Source: an uncultured Myxococcales bacterium (GTDB lineage Bacteria; Myxococcota; UBA727; VGSZ01). From it: a DNA stretch of 58,912 nucleotides. The number at the start of each line of letters is the position of its first letter. Positions within the stretch are counted from its first letter, which is position 1. Positions 1-58,912 of the stretch are shown here, piece by piece. The stretch lies in NCBI GenBank assembly GCA_964580865.1, contig CAZONM010000002.1:1-58912 (forward strand). The letters are read 5' to 3'. The notes under the pieces were generated by a model that was not told the DNA's origin, did not search any database, and worked only from the letters and a program-made list of their open reading frames with translations. The position numbers and the translations under genes are program-made.

Positions 1-2
1 CT

Positions 3-134
3 CACGCGCGCGCGGCGCCCGAGCGCGCCAACGACGCGCACGTGCGCGCGCTCGAGGAGCGCGCGCTCCAGGCGCTCGAGCACGCGGGCTACACCGCGAT
101 GGTGGCTGAGGCTCGGCGCACCGACGTCGAGTAG
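3..134 (+). CDS. 3' end of an unidentified CDS truncated by the window edge
   Basis: The frame from nt 3 reads HARAAPERANDAHVRALEERALQALEHAGYTAMVAEARRTDVE-TAG with host-like codons and converges on the mmsA stop. Confidence 0.5.
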   Translation, partial: HARAAPERANDAHVRALEERALQALEHAGYTAMVAEARRTDVE

Positions 135-136
135 CG

Positions 137-1645
<1,509 letters not shown>

Positions 1646-1738
1646 GGGGCCCCGAGGGTAATCGGCCCCATGGTAGAGGGTGGCGCCGAGGCCGCAATGC
1701 CCTCTGCGTCGGTGCCCAAGCCCCGCGCGATTTCGCCC

Positions 1739-1780
1739 TGGGATCGCGGTGTGATCGCCCTGTGATCGCCCTGTGATCGA
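1739..1780. promoter_or_regulatory. 11-bp-phased direct repeat (TGTGATCGCCC)n in the divergent mmsA / DUF3365 intergenic region
   Basis: TGGGATCGCGG (1739-1749), TGTGATCGCCC (1750-1760), TGTGATCGCCC (1761-1771), TGTGATCGA (1772-1780). The repeat is directly visible; its regulatory role is inferred. Confidence 0.55.
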
Positions 1781-1825
1781 CGAACTGCCGTCGTTCGTGA
1801 GCCCGGCCGAGATCGACGCTAGGCT

Positions 1826-2965
1826 GTGCCGATGGCGACGCGCATGCGCCCCGAGGACGACGAGCCGGCGGACGCCGCTCCGCGGTCGCGCTTCGCCACC
1901 GCCGACCTGAGCCTGGTGGACGCCAACGAGGAGCTGTCGGCGACCGCGGACCTCCCCGCGCGCGACCCCGCCGACGCCAGCGCCGATGCCGACACCGCGG
2001 TGGTGCGACGGCGACCGGGCGAGGTGAGCGGCGCGCGCGCCGCGCCCATCCCCACCCGCGTGGGCGGCGCGGCGGGCGGTGGGCTCGGGCGCGTCGGTCT
2101 GCGCGTGAAGTTCAACGCCGCGCTCCTGTTCGCCTTCGCCGTGGGCCTGGCGCTCGCGGCCTGGCTGTCGAACCGCGTGCTGCGCGACAACGCGCGCCAG
2201 GAGGTGCTGCAAGAGGCGCGCATCATGATGGAGAGCGCCTTGAGCGCGCGCGCCTACACGGCGCAACACGTCAAGCCCCTCCTCGAGGACCAGCTCGCCG
2301 AGCGCTTCCTGCCGGAGACGGTCTCGGCCTACGCCGCGACCAACATCTTCCTCTCGCTGCGCACGCAGTTCCCCGAATACACCTACAAGGAGGCGGCGCT
2401 GAACCCGCGCAACCCGGCCAACCGCGCGACCGACTGGGAGGCCGACCTGGTGAACGAGTTCCGCAACCACCACGACCGCCGCGAGCTGGCGGTGGTGCGC
2501 GACACCCCCACGGGACAGCTGCTGCACCTGGCGCGCCCGCTCGTCGTCAGCGAGGAGAGCTGCCTTGGGTGCCACAGCACCCCCGAGCGCGCCCCCGCGA
2601 CCATGATCGCCAAGTACGGCAGCGCCAACGGCTTCGGCTGGCAGCTGCACGAGGTGGTGGCGGCGCAGGTGGTGACCGTGCCCATGTCGGTGCCCATGGC
2701 GCGGGCGCGCGATGCCCTCGCCACCTTCGTGCTGCTGCTCGCCGGCGTCTTCGCGCTGGTGCTGGTGCTGCTCAACGTGCTGTTGCACTTCACGGTCATC
2801 AGACCCGTGGTGCGCATGGCGGCCATCGCCAACGACGTGAGCATGGGGCGCGAGGGCGCGGCCGACGAGGTGCTCCACGGCAGCGACGAGATCGCGTCGC
2901 TGTCGCGATCCTTCCACCGCATGCGCGTGAGCCTGGAGAAGGCCATGGCGATGCTGGACGAGTGA
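1826..2965 (+). CDS. Membrane sensor: TM - DUF3365/Tll0287-like c-type haem domain - TM - HAMP, with no output domain
   Basis: TM1 AALLFAFAVGLALAAWL; YKEAALNPRNPANRATDWE; haem motif CLGCH; GFGWQLHEVVAAQVVTVP; TM2; HAMP (IRPVVRMAAIANDVSMG..DEIASLSRSFHRM), then stop. Start may be 1826, 1832 or 1844. Confidence 0.85.
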   Translation: MPMATRMRPEDDEPADAAPRSRFATADLSLVDANEELSATADLPARDPADASADADTAVVRRRPGEVSGARAAPIPTRVGGAAGGGLGRVGLRVKFNAALLFAFAVGLALAAWLSNRVLRDNARQEVLQEARIMMESALSARAYTAQHVKPLLEDQLAERFLPETVSAYAATNIFLSLRTQFPEYTYKEAALNPRNPANRATDWEADLVNEFRNHHDRRELAVVRDTPTGQLLHLARPLVVSEESCLGCHSTPERAPATMIAKYGSANGFGWQLHEVVAAQVVTVPMSVPMARARDALATFVLLLAGVFALVLVLLNVLLHFTVIRPVVRMAAIANDVSMGREGAADEVLHGSDEIASLSRSFHRMRVSLEKAMAMLDE

Positions 2966-2966
2966 C

Positions 2967-4334
2967 ATGTCCGACGATGGCGACGCGCTGCGCCCGGCGA
3001 TGATCGGCCGCTACCGCATCGACGGCGAGCTCGGCCGCGGCGCCATGGGCACGGTGTACCTCGGCCACGACACCACCATCGATCGCGCGGTGGCCATCAA
3101 GACCATCAACCCCGACCTGGTGCAGGGCAAGCACGGCGCCGCCTGGATCGAGCGCTTCCGCCGCGAGGTGCGCGCCGCCGGGCGCTGCGTGCACCCCAAC
3201 ATCGTCACGGTGTTCGACTACGGGGACGACGACGGCTTGCCCTTCATCGTGATGGAGCGCGTGGACGGCATGGCGCTGCGCGAGATCGTGCGCGAGCGCG
3301 GCGCGCAGTCGGCCGGCAACGCCGCCGCCATCGTCGAGCAGGTCTTGTTCGCGCTCGATCACGCCCACGGCCACGGCGTGGTGCACCGCGACATCAAGCC
3401 CGCCAACATCCTGCTGCTCGACGACGGGCTCGTGAAGGTCACGGACTTCGGCATCGCGCGCCTCGAGAGCGGCGACGGCGCCGACGTCGAGCGCGTGGGC
3501 GTGGGGACGCCCGGCTACATGGCCCCGGAGCAGTTCGCCGCGGGGCGCACCGACCGCCGCGCCGATCTCTACTCGTGCGGCGTGGTGCTCTTCGAGCTGC
3601 TCACGGGCGCGCGGCCCTTCCACGGCGGCGGCGAGCAGGCCCTGCGCGACCTCGTGCAGAACGCGCCGCCGCCGCGGCCGTCGGCGGTGAAGCCGAGCGT
3701 GCCCAAGGAGCTCGACCCGGTGCTGGCGCGCGCGCTCGCCAAGGCGCCCGCCGACCGCTACCAGAGCGCCGCCGAGTTCCTCGAGGCGCTGCAGGCGCTC
3801 GGCCTGGTCGAGCGCGAGCTCGGCACCGGGCCGCTCGACACGCGCGTAGGCCGGCCGTCGGTCACGCACGCGCCCTCCTTCGACGCGGCGCTCCTCGACC
3901 GCGCCGTGCGCGGCCTCGTGCTGGTGCTCGGCCCCGTTGCGCGGGTGCTGGTGCGGCGGGTGGCGCAGCGCGCGCGCACCGTCACCGAGCTGACCGAGGC
4001 GCTCGCGGCCGCCATCCCCGACGACACCGAGCGCCGGCGGTTCCGCGAGCTCATGGGCGGCGCGCCCGTGGCGGACGGCGACGAGCGCACGGTGCCCGAC
4101 GCCGGCGCCAGCTCGTCGAGCCACATGCCCACCGCCCTGGGCGTGTTCGACCAGGCCACCCTCGAAGGCGCCCGTCGCGACCTCGCCGATCACATGGGGC
4201 CCATCGCCAAGGTGTTGGTGAAGCAGGCCGCGCCTCGCGCCACCACGCTGCGCGGCCTCTATGTGCTGTTGGCCGAGCACCTCTCGGACCCCGAGGAGCG
4301 CGCGCGCTTCCTGGCGCGCGCGCCGGGGTCGTAA
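2967..4334 (+). CDS. Soluble Hanks-type Ser/Thr protein kinase with a duplicated C-terminal helical module
   Basis: LGRGAMGTVY, VAIK, HRDIKPAN, DFG and GTPGYMAPE motifs; no TM segment; starts 1 nt after the sensor stop. Confidence 0.92.
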   Translation: MSDDGDALRPAMIGRYRIDGELGRGAMGTVYLGHDTTIDRAVAIKTINPDLVQGKHGAAWIERFRREVRAAGRCVHPNIVTVFDYGDDDGLPFIVMERVDGMALREIVRERGAQSAGNAAAIVEQVLFALDHAHGHGVVHRDIKPANILLLDDGLVKVTDFGIARLESGDGADVERVGVGTPGYMAPEQFAAGRTDRRADLYSCGVVLFELLTGARPFHGGGEQALRDLVQNAPPPRPSAVKPSVPKELDPVLARALAKAPADRYQSAAEFLEALQALGLVERELGTGPLDTRVGRPSVTHAPSFDAALLDRAVRGLVLVLGPVARVLVRRVAQRARTVTELTEALAAAIPDDTERRRFRELMGGAPVADGDERTVPDAGASSSSHMPTALGVFDQATLEGARRDLADHMGPIAKVLVKQAAPRATTLRGLYVLLAEHLSDPEERARFLARAPGS

Positions 4335-4337
4335 GCG

Positions 4338-4661
4338 TCACGCGGCAGGCACGCGCACGCGCGTGGCGATGGCGCCGACGACGAGCAGGATGAGCGCCAG
4401 GCCGCCCGAGATGACGCCGTTGGCGGCGGCCTCGCTGGCGCCGAGCGACAGGAGCATCACCTTCTCGGGCAGGCTGGGCGCGCCCTCGGCGGCGCGGCTC
4501 ACCAGGCGCATGCCCAGGCCATGGCCGAGCACACCCGACGCCACCACGGCGACCGCGAAGGGCGTGGCCGGCAGCCTCTTGAACGCCACCAGGCCGATCC
4601 CCGCCAGGAACACCGCCGCCGACAGCCAGCTCGCGAAACCCGCTTCCATGAACAGTTGCAT
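4338..4661 (-). CDS. Small 3-TM membrane protein (107 aa), loosely MotA/TolQ/ExbB-like
   Basis: AAGGAGG RBS before MQLFMEAGF; three hydrophobic stretches; the segment EKVMLLSLGASEAAAN recalls the ExbB/TolQ G-I-S-E-A motif. Confidence 0.6.
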   Translation of the reverse strand: MQLFMEAGFASWLSAAVFLAGIGLVAFKRLPATPFAVAVVASGVLGHGLGMRLVSRAAEGAPSLPEKVMLLSLGASEAAANGVISGGLALILLVVGAIATRVRVPAA

Positions 4662-4779
4662 TGCAGCCTCCTTGTGCACGGCAGATGGCGGCCGGCGCGA
4701 TTGTGACATGCGGATCCGCCGGCCGGGGGGACCGATCGGTAGCGTTGGCCGGCGCGCCTTGCCCTGCTAGACGCGCCCC

Positions 4780-5766
4780 ATGCTGCGCCTCGACCCCTTC
4801 CGCGTGGAGCGGCCGGCCACGGTCGACGAGGCCGTGGCGCTCCTGGCCGCCCACGGGCCGAAGGCGCGGGTCTTGGCCGGCGGCACCGACCTGCTGCCGA
4901 ACCTCAAGCACGGGCTGCACGCGCCCGAGCTGGTCGTGTCCATCGGCGCCGTGGCCGAGCTCCGTGGCGTGCGCGACGCAGGCGAGGCGCTCGAGATCGG
5001 CGCCTTGACCACCTTGGCGGAGCTGGAGCGTCACCCGCTGGTGCTGCGCCACGCGCCCGGCCTGGCGCGCGCCGCGGCGCAGGTGGCGGGGCCCCAGCTG
5101 CGGCGCATGGGCACCCTCGGCGGCAACCTGTGCCTCGACACGCGCTGCCTCTACTACAACCAGACCGCCTTCTGGCGGGAGGCGCTCGGCTACTGCCTGA
5201 AGAAGGACGGCAGCGCCTGCCACGTGGTGGCCGACGGAAAACGGTGCGTGGCCGCGGCGTCCAACGACACGGCCACCATGCTCATCGCCCTGGGCGCCGA
5301 GGTGGAGCTGCGCGCGCCGGCGGGCAGCCGGCAGGTGGCGCTCGACGCGTTCTACGTGCCCGACGGCGCCAAGAACACGGTGCTCGAGGACGGCGAGCTG
5401 GTGGTGCGCGTGCGCGTACCCAAGGCCTCGCCCGCGCGCCGCGAGGGGTACGCCAAGCTGCGGCACCGCAACAGCATCGACTTCCCGCTCCTGTCGGTGG
5501 CCGTGGCCGTCGACGTCACCGGGGCCGCGCCAGGCACGGTCGCCAGCGGGCGCTTGGTGGTGAGCGCGCTGCAGGCGCGCCCCGTGCGCGTGGGGCTCGA
5601 GGCCCTGCAGGGACGCGCGCTCGACGCCGCGGCCGTCGATGAGCTCGGGCACCTGGCGCGCGCGCGCTGCCACCCCATGACCAACATCGCCGACGACCCC
5701 GCCTGGCGCCGCGACATGGTGCCCGTGATGGTGCGGCGCGCCGTCGCCGACGCGCTCCATGCTTAG
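4780..5766 (+). CDS. hcrB: Xanthine-dehydrogenase-family FAD subunit with a [4Fe-4S] insertion; 4-hydroxybenzoyl-CoA reductase beta-subunit-like
   Basis: AGGTDLLPNL and GTLGGNL FAD motifs plus the insertion CLDTRCLYYNQ..W..GYCLK..CHV...RC, which matches the HcrB cluster-binding segment as I recall it. Confidence 0.8.
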   Translation: MLRLDPFRVERPATVDEAVALLAAHGPKARVLAGGTDLLPNLKHGLHAPELVVSIGAVAELRGVRDAGEALEIGALTTLAELERHPLVLRHAPGLARAAAQVAGPQLRRMGTLGGNLCLDTRCLYYNQTAFWREALGYCLKKDGSACHVVADGKRCVAAASNDTATMLIALGAEVELRAPAGSRQVALDAFYVPDGAKNTVLEDGELVVRVRVPKASPARREGYAKLRHRNSIDFPLLSVAVAVDVTGAAPGTVASGRLVVSALQARPVRVGLEALQGRALDAAAVDELGHLARARCHPMTNIADDPAWRRDMVPVMVRRAVADALHA

Positions 5767-6877
5767 AGCCGCCAGCCGATCCCTCCTGCGCGGCGCGCTG
5801 CGGCAGGTGGGCCGCGTGCCGTTCACGCGCAAGGCGCTCCACGCGCTCTCGGTGGCGTCCCGCGGCGCCGGCGTGGCCGTGCTGCGCGCGCGCCGGTTGC
5901 TCCCCGACACGGCCCTGGGCCGGCGCCACCAAGATTGGAGCGCAGGCGCGCTGACGCCCGCGGCGCTCAAGCGCGAGCTGCGCGACGCCCAGGGCACCCT
6001 CGACTTCGTGCACCTGGCCGAGGCGGTCGCGGTCTTGGAGCGCGGCGATCGCCTCGAGCGCGGCTTGGCGGTCCTCACGTTCGACGAGAGCTTCGCCGCC
6101 ACCGTGGAGCTGGCCCTGCCCGTGCTGCGGGAGCTGGGGGTGCCGGCCACCATCTTTGTGACCACCGGCTTCCTCGATCCCGGCACCCCCGGGGTGTTTC
6201 ACGCCACGCTCTGGGACGAGGCCGTGCGCTGCGCCGTCGAGCAACACGCTCCGCGGCCCTTGGCGGTCTCGTGGATCGACCGGGTGCTCCGAACCGAGAC
6301 TGCCGCCAAGCGACGCGCCGCCACGCGCCGCCTCCTCTTGTCGCTGGCCGCGCTCGACGAGGAGCGCCTCGAGCGTCGGCTCGGCGAGCTGTTCCAGCGC
6401 ACGGGCGGGACACCGCCGTGCGCGCCGCTCGACCGCATGTTGGGCCGCTTCGAGCTGGCCGAGCTGTGCAAGGAGCCGCTCTTGTCGTTCGGCGCCCATG
6501 GCGAGCGGCACCTGGCGTTGGCCAATGCGACCGCCAGCGCGCTGCAAGACGAGATGGTGCGCCCGCGCGAGGTCTTGCAGCAGCTGTGCGGCGCCTCCTT
6601 CGCCGACGTCGTCAGTTACCCCTTCGGCCGCTCGCCGTACGTGGACGATCGGGCCGTGCTCGCCGCCCGGGCCGCCGGCTACCGCGCGGCGCTCGGCGCC
6701 GAGCCTGGCGTGGCGCGGCCGGGCGATCACCTGTACCGGCTGCCGCGCCTGCCCATCGGCCCGGGAACCAGCGGCATCGCCGCCTACGAGCTGCAGGGCA
6801 CGTTCGATGCGGTGGACGAGATCGTCCTGGTAGCCAGCGGCGACCGCACGCGCCTCGACGCGTCATTGCAGGGCTAG
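5759..6877 (+). CDS. Polysaccharide deacetylase (CE4/NodB-like)
   Basis: LTFDES (variant of TFDDG), HGERH metal motif, SYPFG, RLPR; overlaps the hcrB stop by 8 nt. Confidence 0.75.
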   Translation: MLRAASRSLLRGALRQVGRVPFTRKALHALSVASRGAGVAVLRARRLLPDTALGRRHQDWSAGALTPAALKRELRDAQGTLDFVHLAEAVAVLERGDRLERGLAVLTFDESFAATVELALPVLRELGVPATIFVTTGFLDPGTPGVFHATLWDEAVRCAVEQHAPRPLAVSWIDRVLRTETAAKRRAATRRLLLSLAALDEERLERRLGELFQRTGGTPPCAPLDRMLGRFELAELCKEPLLSFGAHGERHLALANATASALQDEMVRPREVLQQLCGASFADVVSYPFGRSPYVDDRAVLAARAAGYRAALGAEPGVARPGDHLYRLPRLPIGPGTSGIAAYELQGTFDAVDEIVLVASGDRTRLDASLQG

Positions 6878-6985
6878 AGCACCGATCTCTTGCGACGAAG
6901 CGGCGGATCCGGCTAGATCTCGCGTGCGCGACCTGTCTCAGTCCGGGACGAGCGCAGCGCCCGCATCTTCCTTCGCAGGTGTCTC

Positions 6986-8362
6986 ATGGTGGCCGTGCAG
7001 AAGCATGCTCTCGCAGCCCGCGTGTTGCTCGTTGACGACGATGAGGCCATCTGCGGCTTGGTCTCGAAGTACCTCGAGCACCACGGACACAAGGTCGAGG
7101 TGGTGCTCGACGGGCGCGAGATCGATCGCGCGCTGCAGTCGCCCTTCGACGTGGTGCTGCTCGACATCACCATGCCGAACGTCGACGGCCTGTCGCTGCT
7201 CGACCGCCTGGCGCGGGACCACAAGGAGCTGGCGGTGGTGATGATGACCGCCGCCACCGGCGTCGACAACATCGTCGACGCCATGCGCCGGGGGGCGTTC
7301 GACTACCTGACGAAGCCTCTCGACCTGCAGCGCCTGGCCATCGTGGTGCGAAACGCCGCCGAGCAGACCCGCCTGCGCCTGGAGAGCGACGGCCTGCGCG
7401 CCGCCATGATCCGCGGTGACGGCGGCCCCCACCTCATCTGCGGCTCGCAAGCCATGAGCGAGGTCATCTCGCTCGTCGAGCGCGTCGCCGCCTCGCGCGT
7501 GCCGGTGCTGGTGTACGGCGAGCCGGGCACCGGAAAAGAGCTGGTAGCGCAGCGCATCCACGCGCGCTCACGGCGGCGCGACGGGCCCTTCGTCACGCTC
7601 AACTGCGCGCTCAAGCCCGCGGAGCTCCTGCAGGCGCAGCTCTTCGGCGACGGGGAGCACGGCGGGCGCTTCGAGGAGGCGCGCGGCGGCACCTTGTTCC
7701 TCGACGAGGTCGGCGAGCTCGAGGCCGACCTGCAGGCCCGGCTCGATCGGCAGCTGCACGACGCGCAGCTGCAGGATCGGCGCGGCCACAACGGCGGCGA
7801 CGTGCGCGTCATCGCCTCGACGGTGCGCCACCTGCCGAGCGAGGTGTCGCGCGGCACCTTCCGCGCCGACCTGTTCTATCGACTCAACGTCTTCTCCATC
7901 ACGGTGCCGCCGCTGCGCGATCGGCAAGACGACATCGCCGCGCTCGCCCGCTACGCGCTCGCCCGCTTCGCGGCGCGGGAGAACCAGCCGCCCCCCACCA
8001 TCTCCGACGAGGTCATGGAGGCGCTGTTGCGCTACGAGTGGCCGGGCAACGTGCGCGAGCTGTTCAACACCGTCGAGCGCATGGCCCTGACGGCCAATGG
8101 CGGCGTCATTCGGCTCAGCGACCTGCCGGCCGACGTCACGGCGTCGGACGCCCAGCGCACCGGCAGCGACGGCATGACCGAGGAAGAGAAGCAGGCGGTG
8201 CGCCCGCTGCACGAGATGGAGCGGGAGCTGATGATCGCGGCGCTGCGCGAGACCGCCGGCAACGTCTCGGAGGCCGCGCGCCGCCTGGGCATCGGCCGGG
8301 CCACCTTCTACCGGCGCGCGCAGCGCCATGGGCTCACGCGCGAGGACGGCTTCCCCGGGTGA
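6986..8362 (+). CDS. NtrC-like response regulator (REC - AAA+ - Fis-type HTH) lacking the GAFTGA loop
   Basis: REC with LLDITMP; Walker A GEPGTGKE; Walker B LFLDE; FRADLFYRLNV; WPGNVREL; HTH GNVSEAARRLGIGRATFYRR. Confidence 0.9.
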   Translation: MVAVQKHALAARVLLVDDDEAICGLVSKYLEHHGHKVEVVLDGREIDRALQSPFDVVLLDITMPNVDGLSLLDRLARDHKELAVVMMTAATGVDNIVDAMRRGAFDYLTKPLDLQRLAIVVRNAAEQTRLRLESDGLRAAMIRGDGGPHLICGSQAMSEVISLVERVAASRVPVLVYGEPGTGKELVAQRIHARSRRRDGPFVTLNCALKPAELLQAQLFGDGEHGGRFEEARGGTLFLDEVGELEADLQARLDRQLHDAQLQDRRGHNGGDVRVIASTVRHLPSEVSRGTFRADLFYRLNVFSITVPPLRDRQDDIAALARYALARFAARENQPPPTISDEVMEALLRYEWPGNVRELFNTVERMALTANGGVIRLSDLPADVTASDAQRTGSDGMTEEEKQAVRPLHEMERELMIAALRETAGNVSEAARRLGIGRATFYRRAQRHGLTREDGFPG

Positions 8363-8388
8363 CCGCCGGCGTTGCTATGGTGGCAGGC

Positions 8389-9192
8389 ATGGGGAGCGAT
8401 TCGCGAGTCACCCGGTTGCCGCTGCTCGCCGCGTGCCTGGCGCTCGCGCTGGGCGCCGGCTGCAGCACGGTCATCAAGCCCACGCGCCCCGACACACCGT
8501 TGGTGGCCGACGGGCCGCCGCTCGCCGGCGTGCGCTTCGACGGCGACGCCACGGTGCTGCGCGAGCCCGGGCAGCCGTTGTCGCCGAGCCGCACCTGGCA
8601 GCGCGAGGTGCAGAACTACACGGCCACGTCGCTCAACACACTGTTGGCCGCCGACGATGAGGCGCCCACGGCGCGCACCATCGCCACCATGGACCTGGCA
8701 GGCCCATCGGCGCTGCAGATCGGCACCTGGAAGGAGATGACCATCGGGCTCACCTCCACGCTGCCCGACGGCACCGTGGTCAAGAGCGAGCCGGTCACGG
8801 GCAACATCGACGACGGCTTCGAGTACGCGGTCACCACCACGCTCGGGGTGAGCGCCACGGTGCTCGAGGTGACGTCGGTGGCGGCGCTGCTCTACTCGGT
8901 GGTCACGCGCGATCCCAACGGGTGGCTGGTGGTGTTGGGCTCCCTGGTGGGCGGCATCGGGCTGTACGTGGCGCAGAGCTCGTCGCAGTACATCATCGCC
9001 GCGTCGGAGCAGACGCGCTGGTCGAACCTGTACGCGGGCGCGCTCTCCCAGCACGCGCGCGACGTGCGTACGCGCATCGGCACCGGACCACCGCCGCGCC
9101 CGCCGGCGCCGGTGCCGAGCCCCGCCGCGCCGCCCGGCGACCCGAGCGACGCGCCCCCACCGCTGCTCGACCCGACGCCCCCGCCACCGTGA
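8389..9192 (+). CDS. Hypothetical lipoprotein with an internal hydrophobic helix pair and a Pro-rich tail
   Basis: Lipobox LALGAGC; two hydrophobic segments; C-terminal PPPRPPAPVPSP. Alternative ATG at 8377. Confidence 0.65.
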   Translation: MGSDSRVTRLPLLAACLALALGAGCSTVIKPTRPDTPLVADGPPLAGVRFDGDATVLREPGQPLSPSRTWQREVQNYTATSLNTLLAADDEAPTARTIATMDLAGPSALQIGTWKEMTIGLTSTLPDGTVVKSEPVTGNIDDGFEYAVTTTLGVSATVLEVTSVAALLYSVVTRDPNGWLVVLGSLVGGIGLYVAQSSSQYIIAASEQTRWSNLYAGALSQHARDVRTRIGTGPPPRPPAPVPSPAAPPGDPSDAPPPLLDPTPPPP

Positions 9193-9194
9193 CC

Positions 9195-11369
<2,175 letters not shown>

Positions 11370-11427
11370 GCGGCGGCCACCTCCCACGGCCCCACCCTGG
11401 CGGTGCCGGGCCACGCTAGCATGCGTC

Positions 11428-12534
11428 ATGCTTGTCGCCCCGCTGCTCCTCTCGTTCGCATGTGCGGCCGCCGACGCCGAGGCGCCGCCCTCCCCGCGCG
11501 GCATCGTGCAGTGGACGGCGGCGCTCCCGGGCGCGCCGGCGCGCGGCTGCGCCACCGACGAGCAGCGCGTGTTCCAAGGGGTGATGCGACCGGTCGACAA
11601 ACGCGAGCACGCGCTGCTGGTCGCCGTCGATCGCGCCACCGGGAGCGTCGCGTGGCAACGCGAAGTTGGCCGCGGCTACCCGCACGCCGCCCCCGGCGTG
11701 GTGGGGCCACTGGTGGTGCACGGCGGCTTCTCCGGCGACGTGCTCGCGCTCGATCGCGTCACCGGCGCCGAGCGCTGGCGCTTCAAGAACGGCGACGGGG
11801 GCCTGCTGTCGACGCCGCACGTGGAGCGCACGGCCGCCGGCGAGCGCGTGTGGCTCGGCTTCATCGGCGGCGCCGTCGCCCTCGACGCCACCACGGGTAC
11901 GGAGCTGCTGCGCATCCCCATGGCGGCGGGCACCGCCGTGCTCGGGGTGCGCGACGGACGCGTCTTCGTGCATGCCATGGCCGAGAACCTGGTGCTCGCC
12001 TTCGACAGCGCCAGCGGGCGCGAGCTGTGGCGCGTCACGGGGCCGGTCATCGATCACGAGCGCCACGTCGTCGCCGGGTTTCAGCCCGAGGCCGTGGCCG
12101 TGGACCAGCGGTTCATCTACGTGCCCACCAACGTCGCCGAGACCTGGGCCGTGGAGGTGGCCACGGGCAAGAAGCGCTGGGGCTTCGAGCCCGCGCCCGG
12201 CGGCGGCAGCTTCGGCAACACGCTGGCGCTCAACGGCACCGCGCTGTTCCTGTCGTCGAGCGCGAGCAAGATGAGCACGGTGGCGCGCGTCGACGCCGCC
12301 ACCGGCGTGCTGTCGTGGCGCCGCGACCTGACGGGCATCGTGCACGGCACGCCGCTGGTGGTCGGCGACGTGGTGGTGGTGCCCACGGGCGGCGCGGGCC
12401 TGGTGGGCTTCGGCGCGCGCGACGGTGAGCCCCGCTTCACCATCGCCACCGGCGCCTCGTGGTGGGACGCGTGCAGCGCCGACGGCGTGGTGTACGTGGG
12501 CCACGAGCGCCGCAAGCTGAGCGCCGTGCGCTGA
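11428..12534 (+). CDS. Secreted PQQ-like (BamB-type) beta-propeller protein
   Basis: Signal peptide MLVAPLLLSFACAAA; repeated Trp-docking motifs (AVDRATGSVAW, ALDRVTGAERW, AFDSASGRELW, VDAATGVLSW). Confidence 0.8.
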   Translation: MLVAPLLLSFACAAADAEAPPSPRGIVQWTAALPGAPARGCATDEQRVFQGVMRPVDKREHALLVAVDRATGSVAWQREVGRGYPHAAPGVVGPLVVHGGFSGDVLALDRVTGAERWRFKNGDGGLLSTPHVERTAAGERVWLGFIGGAVALDATTGTELLRIPMAAGTAVLGVRDGRVFVHAMAENLVLAFDSASGRELWRVTGPVIDHERHVVAGFQPEAVAVDQRFIYVPTNVAETWAVEVATGKKRWGFEPAPGGGSFGNTLALNGTALFLSSSASKMSTVARVDAATGVLSWRRDLTGIVHGTPLVVGDVVVVPTGGAGLVGFGARDGEPRFTIATGASWWDACSADGVVYVGHERRKLSAVR

Positions 12535-12536
12535 GA

Positions 12537-14282
12537 TCAGCGGGGTGGCGCGCGCAGCACGGTCACCGACCACGGCGAAAGCGTCACCCGGAACGCGTTC
12601 TGCGCCACGGCGTCGACGGCCGCGGCGGCAGCGATCGTGGGGCCGTCGCCGTCGAGCACGAAGCGCGCGAGCTGCGCGGTGGCGGGCGCGGCCAGCGTCA
12701 GGGTGGCGTCGATGGCGTCGTCGGACTTGTTGAGCACGACCACCACCAGCGGCCCATCGGAGGCGTACACCGTCACGCGCTCGACGTCGGTGGTGCTGGC
12801 CGCCACCGACGTGGCGCCGAACGCCGCGCCGCCGCCGTCGACGTTGGTGAACGTGCGCAGGCCGGCGCGCGCGTACGGCTCGTCGCCGGCGAGCGGGTAG
12901 TACGTGGCCGCAACCACGCCCATACGCCCAAACACGCCGAGCACGTCGGCGACGGCGATGGCCCCGGAGATGTGCGAGCCGCCCCCGTAGTTCCACTCGG
13001 TGAACGACAGGCCCGTGCCCGGGTAGTGCGCGTCGATGTGCGCGAACAGCGTGGGCAGGAGCGCCACGGCGCCGCCGAGCACGTCGTGGGCGATCCAGCT
13101 GTCCTCGACGTACGTGGGATCCCACAGCGAGCGCGGCGCCTGCACGCGCTCGTCGGCGGCGGTGTCGTCCTGAGCGTCGCTCACGCGCACGCCGTCGCCT
13201 CGCGCCTCGGGGTACCAGTGCAGGTCGAGCACGTCGACCAGGCGGCGCCCGTGGGTCTGCTCGGCGTCGGCGAGGGCGTCGAGGAACCAGGGGATGAACT
13301 CGCCGTGCGCGCCCGCGTCGGGCGCGTTCTGCAGCGTGGTGTAGCCGTTGTAGCCGTAGCTGACGAAGCCGAGCACCGTGACGTCGTCGTCGACATCCTT
13401 GACGGCGCCCGCGAACGCCACCGTGCGATCGCGCAGTTCGACGTAGCTCACCGGCTCGGGGTGGATGCGCGGGTGCGTCTCCGACCAAAGATCGGGCTCG
13501 TTGTCGAGGTCGACGAGCAGCGGCACCGTCGGCCAGTGGGCGCGCACGTAGGCGAGGGCCTCGTCTTGATAGACGGCGCCGTCGCCCTCGTCCGGCGGGT
13601 CGACGAAGGCCGCGCCCTTGGCGGCGTGGTTCGCGACGAAGCGCGTCTGCAAGTAGCTCGAGCCCGAGTTGGCGACGTCGCCCACGCAGGCCGGCGGACC
13701 CTGGCCTCCGTCGCCGAGGTCGTCGTGGTCGGCGGCGACGTAGTCGACCATGGGCAGCGTCACCAGCGCCGCCGTGCCGCGCGCCTCGGCGTCGTCGAGG
13801 AGATCGACGAAGGCGTTGGCCGGGGGCGCGCTCGGCCCGCCCAGCATGGCGTCGTTCTGGTTGCACCAGTCGGTGCCCGCGTTGCTCGCGTTGTTCTCCC
13901 AGTTGTAGGCCGTCAGGCGGTTGCCGCCGCTGCGCACCACCGATGGCCGGTCTTGCGCGGCGTGTTCGCCGCCGTTCCACCCGTAGATCAGCGGGGAGAT
14001 GGGCCGACGGCCGGTGTCGACGCGCACCTGCAGCACGACGTCCGCGGCACCGGGATCGCCGGGCTCGACGATGGGGTCGCCCTCGCCTTCACCTTCACCT
14101 TCACCTTCACCTTCACCTTCACCTTCACCTTCACCTTCACCCTCACCTTCACCTTCACCTTCACCTTCACCTTCGCCCTCGCCCTCGCCCTCGCCCTCAC
14201 CGGGCACGGACGGCGGGCAGGCCGCGAGCACGGCGGCGGTGAACGGCAACGACGCGAGCGGCAGGAAGCGGCGCATGGCCAA
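12537..14282 (-). CDS. Lipoprotein glycoside hydrolase family 44 (endoglucanase/xyloglucanase-like) with a (GE)20 linker
   Basis: Lipobox VLAAC; GH44 motifs SGGNRLTAYNWENNASNAG, LDNEPDLW, DLHWYPE and FTEWNYGG. Confidence 0.85.
   Translation of the reverse strand: MAMRRFLPLASLPFTAAVLAACPPSVPGEGEGEGEGEGEGEGEGEGEGEGEGEGEGEGEGEGEGEGEGDPIVEPGDPGAADVVLQVRVDTGRRPISPLIYGWNGGEHAAQDRPSVVRSGGNRLTAYNWENNASNAGTDWCNQNDAMLGGPSAPPANAFVDLLDDAEARGTAALVTLPMVDYVAADHDDLGDGGQGPPACVGDVANSGSSYLQTRFVANHAAKGAAFVDPPDEGDGAVYQDEALAYVRAHWPTVPLLVDLDNEPDLWSETHPRIHPEPVSYVELRDRTVAFAGAVKDVDDDVTVLGFVSYGYNGYTTLQNAPDAGAHGEFIPWFLDALADAEQTHGRRLVDVLDLHWYPEARGDGVRVSDAQDDTAADERVQAPRSLWDPTYVEDSWIAHDVLGGAVALLPTLFAHIDAHYPGTGLSFTEWNYGGGSHISGAIAVADVLGVFGRMGVVAATYYPLAGDEPYARAGLRTFTNVDGGGAAFGATSVAASTTDVERVTVYASDGPLVVVVLNKSDDAIDATLTLAAPATAQLARFVLDGDGPTIAAAAAVDAVAQNAFRVTLSPWSVTVLRAPPR
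14082..14201 (-). repeat. In-frame 6-bp tandem repeat encoding (Gly-Glu)20
   Basis: The minus strand reads GGCGAG blocks followed by a long GGTGAA run; 120 nt. Confidence 0.97.
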
Positions 14283-14446
14283 GCCTACTGCGGGCGGCGG
14301 GCGCGCCGCCGCCTTGTTTCCGACGCGTTCGTGGGCGCGCCAGTCGCGTGCGGCGGCGCGCCAGCGTGACGCCGCGAGGGCCGCAGCCGACGTGCCCCTT
14401 TGAATTCCACGGGCGCGCCCTCTAACGATGGCGCCTGGAGTACGCC

Positions 14447-16144
14447 ATGAGCTCGCCTGCCTTCCCCGCCCCGCCGTCGTCGGTGCCGCCCACCACCACC
14501 GCCGAGCTCGATCGCAAGCTCGCGCGGCTGCGCGCGCACAAAGACGCGTGGGTGCAGCTACCGCGCAAGGAGAAGATCGCGCTGTTGCGCGCCACCATGG
14601 AGCTGCTGCAGGCCGAGGGCCCGGCGTGGGCGGCCACGTTGGCGCGCATCAAGGGCTTCGATCCCGAGACACCGGGCGCGGGCGAGGCGTGGCTCGACGG
14701 GCCCGTGATCGTGGCGCGCAACCTCCGTCAGTACATCGAGCTGTTGGAGCACGACGGCCACCCGAGGCCGGCAGGTCTGCGCCAGCGCCCCGACGGCCAG
14801 TGGGTGGCGCAGGTCTTTCCGCGCAACCTGTTCGACAAGCTGCTGCTCGATCGATGGGTTGCCGAGGTGTGGATCGAGAAGGGCAAGGCGCCGAGCCAGG
14901 GCGCCTTGGTGAACGCCAAGCCCGCCGGCGGGCGCATCGGCCTCGTGCTCGGCGCCGGCAACGTCGGCTTCCTGGCCCCGTGCGACGCGCTCTACAAGCT
15001 GGTGTTCGAGCACGAGGTCGTCATCCTGAAGATGAACCCGGTCAACGAGGCCGGCGGCCCCCACCTCGAGAAGGTGTTCGCGCCCTTCATCGAGCGCGGC
15101 TTCGTCGAGCTCTGTTACGGCGCCGGCGACGTCGGCGCGTACCTCGCCACCCACGCCGACGTCGAGACGCTGCACGTCACCGGCAGCAACCGCACCTACG
15201 ACGCCATCGTCTGGGGCGGCGCCCCCGACGAGCAGCGCGAGCGCAAGGCGACGGGCACCAAGGCGAACGACAAGCCGTTCTCGGCCGAGCTCGGGGGCGT
15301 GGGCCCCTTGATCGTGGTGCCGGGCGAGTGGTCGGAGAGCGACCTGCGCTACCAGGCGTCGCACGTGCTCGCCACCATGGCCAACAACGCGAGCTTCATC
15401 TGCGTGGCCGGCAAGGCGCTCATCCTGTCGAAGGACTGGCCGCAGAAGGATCGCTTCCTCGAGCTGCTACGCGAGGAGATGGCGCGCACGCCGGCGCGCA
15501 AGGCCTACTACCCCGGCGCCGCTGCGCGCCACCAGGAGTTCCTGCAGCGCTACCCGAAGGCCGAGGTGTTCGGCGACGCCCCCGCGGGCGCGCTGCCGTG
15601 GACGCTCATCCCCAACGTGCCCGCGCAGCGCGGCGAGTACGCCCTCACCAACGAGGCGTTCTGCTCCGTGATCGCCCACGTCGAGATCCCGGGAAAGACC
15701 GCCGAGGAGTTCTTGCCCGCCGCCGTCGACGTCGCCAACGACGTCGTGTGGGGCACGCTCGGCGCCAACGTGGTCATCGATCCCGCCACCGCGGCGCGCT
15801 TGGGGTCACGCTTCGAGGACGAGCTTGCGCGCCTGCGCTACGGCACCATCGGCGTCAACGTATGGGCGGGCGCAGGCGCCGGGCTCACGGAGCTCGCGTG
15901 GGGCGCGTACCCCGGCCACTCGCCCGACGACGTGCAGTCGGGCATCGGCAAGGTGCACAACGCCTTCGCCTTCGACTTCCCGGAGAAGAGCGTGGTGCGC
16001 GGGCCGTTCCGCCCGCGCATCAAGCACGTCTACTTCCACGGCCACCGCACGCTCGATCGCGTGGGCGCGGCCATGCTCAAGGCCGAGCAGAACCCGTCGC
16101 TCTTGCACATCCCCAAGCTGGCCGCCGCCGCCCTGCGCGGGTGA
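14447..16144 (+). CDS. Aldehyde dehydrogenase family protein, substrate unknown
   Basis: GAGNV, ILKMNPVN, HVTGS, AELGG (general-base Glu), NNASFICVAG (catalytic Cys) and NEAFC motifs. Confidence 0.82.
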   Translation: MSSPAFPAPPSSVPPTTTAELDRKLARLRAHKDAWVQLPRKEKIALLRATMELLQAEGPAWAATLARIKGFDPETPGAGEAWLDGPVIVARNLRQYIELLEHDGHPRPAGLRQRPDGQWVAQVFPRNLFDKLLLDRWVAEVWIEKGKAPSQGALVNAKPAGGRIGLVLGAGNVGFLAPCDALYKLVFEHEVVILKMNPVNEAGGPHLEKVFAPFIERGFVELCYGAGDVGAYLATHADVETLHVTGSNRTYDAIVWGGAPDEQRERKATGTKANDKPFSAELGGVGPLIVVPGEWSESDLRYQASHVLATMANNASFICVAGKALILSKDWPQKDRFLELLREEMARTPARKAYYPGAAARHQEFLQRYPKAEVFGDAPAGALPWTLIPNVPAQRGEYALTNEAFCSVIAHVEIPGKTAEEFLPAAVDVANDVVWGTLGANVVIDPATAARLGSRFEDELARLRYGTIGVNVWAGAGAGLTELAWGAYPGHSPDDVQSGIGKVHNAFAFDFPEKSVVRGPFRPRIKHVYFHGHRTLDRVGAAMLKAEQNPSLLHIPKLAAAALRG

Positions 16145-16147
16145 GCG

Positions 16148-17020
16148 TCACGGCTCTGTGCCGTCGAGGAAGAACGCGGCCAGCGCCGCGGTGGCGTCGA
16201 TCTCCCGCGTGGCGTCCGACAGGCGCGGCGGGCGCCCCGGCCAGCCGTGGCCACCGCCCTCGACGATCACGTTGACCACCGGCGCGCTGCAGCCCGCGCG
16301 CTCTTCGATGATGACCCGTGTCCCGTCCTTCGGATCGCGATCGATGGGCGCGCGCCGCGTGGGCGCCTGGCACCCGGCCACACGCGCGAACACCTCGGCG
16401 GTCGCAGCGTTGCTCTGGATGAGGCCACGCTCGCCCTTGCGCCCGACACCGCCGCCCTCGAAGGGCACCAGCGTGTCGGCGGTGCCGTGAAAGAGCATCA
16501 GCGGCACCGCGCGCGAGGGCGCGCACGCGGTCTTCGGCAGGCTGGCCGCCACCGCGCCCACGCCCGCGAAGCGCTCGGCGTGCGTGCAGGCGAGCGTGAG
16601 CGCGAGGAAGCCGCCGTTCGAGTGGCCCGTGACATACACGCGCGCCGGATCGACGCGCCCCTCGGCCACCAGCGTGTCGACAAGCGCGAGCACGAAGCCC
16701 ACGTCGTCGTGTCCGGCGACGCGGCGCGCGGGATCGAGCGTGAGCTGGCGCGCGTCGCTCCAGCGGCGGTCCATGCCCTGCGGGTACGCCACCAGCGCGC
16801 CCCGCGCGGCGGCCTCGACGTCGAAGCGCGTGTGCTGGCGCACCTGCGACGCGGTCCCGAAGCGCCCGTGCAGCACGATCACGAGCGGCGCCTTGGGCGG
16901 CGCGCTCGCGGGCGCGAACAGCTGGTAGCTGCGCTGCACGCCGCCCACGGTGATGGTCGCGGTGGCGCTCGACGGCTCCGCCGTGGTCGCGAACAGCGCG
17001 GCGACGGCGAGCGCGATCAT
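16148..17020 (-). CDS. Secreted PHB-depolymerase/LpqC-type esterase
   Basis: Signal peptide; LVIVLHG, DDVGFV, nucleophile GHSNGG, HGTAD, GGGHGWPG; ATGA overlap with the upstream gene. Confidence 0.85.
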   Translation of the reverse strand: MIALAVAALFATTAEPSSATATITVGGVQRSYQLFAPASAPPKAPLVIVLHGRFGTASQVRQHTRFDVEAAARGALVAYPQGMDRRWSDARQLTLDPARRVAGHDDVGFVLALVDTLVAEGRVDPARVYVTGHSNGGFLALTLACTHAERFAGVGAVAASLPKTACAPSRAVPLMLFHGTADTLVPFEGGGVGRKGERGLIQSNAATAEVFARVAGCQAPTRRAPIDRDPKDGTRVIIEERAGCSAPVVNVIVEGGGHGWPGRPPRLSDATREIDATAALAAFFLDGTEP

Positions 17021-18123
17021 CGCGCGGCGGGCGCGGGCGCCGCGGCAGCGGCAGCCGGCACGTCGGCGCGCCCCTCCCAGTCGGTGAAGAACGCCGCCAT
17101 CACGCCCGTGGCCACGACCGCGACGCCGGAGGCGACGTAGAAGCCGTTGGCCACCCACGCCAACGTCGTGCCGAACGCCTGCTTGGCGACGGCGTCGGCG
17201 CCGGGCTGCGGCACCTCGATCGAGAGCGTCATCTGCTGGTGGTAGTCCTGCTGCACGAACGCCATCCCCGCGCCGAAGGCCGCGCCGGTGGCCAAGAGGA
17301 CGACGCCGGTGCCGGCCCCCGTCCACACCGCCCAGGGCCGCAGCGGCGGCGGCGCGCTGTGATCGACCTGACCGGGCGCGAGCGCCGCCGTGAGGGGCGC
17401 GGCGGACGAGCCCGCGGTGAGGAGCGCGCCGTCGGCGTCGGCGGTCTCGACGTAGAACTCCAACGTGGCGCCGCCATCGTTGGCCGTGACCTCGGCGGGC
17501 AGCACGCCGCTCCAGCGCCCGGTCGCGTCGTCGCGCAACAGCGCCAGCGACGAGAACGCGGGCTCACCCTGCTTCCGGTACTGCACGCGCACCGCGCTGG
17601 CGACGGCGTTCGGGTCCTTCACCAGGTACGAGAACAGCGCCGGCCGCCCGCCGGGGAGCTTGGTCGGGTGCGCGCCCACGAGCTCCATCTCGCGGATGTG
17701 GCGCGCGCGCGTGAGCTTCCTCATCTCGTCGACGATGGCGCGCTCTTCGGCCTGCACCTTGCGGAACACGGACATGATCTTGGGAGGCGTGTCGGCCGGC
17801 AGCTCGAAGCCGGGGCGACCGCGCAGCAACGCGCGGAACGGCTTCTCGGCCTCGATGGGGTCGCCGACGATGGCGCGACACGAGCCCTCGAGCACATAGG
17901 CGTCGAGCCGCATGTCGATGGGCACCGCGTCGCCGCGCGCGAGCAGCTCGGTGACGAGCGGCAGCACGGCGTCGTACTCGAGCTGCTCGAACTGCGCGCG
18001 CGCGCGCCTGGCGAGCTCGGCGTTGTCGAGGCGGGCCGCGGCGGGCACCGGCGCCCCGGCGAGCGCGGCAGGGGCCGCGACCACGACGACGAGCGCGACG
18101 CAGGCGAGGCGCGGCATGGTCAT
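17017..18123 (-). CDS. Secreted TPR-like protein with a C-terminal hydrophobic helix pair
   Basis: Signal peptide LACVALVVVVAAPAALA; helical repeat region (ARAQFEQLEYDAV..AYVLEGSCRAIVGD..AEKPFRALL); two Gly/Ala-rich hydrophobic segments at the C-terminus. Confidence 0.65.
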   Translation of the reverse strand: MTMPRLACVALVVVVAAPAALAGAPVPAAARLDNAELARRARAQFEQLEYDAVLPLVTELLARGDAVPIDMRLDAYVLEGSCRAIVGDPIEAEKPFRALLRGRPGFELPADTPPKIMSVFRKVQAEERAIVDEMRKLTRARHIREMELVGAHPTKLPGGRPALFSYLVKDPNAVASAVRVQYRKQGEPAFSSLALLRDDATGRWSGVLPAEVTANDGGATLEFYVETADADGALLTAGSSAAPLTAALAPGQVDHSAPPPLRPWAVWTGAGTGVVLLATGAAFGAGMAFVQQDYHQQMTLSIEVPQPGADAVAKQAFGTTLAWVANGFYVASGVAVVATGVMAAFFTDWEGRADVPAAAAAAPAPAAR

Positions 18124-18335
18124 CGAGGCTAGCGCCGCGACGTGTGGCCGCGCCACTGGCGGACAGGTGGGCCACCCCGAGCCGGCGCCCGCTGCGCGGC
18201 GTTGCGGCGCACGGTCCGCGTCGAGCGCGCGCCCTGTGGCGCGCGCCGCCCAGCGATGGGCGCACCCTTGCCTACATGGCGCCTCGACGGGAGACAGGTC
18301 GCGGCCGCGCACCGCGTCCCCGCTATGCTCGCGAC

Positions 18336-20276
18336 GTGCCGCCTCCCACCACGACCACCGGCGCAGCGCCGGGCTCGGTGGCCCCGCAGCCGTCCGAGCT
18401 GGTCTTCGGCCGCTACCAGATCATCCGACGCCTCGCCGTGGGCGGCATGGGCGAGGTGTTCCTGGCGCGCCAGTCGGGCGTGGCGGGGTTCGACCGGCTC
18501 GTGATCTTGAAGAGCCTGCTGCCCGACCTGGCGGCGCAGGATGACTTCGTCGAGCAGTTCCTCGACGAGGCGCGCGTCGCCGCCACCCTCAACCACCCAA
18601 ACATCGTCAGCATCTACGAAGTGGGGCTGTGGAACGGCACGTACTTCATCGCCATGGAGTACATCCGCGGCGACAACCTCTCGCGCCTGGCGCGCGCCGC
18701 CGAGCGCGCCAAGCGGCGCATGCCGGTCGACGTCGCGGCGTTCGTGGTGCACGAGGCCGCGCAGGCGCTCGATCACGCGCATAAGGCGTGCGACCTCCAC
18801 GGCGCGCCGCTGCACATCGTGCACCGCGACGTGAGCCCGCAGAACATCATGGTGCGCACCGACGGCGTCACCAAGGTCGTCGACTTCGGCATCGCCAAGG
18901 CCGCCAACCGCTCGTCGCGCACCGCTACGGGGCTGCTCAAGGGCAAGGTGCAGTACATGGCGCCCGAGCAGGTCATGGGCGGCCAGGTCGACGGCCGCAC
19001 CGATCAGTTCGCGCTTGGCGTGGTGCTGTGGGAGCTGGTGACAGGCAAGAAGCTCTTCTCCGGCGGCAACGACATCGAGGTGCTGCGCGCGGTGCTGCAC
19101 GCGCCCATGCCGCCCCTCGTCGAGGCCGAGCCCTCCTGCCCGCCGGAGCTGTCGCGGATCGTCGAGCGCATGATCGCGCGCGACGTCGCGCTGCGCTACG
19201 CGACGCTGGCCGACGCGGCCGCCGAGCTCAAGGCGTACCTCGACGTGCGCGGCCTGAAGAACGCCCAGCAAGAGACCGCGCGTTTCGTCGCCGACACGTT
19301 GGGCGAAGAGATCTCGGCCAAGACCGTGGACCTGACGCCGTCGGGCGCCAACAACTTCGTCATCAACCTATCGCAGACCGACAAGCCGCCCACGGCGCCC
19401 ACCATGGTGACGCCCGTGGGCAAGAGCCGGGCGTCCGTGGGCATCGCCGCGGGGGCCGCGTTGGCGCTGGTGCTGGCCGCGGGCATGGCGGCGCTCCTCC
19501 TGGTGCCCGCCGAGCCACCGCCACCCGCGTCAGTGGTGGCGGCGGCGCCCAAGATCGCCGTCGACGCGCAGCCCGCGGGCGCGCGCGTGCGCGTCGACGG
19601 CGCCGACGTGGGTGCGGCGCCGGTCACCGTGGACGTCACGGCCGACGTGGAGCACGAGGTGGAGATCAGCGCGCCGGGCCATGAGCCACGGGTGGAGCGG
19701 GTGACGCTCAAGCCCGGCGACATGCGCGGCATCATGGCCATGCTCGTGAAGCAGAAGGCCACGCTCGCGCTCACCAGCAACCTCGTGGGGGCCGTGATCA
19801 CGCTCGATGACCGCGAGGTGGGCGTGACGCCGCTCGAGCTGGCGATCGAGCCCGAGCGCGCGCATGCGCTCACGGCCGAGCTCCAGCGCGGCAAGGAGCG
19901 CTATCGCTACGCGGGCGAGGTGTCGGGCGCGCCGGGGGAGCGGGTGAGTCTCGCGCTGCGGCTCGAGAAGCAGCGCGCGACCGAGGCGTGTCCGCCGGGG
20001 ACGAGCCGAGTGGGGGGGCGATGCGTAGCTCCCGCCCAACCCGAGCCCAAGGCGCCGCCCCCCGAGGCCAGCAAGGGCTTTCTGACGGTGAAGACCACGC
20101 CGTGGGCCAAGATCTCCATCGACGGTCAGCCGTGGGGCTCGACGCCCGTGGCGAAGGTGCCGCTGGCGCCGGGGACGCACACGGTGCGCCTGGTGAACGA
20201 GGACGCCGGCAAGGACGTGACCAAGAAGGTCACCATCAAGAGCGGCGAGACGCTGAAACAAGACTGGGGGCTATGA
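18336..20276 (+). CDS. Membrane Ser/Thr protein kinase with extracytoplasmic PEGA domains
   Basis: [21 protein letters not shown] and [10 protein letters not shown] motifs; one TM; about 3 PEGA-like repeats ([38 protein letters not shown]). GTG start inferred. Confidence 0.9.
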
Positions 20277-20285
20277 GGGCGACGC

Positions 20286-22484
20286 TCAGGGCGCAGGCAG
20301 CTGCCACAGCACTTCGCCTTCCGCGACCCACACGCGACCGCCAGCCTGTGCCGCGGCGGTGACGCTGTCCCGTGGCAAGTCGGGGCCGAGCATCGTCGAC
20401 AGGCCGACACTGCACGTAGCCGCGTCGATGCTGTGGCTGACGAAGCTCGCGCCCAGGCCGCCGGAGGTGAGGATGCCATCGGCGCAGATCGTCGTGAGCG
20501 CGGTGGCGAATGGGTTGTTTTCCGTGTCGCTGGCATCGGAGACGATCTCGCTGCCGTCCGCCACCTGGACCCGCTGAATGCGCGGGCCGTGACCCGTCAG
20601 GATCGCGCAGGTGTCCGAGAAGGCGTGGACCTCGGATCCGATGAGGTCCGCTGCGTAGTAGTCGTCCGCGCCCGCCGGTGGCAACAAGGTGCCGTCGTCC
20701 CAGGCGCCGATCGCCGTGTGGGCACCATCGAGCTGCGCCACACGCACCCCCGAAGACAGCGCGACGACCAGCGCGTTGCCGACGATGCCCGCGGCGCCGA
20801 TTCTCTCGCCCGGGTCGCCGGCCCCCCCCGGTCCGGCGGGGAAGACGTCGGGCGCGGCGCATGACGCGTCGCTGACGGCGCTCCAGGTGCAGCGCCGCAC
20901 CGTGTGCTCCGCGCCGTCGAACGCGACGAGCCAGAACACGTTGTCGCCGCCGGCGACCGGGTCGCGGGCGACGGCGAGCGCGTCGAGCTTGGCGGGCTCG
21001 TCGTAACCGGCAGGGGTGACGCCGAGCGAGGTCTCCGTGCCGGAGGGCGCGAAGCTCGTCAGGTTGATCCGACGCGCGCTGCCACCCGCGAGCACCGCCA
21101 GCGCCACCGCCCCCCCGTCGTCGACGAGCACCGCGCGGACCGCGCGCCCGTCGAGGGCGCGCTGGACGATCCCGTCGAACGGCGCCACGACCTTCGCCAG
21201 GCCGTTCACCAGGGGCACGAGCGCCGTGCCGGCGGAGCTCGGCACGAGCGAGCCGGAGGGACGATGCGGCAGCACCGTGGCGTGATCGGGCGGGACCAAG
21301 CTGCCCTCGCAGAACGCGGCGTCGGTCTCCCACCGCGCGACGCCGCCGACGGTGGTGGTGGCCCAAACCGAGCTGTCGCCGACGCCGCGGGCCATGCGGT
21401 GCACGTCCTTCATGCGGAAGTCGCCGACCACTGGCTCCACGGCCGCGTCGCGCGCGGCTTGCACGCCGAGGTAGCCGTACTCGCCAAAATGGATCACGCA
21501 GCCAGCGTCGGTGCGCAGCATCCCCAGGGGCACGTCGTCGCCGGCGAGGAGGAAGCCCGCGCCACGCGCCACCACATGCCACCCCAAGGGACCGCCTTCC
21601 CACAGACCCGTCCGCACCTTCTCGGCCGGGTCGCTGGTCGAGCGGGTCACCACGACGGGCGTGCCCTCCGGCGTGCGGGGCTCGAAAGCCAGCCGCGGGA
21701 TGCCGCTGCCGTCCAACAGGTCGCCGCGCGGCGTGATGACGAGGTCGCGGTTGCCGTCGAGCGTCGCCTCAAGGATGGCGCCGCTATCGACGGCGATGGC
21801 GACGCGATCCTCGTCGCCGATGCGGGTGAGGCGCGCGTCCGGCTCATCTGCGTTGAGCGACCGCATCGTCGCCACGGTGCCGAGCTGGCCGCTGCTCGAG
21901 ACCTCGATGATCGCAAGATCCAAGGTGCCCGGCTGGCCGGCAAAGGCCAAGAGCAACGTGGCCGGGTCGCCGTCCTCGAGGAGGGCGCCGGCGACCCTGA
22001 GGTCGCTGGGTCCACTAAGGCGCACCGGCACGGCCTCGGCGAGGGCGCCTCCCGGTAGCATGGCGCACACGACGTTCTCGCCGGTGCGGACCAGCACGCC
22101 TGACGACGTGCGCATGAGCTGTCCGGTGCCGGTGGGCCGGTTGGTGCCGAGGGGGTCGGGGCACCGCCCGATGGGCAGGTGGTTCCCCTCGATGGTCACC
22201 TGCTCGAACGCCCCCGCGTCGGTGATGACGATGGGCCCGTCGGCCGTGCCCGCGATCATGTCGACGATTGTGCCCACGCCGACGCGGTAGGGCGTCAGGA
22301 AACCTTGGTAGTGCGCGCCGACGCAGGTGTCGCCCTCACCCTCACCCTCGCCCTCGCCCTCGCCCTCGCCCTCGCCCTCGCCCAGGCCGGCATCGGGATA
22401 CGGCAGCGCGTCCCAATCGGGTGGGCACGCCACCACCAGCGCGACCAGCGCGAGCGATGACCCGGCCGTGAGCGCGCGCACCAT
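20286..22484 (-). CDS. Large hypothetical lipoprotein with a (GE)8 linker, probably beta-rich/propeller
   Basis: GGAGG RBS; lipobox LVVAC-PP; GE repeat followed by about 690 aa with no family I recognise. Confidence 0.7.
22335..22382 (-). repeat. In-frame 6-bp tandem repeat encoding (Gly-Glu)8
   Basis: (GGCGAG)6(GGTGAG)2 on the minus strand, followed by GGCGAC. Confidence 0.95.
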
Positions 22485-22486
22485 CG

Positions 22487-23224
22487 TCACTCCTCCAGCG
22501 CCAGCGCCACCACCGCGGTGCCCGCACCGACGACCACCAGCGCGGCGCCGGTGACTCCCGTGTACACGGCGGCCGTATAGAGGTCGCGGCTGCGTTGCTC
22601 GGCCGCGTGCGCGACCTCGACGTCGAGGTTGGGCGGCGTCAACGCCGTCGACGCCGCCTGGAATTCGAGGTGCGACCAGCCCCACAGCCCCAAGGCCGCC
22701 GCCGCCCCGAGGGCGCCGACGACGCCCACCGCCCCGCCGATCCACGGCCACACGTTCACCGGCGCCGCCGCGCCGAGCGCCTCGTCGACGACGTCGGGGA
22801 TGAGGGGCAGGAGGGCCGACGGGGCGTCGCCGTGGGCCTCCGCCGACACGCGCGCGAGCACCTTCATGGTGCGGGTCTCAGTGCGGGTCATGGTCAGGAG
22901 CCACACATCGCCGATGCGTCCGACCTGGCCCGCCAGCAGTTGCTCCGCGTTGAGCGCGTCGGCGATCTCGTTGGTGCACGACTCGGTGTCGCAGCCCATG
23001 GCGGCCTTGGCCGCCTCCACGTCGAGCAGCGCGCCGATGTCGGCGGCGCCCACTACCTCGAACAGCTCGTGGTGCCGACGCGCAGACACCACGAGCTGCT
23101 CGGCGAGCAGCTCGGCGGTGGCGGGATCGACGTTGGGCGCGCGCAGCGGCACCAGGTACACGCGCGGCGCGGCCAGCGCCGACGAGGACACACAGAACGC
23201 CAGCGCGAGCGCGATCGAGCGCAC
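22487..23224 (-). CDS. Secreted protein with a CsgG/TolB-N-like N-terminal domain and a C-terminal hydrophobic helix pair
   Basis: Signal peptide [18 protein letters not shown]; [37 protein letters not shown] pattern; abuts the GE-lipoprotein gene. Confidence 0.65.
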
Positions 23225-23356
23225 GCCCCGCTGATAGCGATGCACGAGCGCGATGCAAAGGGGCGCCGGGAGCACCCCGGACCCGTCGCGGCACGCCGGG
23301 GCCACCCCGCCGCCCCCGGGGTTGCGCGGCCGCCCTCACGTGGGCATCACCGACGA

Positions 23357-25479
<2,123 letters not shown>

Positions 25480-25483
<4 letters not shown>

Positions 25484-26457
25484 CCGTCGACGCGCTCGCC
25501 CAAGCGCTCGGCGCCGGCGACCGCCGCGCGCTGGCGCGCGCCATCACGCTGGTCGAGAGCGGCCGTGACGACGACCAGCAGGAGGCCGCGCGTCTCCTCG
25601 AGCTGGTGCTGCCGAAGACCGGTGGCGCCATGCGGGTGGGCATCTCGGGACCACCCGGCGTGGGCAAGTCCACGCTCATCGAGGCGCTCGGCTGCATGCT
25701 CGTCGACCGCGGCGAGCAGGTGGCCGTGCTCGCCATCGATCCCACGAGCCCCACCACGGGCGGCTCGCTCCTCGGCGACAAGACGCGCATGGAGCGGCTA
25801 CAGGCGAGCGAGCGAGCGTTCATCCGACCCTCGCCCTCGTCGGGCATGCTCGGCGGCACGGCACCGCACTCGCGCGACGCGCTGTTGTTGTGCGAGGCGG
25901 CGGGCTTCACGGTGGTGCTGGTGGAGACCGTGGGCGTGGGGCAGAGCGAGATCGCCATCGCCGACCTCGTGGACACGGTGGTGCTGGTCTTGCCCCCCGG
26001 CGGCGGCGACGAGCTGCAGGGGCAGAAGCGCGGCCTGCTCGAGCGCACCGACGTCATCGCGGTCAACAAGGCCGACGGCGCGCGCGCCGCCGACGCCGAG
26101 CGCACGCGCGCCGACTACGCGAGCGCCGCGCACCTGTTCCTCAAGAGCGTGCCGGGCTTCACCGTGCCGGCGCTGGTGGTGAGCGCGCTCGAGGGGACCG
26201 GGGTGGGCGCGCTGTGGGACGCCGTGCGCGCCCACCGCCAGGCGCTGGTCGACGCGGGAGTGCTCGAGCCCCGACGTGCGGCGCAGGCCGAGCGCGCGCT
26301 GTGGCACGCTCTCGAGCGCGCGCTGCTCGCGCAGCTGCACGCGCACCCGGCCGTGCGCATGGCCCTGCCGGTTGCCGTCGACGACGTGCGCGCCGGGCGC
26401 ACCAGCGCGAGCGCGGCCGCGCGCGGTCTGTTGGCGCGCCTCGTGGGCGGGGCGTGA
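25480..26457 (+). CDS. meaB: Methylmalonyl-CoA mutase-associated GTPase
   Basis: GTGA overlap with the mutase; [43 protein letters not shown]. Confidence 0.95.
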
Positions 26458-26461
26458 CGTC

Positions 26462-27484
26462 GTGAAGGCGCGGTTTGCCGCGGTGCTCACCCTGCTCGCG
26501 CTCGCCGCCGCGTCGGCGCGCGCCGGTGAGGGCGACGACTTCTACCCGTGGCACCGGCCGCTCGACGACTCGCGCGACGCCATCAATCGCCGTTACAACG
26601 AGGTGTTCGCCGACGCGTTGCGCGACGTGAACCGCGGCGGTGCGTGGCGCACCAGGACGTGCGTCGACGTGGCGCACGCCATGACCGAGCGCCTCTTCTG
26701 GACCGAGTACCGCTTCCTCCTGCGCGCGCAGCCGCACTTCGGCTTGCACTACGCGCCGCGCACCAACACGGAGGACCTCGAGGAGTACCGCGCGCGCAGC
26801 CTCTATCGCTACGTGCCCTTCTGGTGGGTGCCCTTGACGGTGGCGCCGCTCGAGCGGGAGCTGCGCGTGGCCGAGGTGACCTTCAGCACCGACAAGATCG
26901 CGCACTTCTTCCCCACGGGGTGGCGGTACTGGCGGCTGTACCGCGAGCGGCGCGCCGCCGGCGACGACGACGAGCGCGCGCTGCGCGCGGCCATCGAGGA
27001 GATCGGCGTGGCCACGGAGCTCGGCGGCTGGGGCCTCGGCATCGACGGCATCTTCTCGTTCGCCGATCTCGAGGCGAACTACCAGGGTCTCGTGTTCTTT
27101 CAGCGTTTGTGCGACGGCGACACGCCCGATCTCGTCCAGGGCGCCGACGGCTGGGCGCTGCGGCGCGCCTTCGACCTCGGCGAATGGGTCAACCCCTGCT
27201 GGGACGAGAGCTATTACGGCAACGTGTACGTCGAGGCCATCTGGCCGGCGATCCAACGCGCCCTGACCCAGACCTGCCCGCTCTTGGCGCGCCCGCACGT
27301 CGTCGCGCAGCGCGCGCGCTACCGCGCGCTCGGGTGCACCAGCCGGTCCGTGCGCATCATGGACGAGCTCATCGCCGATGGCAGCGTGCCAAACCCGCGG
27401 CCCTACGACATCGAGACGGTCTGTGCCACCTTCGCCACACGAGGAGCACCCCATGGTAACCCCGCGCATCCTCTGCCTCGGTGA
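26462..27484 (+). CDS. Secreted hypothetical protein
   Basis: Signal peptide KARFAAVLTLLALAAASARA; Trp/Tyr-rich; TDKIAHFF and ADLEANYQG motifs; six Cys. Confidence 0.7.
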   Translation: MKARFAAVLTLLALAAASARAGEGDDFYPWHRPLDDSRDAINRRYNEVFADALRDVNRGGAWRTRTCVDVAHAMTERLFWTEYRFLLRAQPHFGLHYAPRTNTEDLEEYRARSLYRYVPFWWVPLTVAPLERELRVAEVTFSTDKIAHFFPTGWRYWRLYRERRAAGDDDERALRAAIEEIGVATELGGWGLGIDGIFSFADLEANYQGLVFFQRLCDGDTPDLVQGADGWALRRAFDLGEWVNPCWDESYYGNVYVEAIWPAIQRALTQTCPLLARPHVVAQRARYRALGCTSRSVRIMDELIADGSVPNPRPYDIETVCATFATRGAPHGNPAHPLPR

Positions 27485-28403
27485 GGCGCTCATCGACTTC
27501 CTGCAGCTCGACGACGGCGACAGCTTCAAGCGCCAAGCCGGCGGCGCGCCGCTCAACGTAGCGTGCGGCGCCGCCAAGCTCGGCGCCAGCGCCGCCATGA
27601 TCACCATGCTCGGGCGCGACCTGTTCGGCGACTTCCTCGAGCGCACCATGGTGGAGCACCACGTCGACACGCGCGGCGTGCGGCGCTCGGACCAGGCGAA
27701 CACCGCGCTGGCGTTCGTGGCGCTCGACGCGCGCGGCGAGCGAACCTTCAGCTTCTACCGAAAGCCCTGCGCCGACCAGCTCCTGGCGCCTGCGCACCTC
27801 GACGACGCGCTGTTCGGCGCCGAGCTCGACGTGTTTCATTTCGGCAGCATCTCGCTCATCACCGAGCCGAGCGCGAGCGCGACGCGCGCCGCGGCCGAGC
27901 GCGCGCGCGCGGCGGGCGCGTGGGTGTCGTACGACCCGAACCTGCGCGAACCCCTGTGGCCCGACCTCGACAGCGCGCGACGCACCATGCTCGACGCGGT
28001 GGCCCTCGCCGACGTGGTCAAGGTGTCGGAGGGCGAGCTGCGCTTCCTCACCGGCGAGGAGCACGACAGCGGCGTCGCCACGCTGTTGGAGCGCGGACCC
28101 GTCGCGGTCGTGGTCACGCGCGGCGAGCGCGGCTGTAGCGTCTTCTCGGTCGAGGCCGACCCCGTGCACGCGGCGGGCCTCGGCGTGGAGGTGGTCGACA
28201 CCACCGGCGCGGGCGACGCCTTCGTGGCGGCGTTCCTGGACGCCTGGGTGCGCGCGGGCATCGCCGCGCCCGCGGACGTCAGCGGCGAGCGCCTGGCCGT
28301 GTGCGCGCTGCGCGGCAACGCCGCGGGCGCGCTCGCCACCACGCGCTACGGCGCGATCCCAGCGTTGCCGACGCGAGCCGAGGTCGACGCGTTGCTCGCC
28401 TGA
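27453..28403 (+). CDS. PfkB-family carbohydrate kinase (fructokinase-like)
   Basis: GAGGAG RBS; GEALID, GGAPLNVA, YDPNLR, DTTGAGDAF. Confidence 0.9.
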   Translation: MVTPRILCLGEALIDFLQLDDGDSFKRQAGGAPLNVACGAAKLGASAAMITMLGRDLFGDFLERTMVEHHVDTRGVRRSDQANTALAFVALDARGERTFSFYRKPCADQLLAPAHLDDALFGAELDVFHFGSISLITEPSASATRAAAERARAAGAWVSYDPNLREPLWPDLDSARRTMLDAVALADVVKVSEGELRFLTGEEHDSGVATLLERGPVAVVVTRGERGCSVFSVEADPVHAAGLGVEVVDTTGAGDAFVAAFLDAWVRAGIAAPADVSGERLAVCALRGNAAGALATTRYGAIPALPTRAEVDALLA

Positions 28404-28784
28404 TCAGAGCTGCTCGATCTTGTCCATGGCCGCGACGGCCGAGGCCACGCCTGCCCAGTCGCCGTCGAAGCGGTGGGCGAGGTCGTCGACGTAGAGGTGC
28501 GCGTAGGGCTTGCCGAAGATCAGCTCGTGGTGCTTGACGCCGTGGCGCGCGAGCCAGGCGCGCGTCACCTCGCCCACCATGGCCATCACCTTCTGCACGT
28601 CGCCCTCGCAGGTGCGCATACGACGCGCCGTGTAGATGATGATGTAGTGCCCCTGATCGTACAGGCGGTTGATGGTCTCGATCGCGCCGGGCAGCGGCGC
28701 CGCGTTCTCGTAGTCACCCTGCTTGTTCTGCAGGGTGCAGATGGTGCCGTCGAGGTCGAAGCACAGACGTTTGGTGTCGACCAT
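28404..28784 (-). CDS. Small HAD-superfamily phosphatase (capsule-biosynthesis BcbF/EcbF-like)
   Basis: DLDGT nucleophile motif, YTARRM, GKP..LYVDD; about 126 aa with no cap domain. Confidence 0.75.
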   Translation of the reverse strand: MVDTKRLCFDLDGTICTLQNKQGDYENAAPLPGAIETINRLYDQGHYIIIYTARRMRTCEGDVQKVMAMVGEVTRAWLARHGVKHHELIFGKPYAHLYVDDLAHRFDGDWAGVASAVAAMDKIEQL

Positions 28785-28794
28785 GACGCCCGCG

Positions 28795-30513
28795 TTACTT
28801 ATCGAGGACGCGCGACGCAACCCGGTTGAGCGCCTCGGTGGCGATACAGAAGAACGCCTTCATGCGCTGCGGGTGGTCCTGGTGCAGCGGCAGCATCGAG
28901 TAGAACAGGATGCTCATGATGAACTCGATCTCGTCGAGGTCGAGCTTGTGGCGCTGCGTCAGCGTCTCCTTGAGGATCTGCCCGATGCGGTGGTGGTCGT
29001 CGCTCGCGTAGACCGTGAGCGTGAACTCGTTGTCGTGGTGGTCGAGATGGAACAGATCGTGCGTGATGAAGTCGTAGTGCCCCACGGCCGAGTGGTAGAG
29101 CTTCGCCATGTCGTACTTGAGGTCGCCGCCGAGCTTCATGGTGCCGAAGCTGCCGCGCGGGTCCACCAGCTTGAAGCTCTGACCGTCGACGTCATAGAGC
29201 ACGTTCGAGAAGCACAGGTCGCCGTGGATGAGGCACAGGTCTTCCTCGCGGGCGATGCGCGGGAACATCACCTCGGCGACGCGCTTGAACAAGTCGCGGT
29301 ACGGCGTGTGGGTCTGGCCGTTGATCACGACCTTGCCGTAGCTGAACATCTCGCAGAACTCGGTGTTGTTCTTGACGTCGTCGATGCGCTCGAACGTCTT
29401 CTCGAGGTAGTGGCGGCGGTAGTCGCCCTGCCAATCGTCGGACTCCCATGCCTTCACGGTGCGGAAGCGCTCCATGTAGGTGTCGACGAGGTTGGTGAGG
29501 ATCTTGCGCCACATCTCTACGCGCAGGTTCTCGTAGAGGAACAGCTCGGACAGCGTGGGCGTGGGCACGTACTCGAGCGTCAGGAACGGGTCGTCGGGGT
29601 CGAGGTCGTAGTCGACCACCGTGGGGATGTAGCTGCGCAGCTTCTTGGGGAGCGTGACGAACCAGTTGATCTCGTCGAGGAACTTGGCCTTGTGCTTGCT
29701 GCGCTTGGTGACGGTGTTGCCGGAGATCTCGAGCGTGTTGAACTCGCGCGGCGCCACCAGCATCGACTTCTTCGAGGCCTGGTACGTGTCCTTCGAGCCG
29801 CAGTCGAACCACTTCTCGACGAGCTGCCCGTACACCGGGATGGCGCGCTCGTAGTACTCGAGCGCCGAGCTGATCTGGTACTCGTTCTTGATGCGCCGGT
29901 TCTCGCTCTTGATGTGGCGCACGCCGTCGAAGAAGCGCTGCGCGTCGTGCAGGTAGTAGATGCCCACCAGCGCCTTGTCGGTGTCGACCGCGCCGTCGGG
30001 CTTGTCGACGTAACCCACCACCTTGCCGGCGCTGTCGGTCTCGATGAGGCACCAGCGCCAGCTGTCGTTCACGGGGCTGTACATGACGAACGAGCGATCG
30101 TCGGGGAGCTCGAGGCGTTGCTCGAACACCGTGTCGCCGAGCACCACCAGCATGCCCTTGGTCTTCACCCACGGCTCGGCGAGCGCGATGGCGCTGGCCA
30201 CGCCGTCGAGCTCGGTCTGCTCCACGAAGCTGATGTCGAGTCCCGGGCGACCCGCGTAGTAGCGCTTGACGAAGTCGGTGAGGAAGTGGCCGAGGTGCCC
30301 GTAGATGATCGTGAAGCTGGTGAAGCCCTGCGCGATGAGCTCGTCGAGGATCCAGCTGATGATGGGCTTCTCGCGCAGCGGGATCATCGCCTTGGGGATG
30401 CGCGCCGAGGTGGGCAGCATGCGCGTGCCCAGGCCCGCCGCGGGGATGACCACGTGCGGCTTCTGGGCGGCGACGTCGGCCGACGGGGCCTCGAGCTTGC
30501 GCGCTGCGACCAT
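28795..30513 (-). CDS. Fusion of a sugar-phosphate nucleotidyltransferase and an APH/choline-kinase-like phosphotransferase
   Basis: GGAGG RBS; N-terminal IPAAGLGTRM..PK, LGD, EKWFDCG; C-terminal HGDLCFSN and LVDPRG kinase motifs. Confidence 0.85.
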   Translation of the reverse strand: MVAARKLEAPSADVAAQKPHVVIPAAGLGTRMLPTSARIPKAMIPLREKPIISWILDELIAQGFTSFTIIYGHLGHFLTDFVKRYYAGRPGLDISFVEQTELDGVASAIALAEPWVKTKGMLVVLGDTVFEQRLELPDDRSFVMYSPVNDSWRWCLIETDSAGKVVGYVDKPDGAVDTDKALVGIYYLHDAQRFFDGVRHIKSENRRIKNEYQISSALEYYERAIPVYGQLVEKWFDCGSKDTYQASKKSMLVAPREFNTLEISGNTVTKRSKHKAKFLDEINWFVTLPKKLRSYIPTVVDYDLDPDDPFLTLEYVPTPTLSELFLYENLRVEMWRKILTNLVDTYMERFRTVKAWESDDWQGDYRRHYLEKTFERIDDVKNNTEFCEMFSYGKVVINGQTHTPYRDLFKRVAEVMFPRIAREEDLCLIHGDLCFSNVLYDVDGQSFKLVDPRGSFGTMKLGGDLKYDMAKLYHSAVGHYDFITHDLFHLDHHDNEFTLTVYASDDHHRIGQILKETLTQRHKLDLDEIEFIMSILFYSMLPLHQDHPQRMKAFFCIATEALNRVASRVLDK

Positions 30514-30622
30514 GGGCTCCTCCGGGCGTTTGGCCTTGCCCTCGCCTACGTCGGCCTTCACCTCACGTGCCAGGCGGTCGTCGCGGATGGGCGCGCCCTC
30601 CGCCGTACGGTCCGCCTGGGAA

Positions 30623-30642
30623 CCGTGTGAAGTCCGTGTGAA
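30623..30642. promoter_or_regulatory. Direct repeat CCGTGTGAA-GT-CCGTGTGAA (11-bp period) upstream of the nucleotidyltransferase gene
   Basis: Two exact 9-mers 11 bp apart in a roughly 200-bp intergenic region; function inferred. Confidence 0.4.
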
Positions 30643-30716
30643 ATGGGAGGGGAGAAAGAGGCGCACGTTCGACTGTGTAGCTGGCCACGCGGATCGCGAT
30701 CTCGCAAGGGGGGCGG

Positions 30717-32189
30717 CTACTTTTGTCGACGAGCGGGGTCGAGATCGGCCGGCATACGGCTCTCGCGCTGCACGCGCGTCACGCTGGGCGGCAGCACCGC
30801 GGGCAACGCGTTGTCGCGCGCGATGCCGGCGAACAGCGCGGCGCTTTTGCGCGCGCGCCGCGCACCGGTCGCGTAGTCGACCTCGTAGAGCCCGAAGCGC
30901 GGCCACGGCCCGCGCTTCCACTCCCAGTTGTCGGTCATGGACCAGTAGAAGAACCCGCGCACGTCCACGCCTTCCTCGAGGGCGCGGTGCGTCCACGCCA
31001 CGTGATCGACGATGAAGCGCGGTCGGCGCGAGTCGTCCGCGTCGGCGATGCCACACTCGGTGACGAACAGCGGCACGCCGGGGTAGCGCGTGTGCACCTT
31101 GGTGAGCGTGCGGTACAGCCCCTCGGGAAAGATCTCCCAGTCGAGATCGCTGGTGGTCCATGGCGTCTGGCGCGCGGCGCTGACGAGGCCCGGCGACAGG
31201 GGTGAGAACGACGTCACGGCGCGGGTGAAGTAGTTGACGCCGATCCAATCGAGCGTGCGCGCGCACGCCGGATCGTGCGCGCGCAGCCGGTGCGTCGGCG
31301 GCAGGAACACGTCGATGTTGCCGGTGGCGAGCGCGTCGAGCAGCGCCCAGTTGAACACGCGCTCAAACACCCCGCGGATGGGTACGTCGACCAGGAAGCC
31401 GCGGCGGAACACGTCGAAGAAGAAGTAGATCTGGCCCACCTTGGCGTCGCCACCGTCGGGCGCGCGCGTGGCGTCTTTGAGCGCGCGGTAGGCGACGGCG
31501 TGCGCGTCGATCATGGTGCGATACACGCGCAGCGCGCGCGGCGCGTCGGCCACGCAGGGCGGGATCTCGGCGATGAGGTAGCCGGTGAGCGCGTAGATCT
31601 GCGAGTCGATCATGGTCGACCACCAGTCGACGAAGGGACCGAGCTCGCGCCCACACAGCTGCACGTACGCGCGCCAGCGCTCCATCAGGCGTGGGTTCTC
31701 CCAGCCGCCGTCGTCGGCGGCCCATAGCGGCAACGTGAAGTGCCACAGGTTCACGAACGTGGTGAAGCCGTGCTGCTCCTTCATGGTGCGCAGCATGTCG
31801 CGATAGCGGCCGAGCGCCGCCTGATCGTAGGCGCCGGGGGCGGGCTCGATGCGCGACCACTCGAGGCCGATGCGGTGCGCGTTGTGGTGGTCGGCGGCCG
31901 CCAACGCGAGGTCGCCCTGCCAGCGCTCCCAGAAGTCGGCGCCGCGCTCCTGGGTCGCGCCACGATCGATGGGCGGCGGCGACGTGCGCTCCCACCGGCT
32001 CCAGTCGTTGTTGAAGCTGTTGCCCTCGTGTTGGTACGCGTCTTCGCCGGCGCCCCACAGAAAGCCCGCGGGGAAGCGGGCGCCCGGCCGCTCCTCGACG
32101 AGCGACGGGGGCATGGTGCGCCGCAGGCTCCACCACAGGGTGAAGCCGAGGAAGGCGAGCAACGCCGTCGCGGCGACGAGCCAGGGCAT
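30717..32189 (-). CDS. N-terminally membrane-anchored glycoside hydrolase family 1 protein with an atypical acid/base motif
   Basis: FLWG..AYQHEG, RIGLEWSRIEP, NLWHFTLP, nucleophile VTECG, WSMTDNWEW, RFGLYEVD; WSTMIDS replaces WxTxNEP. Confidence 0.85.
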   Translation of the reverse strand: MPWLVAATALLAFLGFTLWWSLRRTMPPSLVEERPGARFPAGFLWGAGEDAYQHEGNSFNNDWSRWERTSPPPIDRGATQERGADFWERWQGDLALAAADHHNAHRIGLEWSRIEPAPGAYDQAALGRYRDMLRTMKEQHGFTTFVNLWHFTLPLWAADDGGWENPRLMERWRAYVQLCGRELGPFVDWWSTMIDSQIYALTGYLIAEIPPCVADAPRALRVYRTMIDAHAVAYRALKDATRAPDGGDAKVGQIYFFFDVFRRGFLVDVPIRGVFERVFNWALLDALATGNIDVFLPPTHRLRAHDPACARTLDWIGVNYFTRAVTSFSPLSPGLVSAARQTPWTTSDLDWEIFPEGLYRTLTKVHTRYPGVPLFVTECGIADADDSRRPRFIVDHVAWTHRALEEGVDVRGFFYWSMTDNWEWKRGPWPRFGLYEVDYATGARRARKSAALFAGIARDNALPAVLPPSVTRVQRESRMPADLDPARRQK

Positions 32190-32194
32190 CGCGC

Positions 32195-33331
32195 TCAAGC
32201 GGGCAGGTGCGGCGCGGCCGCGCGGCTCTCGAGCCGGTCCTTGATGGCGAGCTCGACCACGCGCTCGGCGGCGCGCGGCTGGCCGGCGGCCCTCGACGCC
32301 TCGTGCATGCGGCGCAGCTTCTCGGGGTGCGCGAGCAGATCGTCGATGGCGCGCAGCACGTCGTCGATGGTGTCGGTGACGATGCCGGCGCCGATGGTCT
32401 CGAGCCAGCGCGCGTTGCCGAGCTCGTGGCCCGGCGGCGAGCCGTACAGCAGCACCGGGCACCCCGTGGCCAGGCACTCGGCGCACATGAGGGCGCCGCC
32501 CTTGCCCACCATCAGGTCGGCGGCGCGCATGATCACGTCCATGAAGTCGACGAAGCCATAGACCTTGCCGTCGATGCCGGCCTTGGCGATGAGCTTCTCG
32601 ATGCGCTCCTTGGCCTCGGCGCTCTTGCCGCACACCACCACCGGGTAGACGTGCTTGCCCTTCATGGAGTCGACGATGCGGTCGATGTTGGTGCCGCCGA
32701 AGGTGCCGGCGAAGAAGAACAACACCGTGGCGTCGAGCGGGATGCCGAGCTTGGTGCGCGCAGCGTCGCGCGATAGCTCCTCGGAGAACGCGGGCTTGAT
32801 GGGGATGCCGGTGATGGCGAGCTGCTCCGCCGACAAGCCCGACGCCATGGCCTGCTCTCGCTGCTTCTCCGTCGAGACGAAGGTGTGGTCGGTCTCGGGC
32901 CAGCGGAAGTACAGGTCGAGCCAGATGAACTCGGTGCAGATGTAGTTGATGCGCATGTCGAGCTTCGACTCGCGCCGCACGCGCGCGGCCACCGGGTTAC
33001 AGACGAAGTGCGTGATGAACACGACGTCGGGCTTGAACTCGCGTAGCTCGCGCCGCATGCCCCACCACGGCAGCTGGTACATCCACCAGCCCCAGAAGCG
33101 CGTGGCGAACAGCGGCGACTCGTACATCCAGCCCCAGATGCGCGGCGCCGTGTATTGCATCTTGAGCCACCACCACGCGAACAGCACCTGGAACCAGCGC
33201 GGCGTGTAGATGAGCGCGTCGATGGTGCGCAGCTCGATGTCGGGGTGGAGCTTGGTGAGCGCCGCCTTGAGGTTGTTGGCCGCCTCTTGGTGGCCGCCGC
33301 CCACGTTCAACAGCAAGATCGCCGCCTTCAC
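32195..33331 (-). CDS. MGDG-synthase/UgtP-like diacylglycerol glycosyltransferase (GT28)
   Basis: GGAGG RBS; GGGH, ITHF, CTEF, TGIPI..F, VVCGK, GFVDFM..MRAADLMVGKGG, PGHELGNA. Confidence 0.85.
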   Translation of the reverse strand: MKAAILLLNVGGGHQEAANNLKAALTKLHPDIELRTIDALIYTPRWFQVLFAWWWLKMQYTAPRIWGWMYESPLFATRFWGWWMYQLPWWGMRRELREFKPDVVFITHFVCNPVAARVRRESKLDMRINYICTEFIWLDLYFRWPETDHTFVSTEKQREQAMASGLSAEQLAITGIPIKPAFSEELSRDAARTKLGIPLDATVLFFFAGTFGGTNIDRIVDSMKGKHVYPVVVCGKSAEAKERIEKLIAKAGIDGKVYGFVDFMDVIMRAADLMVGKGGALMCAECLATGCPVLLYGSPPGHELGNARWLETIGAGIVTDTIDDVLRAIDDLLAHPEKLRRMHEASRAAGQPRAAERVVELAIKDRLESRAAAPHLPA

Positions 33332-33498
33332 CGTTCCGCCTCCGCTCGCCGGCCCGCGCGCCGTGCCGTGCCGTACCTCCGCTAATCCGCGCGGCGCGCG
33401 TCGTCTACGGAGGGCTACGCAGGATCGCGACGTGACGGCGGCGGGTGCGACACGGTGCGCGTCCCCTGTTGGCCCGCGCCGTGCAGTCACCCTGCGCT

Positions 33499-34860
33499 AT
33501 GGTGCCGCTCGAGCTCTACGTGAAGCCCTTCCACCTGTCTCGCAAGATCGCGTGGGCGCTCGGCGCCACCGGTTGGACCATCGGCGATCGCTTGCTGATG
33601 ACGTGGGGGCTCTTCGTGTTCTCGCCGCCGGCGGGCGATGACCTGCCGCAACGCCTGCCAGCGTGGAGCCTGTTCGGTGTCGTGACCGTGTGGGGTGTGA
33701 TTAACCTGTTGGCGCGGTTCGTCGACGGTGTCTCCGACCCGTTGGTGGCCGCCATGAGCGACCGGAGCACACATCGGTGGGGGCGGCGCCGGGTGTTCAT
33801 GGTGGCCGGCATCGTGCCGCTCACCCTAGCCACGGGCGCGCTCTTCTTCGCGCCCACGCTCGCTCCCTCGTGGGGCAACGCGGTGTTCGCGGCGGTGGTG
33901 CTCACCGCGTACTTCGTCGCGTTCACGCTCTACGCCTGCCCTTACCAGGCGCTCCTCCCCGACCTCGCGCGCACCGAGCGCGAGCGCGTGAACCTGAGCA
34001 CCTTGCAGGCCGCGCTCATGCTGGTGGGCGCCGCCGTGGTGATGGTGGGCTCGCCCGTGCTCCTGGGCGCCTTGCGCGACGTGGCGCCCGTGCCGCGCTA
34101 CCAGATCATGGGCGTCACGTTCGCGCTCATCGCCTTCGTGTTCATGCTCGCGCCCATCGTGGGCGTCCCCGAGCGGGAGCTGGTGGCGGCGCCGCGACCG
34201 TCGAGCCAACCCATCCTCGCGAGCGTGCGCGCCACGCTGAAGGCGCCGGGCATGGGCTGGTACCTGCTCGCCACCATCTCGTTCTGGTTCGGCTTCAACG
34301 CCATCGCCAGCGGCGTGCCCTACTTCGTCACGGTGCTCATGGGCCGGGAGGTGGAATTCGCGGGGACGGTCTTGACCATCACCTTCGCCGTCACCGCCGT
34401 GTTCTTCCCCGTCGTCGCCAAGGTGGCGCATCGCTTCGGCAAGCGCCGAACCATGATCGGCGGCGCGGTTGGCCTGTGCCTGGTGATGGTAACGCTGCCC
34501 TTGATCCACGACACCGCCACGGGCCTCGTCGTGCTCGGGCTCGCCGGCATCCCCATCGCCGCGCTCATGGCGCTGCCGAACGCCATGCTCGCCGACCTGG
34601 CGCATGCCGAGGCCAAGCGCACGGGTGAGAACGGCGAGGCCATGTTCTTCGGCGCGCAGGCGTTCTTGATGAAGGTGAACCTGGGCGTCAGCTCGGCGGT
34701 GCTGGCCGCGCTGTTGCCGCTCGGCAACAGCGCCGACAACCCGCTCGGCGTGCAGCTCATCGGCCCAGCCACCGTGGTGACCTCGCTCATCAGCGTGGTC
34801 GCCTACTGGCGCTTCCGCGAGCCCGGCGACCACGCCGCCGACGTCACGGCGCGGGCGTGA
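33499..34860 (+). CDS. MFS transporter, GPH/MelB (glycoside-pentoside-hexuronide) type
   Basis: About 12 TM; DGVSDPLVAAMSDR..RWGRRRVF; ERERVNL; RFGKR; GEAMFFGAQAF. Confidence 0.88.
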   Translation: MVPLELYVKPFHLSRKIAWALGATGWTIGDRLLMTWGLFVFSPPAGDDLPQRLPAWSLFGVVTVWGVINLLARFVDGVSDPLVAAMSDRSTHRWGRRRVFMVAGIVPLTLATGALFFAPTLAPSWGNAVFAAVVLTAYFVAFTLYACPYQALLPDLARTERERVNLSTLQAALMLVGAAVVMVGSPVLLGALRDVAPVPRYQIMGVTFALIAFVFMLAPIVGVPERELVAAPRPSSQPILASVRATLKAPGMGWYLLATISFWFGFNAIASGVPYFVTVLMGREVEFAGTVLTITFAVTAVFFPVVAKVAHRFGKRRTMIGGAVGLCLVMVTLPLIHDTATGLVVLGLAGIPIAALMALPNAMLADLAHAEAKRTGENGEAMFFGAQAFLMKVNLGVSSAVLAALLPLGNSADNPLGVQLIGPATVVTSLISVVAYWRFREPGDHAADVTARA

Positions 34861-36418
34861 AGGTCGCGTTGCTCAGGCGATGCACCTCGAGGTCGCGCAT
34901 GCGCGCCGGCCCGCCGTCGGCGAAGGTGGCGAGGCCCACCGAGCTCGGCAGCGGGTAGATGTTGACGCTCACGACCGCGCGGCCGCCGTCGGCGAACACC
35001 TCCACCGACGAGCGATCGACGAAGACGGTCAGCGCCACCGCGCCGTCGCGCAGGCTCACGGGCGCCTCGAAGCGCGCGCCGAAGCCGCTGGCGAACAGCA
35101 CGTCCCCCGAGCGCGTGCGATCGACGAACACCGCGCCGCGCTCGCGGTCGTAGCCCACGCGCGTCTCCTCGCCGTCGCCGCGCCGCACCGCCAGACCCGC
35201 GCTGGTCGCGTCGCGCGGCTCGAGCACCAGCGCGATCTCGAGGGCGTCGCCCTCGATACCCGCGAGGGCGTCGTCGCCGCCCGCGGGCACGTCGAGCGCC
35301 GCGCGCGACGCGATGGGGCACGCGCCGCGCAAGGCGCGCAGCTCTCGCGCCGGCGCCTGCACCAGGAGCGGGCCGGCGCCGTCGTCGACGAGCGACAGCT
35401 CGCGCGGCACGCTCATGGAGCCGCGCCAAGGGTCGGTGGGCGTGCCGATGGCGTACTGCCAGCTCTCGCGCCAGCCGAGCCACACGCGGCGACCGTCCGG
35501 CGCATCGTTGAACGACTGCGCGGCGTAGAAGTCGGGCCCGAAGTCGAGCCGCCGCCCGGGCGGCGCGGTCTCGGGCACAAAGCTCACGCCGTCGAAGCTG
35601 CCCACCATGGTGAACCCGAAGTTGTCGACCTCGCCGAGCCCCACGTTGCGATCGAGCTTGAAGACCCACTTCTCGACGCCGTCGAGGGCCAACGGGAACA
35701 GGTCGGGGCACTCCCACGCGCCCTCGAGCCCGTCGAACGGCCCGAGCTCGCTGGCCTTGGTCCAGCTCTTCAGATCCGTCGACGTGTAGAAGTGCGCGCG
35801 ATCGCCGGCCGCCACCACCATCACCCAACGGGCCGTGGGCGCGTGCCACAGGACCTTGGGATCGCGGAAGTCGACCAGGCCCGGGTTCGGCACCACGGGG
35901 TTGCCCGCGAACTCGGTGAAGGTGCGCCCGCCGTCGCTGCTGGCGGCGATGCTCTGCTTTTGCTGGCCGTCGTCGCCGAAGGCGTGGGTGAACACGGCCA
36001 CCAGGCACGAGGGTCCGGTGCACAGGCCGCTCGAGTTGTCGCGATCGGCGACCGCCGAGCCCGAGAACACGGCGCCGAGCTGCTCGTGCGGCCGCAGCGC
36101 CACCGGCAGGTGCCGCCAGTTGACGAGGTCGGTGCTGACGGCGTGGCCCCACGAGAGGTTGCCCCACATGGAGTCGTCGGGGTTGTGCTGAAAGAACAGG
36201 TGCCACTCGCCGTCGAGGAAGATGAGGCCGTTCGGATCGCTCAGCCAGCCCCGCTCGGGCGAGAAGTGATAGCGCGGCCGGTACAGCTCTGCGTAGCGCT
36301 CGCTCGACGACGTCTTCTCGGCGGCGGTCATGAGGGGCTCCGGGCATTGGGGATCGGGCATCGGGGGGCACGCGGCGGCGAGCACGGCGGCAAGGAAGAG
36401 CGAGACCGCGCGGGCCAT
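34844..36418 (-). CDS. Lipoprotein GH32 beta-fructofuranosidase/levanase
   Basis: Lipobox LAAAC-PP; RPRYHF, WLSDPNG, WGHAVS.DL, FSGSAV, FRDP, WECP, DFYA and C-terminal DRSSVEVF. Confidence 0.92.
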   Translation of the reverse strand: MARAVSLFLAAVLAAACPPMPDPQCPEPLMTAAEKTSSSERYAELYRPRYHFSPERGWLSDPNGLIFLDGEWHLFFQHNPDDSMWGNLSWGHAVSTDLVNWRHLPVALRPHEQLGAVFSGSAVADRDNSSGLCTGPSCLVAVFTHAFGDDGQQKQSIAASSDGGRTFTEFAGNPVVPNPGLVDFRDPKVLWHAPTARWVMVVAAGDRAHFYTSTDLKSWTKASELGPFDGLEGAWECPDLFPLALDGVEKWVFKLDRNVGLGEVDNFGFTMVGSFDGVSFVPETAPPGRRLDFGPDFYAAQSFNDAPDGRRVWLGWRESWQYAIGTPTDPWRGSMSVPRELSLVDDGAGPLLVQAPARELRALRGACPIASRAALDVPAGGDDALAGIEGDALEIALVLEPRDATSAGLAVRRGDGEETRVGYDRERGAVFVDRTRSGDVLFASGFGARFEAPVSLRDGAVALTVFVDRSSVEVFADGGRAVVSVNIYPLPSSVGLATFADGGPARMRDLEVHRLSNATFTPAP

Positions 36419-36536
36419 GGCGCCACTGTGCCGCTCACCAGGTCCGCGCGCAAGGCGCCGCAGGCCTCACGCGCGACCGCGTCGACAGGGGCGGTCGCGT
36501 GTGCAAGACGCAGGGTGCATAGGGCCGGAGGTCGCG

Positions 36537-37781
36537 TTGCGCATCGCGATGTTCGTCGACACGTTCCCGCCGAAGATCGACGGGATGACGATCTCGATCG
36601 AGCTGTTCACCACGGAGCTGCGCCGCCGTGGCCACGAGGTGCTGGTGGTGGCGCCGCGCCACCCGCGGCACGAGTACGGGCCCGTGCACGAAGACACGCT
36701 GCTCATCCCTGCGGTGGCGTCGGACTGGATCTACCCCGACACCGCGCTCGGCAAGTTTTGGAAGAGCATGGGGCACGGGGTGGTGGCCGAGCGCTTCGCG
36801 CGCTGGCGCCCCGACATCATTCACAGCCACACCGAGTTCACGCTGGGCCTGTGGTCGGCGTCGTACTGGCGCACGCGCCTCGGCCCCCTCGGCACGCGGC
36901 GCGTGCATACGTTCCACACGCTGTGGACCGAGTACCTGTTCTACCTGCCCATCCCCGAGCTCGTCTCGCAGCCGCTCTTGCGCTTCTTGGCGCCGCGCAC
37001 CGCGCAGAAGCGCTTCGACGCCGTCATCGCACCGAGCGACAAGATGCGCGAGGTGCTCATCAGCGACTGGGGCATCAAGCCCGAGCACTGCGACATCAGC
37101 GTGGTGCCCACGGGCATCGACGTGGCGCGCTTCCGCACCGGCAGCAACGAGCGCTTTCGGCAGCGCTGGGGCGTCGCGCCCACCGATGACGTCGTCCTCT
37201 ACCTCGGGCGCATCGGCACCGAGAAGAACGTCGAGCTGGTCATCGACACCTTCGCCGAGCTGGCGCGCCGTGGCCAAGAGCGGGTGCGCTACGTCATCGC
37301 CGGCGGCGGCCCCGAGGACTACCTCGCCAAGCTGCGCCAACGTGCGCGCGACAAGAACGTCGACGTCATCTGGACGGGCTTCGTGCGCGGCGACGATCTG
37401 GTCGACGCCTACGCGGCTGCCGACCTGTGCCTGTTTCCGTCCACCACCGAGACACAGGGCCTGGTGGTCACCGAGGCGCTCGCCGCGGGAGTGCCGCTGG
37501 TCAGCGTAGAGGCCATGGGCCCGGCCTCCACCATGCGCGGTGAGCGCGGCTGCTTGTTCGCCGCCGACGACGCCGTGGCGTTCGCAAACGCCGCGCAGCG
37601 CCTCCTCAAGGACGAGGTGCTCTACCGACGCAAGTGCAACGAGGCCGCCGAGCTCGCGCGCGGGGCGTCCATCGAACAGCGCACCGACGAGCTGCTCGCC
37701 GTGTACGACAAGACGCTGCGAGCCACCGCGGGCCCTCGTGAGGCCGCGCGGGGCCCGATGGGGCGGCGCGCGGCCGGCTGA
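36537..37781 (+). CDS. GT4 glycosyltransferase (resembles 1,2-diacylglycerol alpha-glucosyltransferases)
   Basis: TTG start after GGAGG; RIAMFVDTFPPKIDG, DIIHSHTEF, HTFHT..EYL.Y, PTGID, LGRIGTEKN, STTETQGLV..EA. Confidence 0.85.
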   Translation: MRIAMFVDTFPPKIDGMTISIELFTTELRRRGHEVLVVAPRHPRHEYGPVHEDTLLIPAVASDWIYPDTALGKFWKSMGHGVVAERFARWRPDIIHSHTEFTLGLWSASYWRTRLGPLGTRRVHTFHTLWTEYLFYLPIPELVSQPLLRFLAPRTAQKRFDAVIAPSDKMREVLISDWGIKPEHCDISVVPTGIDVARFRTGSNERFRQRWGVAPTDDVVLYLGRIGTEKNVELVIDTFAELARRGQERVRYVIAGGGPEDYLAKLRQRARDKNVDVIWTGFVRGDDLVDAYAAADLCLFPSTTETQGLVVTEALAAGVPLVSVEAMGPASTMRGERGCLFAADDAVAFANAAQRLLKDEVLYRRKCNEAAELARGASIEQRTDELLAVYDKTLRATAGPREAARGPMGRRAAG

Positions 37782-37848
37782 GCTGAGCACAATCCCTCGT
37801 GTGCGCGCACGTTGCGCCTCGTCGACGGCGGTGCCACGCTGACCTCGC

Positions 37849-39450
37849 ATGCCTGCGCGTGTCGCTCCGCCACGCCCTCGCGTCGTCATGACGGTGGCGC
37901 TCGTCCTCGCCGTCTCGTGCGCGCCCGACGACGCCACGCCCGCGCCCGCGGCGCTCGAGCCCCTGCCTCCGCTCGCGCATGCTGCCACCACGCGCGTGCG
38001 CACCCTCGTGCCGGTGCACGACGCCATGCCGGGCAACCCGACGAACCCGGGGCGACCGGAGAACCTCCAGGGGTACCTCGAGCTGGGCCTCGGCGACGTC
38101 ACCGAGGGGCCGCCCGACGACGTGGTGGTGCACGCCCTCGGCACCGTGGCGGGCGCGAGCGCGCCGCTCGACCCAAGCGCCCTGCCGGCCCCCGGGCCCA
38201 ATGCGCGGCGCCTGGCGCGCATCGTCCATCTCGCCGACCTGCAGCTGATGGACGACGAGAGCCCCACACGCGCGGCCGCCTTCGACACCCAGGCGGTGAC
38301 CGCCGCGCTGCGGCCGCAAGATCCCGTCCTCTGCCGCATGCTCAATGCCGCCGTGCGCACCATCAACGCGCTGCACGCGGAGGACCCCATCGACCTGGTG
38401 GTGCTCGGCGGCGACAACGCCGACTCCGCGCAGAACAACGAGGTGCGCTGGGTGCTCGACATCCTCGGTGGCAGCAGCCGCGTCCACTGCGACTCCGGCG
38501 ACGACAACGACCTCGACGCCGACGGCGACGACGGCAAGGACCCGTTCGCCGCCGCCGGGCTCGACGTGCCGTGGCGCTGGGTCAGCGGCAACCACGACGT
38601 GCTGGTGCAGGGCAACTTCGCCGTCGACGACGCGCAGGCCGCCGCCGCGCTCGGCGGCGAGGCAACCATGGGCACGCGCATCTATCAGGGCGAGGGCTTC
38701 GGCAGCATCGCCGACGGTGACGTCGCCATCCCCGACGAGGCGCGCCGCCTGCTGCAGGGCGCCGCCCTCGTCGACCTCGTGGGCGCGGACGACGACGGCC
38801 ACGGGCTCGCGCCCGACGCGCCCATGCCCCCGGGCGCCGTGCGCCCCACCGGCAAGGCGTTCGCCGCCTTCGACCTGCCGGGCACGCGGCTCACCGCGGT
38901 GGTGCTCGACACCTCGCACGCGCGCGGCGGCGCCAGCGGTGTCCTGCAAGCGTCGCACATCGACGCGTTCGTGCGCCCGGTCCTCGACGACGCCGTGGCG
39001 CGGGGGCGCCTCGTCCTCTTGGCGTCGCACCACGCGGCCGACTCGCTCACCACGGATGGCGGGGTGTTTGGCGCCAGCGAGCCCGATGCGCTGTCGAGCG
39101 ACGACTGGCGCGCGTTCCTGAGCGCGTACCCGAACGTGCTGTTCTCGTTGGTGGCGCACTCGCACCGTCACCGCGTGCGCGTACAGCAGACGCCGGGCCA
39201 CGCGTTCTTCGAGATCATGACCAGCGCGCTCGCCGACTGGCCGCACCAGTTCCGGCTCATCGAGCTCTACGACGACGACAACGGCACGCTGCGGCTGGAG
39301 GCCACACCCGTGGACTTCGCCGTCGACGACGACGCGCCAAGCGCGCTCGGCCGCGCGCTTGGGCTCATCGATCGGCTCACGGGGTGGAGCAGCGACGGCA
39401 GCGGCGCGAGCGAGGACCGCGCCATGTCGCTGGTGATCGCGACGCCGTAG
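37849..39450 (+). CDS. Lipoprotein calcineurin-like metallophosphoesterase
   Basis: Lipobox LAVSC; HLADLQ..D, GGDNAD, GNHD, SHH and AHSH motifs. Alternative ATG at 37888. Confidence 0.8.
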   Translation: MPARVAPPRPRVVMTVALVLAVSCAPDDATPAPAALEPLPPLAHAATTRVRTLVPVHDAMPGNPTNPGRPENLQGYLELGLGDVTEGPPDDVVVHALGTVAGASAPLDPSALPAPGPNARRLARIVHLADLQLMDDESPTRAAAFDTQAVTAALRPQDPVLCRMLNAAVRTINALHAEDPIDLVVLGGDNADSAQNNEVRWVLDILGGSSRVHCDSGDDNDLDADGDDGKDPFAAAGLDVPWRWVSGNHDVLVQGNFAVDDAQAAAALGGEATMGTRIYQGEGFGSIADGDVAIPDEARRLLQGAALVDLVGADDDGHGLAPDAPMPPGAVRPTGKAFAAFDLPGTRLTAVVLDTSHARGGASGVLQASHIDAFVRPVLDDAVARGRLVLLASHHAADSLTTDGGVFGASEPDALSSDDWRAFLSAYPNVLFSLVAHSHRHRVRVQQTPGHAFFEIMTSALADWPHQFRLIELYDDDNGTLRLEATPVDFAVDDDAPSALGRALGLIDRLTGWSSDGSGASEDRAMSLVIATP

Positions 39451-39456
39451 CGCGCG

Positions 39457-40005
39457 TCAGCGCTTCGTGAACGAGCAAGGCCCGATGCGCTCGCAGTCCG
39501 CCTGGATGGCGCGCCAGCCGTCGGCCCCGATGGCCTGCAGCGCCATGGGGTAGAGGATCTCGTTCTCTTTGTGGATGTGCGAGCGCAGCACCGGCACGAT
39601 GAAGTCGGCCACCTGGCACAGCCGATCGACGAACGCCTCGTCCGCCGTGGCGTCGGTGCTCACGTGGTCCTTGAGCGCACGCTTGGCCAGGCGCAGCTCC
39701 TCGTGATCGAGGCGCATCATGTGCGGCGGCCCCTCGATGCCCACCTCCTCCATGCGCGGGAACAAGGCCTGCTCCTCGCGCTGGTGGTGCGGCTCGGCGT
39801 CGAGCAGGCTCGACGCGAGCTTCACGAGCTCTTGACGTACGGCGCCATTGGGCTCGAGGCCCGCGGCGCTTTTGCGCGCCTCCACCGCGATGGCGTCGAG
39901 CCGGTCGAGAAAGCCGAGCAGCGTGTCGTGCTCCTCCATCCACACCCGCACCGGGTGGTTCGGAGGAAGCTCGCTCGGGTTGCTCTTGCCCATGGAGGGG
40001 AACAT
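39457..40005 (-). CDS. Hemerythrin/HHE cation-binding domain protein
   Basis: AGGAG RBS; EEH, HHQREEQALFP, DHEE and HIHKENEILYP metal-ligand pattern. Confidence 0.88.
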   Translation of the reverse strand: MFPSMGKSNPSELPPNHPVRVWMEEHDTLLGFLDRLDAIAVEARKSAAGLEPNGAVRQELVKLASSLLDAEPHHQREEQALFPRMEEVGIEGPPHMMRLDHEELRLAKRALKDHVSTDATADEAFVDRLCQVADFIVPVLRSHIHKENEILYPMALQAIGADGWRAIQADCERIGPCSFTKR

Positions 40006-40048
40006 GGTGGTCTCCTGACGATGTCGTTCGCAGCCGGCCCGCTCGGTA

Positions 40049-41224
40049 TCAGTACGCGCGCTCGCCGGTCAACGCCTCACCGATGACGAGCGCGTGCACG
40101 TCGTCGGTCCCCTCGTAGGTGAACGTCGACTCCAGGTTCATCGCATGCCGCATGACGTGGTGCTCGCCCGTGATGCCGTTGGCGCCGAGGATGTTCCTGG
40201 CCGTGCGCGCCGCGTCGAGCGCGATCTTGCAGTTGTTGCGCTTGAGCAGGCTCACCTGCGGCGGCGCGAGCTTGCCCTCGTCCTTGAGGCGGCCATAGTG
40301 CACCGCGAGCAGGCTGCCCTTGGTGATCTCGTTCGCCATGTCGGCGAGCTTCACCTGCACGAGCTGCTTTCTCGCGATGGGGCCGCCGAGCTGCTTGCGC
40401 TCGCAGGCATACTCGACCGCGGTCTCGAGACACGCGCGCGCGGCGCCGAGCACGCCGAAGGCCACGCCGTAGCGCGCGCTCGTGAGGCACGAGAGCGGGC
40501 CGCGCATGCCGTGCACGTTCGGCAGGCGGTTCTTGTCGGGCACACGCACGTCCATCATCGTCAGCCCGCCGGTGTAGCTCGCGCGCAGCGAGAGCTTGTG
40601 CGGGATGTCGGTGGCCGAGAAGCCCTTCATGCCCTTCTCGAGGATGAAGCCCGTGACGTCCTTCGACTCCGACGAGGTCTGTGCCCACACCACCGCGACG
40701 TCGGCGATCTGGGCGTTGGTGATCCACATCTTCTCGCCGTTCAGCACCCACGAGTCGCCGTCTTTCACGGCGCGCGTGGTCATCTGCCCGGGGTTACTGC
40801 CCGCGTTTGGCTCGGTGAGGCCGAAGCAGCCGATGCACTTGCCCGCCGCCATGCGCGGCAGATAGTTGTTCTTCTGCTCCTCGGAACCGAAGGCGTGGAT
40901 GGCGTACATCGCCAGGCTGGTCTGCACGCTGATGAAGCTGCGCAGGCCCGAGTCGCAGGCCTCGAGCTCGTGGCACGCCAGGCCGTAGCCCACCGACGAG
41001 ATGCCGGCGCAGCCGTAGCCCTCGAGGTTGGCGCCGAGCAGTCCGAGGTCGGCCAGCTCACCGATCAGCTCCTTCGGAAAGGTGTGCTTCTCGAAGTCGT
41101 CGACGATGCGCGGCATGCAGCGCGTGCGAACGAAGCGCTTGACGTTGCGCTGGATGGTCTTCTCGTCCTCGGTCAGCAGCGATTGCCAACCGATCAGCTC
41201 GTCGAGATCAAGCCGCGTGCCCAT
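40049..41224 (-). CDS. gcdH: Glutaryl-CoA dehydrogenase (probably decarboxylating type)
   Basis: DSGLRS..SVQ, GCFGLTEP, KMWITN, KLSLRAS.TG, R.QLGGP, LGANGI and TYEGT (catalytic Glu). Confidence 0.88.
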   Translation of the reverse strand: MGTRLDLDELIGWQSLLTEDEKTIQRNVKRFVRTRCMPRIVDDFEKHTFPKELIGELADLGLLGANLEGYGCAGISSVGYGLACHELEACDSGLRSFISVQTSLAMYAIHAFGSEEQKNNYLPRMAAGKCIGCFGLTEPNAGSNPGQMTTRAVKDGDSWVLNGEKMWITNAQIADVAVVWAQTSSESKDVTGFILEKGMKGFSATDIPHKLSLRASYTGGLTMMDVRVPDKNRLPNVHGMRGPLSCLTSARYGVAFGVLGAARACLETAVEYACERKQLGGPIARKQLVQVKLADMANEITKGSLLAVHYGRLKDEGKLAPPQVSLLKRNNCKIALDAARTARNILGANGITGEHHVMRHAMNLESTFTYEGTDDVHALVIGEALTGERAY

Positions 41225-42119
41225 GGAGTCCTCCAGAGATCGTGGTGGCCGCGTCGCCGCGGCGATCGAGCTGATGACGGCGATAGGCGCCGAGCAGGGC
41301 GGCGCCCAACGCGCCTGCGTAGATGCTGTCGGCGTTCGCCACCACCTTGAGCGGCGCGCCCTTGTCGGTGGCGAGCGACTCACGCAAGGCGGTCAGCATG
41401 CCCTCGTCGAGCGCCATGCCGCCCGACACGAACACGGTGTGGTCCGCCTTGATCGCGCGCAGGAGCTTCGACAGGCGCCCGGCGATCGACACGTGGATGC
41501 CCTTCAGGATGTCCTGCGTGGTCACGCCGCGGCTCACCATGTTGATGACGTCGGTCTCGGCCAGCACCGCGCAGATGCCGCTCACCTGCTCGGGCGCCGT
41601 GGCCTTGAGCGAGAGCCCGCCCACGTCTTCCAGCGGCACGCCCAGGTAGCGCGCGATGTTCTCGACGAACTGCCCGGTCCCGCTGGCGCATTGCGAGGTC
41701 ATGCGGTGGTTGAGCACCTTGCTGCGGTCGTCGATCTTGATGGCGCGGGCATGCAAGGCGCCGATGTCGAGCACGGCGCGCGCGTCGTGCTCCAGGAAGA
41801 GCGCCCCCCGCGCGTGCGTGGTCATCGAGTAGAAGTGGCCGGTGGCGAATTTCTCTGCCGCCTCGCCGTCCCCCGTCGACGCCACGTACACGAGCTTGTC
41901 GGGCTTGATGCCCGCGCTCTTGCACGCATCGGTGAACACGCGCTCGGCGAGCTCATAGACGTTGCGGCGCCGGATGCGCTCACACACGCGCGTCACGATC
42001 TCGCCGTGCTCGCCGGCCTTGCTCTTGGTGATCACGACCTTGACGGCGCCGGCGCCGATGTCGATGCCCGCCGAGTGAACCCATGGGGCGTCGTTCCCGC
42101 GTTGATCTTGCATGGTCAT
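41208..42119 (-). CDS. bcrD: Class I benzoyl-CoA reductase subunit D (ASKHA ATPase)
   Basis: GIDIG, STGDGE, TTHARGA, DIGALH, MTSQCASGTGQF, SGICAVLAETDVINM. Confidence 0.93.
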   Translation of the reverse strand: MTMQDQRGNDAPWVHSAGIDIGAGAVKVVITKSKAGEHGEIVTRVCERIRRRNVYELAERVFTDACKSAGIKPDKLVYVASTGDGEAAEKFATGHFYSMTTHARGALFLEHDARAVLDIGALHARAIKIDDRSKVLNHRMTSQCASGTGQFVENIARYLGVPLEDVGGLSLKATAPEQVSGICAVLAETDVINMVSRGVTTQDILKGIHVSIAGRLSKLLRAIKADHTVFVSGGMALDEGMLTALRESLATDKGAPLKVVANADSIYAGALGAALLGAYRRHQLDRRGDAATTISGGLHGHAA

Positions 42120-42137
42120 GGCGATTCCTCTCTTCTT

Positions 42138-43538
42138 TCAGCCGCAGCTCGCGCAGGCGTCGTCGGGTTGGGCGTAGTCCTTCATCGCCTTCTTGTCGGG
42201 CCGCTTGACGACCAGCAGGTTGGCCTTGCCGGCCCGCAGGTCGTCGAGCGCGAACAAGGCTGCGCCGAGCGCGCCCATGAAGATCGAGTCGGGGTGGACG
42301 TTGAGCGTGATGTCGTTGCCGTAGTTCTCATCGACCAGCTCGCGCAGCACCTTCGTGGCCATGTCGTTCTTGCACACACCGCCGGTGAAGGTGAGCTCGC
42401 TCTTCACGCCGCCCGAGCGCGCCAACAGGCTCATGGCGCGCAGCATGATGGCCTTATGCAGGCCCGCCAAGATGTCCTCGCGCTCCTCACCGAGCGACAG
42501 GCGCTCGCGCAGCTCGGCGCCCGCGAACACCGTGCACGTCGAGTTGATGCGCACGCTCTTGCACGACTTGAGCGCGAGCGGCCCGAGCTCGTGCAGACCG
42601 AGGTTCAGCTCGTCGGCGATGTAGCCGAGGTAGCGACCGCAGCCGGCGGCACAGCGATCGTTCATCTGAAACGTCGTCACGACACCCTTGTCGTCGACCT
42701 GGATGGCCTTGGTGTCTTGCCCGCCGATGTCGAGCACGGTGCGCGTACCGGGGAAGTACCGGTGCGCGCCGCGGCCGTGACACAGGATCTCGGAGCGCAC
42801 CGCGGCCTTGGGGAACGGCAGCGTCTGCCGCCCGTAGCCCGTGCCCGCGAACGCGATCTCGTCGATGGGCTCCGTGCCCACCGAGTCGACGATGTCGAAG
42901 AAGCGCTTCTTGGCGCCCTCGGGCAGGACGCCCGCGATGCGCCGCGCGGCGCGACCGAGCGTGGCCGCGAAGTCGAGCTCGCGCAGCTCGGTCTCGACGT
43001 CGAGGATGGCGCGATCGAACGGCCAGGTCAGCTCCTCGAAGCGCAGGCCGCGCTCGGCCGCGAGCTTCTCGGCCGCGTGCATGAAGGCCGCGCCCGCGAT
43101 GTCGCGGAAGAAGTCGCTCTTGCGCCCATCGCCGCCCAAGAACAGCGCCGGCGCGTCGCTCTGCATGCGGTCGAAGATGCCCGCGAGCGCGTCCTTCACC
43201 TGCGAGGTCCCGCGCGTGCCCGCCGCGGCCACCACCTCGGTGACGCGCTGGCGCAGCGCGGCGAGCTCGTCGAGGTAGAGCTCCAGGCGGAAGGCCGCGA
43301 GCAACTTGTCACCGAGCGCGCGGATGTCGCTCGCGCCGTCGCCCGTGAGGCCGTCGAGCTTGCGCGCGAGCAGGTTGAAGCGCGCCGAGGTCACCGCCTC
43401 GTCGCGCGCCACGGCGCTCGCCACCTCGTAATTCGAACGGCTGTTGGTGATGCCCTTGCCCACGATCTGGCCGTCCTCGTCGATGAGGATGGCCTTGGTG
43501 GTGGTGGAGCCGAGATCGACGCCGACACAGACTCTCAT
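42138..43538 (-). CDS. bcrA: Class I benzoyl-CoA reductase subunit A (ASKHA ATPase)
   Basis: GVDLGSTTTKA, GITNSRSNY, GTGYGR, SEILCHG.GAH, DIGGQDTK, MNDRCAAGCG, NSTCTVFA. Confidence 0.94.
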   Translation of the reverse strand: MRVCVGVDLGSTTTKAILIDEDGQIVGKGITNSRSNYEVASAVARDEAVTSARFNLLARKLDGLTGDGASDIRALGDKLLAAFRLELYLDELAALRQRVTEVVAAAGTRGTSQVKDALAGIFDRMQSDAPALFLGGDGRKSDFFRDIAGAAFMHAAEKLAAERGLRFEELTWPFDRAILDVETELRELDFAATLGRAARRIAGVLPEGAKKRFFDIVDSVGTEPIDEIAFAGTGYGRQTLPFPKAAVRSEILCHGRGAHRYFPGTRTVLDIGGQDTKAIQVDDKGVVTTFQMNDRCAAGCGRYLGYIADELNLGLHELGPLALKSCKSVRINSTCTVFAGAELRERLSLGEEREDILAGLHKAIMLRAMSLLARSGGVKSELTFTGGVCKNDMATKVLRELVDENYGNDITLNVHPDSIFMGALGAALFALDDLRAGKANLLVVKRPDKKAMKDYAQPDDACASCG

Positions 43539-44914
43539 GCGTTGCTCCCAATCACGACGGGTGCGGGACCCGACGCGGCGATCTTTCCGTTGCGACGCGC
43601 CTCGAGCATCTGCAGGTAGCTCTGCAGGCGGTTCTCGATGTTGGCCTTGCCGAAGTAGCGCGGATCGACGAGGTCACTCTCGACGAACGCGCCGGGCACG
43701 CCGGTGCGCTTCTCGAGCTCGCGCAGGATCATGAGCTGCCCGGCCGAGAACGAGTTGCAGCTCTTCACCGAGTTGATGAGGAAGCCGTCGGCGGAGTAGC
43801 TCTTGATGTACTTCTCGAGCAGGTCGATGCGGCTCGGCAGCGAGCGGTTCGTGTAGCAGCCGAGGCAGTAGTCGGCGAGCGTGCCGAGCGGGTCCTGCGG
43901 ATCGTGACGGAAGCCCTGATCGTACAGGCCGCCGACGCGCGTGTACGTCGACGCCACCGCGATGGCGCCTTCGTTCGAGAACATGTTCCAGAACTCGTTG
44001 AAGTGGGTCCAGCTCGGCGGACCCTCCACCACCAGGCGGTACTTCTGGTTGTTCATGACGCCGGCGGGCGTCATGGGCCCCTCACCGGCCTTGATGCGCT
44101 CGTTGACCTCGGCGAGCAGCTCCTCGTAGTAGGCCACGGCGTCTTCGCTGCCGCGGAAAGCCGAGAAGATGGGCCCGATGTAATAGACGCCACCGAAGTA
44201 GCCATCGATGGGCGACGGCTTGTTCCGCGCCGACTCCCACACCTTGACCAGCGCGTCCTCGGCGCGGCGCGAGCGCGCCAGCTGCTCCGACAGCTTGTCG
44301 AGGCTGAGCTTCATCCCCGTGATCTGCTCCATCTGCGGGATGACGTCGCTCTTGAGCTGATCGACGACGTACTGCCGCATCTCGGGCGTGATGTTGCCGT
44401 CGGCCTGATAGGGCACGTGCAGCATCACCACGGGGCAGTTGTATTCGGCCTTGAGCAGCTCGAACCACTTCATGAAGGTGAAGCAGCCCGTGTACGAGAG
44501 CAGCAAGAGGTCGGGGCTCGGCAGCGTCTTGCCCGTTGGGCCCACGTTGCCGGTGCGCAGCATGCCGATGTCGCACTTGACGTAGCTGCACACGTCCTCA
44601 CTGTGCCCGCCGCGCTCGGCCTCGCTGATGTACGCGCCGCTCTTGCCGCGCATGCCCGACTGCAGGGCGTTGATCTCGGGCAGCACCGGCAGCATCTCGA
44701 ACGCGCCCATGAGCTCGGTGAGGTTGCCAGGCACGAAGGTGTAGGCCACCTTCTTGCCGTCGGCCTTCGCCGTCGAGAGACGGTCGAAGTGCTCGGCGAT
44801 CATGCGCTTCTGCCGCTGTTGGCTTGCGTCTTTGGTGGTCGGCACGGTGACGGCCGAGCCCTCCGACGGAGGCGCGCCCTTGGAACCCTTGGAACCGATG
44901 TTGACGAGGCTCAT
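43535..44914 (-). CDS. bcrB: Class I benzoyl-CoA reductase subunit B
   Basis: FVPGNL.EL, PEINALQ, DVCSYVK.D, YTGCFTFMKWFE, SCNSFSAGQ, ESDLVDPRYF; ATGA overlap with bcrC. Confidence 0.93.
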   Translation of the reverse strand: MSLVNIGSKGSKGAPPSEGSAVTVPTTKDASQQRQKRMIAEHFDRLSTAKADGKKVAYTFVPGNLTELMGAFEMLPVLPEINALQSGMRGKSGAYISEAERGGHSEDVCSYVKCDIGMLRTGNVGPTGKTLPSPDLLLLSYTGCFTFMKWFELLKAEYNCPVVMLHVPYQADGNITPEMRQYVVDQLKSDVIPQMEQITGMKLSLDKLSEQLARSRRAEDALVKVWESARNKPSPIDGYFGGVYYIGPIFSAFRGSEDAVAYYEELLAEVNERIKAGEGPMTPAGVMNNQKYRLVVEGPPSWTHFNEFWNMFSNEGAIAVASTYTRVGGLYDQGFRHDPQDPLGTLADYCLGCYTNRSLPSRIDLLEKYIKSYSADGFLINSVKSCNSFSAGQLMILRELEKRTGVPGAFVESDLVDPRYFGKANIENRLQSYLQMLEARRNGKIAASGPAPVVIGSNA

Positions 44915-46104
44915 GCCGCTGACTCCCACAGGCGCACGGCGTCGGAGAAGGCGCCAGCCTGTTCACGAATGACCTGGAACTGCCCGGTGTTCTCGGCGTA
45001 CTTGAACGAGGTGAAGGGGATGCCCGCGCCCTCGCACGCGGCCTCGAGCATCGGCTGATCGAGCAACGCGGGGTCGCAGAACGACGCGGCCGCGAAGATG
45101 ACGCCGTCGGCCTTGGCGCGCTTGACCTGCTCGAGCAGCGCCGCGCCCTTCTGGCCCTCGCCGATGTAGCGCGACGCGGTCGCCTTGCCCTTGTGCAGGA
45201 AGGCGTTGACGATGGCGTCGAGCGGATCGCCGACGTCGTCGATCATGCCCTCCATGTAGTCGAGCCCGAGCTGCAGATCGTCGGAGATGATGTCGCAGCC
45301 GGCGCGCTCGAGGCTCTTGATGAGGCCGAAGGGCGGCTGCTCGCAGAAGCTGCCCACCAGCACCACGCGCACGTTGTCCTTGGGCTGGCCCGTGCGCTTG
45401 CCCGCCGCCGCCACGTACTCCTCGACGAGCGAGGCGTGCTCACGCGCGCTGACAGCGCCGCCGGCGCGGGTCACCAGGTAGGCCTCGGAGGCCGGCACGC
45501 GCCACGAGGCGTCGCGGCGCAGGGCCGCGAGCTTGTCGAGCGCCGCGCGGCGCACGTTCTCGTCCTTGATGGCCGCGCGCAGCCCCTCGTCGGTGAGGGC
45601 CTTGGCGCCGCGCTCGTGGAGCTCGCGCGCTAGGCGCTTGAGCTCGAGCTTGTAGAAGCGGCCGCCCACCTCGGGGCGGAAGTTCTGCGGCAGATCGAGG
45701 TACGCCGCCCACTTCTGCGGGAACAGCATCTGCCACATGCCGCTCAGGTTGCGGATGACGTCGCAGATGGCGGGAAAGATCATGCCGTCGAGCGAGTCGA
45801 GCATGCCGGTGAGGCCGAGCTCGATGGTGCTGCGCGGGATATGGCAGATGTAGCTCTGGAAGTACGAGTCGCCGCGGATGATGTCCTTGTCCCCGGCGCC
45901 GTAGATGGCCACCGGGAGCACGCCGATGGCCTCGAGCAGCACGCGCGGCGTGTAGATGGGCATGTGGCCGATGGCGAGCGCGCCCTTGTTCTTGTCCTTC
46001 CACGCCTTGACCGGCGCGGTGCCGTAGTCGTCGACGAGCGCCTGCGCGCGCTTGAGGACCGCCGCGGCGGGGTCGTTCGTGGAAGCGGTGGGTTGAGCGG
46101 TCAT
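44911..46104 (-). CDS. bcrC: Class I benzoyl-CoA reductase subunit C
   Basis: GDSYFQSYICHIPRSTIELG, CDVIRNLSG, GSFCEQPP, SFCDPALLD, FKYAENTGQFQVIREQAG.F. Confidence 0.93.
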   Translation of the reverse strand: MTAQPTASTNDPAAAVLKRAQALVDDYGTAPVKAWKDKNKGALAIGHMPIYTPRVLLEAIGVLPVAIYGAGDKDIIRGDSYFQSYICHIPRSTIELGLTGMLDSLDGMIFPAICDVIRNLSGMWQMLFPQKWAAYLDLPQNFRPEVGGRFYKLELKRLARELHERGAKALTDEGLRAAIKDENVRRAALDKLAALRRDASWRVPASEAYLVTRAGGAVSAREHASLVEEYVAAAGKRTGQPKDNVRVVLVGSFCEQPPFGLIKSLERAGCDIISDDLQLGLDYMEGMIDDVGDPLDAIVNAFLHKGKATASRYIGEGQKGAALLEQVKRAKADGVIFAAASFCDPALLDQPMLEAACEGAGIPFTSFKYAENTGQFQVIREQAGAFSDAVRLWESAA

Positions 46105-46835
46105 GCGCTATCTCCCGGTGACTTGACGAGCTGCAACAGAGGAAGGGGCTTCTTGCCGGCCAAGCGCTCGACGGTCTCGGTGACGTCGGCGTTGGCGTCG
46201 TGCATGGGGCATGCGGGCCGCAGGCCGCACAACAGCAAGCGGTGGAGCGTGTGGGCGAGCACCTGTGGTGTGCCGTGCACGGCCGGGCGGTACCAGCCGT
46301 AGGTCCAGTTGATCATCCCGAACAGGGCGTAGGTCTGGCGTTCGAGCTCGAGCGGATCGACCTTGGCCTTCTTGGCGGCGCCGTTCTTCTTGGGCGTGCA
46401 CGACGCCTCGTCGAGCACGCCGGCGACGACGTCGCGACCGATGGCGTAGTAGCGCTCCTTGACGGCGCGCACCACCGCGCGCTGCTTGGGCGGCAGCGCA
46501 TGCGCCTCTTGGATCAGCACCTGCATGATCGCGTGATTGCTCGCCACGTACTGCACGTGCTGCTGGATGAACGCGTAGAGCTTGTCGACGGGCGAGCTGC
46601 CCTGCGCCACCGCCGCCGTCGCCGACTGCACCAGCGTCTCGAAGGCGCGCTGCTGCAGATCGGCGAGCAGATCCTCCTTCGACGCGTAGTAGTTGTAGAA
46701 GCCCGCCGGTGTCTTGCCGAGCGCCTTGGCCAGATCGCGCATCGACATGCCGTGGAAGCCGTGCTTCGCCAGCACGCCCGCCGCGGCCTCGAGGATCTCG
46801 AGGCGTCCTTCCGCTTTGCGGGAGGGACGCGCCAT
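46101..46835 (-). CDS. TetR-family regulator (KstR2/PaaR-like C-terminal domain)
   Basis: HTH ILEAAA...GFHGMSMRDLA..LG...FYNYYASKEDLL; C-terminal FGMINWTYGWY.P; overlaps both neighbours. Confidence 0.92.
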   Translation of the reverse strand: MARPSRKAEGRLEILEAAAGVLAKHGFHGMSMRDLAKALGKTPAGFYNYYASKEDLLADLQQRAFETLVQSATAAVAQGSSPVDKLYAFIQQHVQYVASNHAIMQVLIQEAHALPPKQRAVVRAVKERYYAIGRDVVAGVLDEASCTPKKNGAAKKAKVDPLELERQTYALFGMINWTYGWYRPAVHGTPQVLAHTLHRLLLCGLRPACPMHDANADVTETVERLAGKKPLPLLQLVKSPGDSA

Positions 46836-47605
46836 CAGCGGTCCTCCCACGCGGGTCTGCGCCGCTCGAGGAATGACGCGATGCCCTCGTTGGCGTCGTG
46901 GCTCGGCAGCAGCTCCTCGACGTACTGCCGCTCGGCGACGTCGAGGGCGCCCTCGAGCGCGTGCAGCAAGCCGCCCGCGCGCCGCGCCACCTTGGTGGCC
47001 TGACGGATCGCGAAGGCCGACAGCGGCGCCAGGTGCTCGCGGTACCAAGCGAACACCTCGGCCTCGTCGACGACGATCTTGCTGACGAAGCCGCTGCGCG
47101 CCGCCTCGTCGGCGTTGATGGTGGCCCCGGTGATGACCAGCCGCTCGCCGAGCGCGTGCCCCAGGCGCAGCGGGCCGATGGCGGCGAGCACCGGCGGGAA
47201 CACGCCGAGCTTCACCTCGGGGCAGCCGAACTTCGCGTCCGACGTGCAGAACACCAGGTGGCAGGCGCACACGACCTCGAAGGCGCCGCCCAGGCACTGC
47301 CCGCGCACCAGCGCGGCCACCGGCACCGGGTGCGCGGCCAGCGCGCGGATGAAGCGATGGAAGGCCGCCAGCATGCCGGGCGCGGCCTCCTTCTTGTGCT
47401 CTTCCACCGAGGCGCCGAACGAGAAGTGCGCGCCATCGCCCTCGAGCACCACCAGCTTGAGCTTGGGGTCGTCCTTGTGCTCGTCGAGCGCGGCGGTGAT
47501 GGCGGACATCATCGCCATCGAGAAGATGTTGCCCTTGCCGCCCGTGAGCAGCACGCGCTGCACGCGTCCGTCCTCGAGCATCTCGGTGCGCACCAGTCGC
47601 GTCAT
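46835..47605 (-). CDS. dch: Cyclohexa-1,5-diene-1-carbonyl-CoA hydratase (crotonase fold)
   Basis: KGNIF, HFSFGASVEEH, CLGGAFE, FGCPEVKLGVFPP, DANEGI..F; context within the bcr cluster. Confidence 0.85.
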   Translation of the reverse strand: MTRLVRTEMLEDGRVQRVLLTGGKGNIFSMAMMSAITAALDEHKDDPKLKLVVLEGDGAHFSFGASVEEHKKEAAPGMLAAFHRFIRALAAHPVPVAALVRGQCLGGAFEVVCACHLVFCTSDAKFGCPEVKLGVFPPVLAAIGPLRLGHALGERLVITGATINADEAARSGFVSKIVVDEAEVFAWYREHLAPLSAFAIRQATKVARRAGGLLHALEGALDVAERQYVEELLPSHDANEGIASFLERRRPAWEDR

Positions 47606-47615
47606 CGCCGCCCCC

Positions 47616-48743
47616 TCACTCGCTCATCAGCTTCTTGAATGCCGGCCGCGCCGAGGCGGGCAGCACGCTCTCCACCAGCTCTTGGTTGAAGCGCGCGCCC
47701 TCGGCCACGCGGCGGCGCAGCTGCGCGAAGTCGATCTCGCGCTCCTTGCCCTCGCCGAAGTGGAAGGCGGGGAAGCCGGCCATCGCCTCGGTGTTCATGT
47801 TGAGCGACAGCCAGCTCCGGCTGGTCTCGCAGTTCTTCTGCCAGGCCTCGAGCTTCTTCTTCCGGAAGCTCTCGAGCGTCTTCCGCGTGCAGTCGGGGAA
47901 GGTGTAGAGGAGCTTGGTGACGAGGGCGTTCACCGCCTTGTCGAGGAGCGTGAGGTCAATCTCGCACTCGCTCGCCGCGGCCTTCGCCTTCTCCTTGGCG
48001 TCGCCGTCCTTGAAGTCGCCGTACACCACGCGACCGTACTCATCGAGAAACCGCTCGGTGACGACGTACGGGTTGGCGATGAAGGTGCCGTCCTTCTTCT
48101 TGTGCACGGGCACGATCTCGTTGACGATGCCGAAGTGCATGGCCTTGTGCGCCGACCATGGCTCGCACAAGACCAGCGACTCGGGCGCGCGCCCCACGCC
48201 CACGTACAAGTCGAGGAAGTCGGTGCTGCCGCCGTCGGGCGCCGAGCCGTGCTTGGGCCCCGCCTGGCCGTAGCGCGCGTGATCACCGGAGACGGTGAAG
48301 TCACACGCCATGCCGATTTCCTGGCCGCCGCCGATGCGCATGCCGTTGGCGCGGCACACGACGGGCTTGTCGCACAGCAGGATCGTCGTCACCATGTCGT
48401 TGAACAGGCGCATGTACTGCGCGTACTCGAGGGGACGACCGGCGTAGTACGTGGTGTACTCCTCGGTGTTGCCGCCGGTGCAGAAGGCCCGGTCGCCCAC
48501 CGCCGTGAACACCACGGCCACCGCGCGGCGATCGCAGCTCGCACGACGGAACGCCAGGATCACGTCCTTGACCGTATCCGTGGTGTAGCTGTTGAGCTGC
48601 TTTGGGTTGTTGAGCGAGATCCACACCTGATGCAGCCCGGCGACCTCATTGCCTGCGGTGTCGAGCACCGGCTTGGTCTCGTATTTGATGTGCGAGAAGA
48701 CGTAGTCGGCGACGAGCTCGTGGTTCCTGAGGGTGAGGGCCAT
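47616..48743 (-). CDS. oah: 6-oxocyclohex-1-ene-1-carbonyl-CoA hydrolase (ring cleaving)
   Basis: AAGGAG RBS; LNNPKQLNSYTT, FCTGGNT.EY..YYAGRP.EY, GMRIGGGQEIGMACD, QAGPKHGSAPDGGSTDFL, NMNTEA. Confidence 0.93.
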   Translation of the reverse strand: MALTLRNHELVADYVFSHIKYETKPVLDTAGNEVAGLHQVWISLNNPKQLNSYTTDTVKDVILAFRRASCDRRAVAVVFTAVGDRAFCTGGNTEEYTTYYAGRPLEYAQYMRLFNDMVTTILLCDKPVVCRANGMRIGGGQEIGMACDFTVSGDHARYGQAGPKHGSAPDGGSTDFLDLYVGVGRAPESLVLCEPWSAHKAMHFGIVNEIVPVHKKKDGTFIANPYVVTERFLDEYGRVVYGDFKDGDAKEKAKAAASECEIDLTLLDKAVNALVTKLLYTFPDCTRKTLESFRKKKLEAWQKNCETSRSWLSLNMNTEAMAGFPAFHFGEGKEREIDFAQLRRRVAEGARFNQELVESVLPASARPAFKKLMSE

Positions 48744-48772
48744 GGTTCGCTCCTTTGGATCGAAGGGAGTGC

Positions 48773-49834
48773 TCAGAGGCGGGGATCGAGGGTGACGCGG
48801 CGCGTGAGCGTGTGCGCGCGCATGGCGTCGAGCACGGCGTTGACCTCGCGCATCGGGCGCACCTCGCAGAAGGGCGCGAGCGCGATCTTGCCGGCAGCGA
48901 TGAGGCGCAAGACCTCCGGGTATTGCTCGGGCGGGCAGCCCCACGTGCCGTGCACCGTGGCGTCGAACGCCATCAGGTTCGACAGGCGCACGGTGACGCG
49001 TTCGGGCGTGAAGCCCACCTGCACCATGGTCGAGCAGCGGCCGAGCAGCGAGAACGCGATCTCCTGCGTGGCCGGCAGGCCCGCGCACTCGAAGACCCGG
49101 GTCTTCCACGTGTCGATGCCGAAGCCCTTGGCCAGCTTGCTCGCCTCGTCGCGCACGGCCTTCACGTCCTTGCCGCGCGTGTTGATGGTGGCGGCAGCGC
49201 CGTGCTTGGCCATGAGCGACAGCCGCTCGTCGGCGACGTCAAGGGCGATGACCTTGGCGCCGAGCGCCGCGCACGCCTGGATGACGAAGCCGCCCACGCC
49301 GCCCGCGCCCACCACGTAGCACAGGTCGCCCTCGCTCACGCCGGCGCGGCGCGTCGCCTGCCACGCGGTCGACACGGCGTCGGCGACCACCGAGTACATG
49401 CGCACGTCGACGCCGCCGGTGTCGGCCAGCACCTGGAGCGGGCGCGCGGGCACGAGCAGGTGGGTGGCGAAGGCGCCGTGGATGTCGTTGCCCGGCATCT
49501 TCTGTTTGGGGCACGCGTTGCCGCGGCCCGCCTTGCACAGCGCGCACTCGCCGCAGGGCAGCACCGCGGGCACCACCACGGTCTTACCCACGAGGTGCAG
49601 GAAGGCGTCGCCCGCCTCCACCACCTTGCCGACGGCCTCGTGGCCGAGCACCAGCGGCAGCGGGTGGTTCGTGCGCACGCCACCGTCGGCGAAGCCGAGG
49701 TCGGTGTGGCACAGGCCGTTGCCCCACACCTCCACCACGGCCTCCCCCGGGCCCGGCGCCGGGATGGGCAGCTCGCGCTCCACCAGCGGAGCCTTGGGCT
49801 CGACGAGAAACCAGGCCTTGGCGGTGATGGTCAT
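48773..49834 (-). CDS. had: 6-hydroxycyclohex-1-ene-1-carbonyl-CoA dehydrogenase (Zn-dependent MDR)
   Basis: GLCHTDL, LVLGHE, PCGECALCKAGRGNAC..QKMPGND..G.FATH, VVADAVST, RLSNLMAFDA...G.WGCPP. Confidence 0.9.
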   Translation of the reverse strand: MTITAKAWFLVEPKAPLVERELPIPAPGPGEAVVEVWGNGLCHTDLGFADGGVRTNHPLPLVLGHEAVGKVVEAGDAFLHLVGKTVVVPAVLPCGECALCKAGRGNACPKQKMPGNDIHGAFATHLLVPARPLQVLADTGGVDVRMYSVVADAVSTAWQATRRAGVSEGDLCYVVGAGGVGGFVIQACAALGAKVIALDVADERLSLMAKHGAAATINTRGKDVKAVRDEASKLAKGFGIDTWKTRVFECAGLPATQEIAFSLLGRCSTMVQVGFTPERVTVRLSNLMAFDATVHGTWGCPPEQYPEVLRLIAAGKIALAPFCEVRPMREVNAVLDAMRAHTLTRRVTLDPRL

Positions 49835-49871
49835 GGGGGCCCTCGCGGGAGATCGGGGAGATCGTTTGTTA

Positions 49872-49889
49872 CATGAACGTTCGTTCATG
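49872..49889. promoter_or_regulatory. Perfect inverted repeat CATGAACG-TT-CGTTCATG; candidate TetR operator of the had-oah-dch-tetR-bcr operon
   Basis: 8-bp arms with a 2-bp spacer in an AT-richer patch 38-55 nt upstream of the had ATG. Confidence 0.75.
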
Positions 49890-49899
49890 GAACCTGGGC

Positions 49900-49905
49900 T
49901 GTCAA
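49900..49905 (-). promoter_or_regulatory. Candidate sigma70-type -35 hexamer TTGACA
   Basis: Exact TTGACA on the minus strand 10 nt upstream of the palindrome. The expected -10 position falls inside the palindrome and is a poor match (GAACGT). Confidence 0.4.
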
Positions 49906-50025
49906 GCTGGGAATCGGCGCGTCCGGACGCGGGCGATGGGCGGTCGAGCGACGCCTCGGCGGGCGCGCGCTTGGCCGCGCGGTCTGCACCGGGCGTGCGA
50001 CCGGCGAGCCGCAGGGCCGAGCCGC

Positions 50026-51099
50026 TCACGCCCCCGCGCCAGGCGCCTTTGCTCCCACGCGTCGCAAGAACGCCATGAAGCGCTCCGGCTCCTCGAAGCA
50101 CGGGGCGTGCGCCGATCGCTCGAACACCAGGTGGGCCTTGGTGGGCGCCTCGATCGTCTTGACATAGCTCTCGACGAGGTGCGGCGGCGTGTTCATGTCG
50201 TGTGCCCCCGAGACGAAGTAGACGGGCACGTCGAAGCGCCGGACCGTCGACGTGATGTCGATGGACATCGCCTCGGGCCACATGGCGTTCATGGTCCGCA
50301 GGAAGGCGCTCATGAATTGCAGCTTGTCGAGCACGCTGTACTCCGACGCGAGCATCAGCGGTGCGACCAGGAGGCCTGCGCCCCTCTCGTCGTGGACCAT
50401 GCCGCCCGACTCGAGCAGCCAGCGCTTCTGCGTCTCGAAGTTGGCAGCGGCGCGTGGCCCCGACCACGGCGGCGGCCCGATGCTCGCGAGCTCGCGTTCC
50501 GCCTCTGCGTTGCCGGCGTCGCGCGCCCAGCGGAGCAGGAGGCGATACGACTCGGCCTCACGCCTCACCCCGTCGGTCCACTGGCCGACGCCGACGTAGG
50601 CGTGCACCACGTCCGGGCGCTGCGCGGCGATGCGCGCGCCCACGATGGTGCCCCAGGAGTGGGCGACGAGCGTGACCTTGTCGACGCCGAACCGGCCGCG
50701 CAGCGTCTCAATGAGTTGGATCGCATCGCGCTGCATCTGGTGGTGCGTCATGGTGCCCGGCGGCACCGCGCGCGCGGCGGAGCGCCCCTGGCCGCGCATG
50801 TCCCATGTCACCACCACGAAGTCGCGCTCGAGGGGCTCGAGGTAGGTGCGCACCATGGGCATCTCGGTGGCGCCGGGCCCGCCATGCAGGAAGAGCAACA
50901 CCGGGTTGTCTCTGCGCTGGCCGCGCAGGAGTACTGCCTGCTCAACGCCACCGAGCTCGATCCACTCGAGCGACGCCACGCCCGTCGCCATCGGAACGCC
51001 GTCCTCGGAGCGGATCGGGGGCGTGCTCGCGCACGCGGTGAGCGCAACGACCAACGCGACCGCCCTCACGTTCAAGAGCTTGCGAAGGAGGATCGTCAT
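50026..51099 (-). CDS. Exported alpha/beta hydrolase (proline-iminopeptidase-like), probable lipoprotein
   Basis: LVVALTAC lipobox; LFLHGGPG, WDMRGQG, AHSWG, SGAHD, SAHAP. Confidence 0.85.
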   Translation of the reverse strand: MTILLRKLLNVRAVALVVALTACASTPPIRSEDGVPMATGVASLEWIELGGVEQAVLLRGQRRDNPVLLFLHGGPGATEMPMVRTYLEPLERDFVVVTWDMRGQGRSAARAVPPGTMTHHQMQRDAIQLIETLRGRFGVDKVTLVAHSWGTIVGARIAAQRPDVVHAYVGVGQWTDGVRREAESYRLLLRWARDAGNAEAERELASIGPPPWSGPRAAANFETQKRWLLESGGMVHDERGAGLLVAPLMLASEYSVLDKLQFMSAFLRTMNAMWPEAMSIDITSTVRRFDVPVYFVSGAHDMNTPPHLVESYVKTIEAPTKAHLVFERSAHAPCFEEPERFMAFLRRVGAKAPGAGA

Positions 51100-51359
51100 G
51101 CCCATCTCCCGTTGCGGCTACCGCCGCTCAGCGCTTGCCGCATAGAGACTCAGTCCTGCTGCAACCACCGCGGTTGCGCCCGCGTCGTCAAGGCACCCCC
51201 ACGGCGATGGCGGCGCTCGAACCCTCGGTCGGCACGGCCTGGGCGTGCAACGCGCCATCGGTGCCGAGCGAGAACACGCGGAACTGCTGTTGCCTCGCGA
51301 CCTCCAACGAGACTCTGACGTTGCGATCCCCGCGCCGCGACGCGCGCGCCCCATGATCC

Positions 51360-52298
51360 TCACGGGCGCTCCGGGCCAGGCGCGCCGTGTGCCACGCGGC
51401 GCACCAGGATCTCGACGAAGCTGCGCGCCTTGGCCGAGGGTCGCCGACCGCCGCCATAGAGCGCCCACACCTGCAGCGGCACGGGCGCGGCCGCCGGCAG
51501 GACGTCGACGAGCGCGCCGCTTTGGAGGTGGGCCTCGACGCGGTACCTCGGCATGACGAACAGACCGACGCCGCCGAGGCACGCGCGCAACAGGGCCTCA
51601 CCATCGTTGGCCGTGAACGGTCCACCGACCACGACGGGCCGAACCCGTCGCCCCACGACGAAGCGCCACTCCGTGGAGCCGGTGCCGAGCGAGCCCCGCG
51701 CGTATGCCAGGCACGCGTGCGCGGCGAGATCGGCGACGGTGCGCGGTCGGCCGCGCCGCTCGAGATAGGACGGGGCGCCGACGACCAGCTGCGGCAGCGT
51801 CATGAGCTTGCGACCTGTCACGGTCCCTTCGAGCGCGCTGCCGATGCGCACGATGACGTCGAAGCCGCCATGCACGATGTCGACGTAGTGGTTGTCGGCT
51901 GCCAGGTCGACGGTCACGGTGGGGTGACGCACCTGCATCTCGGCGGCGGCCTCGGCGACCAGCGTCCGTCCGAAGACCGCGGGCGCGGCGATGCGCAGCT
52001 CGCCGCGCAGCTCGTCGCTCGTGCCGCGACCAATTGCCCGCAGGGCGGCGCGCGCGTCGGCCGCAGCGGTCGGCAGGCCGGCGCAGGCCTCGAGCAGCGA
52101 GGCGCCCGCATCCGTGAGCGAGAGGTCGCGCGTCGTGCGATGCAGCAGCGCGGTGCCCGCGAGCCGTTCCAGGCGCGCCACGCGCGCGCTCAGGCGGCTC
52201 TTCGACATCCCCGCGATCCGTGCGGCTTTGGTGAAGGAGCGCTCCTCCACGACCATCCGAAACGCCATGAGATCACCAACCTCGTCGAACGAATTCAT
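51360..52298 (-). CDS. LysR-family regulator (CrgA/DmlR-like)
   Basis: F..VVEERSFTKAA...GMSKS.LS..VARLE..AG..LLHRTTR.LSLTDAG; GELRIAAP; GGFDV.VRIG. Confidence 0.93.
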   Translation of the reverse strand: MNSFDEVGDLMAFRMVVEERSFTKAARIAGMSKSRLSARVARLERLAGTALLHRTTRDLSLTDAGASLLEACAGLPTAAADARAALRAIGRGTSDELRGELRIAAPAVFGRTLVAEAAAEMQVRHPTVTVDLAADNHYVDIVHGGFDVIVRIGSALEGTVTGRKLMTLPQLVVGAPSYLERRGRPRTVADLAAHACLAYARGSLGTGSTEWRFVVGRRVRPVVVGGPFTANDGEALLRACLGGVGLFVMPRYRVEAHLQSGALVDVLPAAAPVPLQVWALYGGGRRPSAKARSFVEILVRRVAHGAPGPERP

Positions 52299-52309
52299 AC
52301 ACGCGTCCT

Positions 52310-52355
52310 TTGTCCTGTGCGCAGGACGCTATGTCGCGTGCCGGATCCAGGACAA
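52310..52355. promoter_or_regulatory. Inverted repeats TTGTCCTG...CAGGAC / CAGGACAA between lysR and its divergent gene; candidate LysR binding region
   Basis: TTGTCCTG at 52310-52317 pairs with CAGGAC at 52322-52327 and CAGGACAA at 52348-52355. Confidence 0.45.
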
Positions 52356-52440
52356 TCCCCCGTGGCGGCGATCCGGCGAACCGCGCTGCTGCTATGAGAT
52401 GGAAGCGGCCGCGCGCGTGGCCGTGCCGGAGGAAAGCCCG

Positions 52441-53358
52441 ATGCGCCTAGGTCTCATCATTCTGGTCGCCCTGCTGTCGAGCTGCGCGACGCCTCGCTCC
52501 ATCTACGGGACCGTGGACCGCGAGGCCACGCTGATGAACGCCTACCAACAGCGTCTGGCGTCCTGGCCGCTCCCGTACGAGCGACGCTGGGTCCCCACGT
52601 CGTACGGCCTGGTGCACGTGATCGCCTCGGGCCCCACCGACGCGCCGCCCGTGCTGATGCTCCACGCCATGGGGGTCAGCGCGACCATGTGGCGACACAA
52701 CGTCGCGGCGTTGGCGCGTGACCACCGGGTGGTCTGCGTCGACTTCATCGGGGATCTGGGCCCAAGCCGCCTGTGGGTGCCCACCGAGCATCCGCGCGAT
52801 GGCGGCGACGTGGCCGCGCTCCTCGTCGAGGTCCTGGACGAGCTCGCCCTCGGGCGCGTCGATGTGGTCGGCGCGTCGTACGGCGGCTGGGCAGCGCTCA
52901 ACCTCGCCGCGCGCGCGCCCTCTCGAGTTCGCCGCGTCGCGCTGCTCGGCCCCATGGGCGTCGCCCCTGCCACCGCCGACACCATCGAGCGCGTCGCCTC
53001 CCTGGTCCTGCTCCCCACTGAGGACAAGAAGCGCGACATGGTGAACTGGACGCTTGGTCCCTCGCCCGCGGTCCGCGCGGACCTCGAGGACTACATGATG
53101 GAGGCGATGGAGTGCCGCGGAGCGCTGGCCCCGCCCACCACCATCCCCGATTCCTGGTTGAGCCGCATCGAGGCGCCCGTCCTCTTGCTCCTCGGCGATC
53201 GAGACGGTCCGGTGGGGCCAGCCGAGCCCGCGCGGCAACGGATGATCCACCAGGTGCCGACGGCGGAGGTGGTCGTGCTCCCCGACACCGGGCACATGAT
53301 GAGCATCGAGCGACCGGACGTCGTCGGGTCGCGCCTGGTCGCGTTCCTGGGATCCTGA
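52441..53358 (+). CDS. Lipoprotein alpha/beta hydrolase (carboxylesterase-like)
   Basis: Lipobox LLSSC; LMLHA, VDFIGDLG.S, GASYGG, LGDRD, TGHM. Confidence 0.85.
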   Translation: MRLGLIILVALLSSCATPRSIYGTVDREATLMNAYQQRLASWPLPYERRWVPTSYGLVHVIASGPTDAPPVLMLHAMGVSATMWRHNVAALARDHRVVCVDFIGDLGPSRLWVPTEHPRDGGDVAALLVEVLDELALGRVDVVGASYGGWAALNLAARAPSRVRRVALLGPMGVAPATADTIERVASLVLLPTEDKKRDMVNWTLGPSPAVRADLEDYMMEAMECRGALAPPTTIPDSWLSRIEAPVLLLLGDRDGPVGPAEPARQRMIHQVPTAEVVVLPDTGHMMSIERPDVVGSRLVAFLGS

Positions 53359-53385
53359 CCTCCCCGCCGCCGAACGAGGACTCCC

Positions 53386-54186
53386 ATGAACGACCTCGCG
53401 CCGTATCAAGTGCGCGCCGTGCCGCGAGAGCGCGCGCTGGTGCTCGACCTGCTCTGGGCCGCGGCGCGGCGTCACACGGTCCACGCGTTCGTGGAGCTCG
53501 ACGTGGAGGCGCTCCGGCGCGACAACGAGCGACGCGCCGAGCGCGGCGGGGACGCGGTGTCCCTGACGGCCTCGGTGATTTCTGCCGTCGCCCGCGTCGC
53601 GCGCGAGCACCAAGAGCTGCGCTCGATCCGCGTCGGGAGGCGGCTGGTCACCTTCGACCGGGTCGACGTCGGGGTGGTCCTCGAGCGCACCATCGGCGCT
53701 CGCCCGGTTCCCATGCCCACGGTGGTGCGCGGCGCGTGCACCAAGAGCGTCGAGGAGATCCAGGGACTGATGGAAGAGGCGCGCACCGCTCCCGTGGGCG
53801 ACGCGAGCGAGGTCGCGAGCTTCGGCGTTTTTGCAGCGTTGCCGTCGTTCATCCGCCGGCTGCTGCTGCTCGCCAGCGAGCGCTTCGTGGGGATCGCCGC
53901 GCGCTACAAGACTCCCATCGTCGTCACGTCGCTCGGTCCCCTCGTTGGCCGCGGCGCCGCCTTTGGCGCGCCGCTCGCTCCCGTCACGCTCTCGGTGACC
54001 ATCGGCGGCCTGGTGGACCGCCCGGTGAGAGAGGGCGAGGGCTGGCGCAACCACGAGCATGTCTGCGTCACCCTCAGCTTCGATCACGACGTGGTGGACG
54101 GCGCTCCCGCCGCCCGCTTCATCGCGCAGCTGCGACGCGAGCTGAGCGGTCCGCCGTCGGCGGACGCTCGGCCTCCACCCGGATGA
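53386..54186 (+). CDS. Stand-alone 2-oxoacid dehydrogenase E2-type acyltransferase catalytic domain
   Basis: GAGG RBS; LSVTIGGL..RP, VTLSFDHDVVDGAPAARF (DHxxxDG with His intact); no lipoyl or E3-binding domain. Confidence 0.8.
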   Translation: MNDLAPYQVRAVPRERALVLDLLWAAARRHTVHAFVELDVEALRRDNERRAERGGDAVSLTASVISAVARVAREHQELRSIRVGRRLVTFDRVDVGVVLERTIGARPVPMPTVVRGACTKSVEEIQGLMEEARTAPVGDASEVASFGVFAALPSFIRRLLLLASERFVGIAARYKTPIVVTSLGPLVGRGAAFGAPLAPVTLSVTIGGLVDRPVREGEGWRNHEHVCVTLSFDHDVVDGAPAARFIAQLRRELSGPPSADARPPPG

Positions 54187-54361
54187 CCAGGCCCGCAGCC
54201 TCCGCCTCGCGGAACACCGCGTCGATCTCCGCATCGAAGGCCTCCACCGATGGAGGCTCCTCTGGCGGCCTGCTCCGGAACAGGAGGGCGCTCGCGGTCG
54301 CAGCGGCGATCAGGAAGATGGCGGGGATCGCTTGTCGCAGGAGTGCTTGTGTTCGGCTCAT
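54119..54361 (-). CDS. Possible small (80 aa) membrane protein or gene remnant
   Basis: MSRTQALLRQAIPAIFLIAAATASALLF..; weak GAGG; overlaps the convergent E2-like gene by 68 nt. Confidence 0.25.
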   Translation of the reverse strand: MSRTQALLRQAIPAIFLIAAATASALLFRSRPPEEPPSVEAFDAEIDAVFREAEAAGLVIRVEAERPPTADRSARVAAAR

Positions 54362-54478
54362 GACCTCGTTGTACGCAGCGCGCGCGCCGCGAGGGGATCG
54401 CCGCAGGAGCACGCACTGTGCTGCCCGCAGGACAGTTAGGATTCCTGCGACGGGGCCGCTCCCACGCCGGGAGGGGCC

Positions 54479-55138
54479 ATGAAGGCGACGCGGTACCCGA
54501 GAGTGAAGATCTGCTGCATCGCGAGCCGCGCCGAGGCGTGGCTCGCGATCGACGCCGGCGCCGCGGCGCTTGGGCTGGTCTCTGCCATGCCGAGCGGTCC
54601 CGGCGTCGTCGAGGAGCCGGAGATCGCGCGCATCGCTGCCACCATCCCCCCGCCGGTCGACACGTTCCTCCTCACCAGCCTGCAAGACGCCTCCGCCATC
54701 GCCGCGCAGCAACGACGCCTTGGCGCGTCCGTGCTGCAACTGTGCGACCGCCTGACGAGCGGGAGCCACCAGGACCTACGAGCGGCGGCGCCGGGCATCG
54801 GCATCGTCCAGGTCATCCACGTCGAAGGGGCCGAGGCCGTCGACGAAGCGCGGACCGTCGCGCCGCAGGTCGACGCGATCCTGCTCGACTCCGGGCGTCC
54901 GTCCCTCGCGGTGAAGGAGCTCGGCGGCACCGGGCGCCGCCACGACTGGTCGGTGAGCCGGCGAATTCGGGAGGAGGTTCCGGTGCCGGTGTTCCTCGCC
55001 GGGGGGCTGACGCCCGAGAACGTCGCCGAGGCAGTCGCCGACGTGGGTCCCTTCGGTCTGGACGTGTGCTCGGGCGTGCGGACGGACGGCGCACTCGACC
55101 CGAAGAAGCTCGAGCGGTTCTTCGCTGCGCTTCGGTGA
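54479..55138 (+). CDS. trpF: Phosphoribosylanthranilate isomerase-like protein outside a trp operon
   Basis: RVKICCI, GLV, LQL, LLDS, GGTG..HDW, FLAGGL.PENV, DVCSGVR. Confidence 0.82.
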   Translation: MKATRYPRVKICCIASRAEAWLAIDAGAAALGLVSAMPSGPGVVEEPEIARIAATIPPPVDTFLLTSLQDASAIAAQQRRLGASVLQLCDRLTSGSHQDLRAAAPGIGIVQVIHVEGAEAVDEARTVAPQVDAILLDSGRPSLAVKELGGTGRRHDWSVSRRIREEVPVPVFLAGGLTPENVAEAVADVGPFGLDVCSGVRTDGALDPKKLERFFAALR

Positions 55139-55186
55139 TGACGACGACCACGACCTGGTCCGAGGCTTGCGCGCGCCGCGCGCCCC

Positions 55187-57436
55187 CTACTCCACCACGA
55201 TCTCCCGCGCCCCGATCGGCACGCGCGCCGCGCACACGGTCTGCGCCCGCCCCTCGCGCGCGAGATCGCGGGGCACGAGCGGCACCGTGACCCCGTCCAC
55301 CACCGCGCGATCGAAGGCCCGCGGCACGCGCAGCTCGAGCTCGCGCTGCGCGGGCGCGAAGCTCGTGTCACGCGCGCCCAGGGTCACGCGCAGCCGGCCA
55401 CCCAGATCCTCCGTGGCGACGTCGAGCACGAAGCGCCGGCCGTCGGCCGCCACGCCGTCGTCGAGGAACAACGAGCCGCGGCCCGGGCGCCCGGGCGGCG
55501 GCGCCGACAGCTCGAGCGCCAGCGCGCCCGCGAGCGTCTCCTCGGCGTTCCTACCAGGCGACGCCGTGAACAGCGCGGCGCCGGCCTTCACGAACAGCGG
55601 ACAGCGCCCGAGCGGGGCTGGGCGCTCGACGGTGCGGCCGCCCACCAGCACATCGCCGGTGTCGTAGTCGATCCACGCGCCCGACGGCAGCGTCACCTTG
55701 CGGCTCGTGGCGCCGCGCTCGACCACCGGCGCGGCAAGCAGGGCGTCACCGAGCATGAACTGGTCGAGCGCGCCGCCCACGTCGACGTCGTGCTCGAGCC
55801 ATAGGGGCCGTACCATCGGCAGGCCGGTCTCGTGCGCCTCGAGCGCCAGGCGATAGAGGAGCGGCAGGAGCTGATAGCGGCGCCGCAGCTGACGTCGACA
55901 GAGGTCCAGTGCGGCCTTACCGAACGACCACGGCTCCTGGCGCGGTGAGTACAACGTCGTGTGCACGCGCATGAGCGGCAAGAGCGCGCCGAGCTCCATC
56001 CACCGCACGAACAGCTCTGCCGGCGGCCGCCACTTCACGGCGCCGAGCTTGCCCGTGCGTCCGCCGAAGCCGCCGATGTCGGCGCCGCAGACGGGCACGC
56101 CCGACAACCCCAGGTTGACGACGTCGCAGAGGTTGCGCCGCAGGTGCTCCCACGTGGAGAGGTTGTCGCCCGTCCACACCGCCGAGAAGCGCTGGATGCC
56201 GAGCGACGCCGAGCGCGTGAGCACGAAGGGCCGCTCCGCCGGGCGCGCCGCGGTGAGCGCCTGCACGGTCGCCTCGGCCATCAGGTTCGCGTAGCGGTTG
56301 CGCACCCGTCGGTGCGGGACCTCGCCGTACTCGCCGTGCCGCACGTCCTCGGCGAGCGGGTCATAGACCTCCCCCACCTTGAAGACGGGGTCGTTCATGT
56401 CGTTCCAGAAGCCGCCCACGCCCGCGTCGAGGAGCGGCGCGTGGAAGCGGGCCCACGCGGCGCGCGCCTTCGCCTGCGTGAAGTCGGGGAACACGGTGGC
56501 GCCCGGCCACACCTTGCCTTGATAGGCCCGCTTGTCGCTGGTGGTGCAGAAGATGCCCGCGGCGATGCCCTCGTCGTACACGGGGTAGGGCGCCACCGAC
56601 ACGCCGGGGTCGATGATGGCCAGCGTGCGAAAGCCCAAGGCGCGCAGCTCGTCGTGCATCGCACGTGGCTCGTGGAAGCGCTCGGGGCTGAACGTGAACA
56701 CGCGGTAGCGATCCATGTAGTGGATGTCGAGGTGCACCACGTCGGCGGGCAAGGCCTCCGCGCGAAAGCGCTTGGCGACGTCGAGCACCTCGCGTTGCGT
56801 CTTGTAGCTCCAGCGGCTCTGGTGGAAGCCGAGCGCCCACGCGGGCGGCAGGAACGTGCGCCCCACCAGCGCCCCGAGATCCGCGAGGACGTCCCTGGGC
56901 GCGCCGCGCAGCAGCACCAGGTCCACGGGGCTGCGCTCGGTGTCGCACGCGCCGCGCAGCGTGATCGCCGTGTCGCCCACGTCGACGTCGAGGGGGTAGC
57001 CGCACGCCACCAGCACCGCGAACGTGGTGGCGCCGTCCCTCACCCAGAAGAGCGGGAACGCGCCATAGCTCGCCCCCTCGATGCCGAAGAAGAGCGTGTC
57101 CCTCGTCATCACGCGAAAGCGCGCGCCGTTCCGCGTGGCCGCACCCGTGGCCGCGCCGAAGCCGAAGACGCGCGCGCCCCGCGGGATGTCCACCGACAGC
57201 AGCCACGGGTCGGTGCGCGCGGTGACCGTGAGGATGGCGACGTCGCCCTCGCGGAGCACGCGCCGATCGCCGGTCTGCTCGAGGCCGAGCGCCGGGTCGC
57301 GCTCGAAGCGCGGCGCGCCCGGCGCGAAGCACGGCACCTCCGGGAGCTCCTCGCTGCCGACGACCAGGCGCACCATGCGGCCGGCGCGCGTCAGGTGCGT
57401 CAAGGTCGCGCCCGAGGTCGCCGGCGCTGGGGGCAT
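55187..57436 (-). CDS. Glycoside hydrolase family 31 (alpha-glucosidase-like)
   Basis: PPAWALGFHQSRWSY, LDIHYMD, IIDPGV, VWPG..VFPDF, nucleophile WNDMND, acid/base WTGDN, GADIGGF, RVH, EPW. Confidence 0.92.
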   Translation of the reverse strand: MPPAPATSGATLTHLTRAGRMVRLVVGSEELPEVPCFAPGAPRFERDPALGLEQTGDRRVLREGDVAILTVTARTDPWLLSVDIPRGARVFGFGAATGAATRNGARFRVMTRDTLFFGIEGASYGAFPLFWVRDGATTFAVLVACGYPLDVDVGDTAITLRGACDTERSPVDLVLLRGAPRDVLADLGALVGRTFLPPAWALGFHQSRWSYKTQREVLDVAKRFRAEALPADVVHLDIHYMDRYRVFTFSPERFHEPRAMHDELRALGFRTLAIIDPGVSVAPYPVYDEGIAAGIFCTTSDKRAYQGKVWPGATVFPDFTQAKARAAWARFHAPLLDAGVGGFWNDMNDPVFKVGEVYDPLAEDVRHGEYGEVPHRRVRNRYANLMAEATVQALTAARPAERPFVLTRSASLGIQRFSAVWTGDNLSTWEHLRRNLCDVVNLGLSGVPVCGADIGGFGGRTGKLGAVKWRPPAELFVRWMELGALLPLMRVHTTLYSPRQEPWSFGKAALDLCRRQLRRRYQLLPLLYRLALEAHETGLPMVRPLWLEHDVDVGGALDQFMLGDALLAAPVVERGATSRKVTLPSGAWIDYDTGDVLVGGRTVERPAPLGRCPLFVKAGAALFTASPGRNAEETLAGALALELSAPPPGRPGRGSLFLDDGVAADGRRFVLDVATEDLGGRLRVTLGARDTSFAPAQRELELRVPRAFDRAVVDGVTVPLVPRDLAREGRAQTVCAARVPIGAREIVVE

Positions 57437-57503
57437 GGCGCGTTATCTCGTGGGCGCGCGCCGGCGCGCAAGGAGGAACGAACGGCGCGGCCGCCAGCGA
57501 CGG

Positions 57504-58912
57504 TCAGCGCCCCGCGAGGATCGCGCGCGCCCGCACGGTCGACTCGAAGGGCTCGGCGCCCGGCGTCCACGGGATCGACGCGCGCGCCCGCGCCGCCGAC
57601 GACGCGTTGAGCACCTCGTCGCTCGGGGCCGCCGCCATGGCCGCCTTGAGCTCGCGCAGGGCCGCGTCGTCACGGCGGTTGCGGTCGCGCAGGCGCCGCT
57701 CGATCTCGGGCGTGAGCACCTGGTCGCGCATGAACAGCGGGTACCCGGTGATGTGGCCGGTGAGTGCCTGCTGCACCACCGCCACCGAGTCGTTGCACAC
57801 GCCGGTCACGCCGTAGCCGTTCATGGCCAGGCCCGCGGCCGCCGCCACGTCGTTGATGACGTCGGAGAGGTTGGCGCACAGCGCCGCCGCGCGCAGCGCC
57901 TGCGCTTGGTCGAGACGGTCCGTGACCACGGTGCCCGTCCACGACGACTTGCGCATCAGGTCGCACGCGAAGAAGCCCGTGTTGGGCACGCCCTGGTACC
58001 ACTTGAGATCGGCGTCGAGCTTGGGCCCGCGCGCGCCCGGTCCCGAGCGGACGCGGAACACCACCTCCGAGTGCACGGCGGGCAGCACCGCCTCCTCGCC
58101 GTGCGCGTCCTTCACGCCGGTGCGCACCATCACGGCCGCCGGCACGTCGAGGAGCGCGCCGCTTGGTGCCTTGGTCTTGAGCGCCGCGAAGTCGGCGATG
58201 CGGTGCGCGACCTCGCCCTCGACCGTGTAGCCCGCGCTCACCAGCAGCTTCAGGAACGCCGGCAGCGTCGTGACCGAGCGCCCCTGCCAGGTGAGCACGA
58301 AGCGCTCCGCCGGCGCCGCGCTCGGGTTCTCGCCCAAACGATCGAAGATCTCGGCCAGCACCATGTTGCGGCGCGCCTGGTCGTCGGGGATCGACGAGGG
58401 AACGTCGCCGCGGAACAGGCCTGGCGCCAGCTCCTTGAGATCGCCCGGCGGGCGGGCGATGGGCAGCGCGAGCGCGGCCTCGAGCGACACGCGCTGCGGC
58501 AGGTGTCGCTGCTTGCCCGTCGGCGCGGGGGCGCCCTGCGCCTGCCGCGCGCCGTGGGCCGCGTGCATGGCGTCGAAGCCCCTCTTCATCTCCGCCGGCG
58601 TGAGCGCGAGGATGTCCGCCACGCGATCGGGGTTCGCCACCGCCGCGGCCACCAGCGCGGGCGGCACCGTGATGCCGAGCGCGCCCTCGAGCTGATCGAC
58701 GATGCCCTGCACCGCTGTCTGTGCGTGTGGCGTGCCGGCGTAGCCCTTGAGCACCGTCGACAGGCTCACGGCGTCGGGCACCACGCCCGGGCGCAGCTCC
58801 AGGAGCCCCGGCCCCGCGCCCGCGAGCGCGCCGCCCAAGCGAGTCGCCAACGCGCTCGCGCCGCTGCCCACGAGGGTCGGCGGCGCCACCGTCCCGTGCG
58901 GCGCGCCGTGCG
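57504..58912 (-). CDS. Hypothetical protein, 5' end probably beyond the window
   Basis: The frame is open to the window edge (..HGAPHGTVAPP..) with host-like codons; at least 461 aa; no family recognised. Confidence 0.75.
   Translation of the reverse strand, partial: HGAPHGTVAPPTLVGSGASALATRLGGALAGAGPGLLELRPGVVPDAVSLSTVLKGYAGTPHAQTAVQGIVDQLEGALGITVPPALVAAAVANPDRVADILALTPAEMKRGFDAMHAAHGARQAQGAPAPTGKQRHLPQRVSLEAALALPIARPPGDLKELAPGLFRGDVPSSIPDDQARRNMVLAEIFDRLGENPSAAPAERFVLTWQGRSVTTLPAFLKLLVSAGYTVEGEVAHRIADFAALKTKAPSGALLDVPAAVMVRTGVKDAHGEEAVLPAVHSEVVFRVRSGPGARGPKLDADLKWYQGVPNTGFFACDLMRKSSWTGTVVTDRLDQAQALRAAALCANLSDVINDVAAAAGLAMNGYGVTGVCNDSVAVVQQALTGHITGYPLFMRDQVLTPEIERRLRDRNRRDDAALRELKAAMAAAPSDEVLNASSAARARASIPWTPGAEPFESTVRARAILAGR

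What the first reader, a model, noticed from the sequence alone, without database searches (positions are those of the whole stretch)
1826..4334. Split haem-c sensor plus soluble Ser/Thr kinase: candidate two-gene signalling system
Seen: a TM-DUF3365(CLGCH)-TM-HAMP protein stops right after HAMP with no HisKA, MCP or cyclase domain. One nucleotide later a kinase with no membrane anchor or sensor begins. Inference: the periplasmic haem domain senses a redox/gas ligand and passes the signal non-covalently to a Hanks kinase, i.e. a two-component-like system built on Ser/Thr rather than His phosphorylation.
Basis: partly seen in the sequence, partly recalled or inferred. Interest (0 to 1): 0.68.

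Follow-up and report, generated by a model that had tools for sequence, protein, structure and literature searches.

The report
Haem sensor docked to Ser/Thr kinase
The two genes are a membrane haem-c sensor that ends in a bare HAMP domain and a soluble Ser/Thr kinase carrying a HAMP-docking tail; this split signalling system was first described experimentally in Pseudomonas in a 2026 preprint, and this is a new member from a high-GC sludge bacterium.

Summary
ORF1 (1826/1832..2965) is TM–Cache_haem (DUF3365/Tll0287, CLGCH)–TM–HAMP and stops right after HAMP. One base later, ORF2 (2967..4334) encodes a soluble PknB-like kinase.

The stop is not an error. Three independent DNA assemblies cover the junction without a difference, and the receptor ends 0–12 codons after HAMP in all 117 homologous loci (115 distinct) from other genomes.

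It shows that a Pseudomonas "CHH" receptor binds its operon kinase with nanomolar affinity, through two C-terminal helical modules of the kinase that clamp the HAMP dimer, and that NO on the haem increases phosphorylation of the HAMP.

The window pair is 43 % and 38 % identical, full length, to a Pseudomonas orthologue. It carries both docking motifs (LGPVARVLVRR, MGPIAKVLVKQ).

Three differences stand out:
- The published phospho-acceptor Thr256 is Glu343 here, and is Thr or Ser in only 14 of 121 homologues.
- There is no PP2C gene in the window.
- The receptor has an ~88-residue N-terminal extension.

In related loci, the same docking module (Pfam DUF8082) also sits on nucleotide cyclases, on a TIR protein, and alone, each directly after a CHH receptor.

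Verdict: a real system and a new member of a very recently described kind.

The parts
1640..1825 (.). Divergent intergenic region between the aldehyde dehydrogenase gene (- strand) and the sensor gene. It holds an 11-bp tandem repeat (1733-1779) and a conserved block, TCGTGAG..GACGCTAGGCTG, just before the start codon.
   Evidence: No sigma-70 consensus site was found.
1826..2965 (+). Gene for the CHH receptor (Cache_haem-HAMP). The likely true start is ATG 1832, giving 377 aa.
   Evidence: P0001 is 377 aa. It is 43 % identical, without gaps, over 291 aa to the Pseudomonas CHH receptor.
1826..2092 (+). N-terminal cytoplasmic extension of about 88 residues, rich in Ala, Arg, Asp and Pro. It is absent from the 290-aa family norm.
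   Evidence: It is conserved, with in-frame indels, in the two closest relatives L001 and L002. Most homologues are 290 aa.
2108..2176 (+). Transmembrane helix 1 (about residues 95-117).
   Evidence: Hydropathy analysis.
2186..2683 (+). Periplasmic Cache_haem (DUF3365/Tll0287-like) sensor domain.
   Evidence: Pfam PF11845, E 1.4e-39. It also matches Tll0287, PDB 5b82, at E 8e-6.
2561..2575 (+). CLGCH haem-c attachment motif (C246, C249, H250). These are the only cysteines in the protein, so there is no distal Cys ligand.
   Evidence: C, C and H are invariant in alignment A1.
2714..2785 (+). Transmembrane helix 2 (about residues 297-320).
   Evidence: Hydropathy analysis.
2792..2962 (+). Cytoplasmic HAMP domain, the last domain of the protein. 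The stop codon follows at 2963-2965.
   Evidence: Pfam PF00672. It aligns with the Af1503 HAMP.
2852..2854 (+). Glu343, the position equivalent to the published phospho-acceptor Thr256 of the Pseudomonas receptor.
   Evidence: Ungapped alignment. The position is Thr or Ser in only 14 of 121 homologues.
2967..4334 (+). Gene for a soluble Ser/Thr kinase with a C-terminal HAMP-docking tail.
   Evidence: 38 % identical over the full length to the Pseudomonas kinase.
3012..3764 (+). PknB-like catalytic domain with intact catalytic motifs.
   Evidence: Pfam Pkinase, E 1.8e-50. The best PDB matches are PknB, PknE, StkP and PknA, E about 1e-52.
3879..4061 (+). Docking module 1 (DUF8082 repeat 1, a four-helix unit). 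Its motif LGPVARVLVRRVAQ lies at 3930-3971.
   Evidence: (pLDDT 82-87).
4062..4142 (+). Disordered linker between the two docking modules.
   Evidence: pLDDT below 50 in the model.
4143..4319 (+). Docking module 2 (DUF8082 repeat 2). Its motif MGPIAKVLVKQAAP lies at 4197-4238.
   Evidence: pLDDT 88-92. It is 45 % identical to module 1 over 55 aa.

Best explanation
The two genes form a bicistronic operon for a CHH-STPK signalling pair.

**The receptor.** It is a membrane protein, by homology a dimer, that holds a covalently bound haem c in a periplasmic Cache fold. It ends in a cytoplasmic HAMP four-helix bundle with no enzymatic output.

**The kinase.** It is a soluble PknB-type Ser/Thr kinase. 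Its tail carries two pseudo-symmetric four-helix modules (Pfam DUF8082) joined by a flexible linker.

**How it most likely works.** By homology with the Pseudomonas system, one module docks under each HAMP subunit through its [ILM]GP[ILV]A[RK]xLV helix. This tethers the catalytic domain at the membrane, independently of ATP. A small ligand, most likely NO, binds the open distal site of the ferrous haem and changes the HAMP conformation across the membrane. That changes what the tethered kinase phosphorylates.

**What is shown here.** Domain anatomy, intact catalytic and haem motifs, a genuine stop after HAMP, family-wide gene linkage, the presence and predicted fold of the two docking modules, and transcription across the junction.

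**What is shown only for the Pseudomonas homologue (preprint).** Haem c incorporation, NO binding, nanomolar HAMP-tail binding, and NO-enhanced phosphorylation of HAMP Thr256.

**What is inferred for this window.** That all of this transfers to this pair. The Thr256 read-out cannot transfer literally, because the position is Glu here. The physiological substrate is therefore unknown. It could be another HAMP Ser/Thr such as the family-invariant S339, or a third protein.
For: - **Domains and motifs:**
- **Homology to the studied system:** the window pair is a full-length homologue of a P. fluorescens-group pair that holds the exact published motifs IGPLARFLVRKSLN and IGPIARI(I/V)VSRALR. The receptor is 43 % identical over 291 aa without a gap, and the kinase 38 % over both the catalytic domain and both tail modules.
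- **Predicted fold of the tail:** the AlphaFold2 model shows two four-helix units (pLDDT 82-92) and a roughly 30-residue disordered linker, as the preprint describes.
- **Gene linkage:** among 115 distinct loci, 104 have a DUF8082-bearing gene beside the receptor, and in 90 of them it is a kinase. Only 4 loci with full flanks have none.
- **Receptor always ends after HAMP:**
- **Junction verified:** three DNA runs cover it without a difference, and an RNA contig spans it.
- **No distal Cys:** only two Cys, both in CXXCH. This fits the sensory, labile-ligand class rather than the Cys/His redox class.
- **Experimental basis:** bioRxiv 10.64898/2026.05.25.727664 and 10.64898/2026.02.01.703092.
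- **Habitat:** activated-sludge and bioreactor metagenomes, where NO is a denitrification intermediate. The habitat-to-NO link is inference.
Against: - Nothing was measured on this protein pair.
- Identity to the characterised pair is only 38-43 %.
- The one demonstrated signal-dependent event, phosphorylation of HAMP Thr256, has no equivalent residue here (Glu343). The residue is not conserved in the family.
- No PP2C phosphatase gene is present in the window, so the reset mechanism is unknown.
- The preprint itself leaves open whether NO is the physiological ligand and whether kinase activity is regulated at all.
- No promoter or terminator consensus was found around the operon.
- The RNA-run contig could in principle derive from contaminating DNA (caveat printed).
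Confidence: 0.8

Rival explanations
1. The architecture is as in the best explanation, but the physiological signal is not NO. The haem would instead report periplasmic redox state (Fe2+/Fe3+), O2 through autoxidation, or another haem ligand such as CO, sulfide or nitrite.
For: - The preprint authors allow for another, unknown haem ligand.
- The homologous domain autoxidises fast.
- Related haem-c sensors such as GSU0582 and GSU0935 are discussed as redox sensors.
- The window holds no NO-metabolism genes near the operon.
Against: - In the homologue, ferric versus ferrous state changed phosphorylation much less than NO did.
- The NO off-rate of the homologue is like that of H-NOX and NosP.
- The family is very common in denitrifying and NO-producing sludge lineages such as Competibacteraceae, Accumulibacter and Methylomirabilis. 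This is circumstantial.
Confidence: 0.25
2. The information flows the other way. The kinase is constitutively tethered and modifies the receptor, as an adaptation or feedback mark comparable to chemoreceptor methylation. The receptor would then signal through some other, unidentified partner.
For: - The only substrate shown for the homologous kinase is the receptor's own HAMP.
- The authors judge direct control of the catalytic domain unlikely.
- Stand-alone DUF8082 dyads with no enzyme domain exist next to CHH receptors, so docking alone may matter.
Against: - The phospho-site is not conserved (Thr or Ser in 14 of 121; Glu here).
- The same docking module delivers cyclase and TIR domains, which are outputs, not receptor-modifying enzymes.
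- No other conserved partner gene is seen in the loci.
Confidence: 0.12
3. The split is an artefact or a decay product. Either a sequencing error or frameshift cut a single TM-haem-HAMP-kinase protein in two, or the adjacency is coincidental.
For: - Only one base separates the stop and the start codon.
- Single-base errors are common in high-GC metagenome assemblies.
Against: - Three independent DNA assemblies agree with the window across the junction, with no differences.
- All 117 homologous loci end the receptor 0-12 codons after HAMP.
- Hundreds of database homologues are 290-aa DUF3365+HAMP proteins.
- The kinase has its own start codon, with a GGACGAG Shine-Dalgarno-like stretch before it.
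- The linkage is conserved across many phyla.
Confidence: 0.01

Closest known systems
Pseudomonas azotoformans CHH receptor and its operon Ser/Thr kinase (GenBank AMN80074); Deshpande, Xu, Dunleavy, Zhulin, Crane, bioRxiv 10.64898/2026.05.25.727664, May 2026
   Same: - The receptor architecture is the same: TM, Cache_haem with CXXCH, TM, terminal HAMP.
- The kinase architecture is the same: a PknB-like domain, a linker, and two helical modules with GP(I/L/V)A(R/K)xLV motifs.
- The gene order is the same and the genes are tightly coupled.
- Homology covers the full length (43 % and 38 %) to a P. fluorescens-group orthologue that carries the exact published motifs.
   Different: - Thr256, the mapped phospho-site, is Glu343 here.
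- There is no PP2C gene downstream. Pseudomonas has one directly after the kinase.
- The receptor has an extra N-terminal extension of about 88 residues.
- The host is a 72 % GC uncultured 'Deltaproteobacteria'/Myxococcota-like sludge bacterium, outside the gamma- and beta-proteobacteria named in the preprint.
Cache_haem / DUF3365 / Tll0287 family (PF11845); bioRxiv 10.64898/2026.02.01.703092; Tll0287 structure PDB 5b82
   Same: The periplasmic domain matches the family profile (E 1e-39) and Tll0287 itself (E 8e-6), with the CXXCH motif conserved.
   Different: - Tll0287 and the P. putida protein are stand-alone 'cluster 1' proteins with a Cys/His-ligated haem and a redox-like role.
- The window protein is of the membrane-bound 'cluster 2' signalling type and has no extra Cys.
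Chemoreceptor-CheW-CheA arrays, and H-NOX or NosP sensors with their operon histidine kinases (established knowledge; H-NOX and NosP are discussed)
   Same: The working principle is the same: a sensor with no enzymatic domain of its own controls a separately encoded kinase through a non-covalent complex. H-NOX and NosP also use haem to sense NO.
   Different: - There is no homology. The output here is a Hanks-type Ser/Thr kinase, not a His kinase.
- Docking is by DUF8082 modules on a HAMP, not by CheW or P5 on a receptor tip.
- The haem is c-type and periplasmic, not b-type and cytoplasmic.
PknB/PASTA-type bacterial Ser/Thr kinases (M. tuberculosis PknB, S. pneumoniae StkP)
   Same: The catalytic domain is closest to PknB, PknE, StkP and PknA (E about 1e-52), and all catalytic motifs are present.
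   Different: The window kinase has no transmembrane helix and no PASTA domains. It obtains its sensor in trans.
Geobacter GSU0582 and GSU0935 haem-c PAS-like chemoreceptors (cited)
   Same: Both have a periplasmic c-type haem sensor domain on a transmembrane receptor, and both can bind NO.
   Different: The Geobacter proteins belong to a different sensor-domain family and have a fused MCP signalling domain. They have no separate kinase-docking system.

Membership tests
CHH-STPK system (Cache_haem-HAMP receptor plus DUF8082 Ser/Thr kinase) | The receptor has a periplasmic Cache_haem (DUF3365/Tll0287) domain between two transmembrane helices. | tested here: met
   PF11845 at residues 121-286, E 1.4e-39. 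Hydrophobic segments lie at about 95-117 and 297-320.
CHH-STPK system (Cache_haem-HAMP receptor plus DUF8082 Ser/Thr kinase) | The sensor domain has a CXXCH haem-c attachment motif. | tested here: met
   CLGCH at residues 246-250. C, C and H are invariant in 12 diverse homologues.
CHH-STPK system (Cache_haem-HAMP receptor plus DUF8082 Ser/Thr kinase) | HAMP is the last domain, with no fused output domain. | tested here: met
   HAMP covers 323-371 of 379 residues, with no other Pfam hit. The stop codon was verified in 3 DNA runs. The same ending is seen in all 117 loci.
CHH-STPK system (Cache_haem-HAMP receptor plus DUF8082 Ser/Thr kinase) | An adjacent, co-oriented gene encodes a soluble PknB-like Ser/Thr kinase without a transmembrane helix or PASTA domains. 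| tested here: met
   The kinase starts 1 nt after the receptor's stop. Pkinase E 1.8e-50. PknB is the best PDB match. No hydrophobic segment.
CHH-STPK system (Cache_haem-HAMP receptor plus DUF8082 Ser/Thr kinase) | The kinase tail has two pseudo-symmetric helical modules, each with a conserved [ILM]GP[ILV]A[RK]xLV recognition helix. | tested here: met
   - The motifs are LGPVARVLVRRVAQ (residues 322-335) and MGPIAKVLVKQAAP (411-424).
- The two modules are 45 % identical to each other.
- They align with both Pseudomonas modules.
- The AF2 model shows two four-helix units and a disordered linker.
- Relatives of the tail carry a precomputed PF26309/DUF8082 hit.
CHH-STPK system (Cache_haem-HAMP receptor plus DUF8082 Ser/Thr kinase) | The receptor's HAMP and the kinase tail bind each other physically, with high affinity. 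| not testable with these tools
   This is shown only for the P. azotoformans pair.
CHH-STPK system (Cache_haem-HAMP receptor plus DUF8082 Ser/Thr kinase) | The receptor carries covalent haem c and binds NO with a slow off-rate. | not testable with these tools
   This is shown only for the P. azotoformans receptor. Here, only the motif and the absence of a distal Cys can be read from the sequence.
CHH-STPK system (Cache_haem-HAMP receptor plus DUF8082 Ser/Thr kinase) | The HAMP connector has the phospho-acceptor Thr (Thr256), whose phosphorylation is enhanced by NO. | tested here: not met
   The position is Glu343 in the window. It is Thr or Ser in only 14 of 121 homologues. It is therefore better treated as a feature of the Pseudomonas clade than as a family-defining feature.
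CHH-STPK system (Cache_haem-HAMP receptor plus DUF8082 Ser/Thr kinase) | A PP2C phosphatase gene lies in the cluster. The preprint describes this as accessory and present in only some species. | tested here: not met
   A tblastn search with the Pseudomonas PP2C finds nothing in the 58.9-kb window. Among the loci, it hits only the Pseudomonas ones plus L011 and L065.
Classical two-component system (His kinase plus response regulator) | The sensor has a HisKA/HATPase_c transmitter, paired with a receiver-domain partner. | tested here: not met
   Neither gene has a HisKA, HATPase_c or Response_reg hit. The nearest response regulator (6986-8362) and hybrid kinase (9195-11675) are separate genes further downstream.
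PknB/PASTA receptor kinases | A single polypeptide combines the kinase domain, a transmembrane helix and extracellular PASTA repeats. | tested here: not met
   Only the catalytic domain is shared.

The most novel reading that the evidence does not exclude
The DUF8082 repeat may be a general, portable HAMP-docking adaptor, not a kinase-specific tail. Output-less CHH receptors would then be plug-and-play sensors that recruit whichever effector carries the module.

**Effectors found directly beside CHH receptors in related loci:**
- Ser/Thr kinases, in 90 of 115 distinct loci.
- Class III nucleotide-cyclase domains, in 16 loci. Five of these are kinase+cyclase+DUF8082 proteins.
- A TIR-domain protein.
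- An enzyme-less DUF8082 dyad.

**Consequence for the mechanism.** The published phospho-site Thr256 is absent from about 88 % of family members, including this window. The conserved step would therefore be ligand-dependent repositioning or release of a docked effector, not phosphorylation of the HAMP connector.

Neither the alternative effectors nor the non-conservation of Thr256 is mentioned in the preprint's main text or its supplement. No paper in the library mentions DUF8082.
Probability: 0.5. Interest if true: 0.65.

Novelty: new member of a known kind. Interest (0 to 1): 0.42.

Why it matters
**How the signalling works.** HAMP domains were thought to work only as in-line relays inside one polypeptide. 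This system uses a terminal HAMP as a docking platform for a separately encoded Hanks kinase. That links periplasmic haem-c (probably NO) sensing to Ser/Thr phosphorylation.

**What the window adds to the new preprint.**
- The system extends well beyond gamma- and beta-proteobacteria. It occurs here in a high-GC 'Deltaproteobacteria'/Myxococcota-like sludge organism. It also occurs in MAGs labelled Acidobacteriota, Krumholzibacteriota and Methylomirabilis, and in Nostoc genomes.
- The reported phospho-acceptor is not conserved across the family.
- The docking module also serves other effector types.

**Practical use.** The pair gives a compact, two-gene test bed of about 2.5 kb for transmembrane HAMP signalling and for NO sensing in wastewater denitrifying communities.

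Tried and rejected
- **Sequencing error at the stop codon.** Rejected. Three DNA runs agree with the window, and the receptor ends at the same place in every homologous locus.
- **Solved structure of the complex.** The PDB sequence search finds only kinase catalytic domains, Tll0287 and generic HAMPs. A Foldseek search with the tail model finds nothing significant. The preprint's entries are not in the PDB copies available here.
- **Pfam on the kinase tail.** The local library has no model for it. The name PF26309/DUF8082 came only from precomputed annotations.
- **PP2C partner.** None in the window.
- **Promoter and terminator consensus scan around the operon.** Nothing found. This is uninformative in a 72 % GC genome.
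- **tRNA and Rfam scans of the window.** Nothing found.
- **First neighbourhood count by tblastn and a regular expression**. It under-detected divergent tails and mis-sided overlapping frames, so I repeated it with HMM profiles. In one search, the 'up' versus 'down' labels for about 18 kinases are an artefact of stop-to-stop frames. One search shows these kinases are downstream.
- **S369 as a candidate family-specific phospho-site.** Discounted, because the archetypal Af1503 HAMP has Ser at the same position (alignment).
Full report
The window is 70-75 % GC throughout.
- ORF1 (1826..2965, +) and ORF2 (2967..4334, +) are the high-GC3 frames in this region (GC3 0.96 and 0.97).
- The junction reads GAG TGA C ATG, so one base separates the stop from the start. 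A GGACGAG stretch lies 5-11 nt before the ATG, which fits translational coupling.
- ORF1 carries Tll0287-like/DUF3365 at residues 121-286 (E 1.4e-39) and HAMP at 323-371 (E 2.7e-6), and nothing else. ORF2 carries Pkinase at residues 16-266 (E 1.8e-50) and no other domain.
- The sensor has two hydrophobic segments (about 95-117 and 297-320). Its only two cysteines are in CLGCH (246-250).
- The kinase has no hydrophobic segment and has all catalytic motifs.
- The gene caller's product in the public collection is 377 aa (P0001), and the closest relative begins at the equivalent Met. ATG 1832 is therefore the likelier start than GTG 1826.

**2. The stop after HAMP is real.**
- DNA contigs from three independent sludge or bioreactor runs cross positions 2963-2969 with no mismatch and no gap.
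- A contig of an RNA-seq run covers 2829-3399, which fits co-transcription. The tool warns that DNA can be present in RNA runs.
- In 117 loci fetched from species-representative genomes (115 distinct), the receptor frame ends 0-12 codons after the HAMP alignment.
- More than 1,300 database homologues were found. Nearly all of the 120 best listed are 286-290-aa proteins with DUF3365, with or without a HAMP hit, and no output domain; the exceptions are the 349-398-aa close relatives.

**3. The system was described recently.** A full-text search for DUF3365 found two 2026 preprints.
- The first (10.64898/2026.02.01.703092) redefines DUF3365/Tll0287 as haem-c-binding Cache domains ('sCache_heme'). 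It splits them into stand-alone redox-like proteins and signalling proteins. It shows that the P. azotoformans TM-Cache_haem-TM-HAMP protein binds NO with an off-rate like H-NOX and NosP and forms no stable O2 complex.
- The second (10.64898/2026.05.25.727664) names this the CHH receptor and makes the following points:
  - A soluble PknB-like kinase is nearly always the neighbouring gene.
  - The two proteins bind with nanomolar affinity, independently of ATP.
  - A 3.47 A cryo-EM map shows the kinase's two C-terminal four-helix modules gripping the two HAMP subunits. The contacts run through the helices IGPLARFLVRKSLN and IGPIARIVVSRALR.
  - NO on the ferrous haem raises Mn2+-dependent phosphorylation of HAMP Thr256.

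**4. The window pair belongs to that family.** A degenerate DNA pattern for the first published motif retrieved eight P. fluorescens-group genomes. In L125, the receptor (292 aa), the kinase (488 aa, carrying the first published motif exactly and the second with one conservative change, IGPIARIIVSRALR) and a PP2C gene follow one another.
- The window receptor aligns to that receptor over 291 residues without a gap, at 43 % identity.
- The window kinase aligns over the catalytic domain and both tail modules, at 38 % identity.
- The window motifs are LGPVARVLVRRVAQ (residues 322-335) and MGPIAKVLVKQAAP (411-424). The two modules are 45 % identical to each other.
- An AlphaFold2 model of residues 296-455 gives two four-helix units (pLDDT 82-92) joined by a roughly 30-residue disordered linker. 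This matches the preprint's description.
- The model has no significant match among PDB structures released up to April 2026.

**5. The gene linkage is family-wide and spans many phyla.** I built HMM profiles of the tail, the kinase domain and the receptor, and searched all reading frames of the 115 distinct loci.
- 104 loci have a DUF8082-type tail gene beside the receptor. In 90 of them it sits on a Ser/Thr kinase.
- Usually the kinase lies directly downstream on the same strand. A first tblastn pass counted 84 of 117 loci with a gap under 400 bp.
- Only four loci with full flanks have no such partner.
- The record titles of the loci include Competibacteraceae, Accumulibacter, Burkholderiales, Alphaproteobacteria, Myxococcota and Polyangiaceae. 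They also include Acidobacteriota, Krumholzibacteriota, Methylomirabilis, Vulcanimicrobiota and Nostoc. This range is wider than the gamma- and beta-proteobacteria named in the preprint.

**6. Genomic setting.** The pair is a self-contained two-gene unit.
- Upstream, on the opposite strand, is an aldehyde dehydrogenase gene (137-1639).
- Downstream, convergent, is a small two-TM protein gene (4338-4709).
- Then follow a CoxM-like FAD-binding subunit, a polysaccharide deacetylase and a sigma-54 activator with a receiver domain.
- This order is identical in the two closest relatives, both labelled 'MAG: Deltaproteobacteria bacterium'. Their flanking proteins are mostly 81-95 % identical to the window's. 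The receptor is only 73-76 % identical and the kinase 73-83 %, so the signalling pair evolves faster than most of its neighbours.
- The window sequence occurs in activated-sludge, sludge and bioreactor metagenomes.

**7. How this member differs from the characterised one.**
- (a) The mapped phospho-acceptor Thr256 corresponds to Glu343 (GAG, 2852-2854). Across 121 homologues this position is Leu, Met or Phe in most and Thr or Ser in only 14. S339, G341, D354-E355, R365, S369 and A373 are invariant. S369 is also Ser in the unrelated Af1503 HAMP, so it is probably structural. S339 is Ala in Af1503 and may be family-specific.
- (b) No PP2C gene is found anywhere in the window, and among the surveyed loci only the Pseudomonas ones, L011 and L065 show one.
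- (c) The receptor has an N-terminal extension of about 88 residues, rich in Ala, Arg, Asp and Pro. It is conserved, with in-frame indels, in its two closest relatives but is absent from the 290-aa norm.

Because of (a), the one ligand-dependent event shown experimentally cannot be the conserved output of the family. What the tethered kinase phosphorylates here remains open.

**8. The docking module is not restricted to kinases.** This was seen in related loci.
- The module is Pfam PF26309/DUF8082, a name taken from precomputed annotations. It is absent from the local Pfam copy.
- In 16 surveyed loci, the gene directly after the CHH receptor encodes a class III cyclase-homology domain followed by two or three DUF8082 modules. 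Pfam Guanylate_cyc was confirmed for L055, L077, L082, L087 and L099. L053, L091 and L103 are homologous by BLASTP. Five further loci have kinase+cyclase+DUF8082 proteins, of which L117 and L096 were confirmed by Pfam.
- A TIR_2+DUF8082 protein (P0128) lies 16 bp after a CHH receptor gene, which is frameshifted in that assembly. A 177-aa protein made only of a DUF8082 dyad (P0122) lies directly after a 290-aa CHH receptor.
- Across the whole library, a profile of the tail finds 3,292 cluster representatives. Of the 68 longer ones examined, 44 have a kinase domain, 19 TPR repeats, 3 a cyclase domain and 1 a TIR domain.
- The preprint's text and supplement mention none of these alternative partners, and no paper in the library mentions DUF8082.

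**9. Verdict.**
- It is a new member of a kind of system first described in 2026, not a new kind. This lowers the surprise value of the finding as given.
- The residual interest lies in three points: the phyletic extension, the non-conservation of the reported phospho-site, and the evidence that DUF8082 is a portable HAMP-docking adaptor for several effector classes.
- None of the biochemical steps was tested for this protein pair. They are inferred from 38-43 % identical homologues.

Noticed in passing
L077 5879-7006; L082 5881-6978; L055 3932-5026; L087 5884-6999; L099 1660-2793; L053 5905-7656; L091 5904-7601; L103 5905-7332: The gene directly downstream of a CHH receptor encodes a class III cyclase-homology domain fused to two or three DUF8082 docking modules, instead of a kinase. 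In L068, L083, L096, L105 and L117 a single protein carries kinase, cyclase and DUF8082 together.
   Followed up: yes
L126 3100-3985 and 4001-4624; L127 3107-3979 and 4001-4534: A TIR_2 protein with one DUF8082 module lies 16 bp after a CHH receptor gene, which is frameshifted in that assembly. A 177-aa protein made only of two DUF8082 modules lies directly after an intact 290-aa CHH receptor.
   Followed up: partly
window 1733-1779: An 11-bp tandem repeat (TCGCCCTGTGA, 4.3 copies) sits in the divergent promoter region upstream of the sensor gene. The two closest relatives have only about one copy. The block TCGTGAG..GACGCTAGGCTG next to the start codon is conserved. TAGGCT ends 6 nt before ATG 1832, so a leaderless or very short-leader mRNA is conceivable.
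   Followed up: partly
window 1826-4334 compared with its flanks: Against the two closest relatives (L001, L002), the flanking proteins are mostly 81-95 % identical. The receptor is only 73-76 % identical and the kinase 73-83 %. The signalling pair diverges faster than most of its neighbours.
   Followed up: no
window 17955-20276 (+): A second Ser/Thr kinase, with C-terminal PEGA domains and no DUF8082 tail. This architecture is typical of Myxococcota.
   Followed up: no
window 41208-46107 (-): A cluster of two BcrAD/BadFG-type ATPase genes and two HGD-D (2-hydroxyacyl-CoA dehydratase or benzoyl-CoA reductase type) genes. An acyl-CoA dehydrogenase (40049-41392) and an enoyl-CoA hydratase (46835-47623) lie next to it. 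This suggests an ATP-dependent, oxygen-sensitive CoA-ester reductase or dehydratase pathway.
   Followed up: no
window 4780-5766 (+): A CoxM-like subunit (FAD-binding, molybdopterin dehydrogenase type) stands alone, with no large or small subunit gene beside it. The next gene is a polysaccharide deacetylase.
   Followed up: no
window 39457-40068 (-): A hemerythrin HHE-domain protein, which could be a second O2, NO or iron sensor in the same contig.
   Followed up: no
window 14086-14174 and 22330-22383: Hexanucleotide tandem arrays (CCTTCA x 14.8; TCGCCC x 9) inside or at the edges of long open frames. On translation they would give dipeptide repeats.
   Followed up: no
window 3276-3497: Contig depth rises 5- to 20-fold in every run over the HRDIKPAN..DFG part of the kinase gene. 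Many chimeric joints and loose ends also occur there. The likely cause is k-mer sharing with other kinase genes of the community, not a feature of this locus.
   Followed up: no

Follow-up and report, generated by a model that had tools for sequence, protein, structure and literature searches.

In Thauera aromatica, a betaproteobacterium, the cluster for class I benzoyl-CoA reduction is ordered had-oah-dch-bcrCBAD-fdx (PMC6449761), and hemerythrin/HHE genes have already been noted in the benzoate clusters of Rhodocyclales (PMC6449761). The title of a study cited in PMC11704145 indicates that methyl- and halobenzoyl-CoAs, too, are substrates of reductases of the Bcr family. The BzdNOPQ enzyme of Aromatoleum/Azoarcus and the class II BamB-I complex share the overall reaction with the reductase described here. 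BcrB has its homologue in BzdO and BcrC in BzdN, and the published BzdNO structure was used as the reference for reading the cluster ligands of the subunits described here (PMC11971306). With regard to regulation, MbdR of Azoarcus sp. CIB, a TetR-family protein, represses the class I methylbenzoyl-CoA reductase cluster mbd; it acts through a palindromic operator, ATAC-N10-GTAT, which overlaps the promoter, and it is released by an aryl-CoA inducer, 3-methylbenzoyl-CoA (PMC4424350).

Organization of the operon

The window, that is, the entire 58.9 kb stretch of DNA analyzed here, had a GC content of 72% and carried ten minus-strand genes at 39457–49834 in the order had-oah-dch-tetR-bcrC-bcrB-bcrA-bcrD-gcdH-hemerythrin. 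The putative promoter hexamer and the predicted operator described below lie on the same strand. The spacings calculated from the coordinates were, from had to hemerythrin, 29, 10, -1, -4, -4, -4, 18, -17, and 43 nt, which bore out an earlier note's account of ten genes in this order with overlaps or gaps of at most 43 nt. A GGAG-like ribosome-binding site was present at the start of each gene (10/10), and no minus-strand terminator was found in a scan of the operon. The GC3 of the genes was 0.90–0.96, and the called frames were accordingly favored over the numerous antisense ORFs of such GC-rich DNA. Judged from these sequence features, the ten genes are one genuine catabolic operon, predicted to serve an ATP-driven breakdown of the aromatic ring of benzoyl-CoA that needs no oxygen.

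The core order had-oah-dch-bcrCBAD was identical to that of Thauera and was kept in 83 of the 83 related loci that extended far enough; the Bcr-type models and the dienoyl-CoA route were also in common. Thus, the claim that the gene order departs from the model clusters did not hold for the core, while it stood for the additions. Compared with Thauera, tetR is inserted between dch and bcrC, bcrD is followed by gcdH and hemerythrin instead of fdx, and the bacterium that carries the operon is uncultured and GC-rich rather than a betaproteobacterium.

The operon had also been called complete, which was overstated. Genes for a benzoate-CoA ligase, a ferredoxin-regenerating enzyme, and the beta-oxidation of 3-hydroxypimelyl-CoA were absent from the operon and its immediate flanks, and no 2[4Fe-4S] ferredoxin ORF was present in the entire window. 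Therefore, the function of the operon depends on loci outside it, and the electron donor would have to be encoded elsewhere in the genome. In none of 83 relatives did bcrD have a 2[4Fe-4S] ferredoxin gene as its neighbor, so a donor encoded elsewhere appears to be the norm for the group. The window contained no rRNA, tRNA, ribosomal-protein, or respiratory genes, and it thus lends no support of its own to a Myxococcota host, which is plausible, or to anaerobic respiration.

Assignment of the reductase subunits

Family assignments were made using NCBIfam equivalog models with their curated cut-offs, together with Pfam. BcrC (gamma subunit, 397 aa; 44911–46104) scored 435.1 bits on TIGR02263 (cut-off 421.15) and only 98 bits on the bzdN model. 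BcrB (the substrate-binding, catalytic beta subunit, 459 aa; 43535–44914, with an alternative GTG start at 44929) scored 681.2 bits on TIGR02260 (cut-off 486.55) and only 68 bits on bzdO. In the case of the two ATP-binding electron activators, BcrD (delta subunit, 303 aa; 41208–42119) scored 326.3 bits on TIGR02261 (cut-off 312.85), while BcrA (alpha subunit, 466 aa; 42138–43538; Pfam BcrAD_BadFG) matched TIGR02259 over the full length of the model (1–430) at 526.9 bits, which was under the cut-off of 578 but still the clear top match. The Bzd models gave 68–138 bits on the window subunits against cut-offs of 380–454, and the scores of the Bzd-type, HadBC, and double-cubane models were 4 to 10 times lower than those of the Bcr models. 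In comparisons with the mbd reductase, which is of the MBR type, BcrA matched MbdQ at 225 bits and BcrC aligned with MbdN at 181 bits, while BcrB scored only 212 bits against MbdO, in keeping with a Bcr-type and not an MBR-type enzyme. The window genes scanned with family models included no class II (bam) genes. The initial assignment to the ATP-dependent class I reductases of the Thauera type, that is, Bcr and not Bzd, was supported. As BcrA and Dch (described below) scored under their cut-offs, the enzyme is a divergent member.

The ligand residues were read against the reference structures and relatives. In BcrB, three cysteines aligned with Cys95, Cys128, and Cys380 of BzdO and the PEIN glutamate was present; the position of BzdO His131 was occupied by Phe, as it is in MbdO. 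BcrC kept three of the six double-cubane ([8Fe-9S]) cysteines of BzdN, the other three being absent. The cluster-ligand motifs NDRCAAGCG and STCTVFAGAE were read in BcrA, and both cluster cysteines of BcrD (SQCASGTG and GICAVLAETD) aligned with those of MbdP, MbdQ, and HadI. With these subunits, ATP hydrolysis by BcrA and BcrD would push a low-potential electron through a bridging [4Fe-4S] cluster to BcrC/BcrB, and BcrB would reduce the ring to a cyclic 1,5-dienoyl-CoA.

Dienoyl-CoA route and glutaryl-CoA dehydrogenase

Had (6-hydroxycyclohex-1-ene-1-carbonyl-CoA dehydrogenase, 353 aa; 48773–49834; domains ADH_N and ADH_zinc_N) matched TIGR03201 over its full length at 388.1 bits (cut-off 338.65). 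Oah (the ring-opening 6-oxocyclohex-1-ene-1-carbonyl-CoA hydrolase, 375 aa; 47616–48743) scored 520.7 bits on TIGR03200 (cut-off 464.45) and merely 119.5 bits on BadI. Dch (probable cyclohexa-1,5-diene-1-carbonyl-CoA hydratase, 256 aa; 46835–47605) matched TIGR03189 best by >100 bits, although its 221.4 bits were under the cut-off of 292.5. The position of dch was that of the Thauera gene and of nearly all related loci reaching that far. The proposed Dch/Had/Oah route was upheld by these matches, and in this route Dch would hydrate the diene, Had would oxidize the product, and Oah would open the ring.

The acyl-CoA dehydrogenase encoded at 40049–41224 (gcdH, 391 aa) matched solved structures of decarboxylating glutaryl-CoA dehydrogenases at 390–460 bits, the best being 3sf6 (460 bits) and human GCDH 1sir (436 bits), compared with 174 bits for the non-decarboxylating Desulfococcus enzyme 3mpi. 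The arginine of DSGLRS and the Tyr-Glu of TYEGT were kept. By these matches, the protein is assigned as a canonical decarboxylating GcdH, in agreement with its earlier placement in the lower pathway, where it would convert glutaryl-CoA to crotonyl-CoA and CO2. Overall, we consider it very probable that this Thauera-type operon yields 3-hydroxypimelyl-CoA from benzoyl-CoA or a close analogue, with autorepression by TetR and with GcdH serving the lower pathway.

TetR regulator and its predicted operator

The start of tetR (TetR-family repressor, 244 aa; 46101–46835; TetR_N and TetR_C_24) overlapped the stop of dch by 1 nt, and its stop overlapped the start of bcrC by 4 nt. The gene is therefore embedded in the operon, with translational coupling predicted on both sides; MbdR differs in this arrangement. 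The best family matches were the acyl-CoA-type regulators SACE_7040 and Bacillus FadR. Among solved structures, 3vpr of Thermus was the best, and the top structures (3vpr, Bacillus FadR 3whb, and 5k7f) scored 36–68 bits. We take 3vpr to be PfmR, which controls a phenylacetate and fatty-acid regulon, and 5k7f to be AibR, the isovaleryl-CoA sensor of Myxococcus. TetR_C_24 and the FadR-type matches agree with the acyl-CoA-sensing regulators, although similarity to the window protein was low. The 25 solved TetR-family sequences that were matched included no chain labelled MbdR.

A -35-like hexamer, TTGACA, was read directly at 49900–49905 as part of a putative operon promoter. A consensus scan found no full sigma-70 promoter and defined no -10 element. 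From TTGACA to the had ribosome-binding site, the sequence was near-identical in the closest sister genome (L001; MAG GCA_016177705.1, contig JACOUT010000002.1), while farther upstream it had diverged. The predicted operator, GAACGAACGTTCATGT (49871–49886), is an imperfect copy of the palindrome GAACGAACGTTCGTTC; it was the sole match to the consensus in the window and was identical in L001. It departs from the consensus at three positions, and 25% of shuffles gave an equally good match by chance, so its support is comparative and does not come from the window sequence alone. Across relatives, a GAAC(N0-8)GTTC palindrome occurred in the 260 nt upstream of had in 27/29 loci bearing tetR compared with 2/37 lacking it (Fisher p = 6e-14). 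Its distance to the first gene of the operon was 17–170 nt, including at loci that start with oah.

By this co-occurrence, the GAACGAACGTTCGTTC-like palindrome is likely the TetR operator, and it differs from the operator of MbdR. Autorepression is the most likely role of TetR, with binding at the palindrome just downstream of the TTGACA box and before had; an aryl-CoA, for example benzoyl-CoA, would probably release the repressor. The tetR-linked palindrome is one new point of the operon, and the built-in repressor is one unexplored detail of an otherwise familiar system.

Relatives and alternative interpretations

Relatives were found in at least 593 genome stretches, and gene order was compared at 83 loci as far as the contigs extended. 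The nearest relatives were uncultured 'Deltaproteobacteria bacterium' MAGs; no cultured Bcr-bearing proteobacterium, which had been considered as a possible source of the contig, matched. Hundreds of public metagenome genomes carry the same operon, which makes the find a routine one. The novelty suggested earlier was further reduced by the BcrB of L001, already named 'benzoyl-CoA reductase subunit B' at NCBI, and by published class I reductases in MAGs from several phyla (PMC11704145). L001, itself a 'Deltaproteobacteria bacterium', carried the same ten-gene operon with 81–97% protein identity and shared the GH31 / GT4-GH32-MFS neighborhood. The window differed by approximately 5 kb of additional genes between GH31 and had and by an additional metallophosphoesterase gene after hemerythrin.

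Pfam detected nothing more specific in the reductase subunits than HGD-D and BcrAD_BadFG, domains shared across the superfamily, and HadB and HadC could be aligned along their full length. Accordingly, the four proteins might be read as a 2-hydroxyacyl-CoA dehydratase plus activator, or as another BCR/HAD-family radical enzyme, with no arene reductase present. However, the HadB model scored 163 bits (cut-off 750) and the HadC model 143 bits (cut-off 700), the double-cubane model gave 68–91 bits against 350, and all Bcr models except that of BcrA were passed. Moreover, the four-subunit set contains two distinct ATPase subunits, and the dienoyl-CoA-specific Dch/Had/Oah trio lies in the same predicted transcript. 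The dehydratase grouping, named at the outset as the alternative to exclude, is thus effectively refuted, and the wider reading is extremely improbable. A reductase specialized for a substituted aryl-CoA (e.g., 3-hydroxy-, methyl-, or halobenzoyl-CoA), with TetR sensing that analogue, is unlikely. It would suit the long, basal branch that the window and L001 form in the tetR-bearing clade, the scores of BcrA and Dch under their equivalog cut-offs, and the fact that the only characterized TetR-controlled class I cluster, mbd, serves 3-methylbenzoate. The relatives' clusters were also flanked by xanthine-dehydrogenase-family sets resembling 4-hydroxybenzoyl-CoA reductase, but such neighbors would supply benzoyl-CoA to the operon and not replace it. 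In addition, BcrB fitted the Bcr model far better than MbdO, and Had and Oah reached the cut-offs of the unsubstituted-pathway models.

Alternatively, the operon might have come in by horizontal transfer and be a silent or incomplete module in its host for want of a dedicated ferredoxin and ligase. Its GC was 0.67–0.69, compared with 0.71–0.75 across most of the remaining window, the neighbors were unrelated sugar-metabolism genes, the phyla were interleaved in the BcrCBAD tree of relatives, and the window was without fdx. However, all ten frames were intact with ribosome-binding sites and a host-like GC3, and a donor encoded away from bcrD is normal among the relatives. Furthermore, the operon and its neighborhood were kept in L001 at an identity that indicates purifying selection after the split between the two. 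A silent or incomplete module is therefore quite improbable, and a functional benzoyl-CoA operon remains the preferred reading.

Hemerythrin gene

The final gene of the operon (39457–40005, 182 aa) encodes a hemerythrin/HHE di-iron protein (PF01814, 76 bits) with weak YtfE/RIC similarity, and the His/Glu ligand motifs were read in its sequence. It begins 43 nt past gcdH with its own ribosome-binding site. Its probable role is to buffer or sense O2/NO, or to repair the oxygen-labile Fe-S clusters. In about 11 related loci, a hemerythrin gene came after bcrD or gcdH.

Operon organization and boundaries

The ten genes at 39457–49834 were all located on the minus strand, and the layout proposed in the earlier note was reproduced exactly to the base, in coordinates as well as in spacings. 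As high-GC DNA yields many spurious long ORFs, the frame of every gene was chosen using third-position GC (0.90–0.96) and ribosome-binding sites. In the direction of transcription, the order was had (48773–49834), oah (47616–48743), dch (46835–47605), tetR (46101–46835), bcrC (44911–46104), bcrB (43535–44914), bcrA (42138–43538), bcrD (41208–42119), gcdH (40049–41224), and the hemerythrin gene (39457–40005), and the intergenic spacings were 29, 10, −1, −4, −4, −4, 18, −17, and 43 nt, respectively. The GC content was 71–75% over most of the window and was lower, 67–69%, at 40–50 kb. On the 3′ side, the operon was followed by a convergent gene (37849–39450), and on the 5′ side, a 191-nt gap separated it from an alpha/beta-hydrolase gene (50026–51105) that was missing from L001, the corresponding locus of the sister MAG GCA_016177705.1. 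Thus, the operon was taken to consist of these ten genes. In a terminator scan of the operon, the terminator-like matches were all on the wrong strand.

The surroundings of the operon differed from L001 by approximately 5 kb of extra genes between GH31 and had (50026–55138 in the window and 4946–5063 in L001), which encoded the alpha/beta-hydrolase, a LysR regulator, a second hydrolase, an acyltransferase fragment, and TrpF. Compared with L001, the TIGR03767/8-family metallophosphoesterase gene after the hemerythrin gene (37849–39450) was also found only in the window.

Identity of the reductase

The gene identities were determined using NCBIfam equivalog models with curated cut-offs. BcrC (TIGR02263, 435 bits), BcrB (TIGR02260, 681 bits), and BcrD (TIGR02261, 326 bits) scored above the cut-offs of 421, 487, and 313 bits, respectively. 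BcrA reached 527 bits with TIGR02259, which was under the cut-off of 578; this model was the top match by a wide margin and was aligned over its full length (1–430 of 432). Strictly, the Bcr cut-offs were therefore passed by three of the four subunits. The BcrAD_BadFG domain was found in both BcrA and BcrD, and these ASKHA-type ATPase subunits carried two cysteines apiece for the predicted bridging [4Fe-4S] cluster: NDRCAAGCG and STCTVFAGAE were read in the BcrA sequence, and SQCASGTG and GICAVLAETD of BcrD were aligned with MbdP, MbdQ, and HadI. In BcrB, three cysteines (SEDVCSY, YTGCFTF, and VKSCNSF) aligned with Cys95, Cys128, and Cys380 of BzdO, the LPEIN glutamate was kept as in MbdO and HadB, and the position of BzdO His131 was occupied by Phe, likewise in MbdO. 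In BcrC, three of the six double-cubane cysteines of BzdN were aligned, as in MbdN and HadC, which implies that its predicted cluster is an ordinary [4Fe-4S] cluster.

Class I reductases have been divided into the BCR, MBR, and BZD types (PMC11971306), and the competing assignments were weighed against the Bcr scores. Among solved structures, BcrB matched MbdO of 3-methylbenzoyl-CoA reductase with 212 bits and BzdO with 68 bits; the phmmer scores for MbdO (212 bits) and MbdN (181 bits) were far under those of the Bcr profiles, although a profile score cannot be compared strictly with a pairwise one. The Bzd-type N, O, and Q models (TIGR03190, TIGR03191, and TIGR03192) gave only 98, 68, and 109–138 bits vs cut-offs of 454, 449, and 380, and the incomplete [8Fe-9S] cysteine set of BcrC also contradicted this type. 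The earlier note had held that its reading would fall if the subunits were 2-hydroxyacyl-CoA dehydratases. With cut-offs of 750 and 700 bits, the 2-hydroxyisocaproyl-CoA dehydratase models HadB (NF052455) and HadC (NF052456) reached 163 and 143 bits, and the double-cubane reductase model gave 68–91 bits. Taken together, the Bcr model scores, the weak competing models, and the structure matches assign the reductase most probably to the Bcr (Thauera/Rhodopseudomonas) type of class I, with a predicted ATP-dependent, ferredoxin-driven conversion of benzoyl-CoA to cyclohexa-1,5-diene-1-carbonyl-CoA.

When BcrD was compared with PDB, the phmmer output included numerous TAL-effector chains, none of them with a qualifying stretch; these were compositional artefacts and not homology. 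An exact-sequence look-up of BcrB found no record. A tblastn search of plasmids with BcrB yielded only approximately 25%-identical genes of the dehydratase family, and plasmid carriage was without evidence.

Downstream enzymes and extent of the pathway

Had (TIGR03201, 388 bits, cut-off 339) and Oah (TIGR03200, 521 bits, cut-off 464) scored above their cut-offs, and the BadI model gave only 119 bits on Oah. Dch scored 221 bits with TIGR03189, under the cut-off of 292.5; this model led the others by more than 100 bits, and the gene was syntenic. The operon is predicted to cover the catalysis that leads from benzoyl-CoA to 3-hydroxypimelyl-CoA, and to this extent its description as complete was upheld. 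The description did not extend further, since no benzoate-CoA ligase or ferredoxin-reducing enzyme was found among the window genes, no ORF anywhere in the window had the 2[4Fe-4S] ferredoxin motif CxxCxxCxxxC[PAG], and the genes for beta-oxidation of 3-hydroxypimelyl-CoA were not found in the window. The operon flanks encoded sugar/polysaccharide functions, hydrolases, and regulators, while the remaining window encoded kinases, two-component and sigma-54 regulators, GH44, and methylmalonyl-CoA mutase with MeaB.

The acyl-CoA dehydrogenase of the operon matched the structures 3sf6 (460 bits) and human GCDH (436 bits) vs 174 bits for the non-decarboxylating Desulfococcus enzyme (3mpi). In alignments, it kept the DSGLRS arginine and the TYEGT Tyr-Glu pair, which we take to be the substrate-carboxylate arginine and the catalytic pair of GCDH. 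By sequence, it is a canonical decarboxylating glutaryl-CoA dehydrogenase. Decarboxylating GcdH goes with facultative anaerobes. The class I ATP-dependent enzyme has likewise been associated with facultative anaerobes (PMC11971306). The two enzymes of the operon fit this pattern, and the window was without sign of anaerobic respiration, as respiratory genes were not found in it. The possibility that secondary metabolism draws cyclohexane or benzoyl starter units from the cluster was rejected because the ring-opening Oah and GcdH share the transcript.

Related clusters and gene order

More than 6,800 database homologues of BcrB were found. The nearest, with 93–94% identity, were encoded in NCBI MAGs that bear the label 'Deltaproteobacteria bacterium', and these homologues were already named benzoyl-CoA reductase subunit B. 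L001 carried the same ten-gene operon with 81–97% protein identity and shared the GH31 / GT4-GH32-MFS neighbourhood of the window. The operon is genuine and of a kind already known, and its reductase had already been named by standard annotation in the sister MAG. When one genome per GTDB species was scanned, which gives a lower bound, at least 593 genome stretches were found to encode relatives. The best 80 of these at least 593 stretches were from Myxococcota (Polyangiaceae, Sandaracinaceae, and Nannocystaceae), Acidobacteriota, Planctomycetota, Eisenbacteria, Gemmatimonadota, and others.

Synteny was determined using tblastn over 83 related loci. Wherever the contig was long enough, the order had-oah-dch-[tetR]-bcrC-B-A-D was observed with few exceptions, in which had followed bcrD or dch/bcrC was undetected. 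The cluster of Thauera aromatica has the order had-oah-dch-bcrCBAD-fdx (PMC6449761), and its core is equal to that of the window. Therefore, the earlier claim of an unusual gene order failed for the core; what stood of it was the tetR insertion, the gcdH/hemerythrin tail, and the lack of an adjoining ferredoxin gene. Unlike in T. aromatica, where fdx lies downstream of bcrD, none of the 83 related loci had a small 2[4Fe-4S] ferredoxin gene adjoining bcrD in a motif search, and the window was also without it. Of the 83 loci, 36 carried tetR between dch and bcrC, six (L001, L017, L019, L022, L026, and L029) carried gcdH directly 3′ of bcrD, and approximately 11 carried a hemerythrin gene at the end of the cluster. 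The 10-kb flanks of the relatives encoded xanthine-dehydrogenase-family sets resembling 4-hydroxybenzoyl-CoA reductase, SDR, thiolase, and an Rrf2 regulator.

Some further features were observed around these clusters. A small GNAT acetyltransferase gene, absent from the window, was located directly 3′ of bcrD in 19 of the 83 loci (e.g., L002, 13579–14067). In the window, a plus-strand gene (4771–5763) encoded an FAD-binding medium subunit of the xanthine dehydrogenase / CO dehydrogenase family and stood alone, with no adjoining molybdopterin or Fe-S partner; its homologues were in three-gene sets by the bcr clusters of relatives (e.g., L003, 1154–4926), resembling 4-hydroxybenzoyl-CoA reductase.

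Concatenated BcrCBAD sequences were used to construct a neighbour-joining tree with midpoint rooting, leaving the reference enzymes out. A mostly tetR-bearing group, mostly from Myxococcota, was split from a mostly tetR-less group of many phyla, and the window and L001 formed a long basal branch within the former. The phyla were interleaved in the tree, which points to a probable spread of BcrCBAD by horizontal transfer. MAGs with the capacity to mineralize lignin-derived aromatics have been reported from Myxococcota, Acidobacteriota, Zixibacteria, and others, and class I BCR was reported in six of six representative MAGs, from Gammaproteobacteria, Desulfobacterota, Acidobacteriota, and Zixibacteria (PMC11704145), and also in Krumholzibacteriota (bioRxiv 10.1101/2025.11.25.690425). 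With the present operon, a further uncultured and probably myxobacterial lineage joins those with predicted ATP-dependent benzoyl-CoA dearomatization. This is in line with, and supports, an emerging picture in which horizontal transfer has spread class I reductases over phyla of soil and groundwater, well outside the model denitrifiers. Of modest interest are the embedded TetR, the conserved predicted operator, and the missing ferredoxin, which characterize a large clade from the environment rather than this contig alone.

The embedded TetR and its predicted operator

The TetR protein consisted of TetR_N, the N-terminal helix-turn-helix, and TetR_C_24 domains, and its best matches were acyl-CoA-type regulators. 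Upstream of had, a −35-like TTGACA (49905–49900) was followed after 13 nt by GAACGAACGTTCATGT (49886–49871). The stretch from this hexamer to the ribosome-binding site was nearly identical in L001, while the sequence further upstream differed. A sigma-70 promoter scan of the operon gave no site.

The palindrome had the form GAAC(N0-8)GTTC, with GAACGAACGTTCGTTC as its fullest version. Of 29 tetR-bearing loci, 27 carried it in the 260 nt that precede had, vs 2 of 37 tetR-less loci (Fisher p = 6e-14). A stricter motif occurred 43 times in the 595 kb of the tetR-bearing loci, and approximately 31 of these 43 sites were 17–170 nt ahead of the first operon gene, oah-first loci included. As the window's copy had three mismatches to the perfect form and was not significant alone, the case for the predicted operator was made from the comparative pattern across loci.

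A published precedent is MbdR, a TetR protein that represses a class I aryl-CoA reductase cluster until the CoA thioester of the pathway releases it (PMC4424350); its operator differs from the window palindrome. Based on the pairing of tetR with the palindrome, the acyl-CoA-type matches, and this precedent, we propose that the embedded TetR may autorepress the operon by binding at the palindrome. Benzoyl-CoA or a close analogue might relieve this repression, the choice of effector being a guess. The TetR and GAACGAACGTTCGTTC represent a testable regulator-operator pair common to dozens of genomes, and the pair could be used as a benzoyl-CoA biosensor and as an annotation marker for this cluster type.

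Hemerythrin and the electron donor

The last gene of the operon encoded a hemerythrin/HHE di-iron protein with PF01814 (76 bits over residues 17–155), in which the His/Glu motifs EEH, PHHQREE, DHEE, and HIHKENE were read; its YtfE-like similarity was weak. HHE proteins have been described in the benzoate (box/ben) clusters of Rhodocyclales, maybe with a role in oxygen scavenging (PMC6449761). It is plausible that the hemerythrin protects, senses for, or repairs the oxygen-labile Fe-S enzyme. A literature search for hemerythrin with BCR found nothing specific.

With a cluster-borne ferredoxin steadily absent, the question arises which electron donor serves these lineages. A broader reading, which we regard as rather unlikely, is that the tetR-bearing clusters, mostly from Myxococcota MAGs, constitute a distinct regulatory and physiological Bcr variant with a benzoyl-CoA-sensing TetR and a conserved 16-bp operator, no dedicated ferredoxin, and hemerythrin in a subset. 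With such a variant, predators and saprophytes living largely aerobically or microaerobically would be able to carry out oxygen-labile ring reduction using a different low-potential donor and di-iron protection against O2.

Host assignment

No rRNA, tRNA, or ribosomal-protein genes were found in the window, and an NCBIfam scan of its hypothetical proteins gave no lineage-specific families. The available clues were the GC content of 72%, two eukaryote-like Ser/Thr kinases, a sigma-54 activator, the 'Deltaproteobacteria' label of the closest genomes, and the dominance of Myxococcota MAGs among the nearest BcrCBAD relatives, all of which were consistent with, but did not prove, a Myxococcota host. 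One relative, RBG_16_71_12, is 'unclassified Deltaproteobacteria' in the NCBI taxonomy, and no mention of it was found in the literature; a search for bcrABCD with Polyangiaceae likewise found nothing specific.

Methylmalonyl-CoA mutase confirmed the sister MAGs (90–92%) but failed as a phylum-level host marker, since beyond them its best named matches were from Deinococcus (71–74% identity). On the plus strand at 22472–26454, this mutase was encoded as a fusion of catalytic and B12-binding domains, followed by the MeaB GTPase. The two eukaryote-like Ser/Thr kinases were encoded on the same strand at 2931–4331 and 17955–20273, the second fused to PEGA repeats; the Pkinase-PEGA architecture was also observed a few kb from the bcr cluster of the Polyangiaceae MAG L002. 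A second GC dip (0.66–0.69) was located at 28000–34000, where a nucleotidyl-transferase, an unknown gene, and a GT28/MGDG-synthase-like glycosyltransferase adjoined a fructan/sucrose module of an MFS_2 transporter, GH32, GT4, and a PfkB kinase.

What the first reader, a model, noticed from the sequence alone, without database searches (positions are those of the whole stretch)
39457..40005. Hemerythrin-domain gene closes the bcr operon where a ferredoxin is usually found
Seen: own RBS 43 nt after gcdH, same strand, with a full His/Glu ligand set. Knowledge: class I BCR Fe-S clusters are very O2-labile, and hemerythrin-like proteins act in O2/NO binding or Fe-S repair (RIC/YtfE). Inference: a dedicated protection or repair factor that lets a facultative organism maintain BCR across oxic-anoxic shifts.
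Basis: partly seen in the sequence, partly recalled or inferred. Interest (0 to 1): 0.62.

Follow-up and report, generated by a model that had tools for sequence, protein, structure and literature searches.

The report
Hemerythrin-type gene ending a benzoyl-CoA reductase operon
A small di-iron (hemerythrin-type) protein gene really is the last gene of an operon for oxygen-free breakdown of aromatic rings, and similar genes turn up at the end of such operons in several bacterial phyla, so it is probably a helper that keeps the very oxygen-sensitive ring-reducing enzyme working, although this has not been tested.

Summary
Window 39457-40005 (minus strand) encodes a 182-aa HHE/hemerythrin-domain protein. 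It has an AGGAGA ribosome site, lies 43 nt after a canonical glutaryl-CoA dehydrogenase gene, and ends a had-oah-dch-tetR-bcrCBAD-gcdH operon. The next gene is convergent.

"In place of a ferredoxin" does not fit this lineage: 78 of 80 related clusters carry no ferredoxin gene.

The functional link to benzoyl-CoA reductase (BCR) is supported by comparative genomics only:
- gcdH-hemerythrin adjacency is kept in about eight related Myxococcota contigs, down to 51% hemerythrin identity, while the downstream gene changes.
- HHE genes of at least four other subfamilies, one a true RIC/YtfE, lie within 3.5 kb after bcrD in 9 of 63 related clusters (11-fold enrichment).
- One of those subfamilies is BCR-linked in 14 of 36 loci, including MBR-type reductase operons of Gemmatimonadota and Chloroflexota, once with a 4-nt gene overlap.

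The protein is not a RIC member. It belongs to the uncharacterised PF0695/3CAX-like clade and has an invariant C-terminal cysteine.

The most likely role is protection or repair of BCR's Fe-S clusters against O2, NO or peroxide. This is inferred, not shown. No paper in the searchable library describes the association. Interest is moderate.

The parts
39457..40005 (-). 182-aa HHE/hemerythrin-domain protein (P0001). It belongs to the PF0695/3CAX-like clade and has an invariant C-terminal Cys177 in the motif IGPCSF.
   Evidence: PF01814 E 4e-21. AlphaFold2 model pLDDT 94.4. Foldseek best match 3CAX, TM 0.83.
40011..40016 (-). Ribosome-binding site AGGAGA, 5 nt upstream of the ATG.
   Evidence: The site is invariant in window, L001 and L002, while the rest of the spacer diverges.
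40006..40048 (-). 43-nt gcdH-hemerythrin spacer with no promoter-like or terminator-like site.
40049..41224 (-). gcdH, a canonical decarboxylating-type glutaryl-CoA dehydrogenase. Its start overlaps the end of bcrD.
   Evidence: PDB 3SF6 at 4e-137 and 1SIQ at 9e-130.
41208..42119 (-). bcrD, an ATPase subunit of the reductase.
   Evidence: TIGR02261 326 bits, cut-off 313.
42138..43538 (-). bcrA, an ATPase subunit of the reductase.
   Evidence: TIGR02259 527 bits, just under the cut-off of 578.
43535..44929 (-). bcrB, the active-site subunit.
   Evidence: (TIGR02260 681 bits, cut-off 487).
44911..46104 (-). bcrC.
   Evidence: TIGR02263 435 bits, cut-off 421.
46101..46832 (-). TetR-family regulator embedded in the operon. 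The start coordinate is approximate.
46835..47605 (-). dch, a dienoyl-CoA hydratase-like gene.
   Evidence: TIGR03189 221 bits, below the cut-off of 292.
47616..48749 (-). oah, the ring-opening hydrolase. The start coordinate is approximate.
   Evidence: TIGR03200 519 bits, cut-off 464.
48773..49834 (-). had, 6-hydroxycyclohex-1-ene-1-carbonyl-CoA dehydrogenase. The start coordinate is approximate.
   Evidence: TIGR03201 386 bits, cut-off 339.
37849..39450 (+). Convergent neighbour, a TIGR03767/8-type metallophosphoesterase. It is not part of the operon and marks the operon's end.

Best explanation
The gene encodes a cytoplasmic, stand-alone di-iron HHE (hemerythrin-like) four-helix-bundle protein. 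It is most likely translated from the same mRNA as bcrCBAD-gcdH.

Its most likely role is as a non-essential maintenance factor for the class I benzoyl-CoA reductase. In that role it either intercepts O2, NO or H2O2, or re-supplies iron to damaged Fe-S clusters. The clusters most at risk are the active-site [4Fe-4S] cluster, in which one iron carries water rather than cysteine, and the ATPase-bridging cluster. Either activity would keep the enzyme functional in habitats that alternate between oxic, denitrifying and anoxic phases, such as activated sludge.

Shown: gene, fold, ligand motif, operon position, conservation of the linkage, and recurrent recruitment of other HHE subfamilies to BCR operons.

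Inferred: iron binding, co-transcription, and the protective or repair activity and its target.
For: 1. **Domain, ligands and fold:**
2. **Operon position:** a 43-nt gap with a conserved RBS, no promoter or terminator signal, and a convergent downstream gene.
3. **Conserved linkage:** gcdH-hemerythrin adjacency is kept in window, L001, L002, L168/169, L164/165, L166/167 and L170, with hemerythrin identity from 90% down to 51%. The downstream gene switches between a metallophosphoesterase, a GDPD gene and an unannotated 462-aa ORF. In the tree, the BCR-linked members are basal and the non-linked ones form a single derived clade.
4. **Other HHE subfamilies next to bcrD:** in 63 related bcr clusters with sequence after bcrD, 9 HHE ORFs lie within 3.5 kb after bcrD, 6 of them within 80 nt. 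Only 2 lie in the remaining 516 kb of flank, an 11-fold enrichment with binomial P = 4e-4. The ten ORFs scanned (eight of these nine plus the two flank hits) are confirmed as PF01814; the ninth (L152) is a borderline hit that was not scanned. They fall into at least four subfamilies, and one is a complete ScdA_N+HHE RIC.
5. **A second subfamily (G1) is often BCR-linked:** 14 of 36 assessable loci are BCR-linked. These include MBR-type reductase operons (MbdO E 1e-140) of Gemmatimonadales, Anaerolineae and Rhodospirillaceae. In L196 the gene overlaps had by 4 nt.
6. **Stress-regulon hint:** elsewhere the P0001 family sits beside Rrf2 regulators (7 loci), which is typical of NO and Fe-S stress regulons.
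7. **A vulnerable cluster type in BCR:** class I BCR has an aqua-[4Fe-4S] active-site cluster on three Cys plus an [8Fe-9S] cluster (PMC11971306). From general knowledge, a cluster with one iron not held by Cys is the type RIC proteins repair in dehydratases.
8. **Habitat:** the sequence is found in sludge and bioreactor metagenomes.
Against: - About 85% of related bcr clusters have no HHE gene nearby.
- A derived clade of the same Myxococcota family sits beside amidohydrolase or xseA/pirin genes instead.
- Most relatives in other phyla have unrelated contexts: a heavy-metal (HMA-domain) P-type ATPase, a cupin, and Fer4/NarJ genes.
- One adjacent subfamily (G2) is BCR-linked only in its 2 seed loci out of 80.
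- The hemerythrin evolves 2.4-6 times faster than gcdH.
- The protein is not a RIC by domain content or score.
- No biochemical or transcript evidence exists. The enrichment test does not correct for shared ancestry.
Confidence: 0.45

Rival explanations
1. The protein is a general stress or metal-homeostasis gene with no specific tie to BCR. Small HHE genes are common and mobile, and they simply accumulate at permissive operon ends.
For: - Family members in other phyla have many unrelated neighbours.
- A sister clade in Myxococcota sits by amidohydrolase or pirin genes.
- The G2 subfamily is BCR-linked in only 2 of 80 loci.
- The gene evolves fast.
- Most bcr clusters lack any HHE gene.
Against: - HHE genes are 11-fold enriched at the bcrD end compared with the other flanks.
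- At least five independent arrangements or subfamilies occur there.
- G1 is BCR-linked in 39% of loci, across two reductase types and four phyla, with overlapping or nearly abutting start and stop codons.
- The gcdH-hemerythrin junction is retained while the downstream gene changes.
Confidence: 0.27
2. The protein is an O2 or NO sensor or buffer rather than a repair factor. In this reading the di-iron site binds the gas and signals through a protein partner (for example the operon's TetR, or BCR itself), or it merely lowers local O2.
For: - The second-best fold match is the FBXL5 hemerythrin domain, an iron/oxygen sensor, at TM 0.6.
- The closest solved relative, PF0695, fuses this domain to a further C-terminal region (369 aa in all).
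- The invariant C-terminal Cys and Trp could form a redox-sensitive interface.
Against: - The protein has no output domain.
- Nothing indicates an interaction with TetR.
- Stoichiometric O2 binding by a minor protein cannot buffer much O2.
- A true RIC occupies the same position in L156.
Confidence: 0.2
3. The protein is an electron carrier that replaces the missing ferredoxin as donor to BCR.
For: - There is no ferredoxin gene in the window or in related clusters.
- The gene's position resembles that of fdx in the Thauera cluster (general knowledge).
Against: - BCR needs a donor near -500 mV, and benzoyl-CoA reduction has E0' = -622 mV (PMC11971306).
- Di-iron carboxylate/His centres have much higher potentials (general knowledge).
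- Most related clusters have neither a ferredoxin nor an HHE gene, so the donor must be encoded elsewhere.
Confidence: 0.02

Closest known systems
PF0695 of Pyrococcus furiosus (PDB 3CAX; DUF438/COG2461-type hemerythrin-like protein, function unknown)
   Same: It is the best sequence match (E 1e-7 over residues 12-175) and the best fold match (TM 0.83, rmsd 2.1 A). It shares the HHxxEE, MRxEH and HIxKEN motifs.
   Different: PF0695 is 369 aa and carries an additional C-terminal region. It has Asn where P0001 has the invariant His26. Its function is unknown, so the match says nothing about mechanism.
RIC / YtfE / ScdA / DnrN di-iron Fe-S cluster repair proteins
   Same: The HHE di-iron domain is shared, with aligned HxxxE, H and HxxxE motifs. 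The proposed role, maintaining labile [4Fe-4S] clusters under NO or oxidative stress, is also shared. A true RIC lies next to bcrD in L156.
   Different: P0001 has no ScdA_N domain. The NCBIfam scores are 22-26 bits against cut-offs of 205-300. The fold superposition is poor, TM about 0.36.
COG3945 HHE protein in aerobic box (benzoyl-CoA epoxidase) clusters of Rhodocyclales
   Same: It is a hemerythrin/HHE gene embedded in a benzoyl-CoA catabolic cluster. Its role is unclear, and an oxygen-store, scavenger or protective role has been suggested (PMC6449761).
   Different: It belongs to a different pathway (aerobic BoxABC) and different hosts. Its sequence relationship to P0001 was not tested here.
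Thauera aromatica bcrCBAD-fdx cluster
   Same: It has the same reductase type and gene order, with the dch, had and oah partners.
   Different: The Thauera cluster ends with a ferredoxin gene. This one ends with gcdH and an HHE gene, and carries a TetR gene inside the operon.

Membership tests
Pfam PF01814 Hemerythrin HHE cation-binding domain | Profile score above the gathering threshold over the whole domain. | tested here: met
   76.2 bits against a cut-off of 25.3, covering profile positions 1-127 of 127.
Pfam PF01814 Hemerythrin HHE cation-binding domain | Ligand motif H ... HxxxE ... H ... HxxxE. | tested here: met
   The motif is H26, H73xxxE77, H101, H143xxxE147. H26, H73, E77, H101 and H143 are invariant in 50 relatives and E147 is at least 90% conserved. 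The last five residues align with YtfE's HxxxE, H and HxxxE motifs.
Pfam PF01814 Hemerythrin HHE cation-binding domain | Four-helix-bundle fold. | tested here: met
   AlphaFold2 model with pLDDT 94.4. Foldseek matches: 3CAX at TM 0.83 and the FBXL5 hemerythrin domain at TM 0.6.
Pfam PF01814 Hemerythrin HHE cation-binding domain | Binds a di-iron centre. | not testable with these tools
   This needs metal analysis and spectroscopy of the purified protein.
RIC / YtfE (TIGR03652, NF008221) | N-terminal ScdA_N (PF04405) domain. | tested here: not met
   One search finds only PF01814. In contrast, the L156 protein has both domains.
RIC / YtfE (TIGR03652, NF008221) | Equivalog model score above the cut-off. 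| tested here: not met
   26.3 bits against 254, and 21.8 bits against 204.7.
RIC / YtfE (TIGR03652, NF008221) | Restores damaged [4Fe-4S] clusters. | not testable with these tools
   This needs a biochemical assay.
Classical O2-carrying (bacterio)hemerythrin | Ligand pattern H, HxxxE, HxxxH, HxxxxD. | tested here: not met
   By inspection, helix 3 reads H95xxxxxH101 and helix 4 reads H143xxxE147, with no HxxxxD. The pattern itself is recalled from general knowledge, and no dedicated model was available.
DUF438/COG2461 (PF0695-type) | N-terminal DUF438 domain (PF04282), as carried by some family members. | tested here: not met
   One search finds only PF01814 in a 182-aa protein. Some relatives carry PF04282.
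DUF438/COG2461 (PF0695-type) | Hemerythrin-like module of the PF0695 type. | tested here: met
Class I benzoyl-CoA reductase operon, Bcr (Thauera) type | Four subunits, BcrC, B, A and D. | tested here: met
   B, C and D score above their equivalog cut-offs, and A scores 527 bits against 578.
Class I benzoyl-CoA reductase operon, Bcr (Thauera) type | Dch, Had and Oah partner genes. | tested here: met
   oah and had score above their cut-offs, and dch scores below its cut-off (221 against 292).
Class I benzoyl-CoA reductase operon, Bcr (Thauera) type | Cluster-encoded ferredoxin. | tested here: not met
   none in the window, and none in 78 of 80 related loci.

The most novel reading that the evidence does not exclude
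HHE/hemerythrin-like di-iron proteins are a convergently recruited, dedicated maintenance factor for ATP-dependent (class I) aryl-CoA reductases of both the Bcr and MBR types. They would repair or shield the aqua-[4Fe-4S] active-site cluster. This would let ring dearomatisation persist at oxic-anoxic or denitrifying interfaces, in lineages usually regarded as aerobes (Myxococcota, Gemmatimonadota, Chloroflexota).
Probability: 0.25. Interest if true: 0.7.

Novelty: new variant of a known kind. Interest (0 to 1): 0.5.

Why it matters
Class I benzoyl-CoA reductases are among the most oxygen-labile enzymes known. Even so, they are typical of facultative anaerobes and, as these loci show, of uncultured Myxococcota, Gemmatimonadota and Chloroflexota from sludge and soil. 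How such organisms keep the enzyme alive through oxygen or NO pulses is an open practical question, both for bioremediation and for producing these enzymes recombinantly.

A recurrent operon-encoded di-iron helper would be a concrete, testable answer. It would also give a first functional context to a widespread but uncharacterised hemerythrin-like clade (the PF0695/3CAX type).

If the link proves fortuitous, the gene is an ordinary accessory HHE protein.

Tried and rejected
- **Single-sequence AlphaFold2 model**: pLDDT 56, unusable. It was replaced by an alignment-based model.
- **Promoter and terminator scan of 39000-42500**: no informative sites.
- **Transcript evidence**:
  - One RNA-seq run (X15, contigs only) holds exact pieces of the hemerythrin gene (39460-39765) and of gcdH (40079-40315), at depth 3-5.
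  - No contig crosses the junction, and DNA carry-over cannot be excluded.
  - A junction-spanning contig exists only in a run of unknown type (X13).
  - Co-transcription therefore remains untested.
- **Universal partner gene of the P0001 family across phyla**: none was found, only lineage-specific neighbours.
- **Reverse test for HHE subfamily G2**: only the two seed loci are BCR-linked, so G2 is not a BCR-specific family.
- **Hemerythrin as a ferredoxin substitute:** rejected on redox grounds, and because related clusters lack both genes.
- **NCBIfam naming of the upstream gene as FadE, AcrC or a non-decarboxylating GDH**: rejected in favour of canonical GcdH.
- **Literature**: no paper links hemerythrin to BCR operons or describes DUF438-type hemerythrins.

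Full report
**1. What is there**

The window has about 71% G+C. On the minus strand it carries a compact cluster:
- had (about 48773-49834)
- oah (47616 to about 48749)
- dch (46835-47605)
- a TetR regulator (46101 to about 46832)
- bcrC (44911-46104), bcrB (43535-44929), bcrA (42138-43538), bcrD (41208-42119)
- an acyl-CoA dehydrogenase gene (40049-41224)
- the flagged ORF (39457-40005)

NCBIfam equivalog models place BcrB, BcrC, BcrD, Oah and Had above their curated cut-offs for the Thauera-type pathway. BcrA falls just below its cut-off.

NCBIfam could not name the dehydrogenase. It is nevertheless a canonical glutaryl-CoA dehydrogenase: the best PDB hit is 3SF6 at 4e-137 and human GCDH 1SIQ scores 9e-130, while the non-decarboxylating Desulfococcus enzyme 3MPI scores only 4e-50.

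The flagged ORF starts with ATG. It is preceded by AGGAGA with a 5-nt spacer and lies 43 nt after the gcdH stop. It ends 6 nt from the stop of a convergent metallophosphoesterase gene. It is thus the last gene of the operon. A consensus scan found no promoter or terminator signal in or around the spacer.

**2. What the protein is**

Pfam finds only PF01814 (Hemerythrin/HHE), full length, E 4e-21. The weak NCBIfam hits to YtfE, DnrN and RIC (22-26 bits against cut-offs of 205-300) cover only the C-terminal half, and there is no ScdA_N domain. It is therefore not a RIC family member.

A search of 5.8 billion proteins returned 58 relatives. In an alignment of 50 of them these residues are invariant: E25, H26, E71, H73, H74, R76, E77, E78, H101, H143, K146, W164, G175 and C177. 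Together they give the canonical pattern H...HxxxE...H...HxxxE. They also define a family-specific C-terminal motif, W-x10-IG(P/Y)C. In some members this motif extends into Cys-rich tails.

H73, E77, H101, H143 and E147 align with YtfE's HxxxE, H and HxxxE motifs.

The alignment-based AlphaFold2 model is confident (pLDDT 94.4). Its only strong structural match is the N-terminal module of P. furiosus PF0695 (3CAX, TM 0.83), a protein of unknown function. The FBXL5 hemerythrin domain follows at TM about 0.6.

The gene is under purifying selection, with dN/dS 0.13-0.28 against close relatives. It accumulates amino-acid changes 2.4-6 times faster than gcdH.

**3. Is the link to bcr more than chance?**

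*(a) Within the protein's own lineage.*
- Two Myxococcota MAGs (L001, L002; hemerythrin 90% and 81% identical) keep the whole cluster and the same downstream gene.
- More divergent members were traced through metagenome contigs. L164/165 (61%) and L166/167 (62%) show an upstream fragment, then gcdH, the hemerythrin gene and a convergent GDPD gene. In L164 the fragment is 88% identical to BcrD and GcdH is 92% identical.
- L168/169 (87%) look like the window.
- L170 (51%, sister to the whole clade) has the GcdH C-terminus 31 nt upstream and a different, unannotated 462-aa convergent neighbour.
- The gcdH-hemerythrin junction therefore persists while the downstream gene changes. This places the gene with the operon, not with the neighbouring region.
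- In the maximum-likelihood tree the BCR-linked members are basal. The members that sit beside amidohydrolase genes (L003, L005, L161, L163) or between xseA and pirin genes (L004, L158) form one derived, long-stemmed clade.

*(b) The converse test.*
- Eighty loci were retrieved with BcrB, from Myxococcota, Acidobacteriota, Planctomycetota and other phyla. They share the order oah-dch-(tetR)-bcrCBAD.
- HMM and jackhmmer searches of all six-frame ORFs were run on these loci, and Pfam confirmed the ten ORFs it was given. In the 63 loci with sequence after bcrD, 9 HHE ORFs (one of them, L152, a borderline hit not scanned by Pfam) lie within 3.5 kb downstream of bcrD.
- Six of the nine lie within 80 nt of bcrD: L095, L107, L120 and L114 on the same strand, L130 and L156 on the opposite strand.
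- Only 2 HHE ORFs lie in the other 516 kb of flanking DNA. That is an 11-fold enrichment, binomial P = 4e-4, not corrected for phylogeny.
- These ORFs fall into at least four subfamilies that are 25-35% identical to each other and to P0001. One of them (L156) is a complete ScdA_N+HHE RIC protein.

*(c) Reverse tests on two of those subfamilies.*
- G1 (L095, L107, L120): 52 full-length loci were found. Of the 36 with at least 5 kb of upstream sequence, 14 lie at the end of a BCR-type operon.
- These 14 include Bcr-type clusters of Myxococcota. They also include MBR-type clusters (MbdO E 1e-140) of Gemmatimonadales, Anaerolineae and a Rhodospirillaceae MAG.
- In L196 the hemerythrin start overlaps the had stop by 4 nt.
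- G2 (L114, L130, L150): only the 2 seed loci of 80 are BCR-linked. Not every adjacent HHE gene belongs to a BCR-specific family.

*(d) Caveats.* About 85% of related clusters have no HHE gene. Outside Myxococcota the P0001 family sits beside other genes: Rrf2 regulators (7 loci), heavy-metal (HMA-domain) P-type ATPases (8 loci), cupins, and Fer4/NarJ genes.

**4. Ferredoxin**

No ORF with a CxxCxxCxxxC motif exists in the window. Only 2 of the 80 related loci hold one, and in neither is it a small ferredoxin next to bcrD. In this cluster type the position after bcrD is a variable accessory slot. It holds:
- gcdH in 17 loci
- a BadL-like GNAT gene in 17 loci
- HHE genes
- 4-hydroxybenzoyl-CoA-reductase-like XDH-family genes
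- SDR genes

The hemerythrin therefore does not replace a ferredoxin. An electron-donor role is also implausible given the potentials involved (benzoyl-CoA reduction, E0' = -622 mV; PMC11971306).

**5. Expression**

The sequence occurs in many sludge and bioreactor metagenomes. One RNA-seq run holds exact contigs inside the hemerythrin gene and inside gcdH, at similar low depth, but none crosses the junction. DNA carry-over cannot be excluded. Co-transcription is therefore likely from the anatomy but not shown.

**6. Mechanism**

Class I BCR carries three kinds of cluster: an [8Fe-9S] double cubane, an active-site [4Fe-4S] cluster on three cysteines with a water-bound iron (PMC11971306), and a solvent-exposed cluster bridging the ATPase subunits (general knowledge).

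Clusters with an iron not ligated by cysteine are the ones that lose iron on oxidation or nitrosylation. They are the ones RIC/YtfE proteins are reported to restore in aconitase and fumarase (general knowledge).

Three points together make a BCR-maintenance role the best-supported reading, at about 0.45:
- HHE proteins are recruited repeatedly to BCR operons, including a true RIC.
- Relatives of P0001 neighbour Rrf2 regulators.
- The habitat cycles between oxic and denitrifying conditions.

This reading covers Fe-S repair or iron donation, and scavenging of O2, NO or peroxide. The rivals are a sensor or buffer role (0.2), a fortuitous general stress gene (0.27) and an electron carrier (0.02).

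**7. Novelty**

The searchable literature holds no report linking hemerythrin-like proteins to BCR operons. It also holds nothing on DUF438-type hemerythrins.

The nearest precedent is a remark that a COG3945 HHE gene of unclear role sits in aerobic box clusters of Rhodocyclales (PMC6449761).

Earlier AI notes from this scan independently mention hemerythrin genes next to BCR-type operons in Chloroflexota, Bacteroidota and other genomes. They agree with the result here, but they are leads and not evidence.

**8. Verdict**

This is a known protein fold in a new, recurrent operon context. Interest is moderate (0.5).

Noticed in passing
L079-L157, directly after bcrD (e.g. L079 about 13540-14019): A 160-180-aa GNAT acetyltransferase (PF00583) follows bcrD in 17 of 63 related clusters. 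This recalls BadL of Rhodopseudomonas palustris.
   Followed up: partly
L079 14023-17477; also L080, L095, L104, L105: 2Fe-2S, molybdopterin and FAD subunits of the xanthine-dehydrogenase family follow bcrD and the GNAT gene. They look like 4-hydroxybenzoyl-CoA reductase. This was recognised from sequence motifs and not scanned.
   Followed up: no
L084 8190-10334; also L086, L091, L129: A protein of about 715 aa with several CxxCH haem motifs and N-terminal hydrophobic stretches follows bcrD in Acidobacteriota clusters. It may be a multihaem cytochrome attached to a BCR operon.
   Followed up: no
L180 7187-7465 and 10 other MBR-type loci (L187, L189, L194-L198, L202, L203, L206, L211): A conserved small ORF of about 93 aa lies between the second ATPase subunit and had in MBR-type operons. 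It has CxxxxxxC...CxxC spacing and no Pfam hit.
   Followed up: no
window 39457-39500 (protein residues 164-182): The family has an invariant Trp164, Gly175 and Cys177 (motif IG[PY]C[CS]F). Some members extend this into CCxxCxC tails. This could be a second metal site or a thiol-redox site in an otherwise typical HHE protein.
   Followed up: partly
L022, L026, L038, L041, L053, L058, L060: In Marinimicrobia relatives an Rrf2-family regulator gene lies about 0.5 kb upstream of the P0001-type gene on the same strand. In Patescibacteria a heavy-metal (HMA-domain) P-type ATPase recurs nearby.
   Followed up: partly
L164 1-2140 compared with window 39457-42119: BcrD and GcdH are 88-92% identical between these two loci, but the adjacent hemerythrin is only 61% identical. 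Either it evolves much faster or the gene has been replaced within the same slot.
   Followed up: partly
L174, L177, L190, L199, L212, L219: G1-type hemerythrin genes of Rhodospirillales lie near heterotetrameric sarcosine oxidase genes (SoxA, SoxB, SoxD) instead of BCR genes.
   Followed up: no
L268 923-4953: In a Gemmatimonadales locus, two HGD-D-like genes plus one activase-like gene (25-28% identical to BcrB and BcrA) lie about 3 kb upstream of a G2-type hemerythrin. This is possibly a 2-hydroxyacyl-CoA-dehydratase-type enzyme.
   Followed up: no

What the first reader, a model, noticed from the sequence alone, without database searches (positions are those of the whole stretch)
46101..49905. 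Operon-embedded TetR plus a perfect operator: candidate new regulator of anaerobic benzoyl-CoA metabolism
Seen: tetR overlaps dch (TGATG) and bcrC (ATGA), and CATGAACG-TT-CGTTCATG lies between a TTGACA and the first gene. Knowledge: described regulators of this pathway are BzdR, BadR/BadM/AadR and BamVW/BgeR; KstR2/PaaR-type TetRs are released by acyl/aryl-CoA thioesters, and the Thermus PaaR site as I recall it has the same AACG-N2-CGTT core. No FNR box is visible. Inference: an autoregulated repressor sensing benzoyl-CoA or a ring-reduced CoA ester.
Basis: partly seen in the sequence, partly recalled or inferred. Interest (0 to 1): 0.7.

Follow-up and report, generated by a model that had tools for sequence, protein, structure and literature searches.

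The report
TetR repressor of benzoyl-CoA operon
A small regulator gene sits inside an operon for oxygen-free breakdown of aromatic rings, and its likely DNA docking site lies on the operon's promoter; the same gene-plus-site pair recurs in about 60 related operons from several bacterial phyla, so it is very probably the pathway's on/off switch, of a familiar type.

Summary
On the minus strand the window encodes had-oah-dch-tetR-bcrCBAD. The dch/tetR overlap (TGATG) and the tetR/bcrC overlap (ATGA) are real. A perfect 8+8 palindrome, CATGAACG-NN-CGTTCATG (49872-49889), lies between a TTGACA and had.

The palindrome alone is only mildly unusual. The comparative evidence is what decides it:
- 75 of 80 loci encoding a relative of this TetR carry it inside the same operon. 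The MAGs are labelled Myxococcota, Acidobacteriota, Eisenbacteria, Gemmatimonadota and Planctomycetota.
- 63 of 71 loci with upstream DNA have CGAACGWWCGTTCG within 300 bp of the first operon gene, about 120-fold enriched.
- The site follows whichever gene comes first (had, oah or tetR).
- The consensus equals the published Thermus PaaR site, CNAACGNNCGTTNG.
- The closest solved structures are CoA-thioester-sensing TetRs (PfmR, AibR, KstR2, FadR).

Best reading: an autoregulated TetR repressor occludes the promoter and is released by a pathway CoA thioester, most likely benzoyl-CoA. DNA binding and the effector are inferred, not shown.

This is therefore a new, widespread member of a known kind. 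Interest is moderate.

The parts
49872..49889 (.). Predicted TetR operator: perfect palindrome CATGAACG-NN-CGTTCATG. The conserved 12-nt core GAACGNNCGTTC is at 49875-49886.
   Evidence: The same core lies upstream of the first gene in 63 of 71 orthologous operons. It matches the published Thermus PaaR consensus.
49900..49905 (-). TTGACA hexamer, a possible -35 element or activator half-site, 10 nt upstream of the palindrome.
   Evidence: It is invariant in the window, L001 and L002. No canonical -10 lies at 16-18 nt.
49853..49906 (-). Phylogenetic footprint: a promoter/operator block that is nearly invariant among the window, L001 and L002, while the rest of the intergenic region has diverged. 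It contains a possible -10, TAACAA, at 49871-49866.
   Evidence: Alignment A2. RNA contigs of runs X25 and X27 end at 49849 and 49854. The -10 assignment is inference.
48773..49834 (-). had, 6-hydroxycyclohex-1-ene-1-carbonyl-CoA dehydrogenase; first gene of the operon.
   Evidence: TIGR03201, 388 bits, above cut-off.
47616..48743 (-). oah, 6-oxocyclohex-1-ene-1-carbonyl-CoA hydrolase.
   Evidence: TIGR03200, 521 bits, above cut-off.
46835..47605 (-). dch, cyclohexa-1,5-diene-1-carbonyl-CoA hydratase (probable).
   Evidence: Best hit TIGR03189, 221 bits, below the cut-off of 292. The position is conserved.
46101..46835 (-). tetR, 244 aa. TetR-family regulator with a TetR_C_24 ligand domain. 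Its start overlaps the dch stop (TGATG) and its stop overlaps the bcrC start (ATGA).
   Evidence: It sits in the same place in orthologous operons.
44911..46104 (-). bcrC, benzoyl-CoA reductase subunit C.
   Evidence: TIGR02263, 435 bits.
43535..44929 (-). bcrB, benzoyl-CoA reductase subunit B.
   Evidence: TIGR02260, 681 bits.
42138..43538 (-). bcrA, benzoyl-CoA reductase subunit A.
   Evidence: TIGR02259, 527 bits, slightly below the cut-off of 578.
41208..42119 (-). bcrD, benzoyl-CoA reductase subunit D.
   Evidence: TIGR02261, 326 bits.
40049..41383 (-). Acyl-CoA dehydrogenase ORF after bcrD, given at its maximal extent. The true start is probably near 41200, because the Pfam match begins at residue 71. 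It likely belongs to the same transcription unit.
   Evidence: PF02771, PF02770 and PF00441.
39457..40005 (-). Hemerythrin-domain protein, the last gene in the same direction.
   Evidence: PF01814. Whether it belongs to the operon was not tested.

Best explanation
The 244-aa TetR-family protein encoded between dch and bcrC is the specific repressor of its own operon, had-oah-dch-tetR-bcrCBAD(-acd).

Proposed mechanism:
1. A TetR dimer binds the palindrome TGAACG-NN-CGTTCA (family consensus CGAACGWWCGTTCG).
2. The palindrome overlaps the core promoter, about 40 nt upstream of had, so the bound dimer blocks RNA polymerase.
3. When a CoA thioester of the pathway accumulates, it binds the C-terminal domain, the repressor leaves the DNA, and the whole operon is transcribed. 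Benzoyl-CoA, the substrate of the reductase, is the most likely effector.
4. The regulator is transcribed with the operon and is translationally coupled to dch and bcrC. This makes a negative autoregulatory loop.

Shown here: gene order and overlaps; family membership; structural kinship to CoA-thioester-sensing TetRs; conservation, position and specificity of the site.

Inferred: that this protein binds this site, that it represses, and which molecule releases it.
For: Linkage of the TetR to the pathway:
- 75 of 80 loci found with the TetR family profile have the gene next to had/oah/dch/bcr. In most it lies exactly between dch and bcrC. The MAGs are labelled as at least five phyla.
- The partner reductase can be Thauera-type, bzd-type (L003, L004, L050, L078) or class II bamB-like (L012). 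This points to a signal common to all of them.

The site:
- The 12-nt core with at most 1 mismatch occurs 109 times in 20.9 kb of upstream DNA against 51 times in the other 1.2 Mb, about 120-fold enrichment. 63 of 71 loci are positive.
- G5 and C8 of the core are invariant in 53-54 of 54 unique sites.
- The site follows the first gene whether that gene is had (54 loci), oah (4) or tetR (5).
- In many loci the site fills the spacer between a TTGAC -35 and a TAnnnT -10.
- Among the window, L001 and L002, the block from TTGACA to just past the palindrome is conserved while the rest of the intergenic region is not.

Motif-first search:
- The 18-mer CGAACGAACGTTCGTTCG occurs at 97 places in 185,579 genomes.
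- 34 of them have a TetR-type gene within 400 bp. About 17 more lie in front of had/oah/bcr clusters.

Precedent and structure:
- The consensus equals the experimentally defined Thermus PaaR site, CNAACGNNCGTTNG (PMC9493321).
- The AF2 model (pLDDT 87) is closest to PfmR, AibR with isovaleryl-CoA, KstR2 and FadR (by sequence).

RNA:
- RNA-run contigs cover the tetR/bcrC and dch/oah junctions.
- In two runs the contigs end 18-23 nt downstream of the palindrome.
Against: - There is no binding, repression or ligand experiment.
- The window has no canonical sigma-70 promoter. TTGACA is 28 nt from the only plausible TAnnnn hexamer.
- One RNA-run contig (X13) runs through the palindrome up to 50001. 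Transcription may therefore also start upstream, or DNA may be present in that run. All RNA evidence is at a depth of about 3, from assembled contigs without strand information.
- A few operator-bearing clusters (L098, L153, L170) show no TetR gene in the 8 kb held.
- The motif also fits the Gram-positive-type LexA box, CGAAC-N4-GTTCG (recalled from memory).
- Sequence orthology to Thermus PaaR itself could not be tested.
Confidence: 0.7

Rival explanations
1. The same repressor and operator, but the effector is not benzoyl-CoA. It would be a later intermediate (cyclohexa-1,5-diene-1-carbonyl-CoA, 6-hydroxy- or 6-oxocyclohexenoyl-CoA, 3-hydroxypimelyl-CoA, glutaryl-CoA) or another aryl-CoA such as phenylacetyl-CoA.
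For: - The constant partners of the TetR are had, oah and dch at least as much as the reductase. The reductase type varies.
- The operator is identical to that of the phenylacetyl-CoA sensor PaaR.
- Two family members (L063, L067) sit next to a 3-hydroxyacyl-CoA dehydrogenase instead.
Against: Characterised regulators of CoA-dependent aromatic pathways usually sense the first thioester: BzdR, BoxR and GenR sense benzoyl-CoA, MbdR senses 3-methylbenzoyl-CoA, and PaaR and PaaX sense phenylacetyl-CoA (PMC4424350). No paa genes are linked to this TetR.
Confidence: 0.22
2. The palindrome is bound by a different protein. One candidate is LexA, since the site fits the Cheo-type SOS box CGAAC-N4-GTTCG. 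Another is an unlinked regulator. The embedded TetR would then control something else.
For: - The site fits GAAC-N4-GTTC formally. The LexA consensus is recalled from memory.
- About half of the 97 genome-wide 18-mer hits have no detectable TetR nearby. Many of these are in Actinomycetota or Chloroflexota.
Against: - The operon is catabolic, not a DNA-repair operon.
- The site is the same in MAGs of at least five phyla and tracks the TetR gene, including stand-alone tetR genes (L040, L050, L078).
- The two bases inside the 'N4' are invariant.
- A TetR (Thermus PaaR) is known to bind exactly this consensus.
- No lexA gene is in the window.
Confidence: 0.04
3. The palindrome is a chance feature or an RNA or terminator element with no role in DNA binding.
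For: Perfect 8+8 inverted repeats are as common in the window as expected for its composition (31 against 24.7).
Against: - The site is conserved across 63 of 71 orthologous promoters while the flanks diverge.
- A 2-nt loop cannot form a hairpin.
- No T-run or terminator was found.
Confidence: 0.01

Closest known systems
PaaR of Thermus thermophilus HB8 (TetR family; Sakamoto et al. 2011, as summarised in PMC9493321)
   Same: - TetR-family repressor of a CoA-dependent aromatic pathway.
- Its operator consensus CNAACGNNCGTTNG is matched exactly by the family consensus found here, CGAACGWWCGTTCG.
- It is released by the first aryl-CoA of its pathway.
   Different: - PaaR controls paa (aerobic hybrid phenylacetate) genes and senses phenylacetyl-CoA. 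This protein is embedded in had-oah-dch-bcr operons, with no paa genes nearby.
- The window's own site has T...A at the outermost positions instead of C...G.
MbdR of Azoarcus/Aromatoleum sp. CIB (TetR family, PDB 4uds; PMC4424350)
   Same: - TetR-family repressor of a benzoyl-CoA-reductase-type (mbd) gene cluster for anaerobic aromatic degradation.
- Its operator overlaps -10/+1.
- It is released by the aryl-CoA substrate.
- It is autoregulated.
   Different: - Its operator is different (ATACN10GTAT). None lies near this operon.
- 4uds is not among the 59 PDB sequences matching at E <= 1e-3.
- mbdR has its own promoter and is not embedded between catabolic genes.
PfmR of Thermus thermophilus (PDB 3vpr), AibR of Myxococcus xanthus (5k7f/5k7h/5k7z), FadR of Bacillus (3whb/3whc, 5gp9), KstR2 (4w1u/4w97)
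   Same: - These are the closest solved sequences and folds. PfmR: profile E 9e-30, TM 0.9, 26% identity.
- AibR, FadR and KstR2 are acyl-CoA-responsive TetR repressors of CoA-thioester metabolism.
- Bacillus fadR is also embedded in its target operon (from memory).
   Different: - The ligands and regulons differ.
- This family has a C-terminal tail of about 40 aa and an insertion at residues 145-160 that PfmR lacks.
BzdR with AcpR at the PN promoter of Azoarcus sp. CIB (PMC6678401)
   Same: - Same logic: a benzoyl-CoA-released repressor sits over the core promoter of the reductase operon.
- In 16 of 63 orthologous loci here, an FNR-type box lies just upstream of the operator, as the AcpR box does at -41.5 in PN.
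   Different: - BzdR is an XRE/shikimate-kinase-like protein with TGCA repeats and three operator regions.
- The window itself has no FNR box.

Membership tests
TetR/AcrR family | N-terminal TetR_N helix-turn-helix plus an all-helical C-terminal ligand domain. | tested here: met
   PF00440 (52 bits) and PF17932 TetR_C_24 (66 bits), both above cut-off. The AF2 model is all-helical, pLDDT 87.
Acyl-/aryl-CoA-responsive TetR repressors (PfmR, AibR, FadR, KstR2, PaaR group) | Sequence and fold closest to TetRs solved with CoA-thioester ligands. | tested here: met
   The top PDB hits are 3vpr, 3ccy, 5k7f, 3dcf, 1vi0/3whb, 5gp9 and 4w1u. Foldseek TM(target) is 0.80-0.90.
Acyl-/aryl-CoA-responsive TetR repressors (PfmR, AibR, FadR, KstR2, PaaR group) | Binds a CoA thioester, which releases it from DNA. 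| not testable with these tools
   Needs EMSA or ITC with benzoyl-CoA and related esters. Only the invariant basic and aromatic residues R119, R123, K126, Y129, F172, W177 and W181 were noted.
Thermus PaaR type | Operator CNAACGNNCGTTNG. | tested here: met
   The family consensus from 54 unique sites is CGAACGWWCGTTCG. The window site TGAACGAACGTTCA keeps the AACGNNCGTT core but has T/A at the outer positions. The PaaR consensus is taken from PMC9493321.
Thermus PaaR type | Linked to and regulating paa (phenylacetate) genes. | tested here: not met
   There are no paa genes in the window or beside the 80 related loci. The partners are had, oah, dch and bcr.
Thermus PaaR type | Orthology to TthPaaR by sequence. 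| not tested
MbdR type | ATACN10GTAT operator, and sequence similarity to PDB 4uds. | tested here: not met
   No such site lies near the operon. 4uds is absent from all 59 PDB hits at E <= 1e-3.
Any curated NCBIfam equivalog (FadR, KstR, FasR, SACE_7040 and others) | Score above the family's curated cut-off. | tested here: not met
   The best hit is the SACE_7040 family at 76.8 bits against a cut-off of 250. All others score lower.
LexA (Cheo-type) SOS box | CGAAC-N4-GTTCG upstream of DNA-damage genes, specific to the phylum's LexA. | tested here: inconclusive
   The pattern fits formally. However, the genes are catabolic, the site is the same across MAGs of at least five phyla, and it tracks the TetR gene. 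SOS genes of the same genome could not be examined.

The most novel reading that the evidence does not exclude
This would be the founding example of an undescribed subfamily of TetR sensors specific for benzoyl-CoA or dienoyl-CoA.
- The subfamily is small: about 20 clusters at 50% identity.
- It would be the dedicated switch of benzoyl-CoA reductase operons (Thauera-type, bzd-type and class II alike) in uncultured Myxococcota, Acidobacteriota, Eisenbacteria, Gemmatimonadota and Planctomycetota.
- It would have kept the DNA specificity of Thermus PaaR while its effector pocket was retuned.
- It would supply a ready-made repressor and operator pair for a benzoyl-CoA biosensor.
Probability: 0.5. 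Interest if true: 0.6.

Novelty: new member of a known kind. Interest (0 to 1): 0.5.

Why it matters
- Specific regulators of the anaerobic benzoyl-CoA pathway are known from only a few cultured Proteobacteria: BzdR, BadR/BadM, BamVW, BgeR and MbdR.
- This finding gives a concrete regulator-plus-operator pair that is conserved in about 60 operons of mostly uncultured lineages from soils, sludge and groundwater.
- It makes regulation of aromatic-ring reduction in those organisms directly testable with one protein and a 14-bp site.
- It offers a genomic marker for the regulon: CGAACGWWCGTTCG next to had, oah or bcr.
- It is a candidate part for aryl-CoA biosensors.
- It also illustrates that one operator type is reused by TetR relatives controlling different CoA-thioester pathways.

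Tried and rejected
- The original PaaR and PfmR papers (PMC3165508, PMC3415517) are not held. PaaR could therefore not be aligned with this TetR, and the PfmR operator could not be checked.
- The promoter and terminator scan of 49700-50200 found nothing. The -35/-10 assignment in the window stays open.
- I scanned genome contigs for the window-type 18-mer CATGAACGNNCGTTCATG to find further regulon members in the two close MAGs. In JADZDP01 and JACOUT01 only the known operon sites appeared. This says nothing about regulon size.
- In the window, no second site with at most 1 mismatch lies in an intergenic position of interest. There is one exact site only.
- RNA runs exist only as low-depth assembled contigs without strand, and they disagree. 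X25 and X27 stop at 49849 and 49854, while X13 runs to 50001. They are not decisive for the transcription start.
- MbdR-type operator: absent.
- Hairpin or terminator reading of the palindrome: rejected, because the loop would be 2 nt and there is no T-run.
- The recognition helices of TetRs next to the same 18-mer in other phyla were aligned. They show only the general TetR pattern (SxxxLYxYFxSKE) and are not diagnostic.

Full report
**1. What is in the window**

Reading the minus strand of 45900-50300 and scanning the ORFs against NCBIfam and Pfam gives one tightly packed gene string.

| Gene | Coordinates (minus strand) | Best family hit |
|---|---|---|
| had | 49834-48773 | TIGR03201, 388 bits |
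| oah | 48743-47616 | TIGR03200, 521 bits |
| dch | 47605-46835 | TIGR03189, below cut-off |
| tetR | 46835-46101 | PF00440 + PF17932 (TetR_C_24), 244 aa |
| bcrC | 46104-44911 | TIGR02263 |
| bcrB | 44929-43535 | TIGR02260 |
| bcrA | 43538-42138 | TIGR02259 |
| bcrD | 42119-41208 | TIGR02261 |

- An acyl-CoA dehydrogenase and a hemerythrin-domain gene follow in the same direction.
- GGAGG-like ribosome-binding sites precede both starts.
- The rest of the 71% GC window holds Ser/Thr kinases, sigma-54 activators, glycoside hydrolases and a methylmalonyl-CoA mutase. It contains no benzoate-CoA ligase, ferredoxin, lexA or second regulator next to the operon.
- DNA runs that hold the sequence come from sludge and bioreactor metagenomes.

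**2. The palindrome**

- CATGAACG-TT-CGTTCATG (+ strand, 49872-49889) is a perfect 8+8 inverted repeat. It extends to 12-nt arms at 92% complementarity.
- It lies 10 nt downstream of a TTGACA (49905-49900) and 37 nt upstream of the had ATG.
- It is unique in the window even at 3 mismatches.
- I checked how special that is. Perfect 8+8 repeats are common in such GC-rich DNA (31 found, 24.7 +/- 5.9 expected). This is the only one with GC <= 50% (0.11 expected).
- The window alone therefore gives weak statistics, and the case rests on comparison with other loci.

**3. Comparative test, protein first**

- The TetR has 115 homologues at E <= 1e-10. A profile of 34 of them (A1) retrieved 80 loci from the species-representative genome collection. 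All are MAGs.
- tblastn with the eight window proteins shows that 75 of 80 loci carry the TetR next to had/oah/dch/bcr genes. In most it lies exactly between dch and bcrC.
- The MAGs are labelled Myxococcota/Polyangiaceae, Acidobacteriota (Thermoanaerobaculia, Vicinamibacterales), Candidatus Eisenbacteria, Gemmatimonadota and Planctomycetota.
- In L003, L004, L050 and L078 the reductase is only about 30% identical to the window's, so it is of a different type, probably bzd-type.
- In L012 the TetR precedes a bamB-like tungsten oxidoreductase and a CCG-domain protein, that is, a class II reductase.
- The regulator is therefore tied to the pathway rather than to one enzyme type.
- A full HMMER search of 1.84 billion representatives finds only about 20 clusters above 200 bits and 187 at E <= 1e-30. 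This is a small, sharply defined subfamily.

**4. The site is conserved**

- Scanning the 80 loci for the 12-nt core GAACGNNCGTTC with at most 1 mismatch gives 109 hits in the 20.9 kb that lie within 300 bp upstream of the first operon gene. The remaining 1.2 Mb gives 51 hits. That is about 120-fold enrichment.
- 63 of the 71 loci with upstream DNA are positive. Most negatives are contigs that end near the operon.
- The core ends a median 39 nt before the start codon.
- The site follows the first gene whichever it is: had in 54 loci, oah in 4, tetR in 5. This includes stand-alone or leading tetR genes (L040, L050, L078).
- The matrix from 54 unique sites reads C-G-A-A-C-G-W-W-C-G-T-T-C-G. The inner G and C are invariant in 53-54 of 54 sites.
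- In many loci a TTGAC abuts the site on the left and a TAnnnT follows on the right, so the site fills the -35/-10 spacer.
- Among the window and its two closest relatives, the block from TTGACA to about 20 nt past the palindrome (49906-49853) is almost invariant. The upstream intergenic DNA is scrambled.

**5. Comparative test, motif first**

- Many orthologues carry the longer perfect palindrome CGAACGAACGTTCGTTCG. An exact search of 185,579 genomes finds it at 97 places.
- 34 of these have a TetR-type ORF within 400 bp. They come from Bipolaricaulota, Thermotogota, Chloroflexota, Actinomycetota and others.
- About 17 more lie in front of had/oah/bcr clusters.
- The motif is therefore an operator type used by a wider clade of PfmR/PaaR-like TetRs. 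This links the DNA to this kind of protein independently of the benzoyl-CoA context.

**6. What the protein resembles**

- By sequence and by fold (AF2 model pLDDT 87; Foldseek), the closest solved proteins are:
  - Thermus PfmR (3vpr; profile E 9e-30, TM 0.9, 26% identity);
  - Myxococcus AibR with isovaleryl-CoA;
  - KstR2;
  - Bacillus and Thermus FadR;
  - BkaR.
- Several of these are known sensors of CoA thioesters: AibR with isovaleryl-CoA, and FadR with stearoyl- or lauroyl-CoA, according to the entry titles.
- No curated NCBIfam equivalog is reached.
- The family has invariant basic and aromatic residues on the ligand-domain helices: R119, R123, K126, Y129, F172, W177, W181 and H187. 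That they hold the CoA and the acyl group is my inference.

**7. Literature**

- The Thermus PaaR consensus is CNAACGNNCGTTNG, and phenylacetyl-CoA releases PaaR (review PMC9493321 citing Sakamoto 2011).
MbdR is a TetR-family repressor of the mbd benzoyl-CoA-reductase-type cluster in Azoarcus sp. CIB. Its operator is ATACN10GTAT, its inducer is 3-methylbenzoyl-CoA, and its structure is PDB 4uds (PMC4424350).
- A TetR (Orf880) has also been predicted for the 4-methylbenzoyl-CoA cluster of Magnetospirillum (PMC4268860).
- The present protein is not an MbdR relative. 4uds is absent from the PDB hits, and no MbdR operator is near the operon.
- Searches for TetR together with bcr, dch and oah, or with PaaR and benzoyl-CoA, found no description of this family.

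**8. Mechanism**

The best-supported model is a classical TetR switch.
- A dimer sits on the palindrome over the core promoter and blocks transcription.
- A pathway CoA thioester releases it.
- Because tetR is transcribed and translationally coupled with the enzymes, the loop is negatively autoregulated.
- Benzoyl-CoA is the most likely effector. It is the one metabolite common to all three reductase types found with this TetR. First thioesters are also the usual inducers in this kind of pathway (PMC4424350).
- A later ring-reduced ester cannot be excluded.
- In 16 of 63 orthologous promoters an FNR/CRP-type box (TTGA-N6-TCAA) lies at a fixed distance upstream of the operator. This mirrors the AcpR-plus-BzdR layout of the Azoarcus PN promoter (PMC6678401). 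The window has no such box.

**9. Weak points**

- The window has no canonical -10 at 16-18 nt from TTGACA. Candidates are GAACGT inside the operator or TAACAA just after it.
- Metatranscriptome contigs support expression and co-transcription across the gene junctions.
- In two runs the contigs end at 49849 and 49854, just downstream of the site. In a third run a contig continues to 50001.
- RNA depth is about 3, and DNA carry-over is possible.
- The motif also fits the Gram-positive-type LexA box, CGAAC-N4-GTTCG (recalled from memory). I rate this reading low, for three reasons: the genes are catabolic, the site is identical across phyla and follows the TetR gene, and the 'N4' bases next to the arms are invariant.

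**10. Verdict**

- Novelty is that of a new, widespread member of a known kind: aryl- or acyl-CoA-responsive TetR repressors such as PaaR and MbdR.
- Interest is moderate. The value lies in a precise and cheap experiment, and in a regulon marker for uncultured anaerobic degraders of aromatic compounds.

Noticed in passing
L012, L017, L031, L036, L045, L056, L060, L073 and 8 more loci, 18-40 nt upstream of the operator core. The window region 49835-50025 has none.: FNR/CRP-type boxes (TTGA-N6-TCAA, for example TTGATCCAAATCAA in L031) sit at fixed offsets upstream of the TetR operator in 16 of 63 orthologous promoters. This suggests anaerobic activation combined with TetR repression. The window lineage lacks the box and keeps only a TTGACA.
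   Followed up: partly
L010, L011, L016, L020, L025, L027, L037, L041, L072 (upstream of had), and L081-L177.: Many orthologues carry an 18-bp perfect palindrome, CGAACGAACGTTCGTTCG. It equals two 14-bp sites offset by 4 bp, whereas the window has a single register. The 18-mer occurs at 97 places in 185,579 genomes. 34 of these are next to TetR-type genes of other phyla, such as Bipolaricaulota, Thermotogota, Chloroflexota and Actinomycetota.
   Followed up: partly
L012:3775-8491: A family member in a MAG labelled as a betaproteobacterium precedes a bamB-like aldehyde:ferredoxin-oxidoreductase gene and a CCG/4Fe-4S protein (class II benzoyl-CoA reductase). It has its own operator and an FNR-like box about 200 nt upstream of tetR.
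   Followed up: partly
L178-L257 (Fimbriiglobus MAGs JAYVXO01, JAYSXU01, JANLRE01): The window-type 18-mer CATGAACGNNCGTTCATG is dispersed over dozens of contigs of three Fimbriiglobus MAGs, sometimes twice per contig. It looks like a repeat family unrelated to this operon.
   Followed up: no
window 49792-50001; 49849/49854; 49837/49889: RNA-run contigs disagree on the 5' boundary. X25 and X27 stop just downstream of the palindrome, while X13 runs through it to 25 nt below the stop codon of the upstream gene. Contigs of run X14 (kind unknown) break on either side of the palindrome.
   Followed up: partly
window 46101-46222 (TetR residues about 205-244) and residues 145-160: The family has a C-terminal tail of about 40 aa (LCGL..CP....PLL, moderately conserved, pLDDT 67-79) and a variable basic loop. 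Both are absent from the closest solved relative, PfmR. Their function is unknown.
   Followed up: no
window 39457-41383: The operon continues after bcrD with an acyl-CoA dehydrogenase and a hemerythrin-domain protein. There is no ferredoxin, benzoate-CoA ligase or 2-oxoglutarate:ferredoxin oxidoreductase gene anywhere in the 58.9-kb window, so the electron donor and the activating enzyme must be encoded elsewhere.
   Followed up: partly
L098, L153, L170: Clusters with had-oah-dch and a bzd-type reductase, preceded by the 18-bp operator, show no TetR gene in the 8 kb held. The regulator may be encoded elsewhere in these genomes.
   Followed up: no
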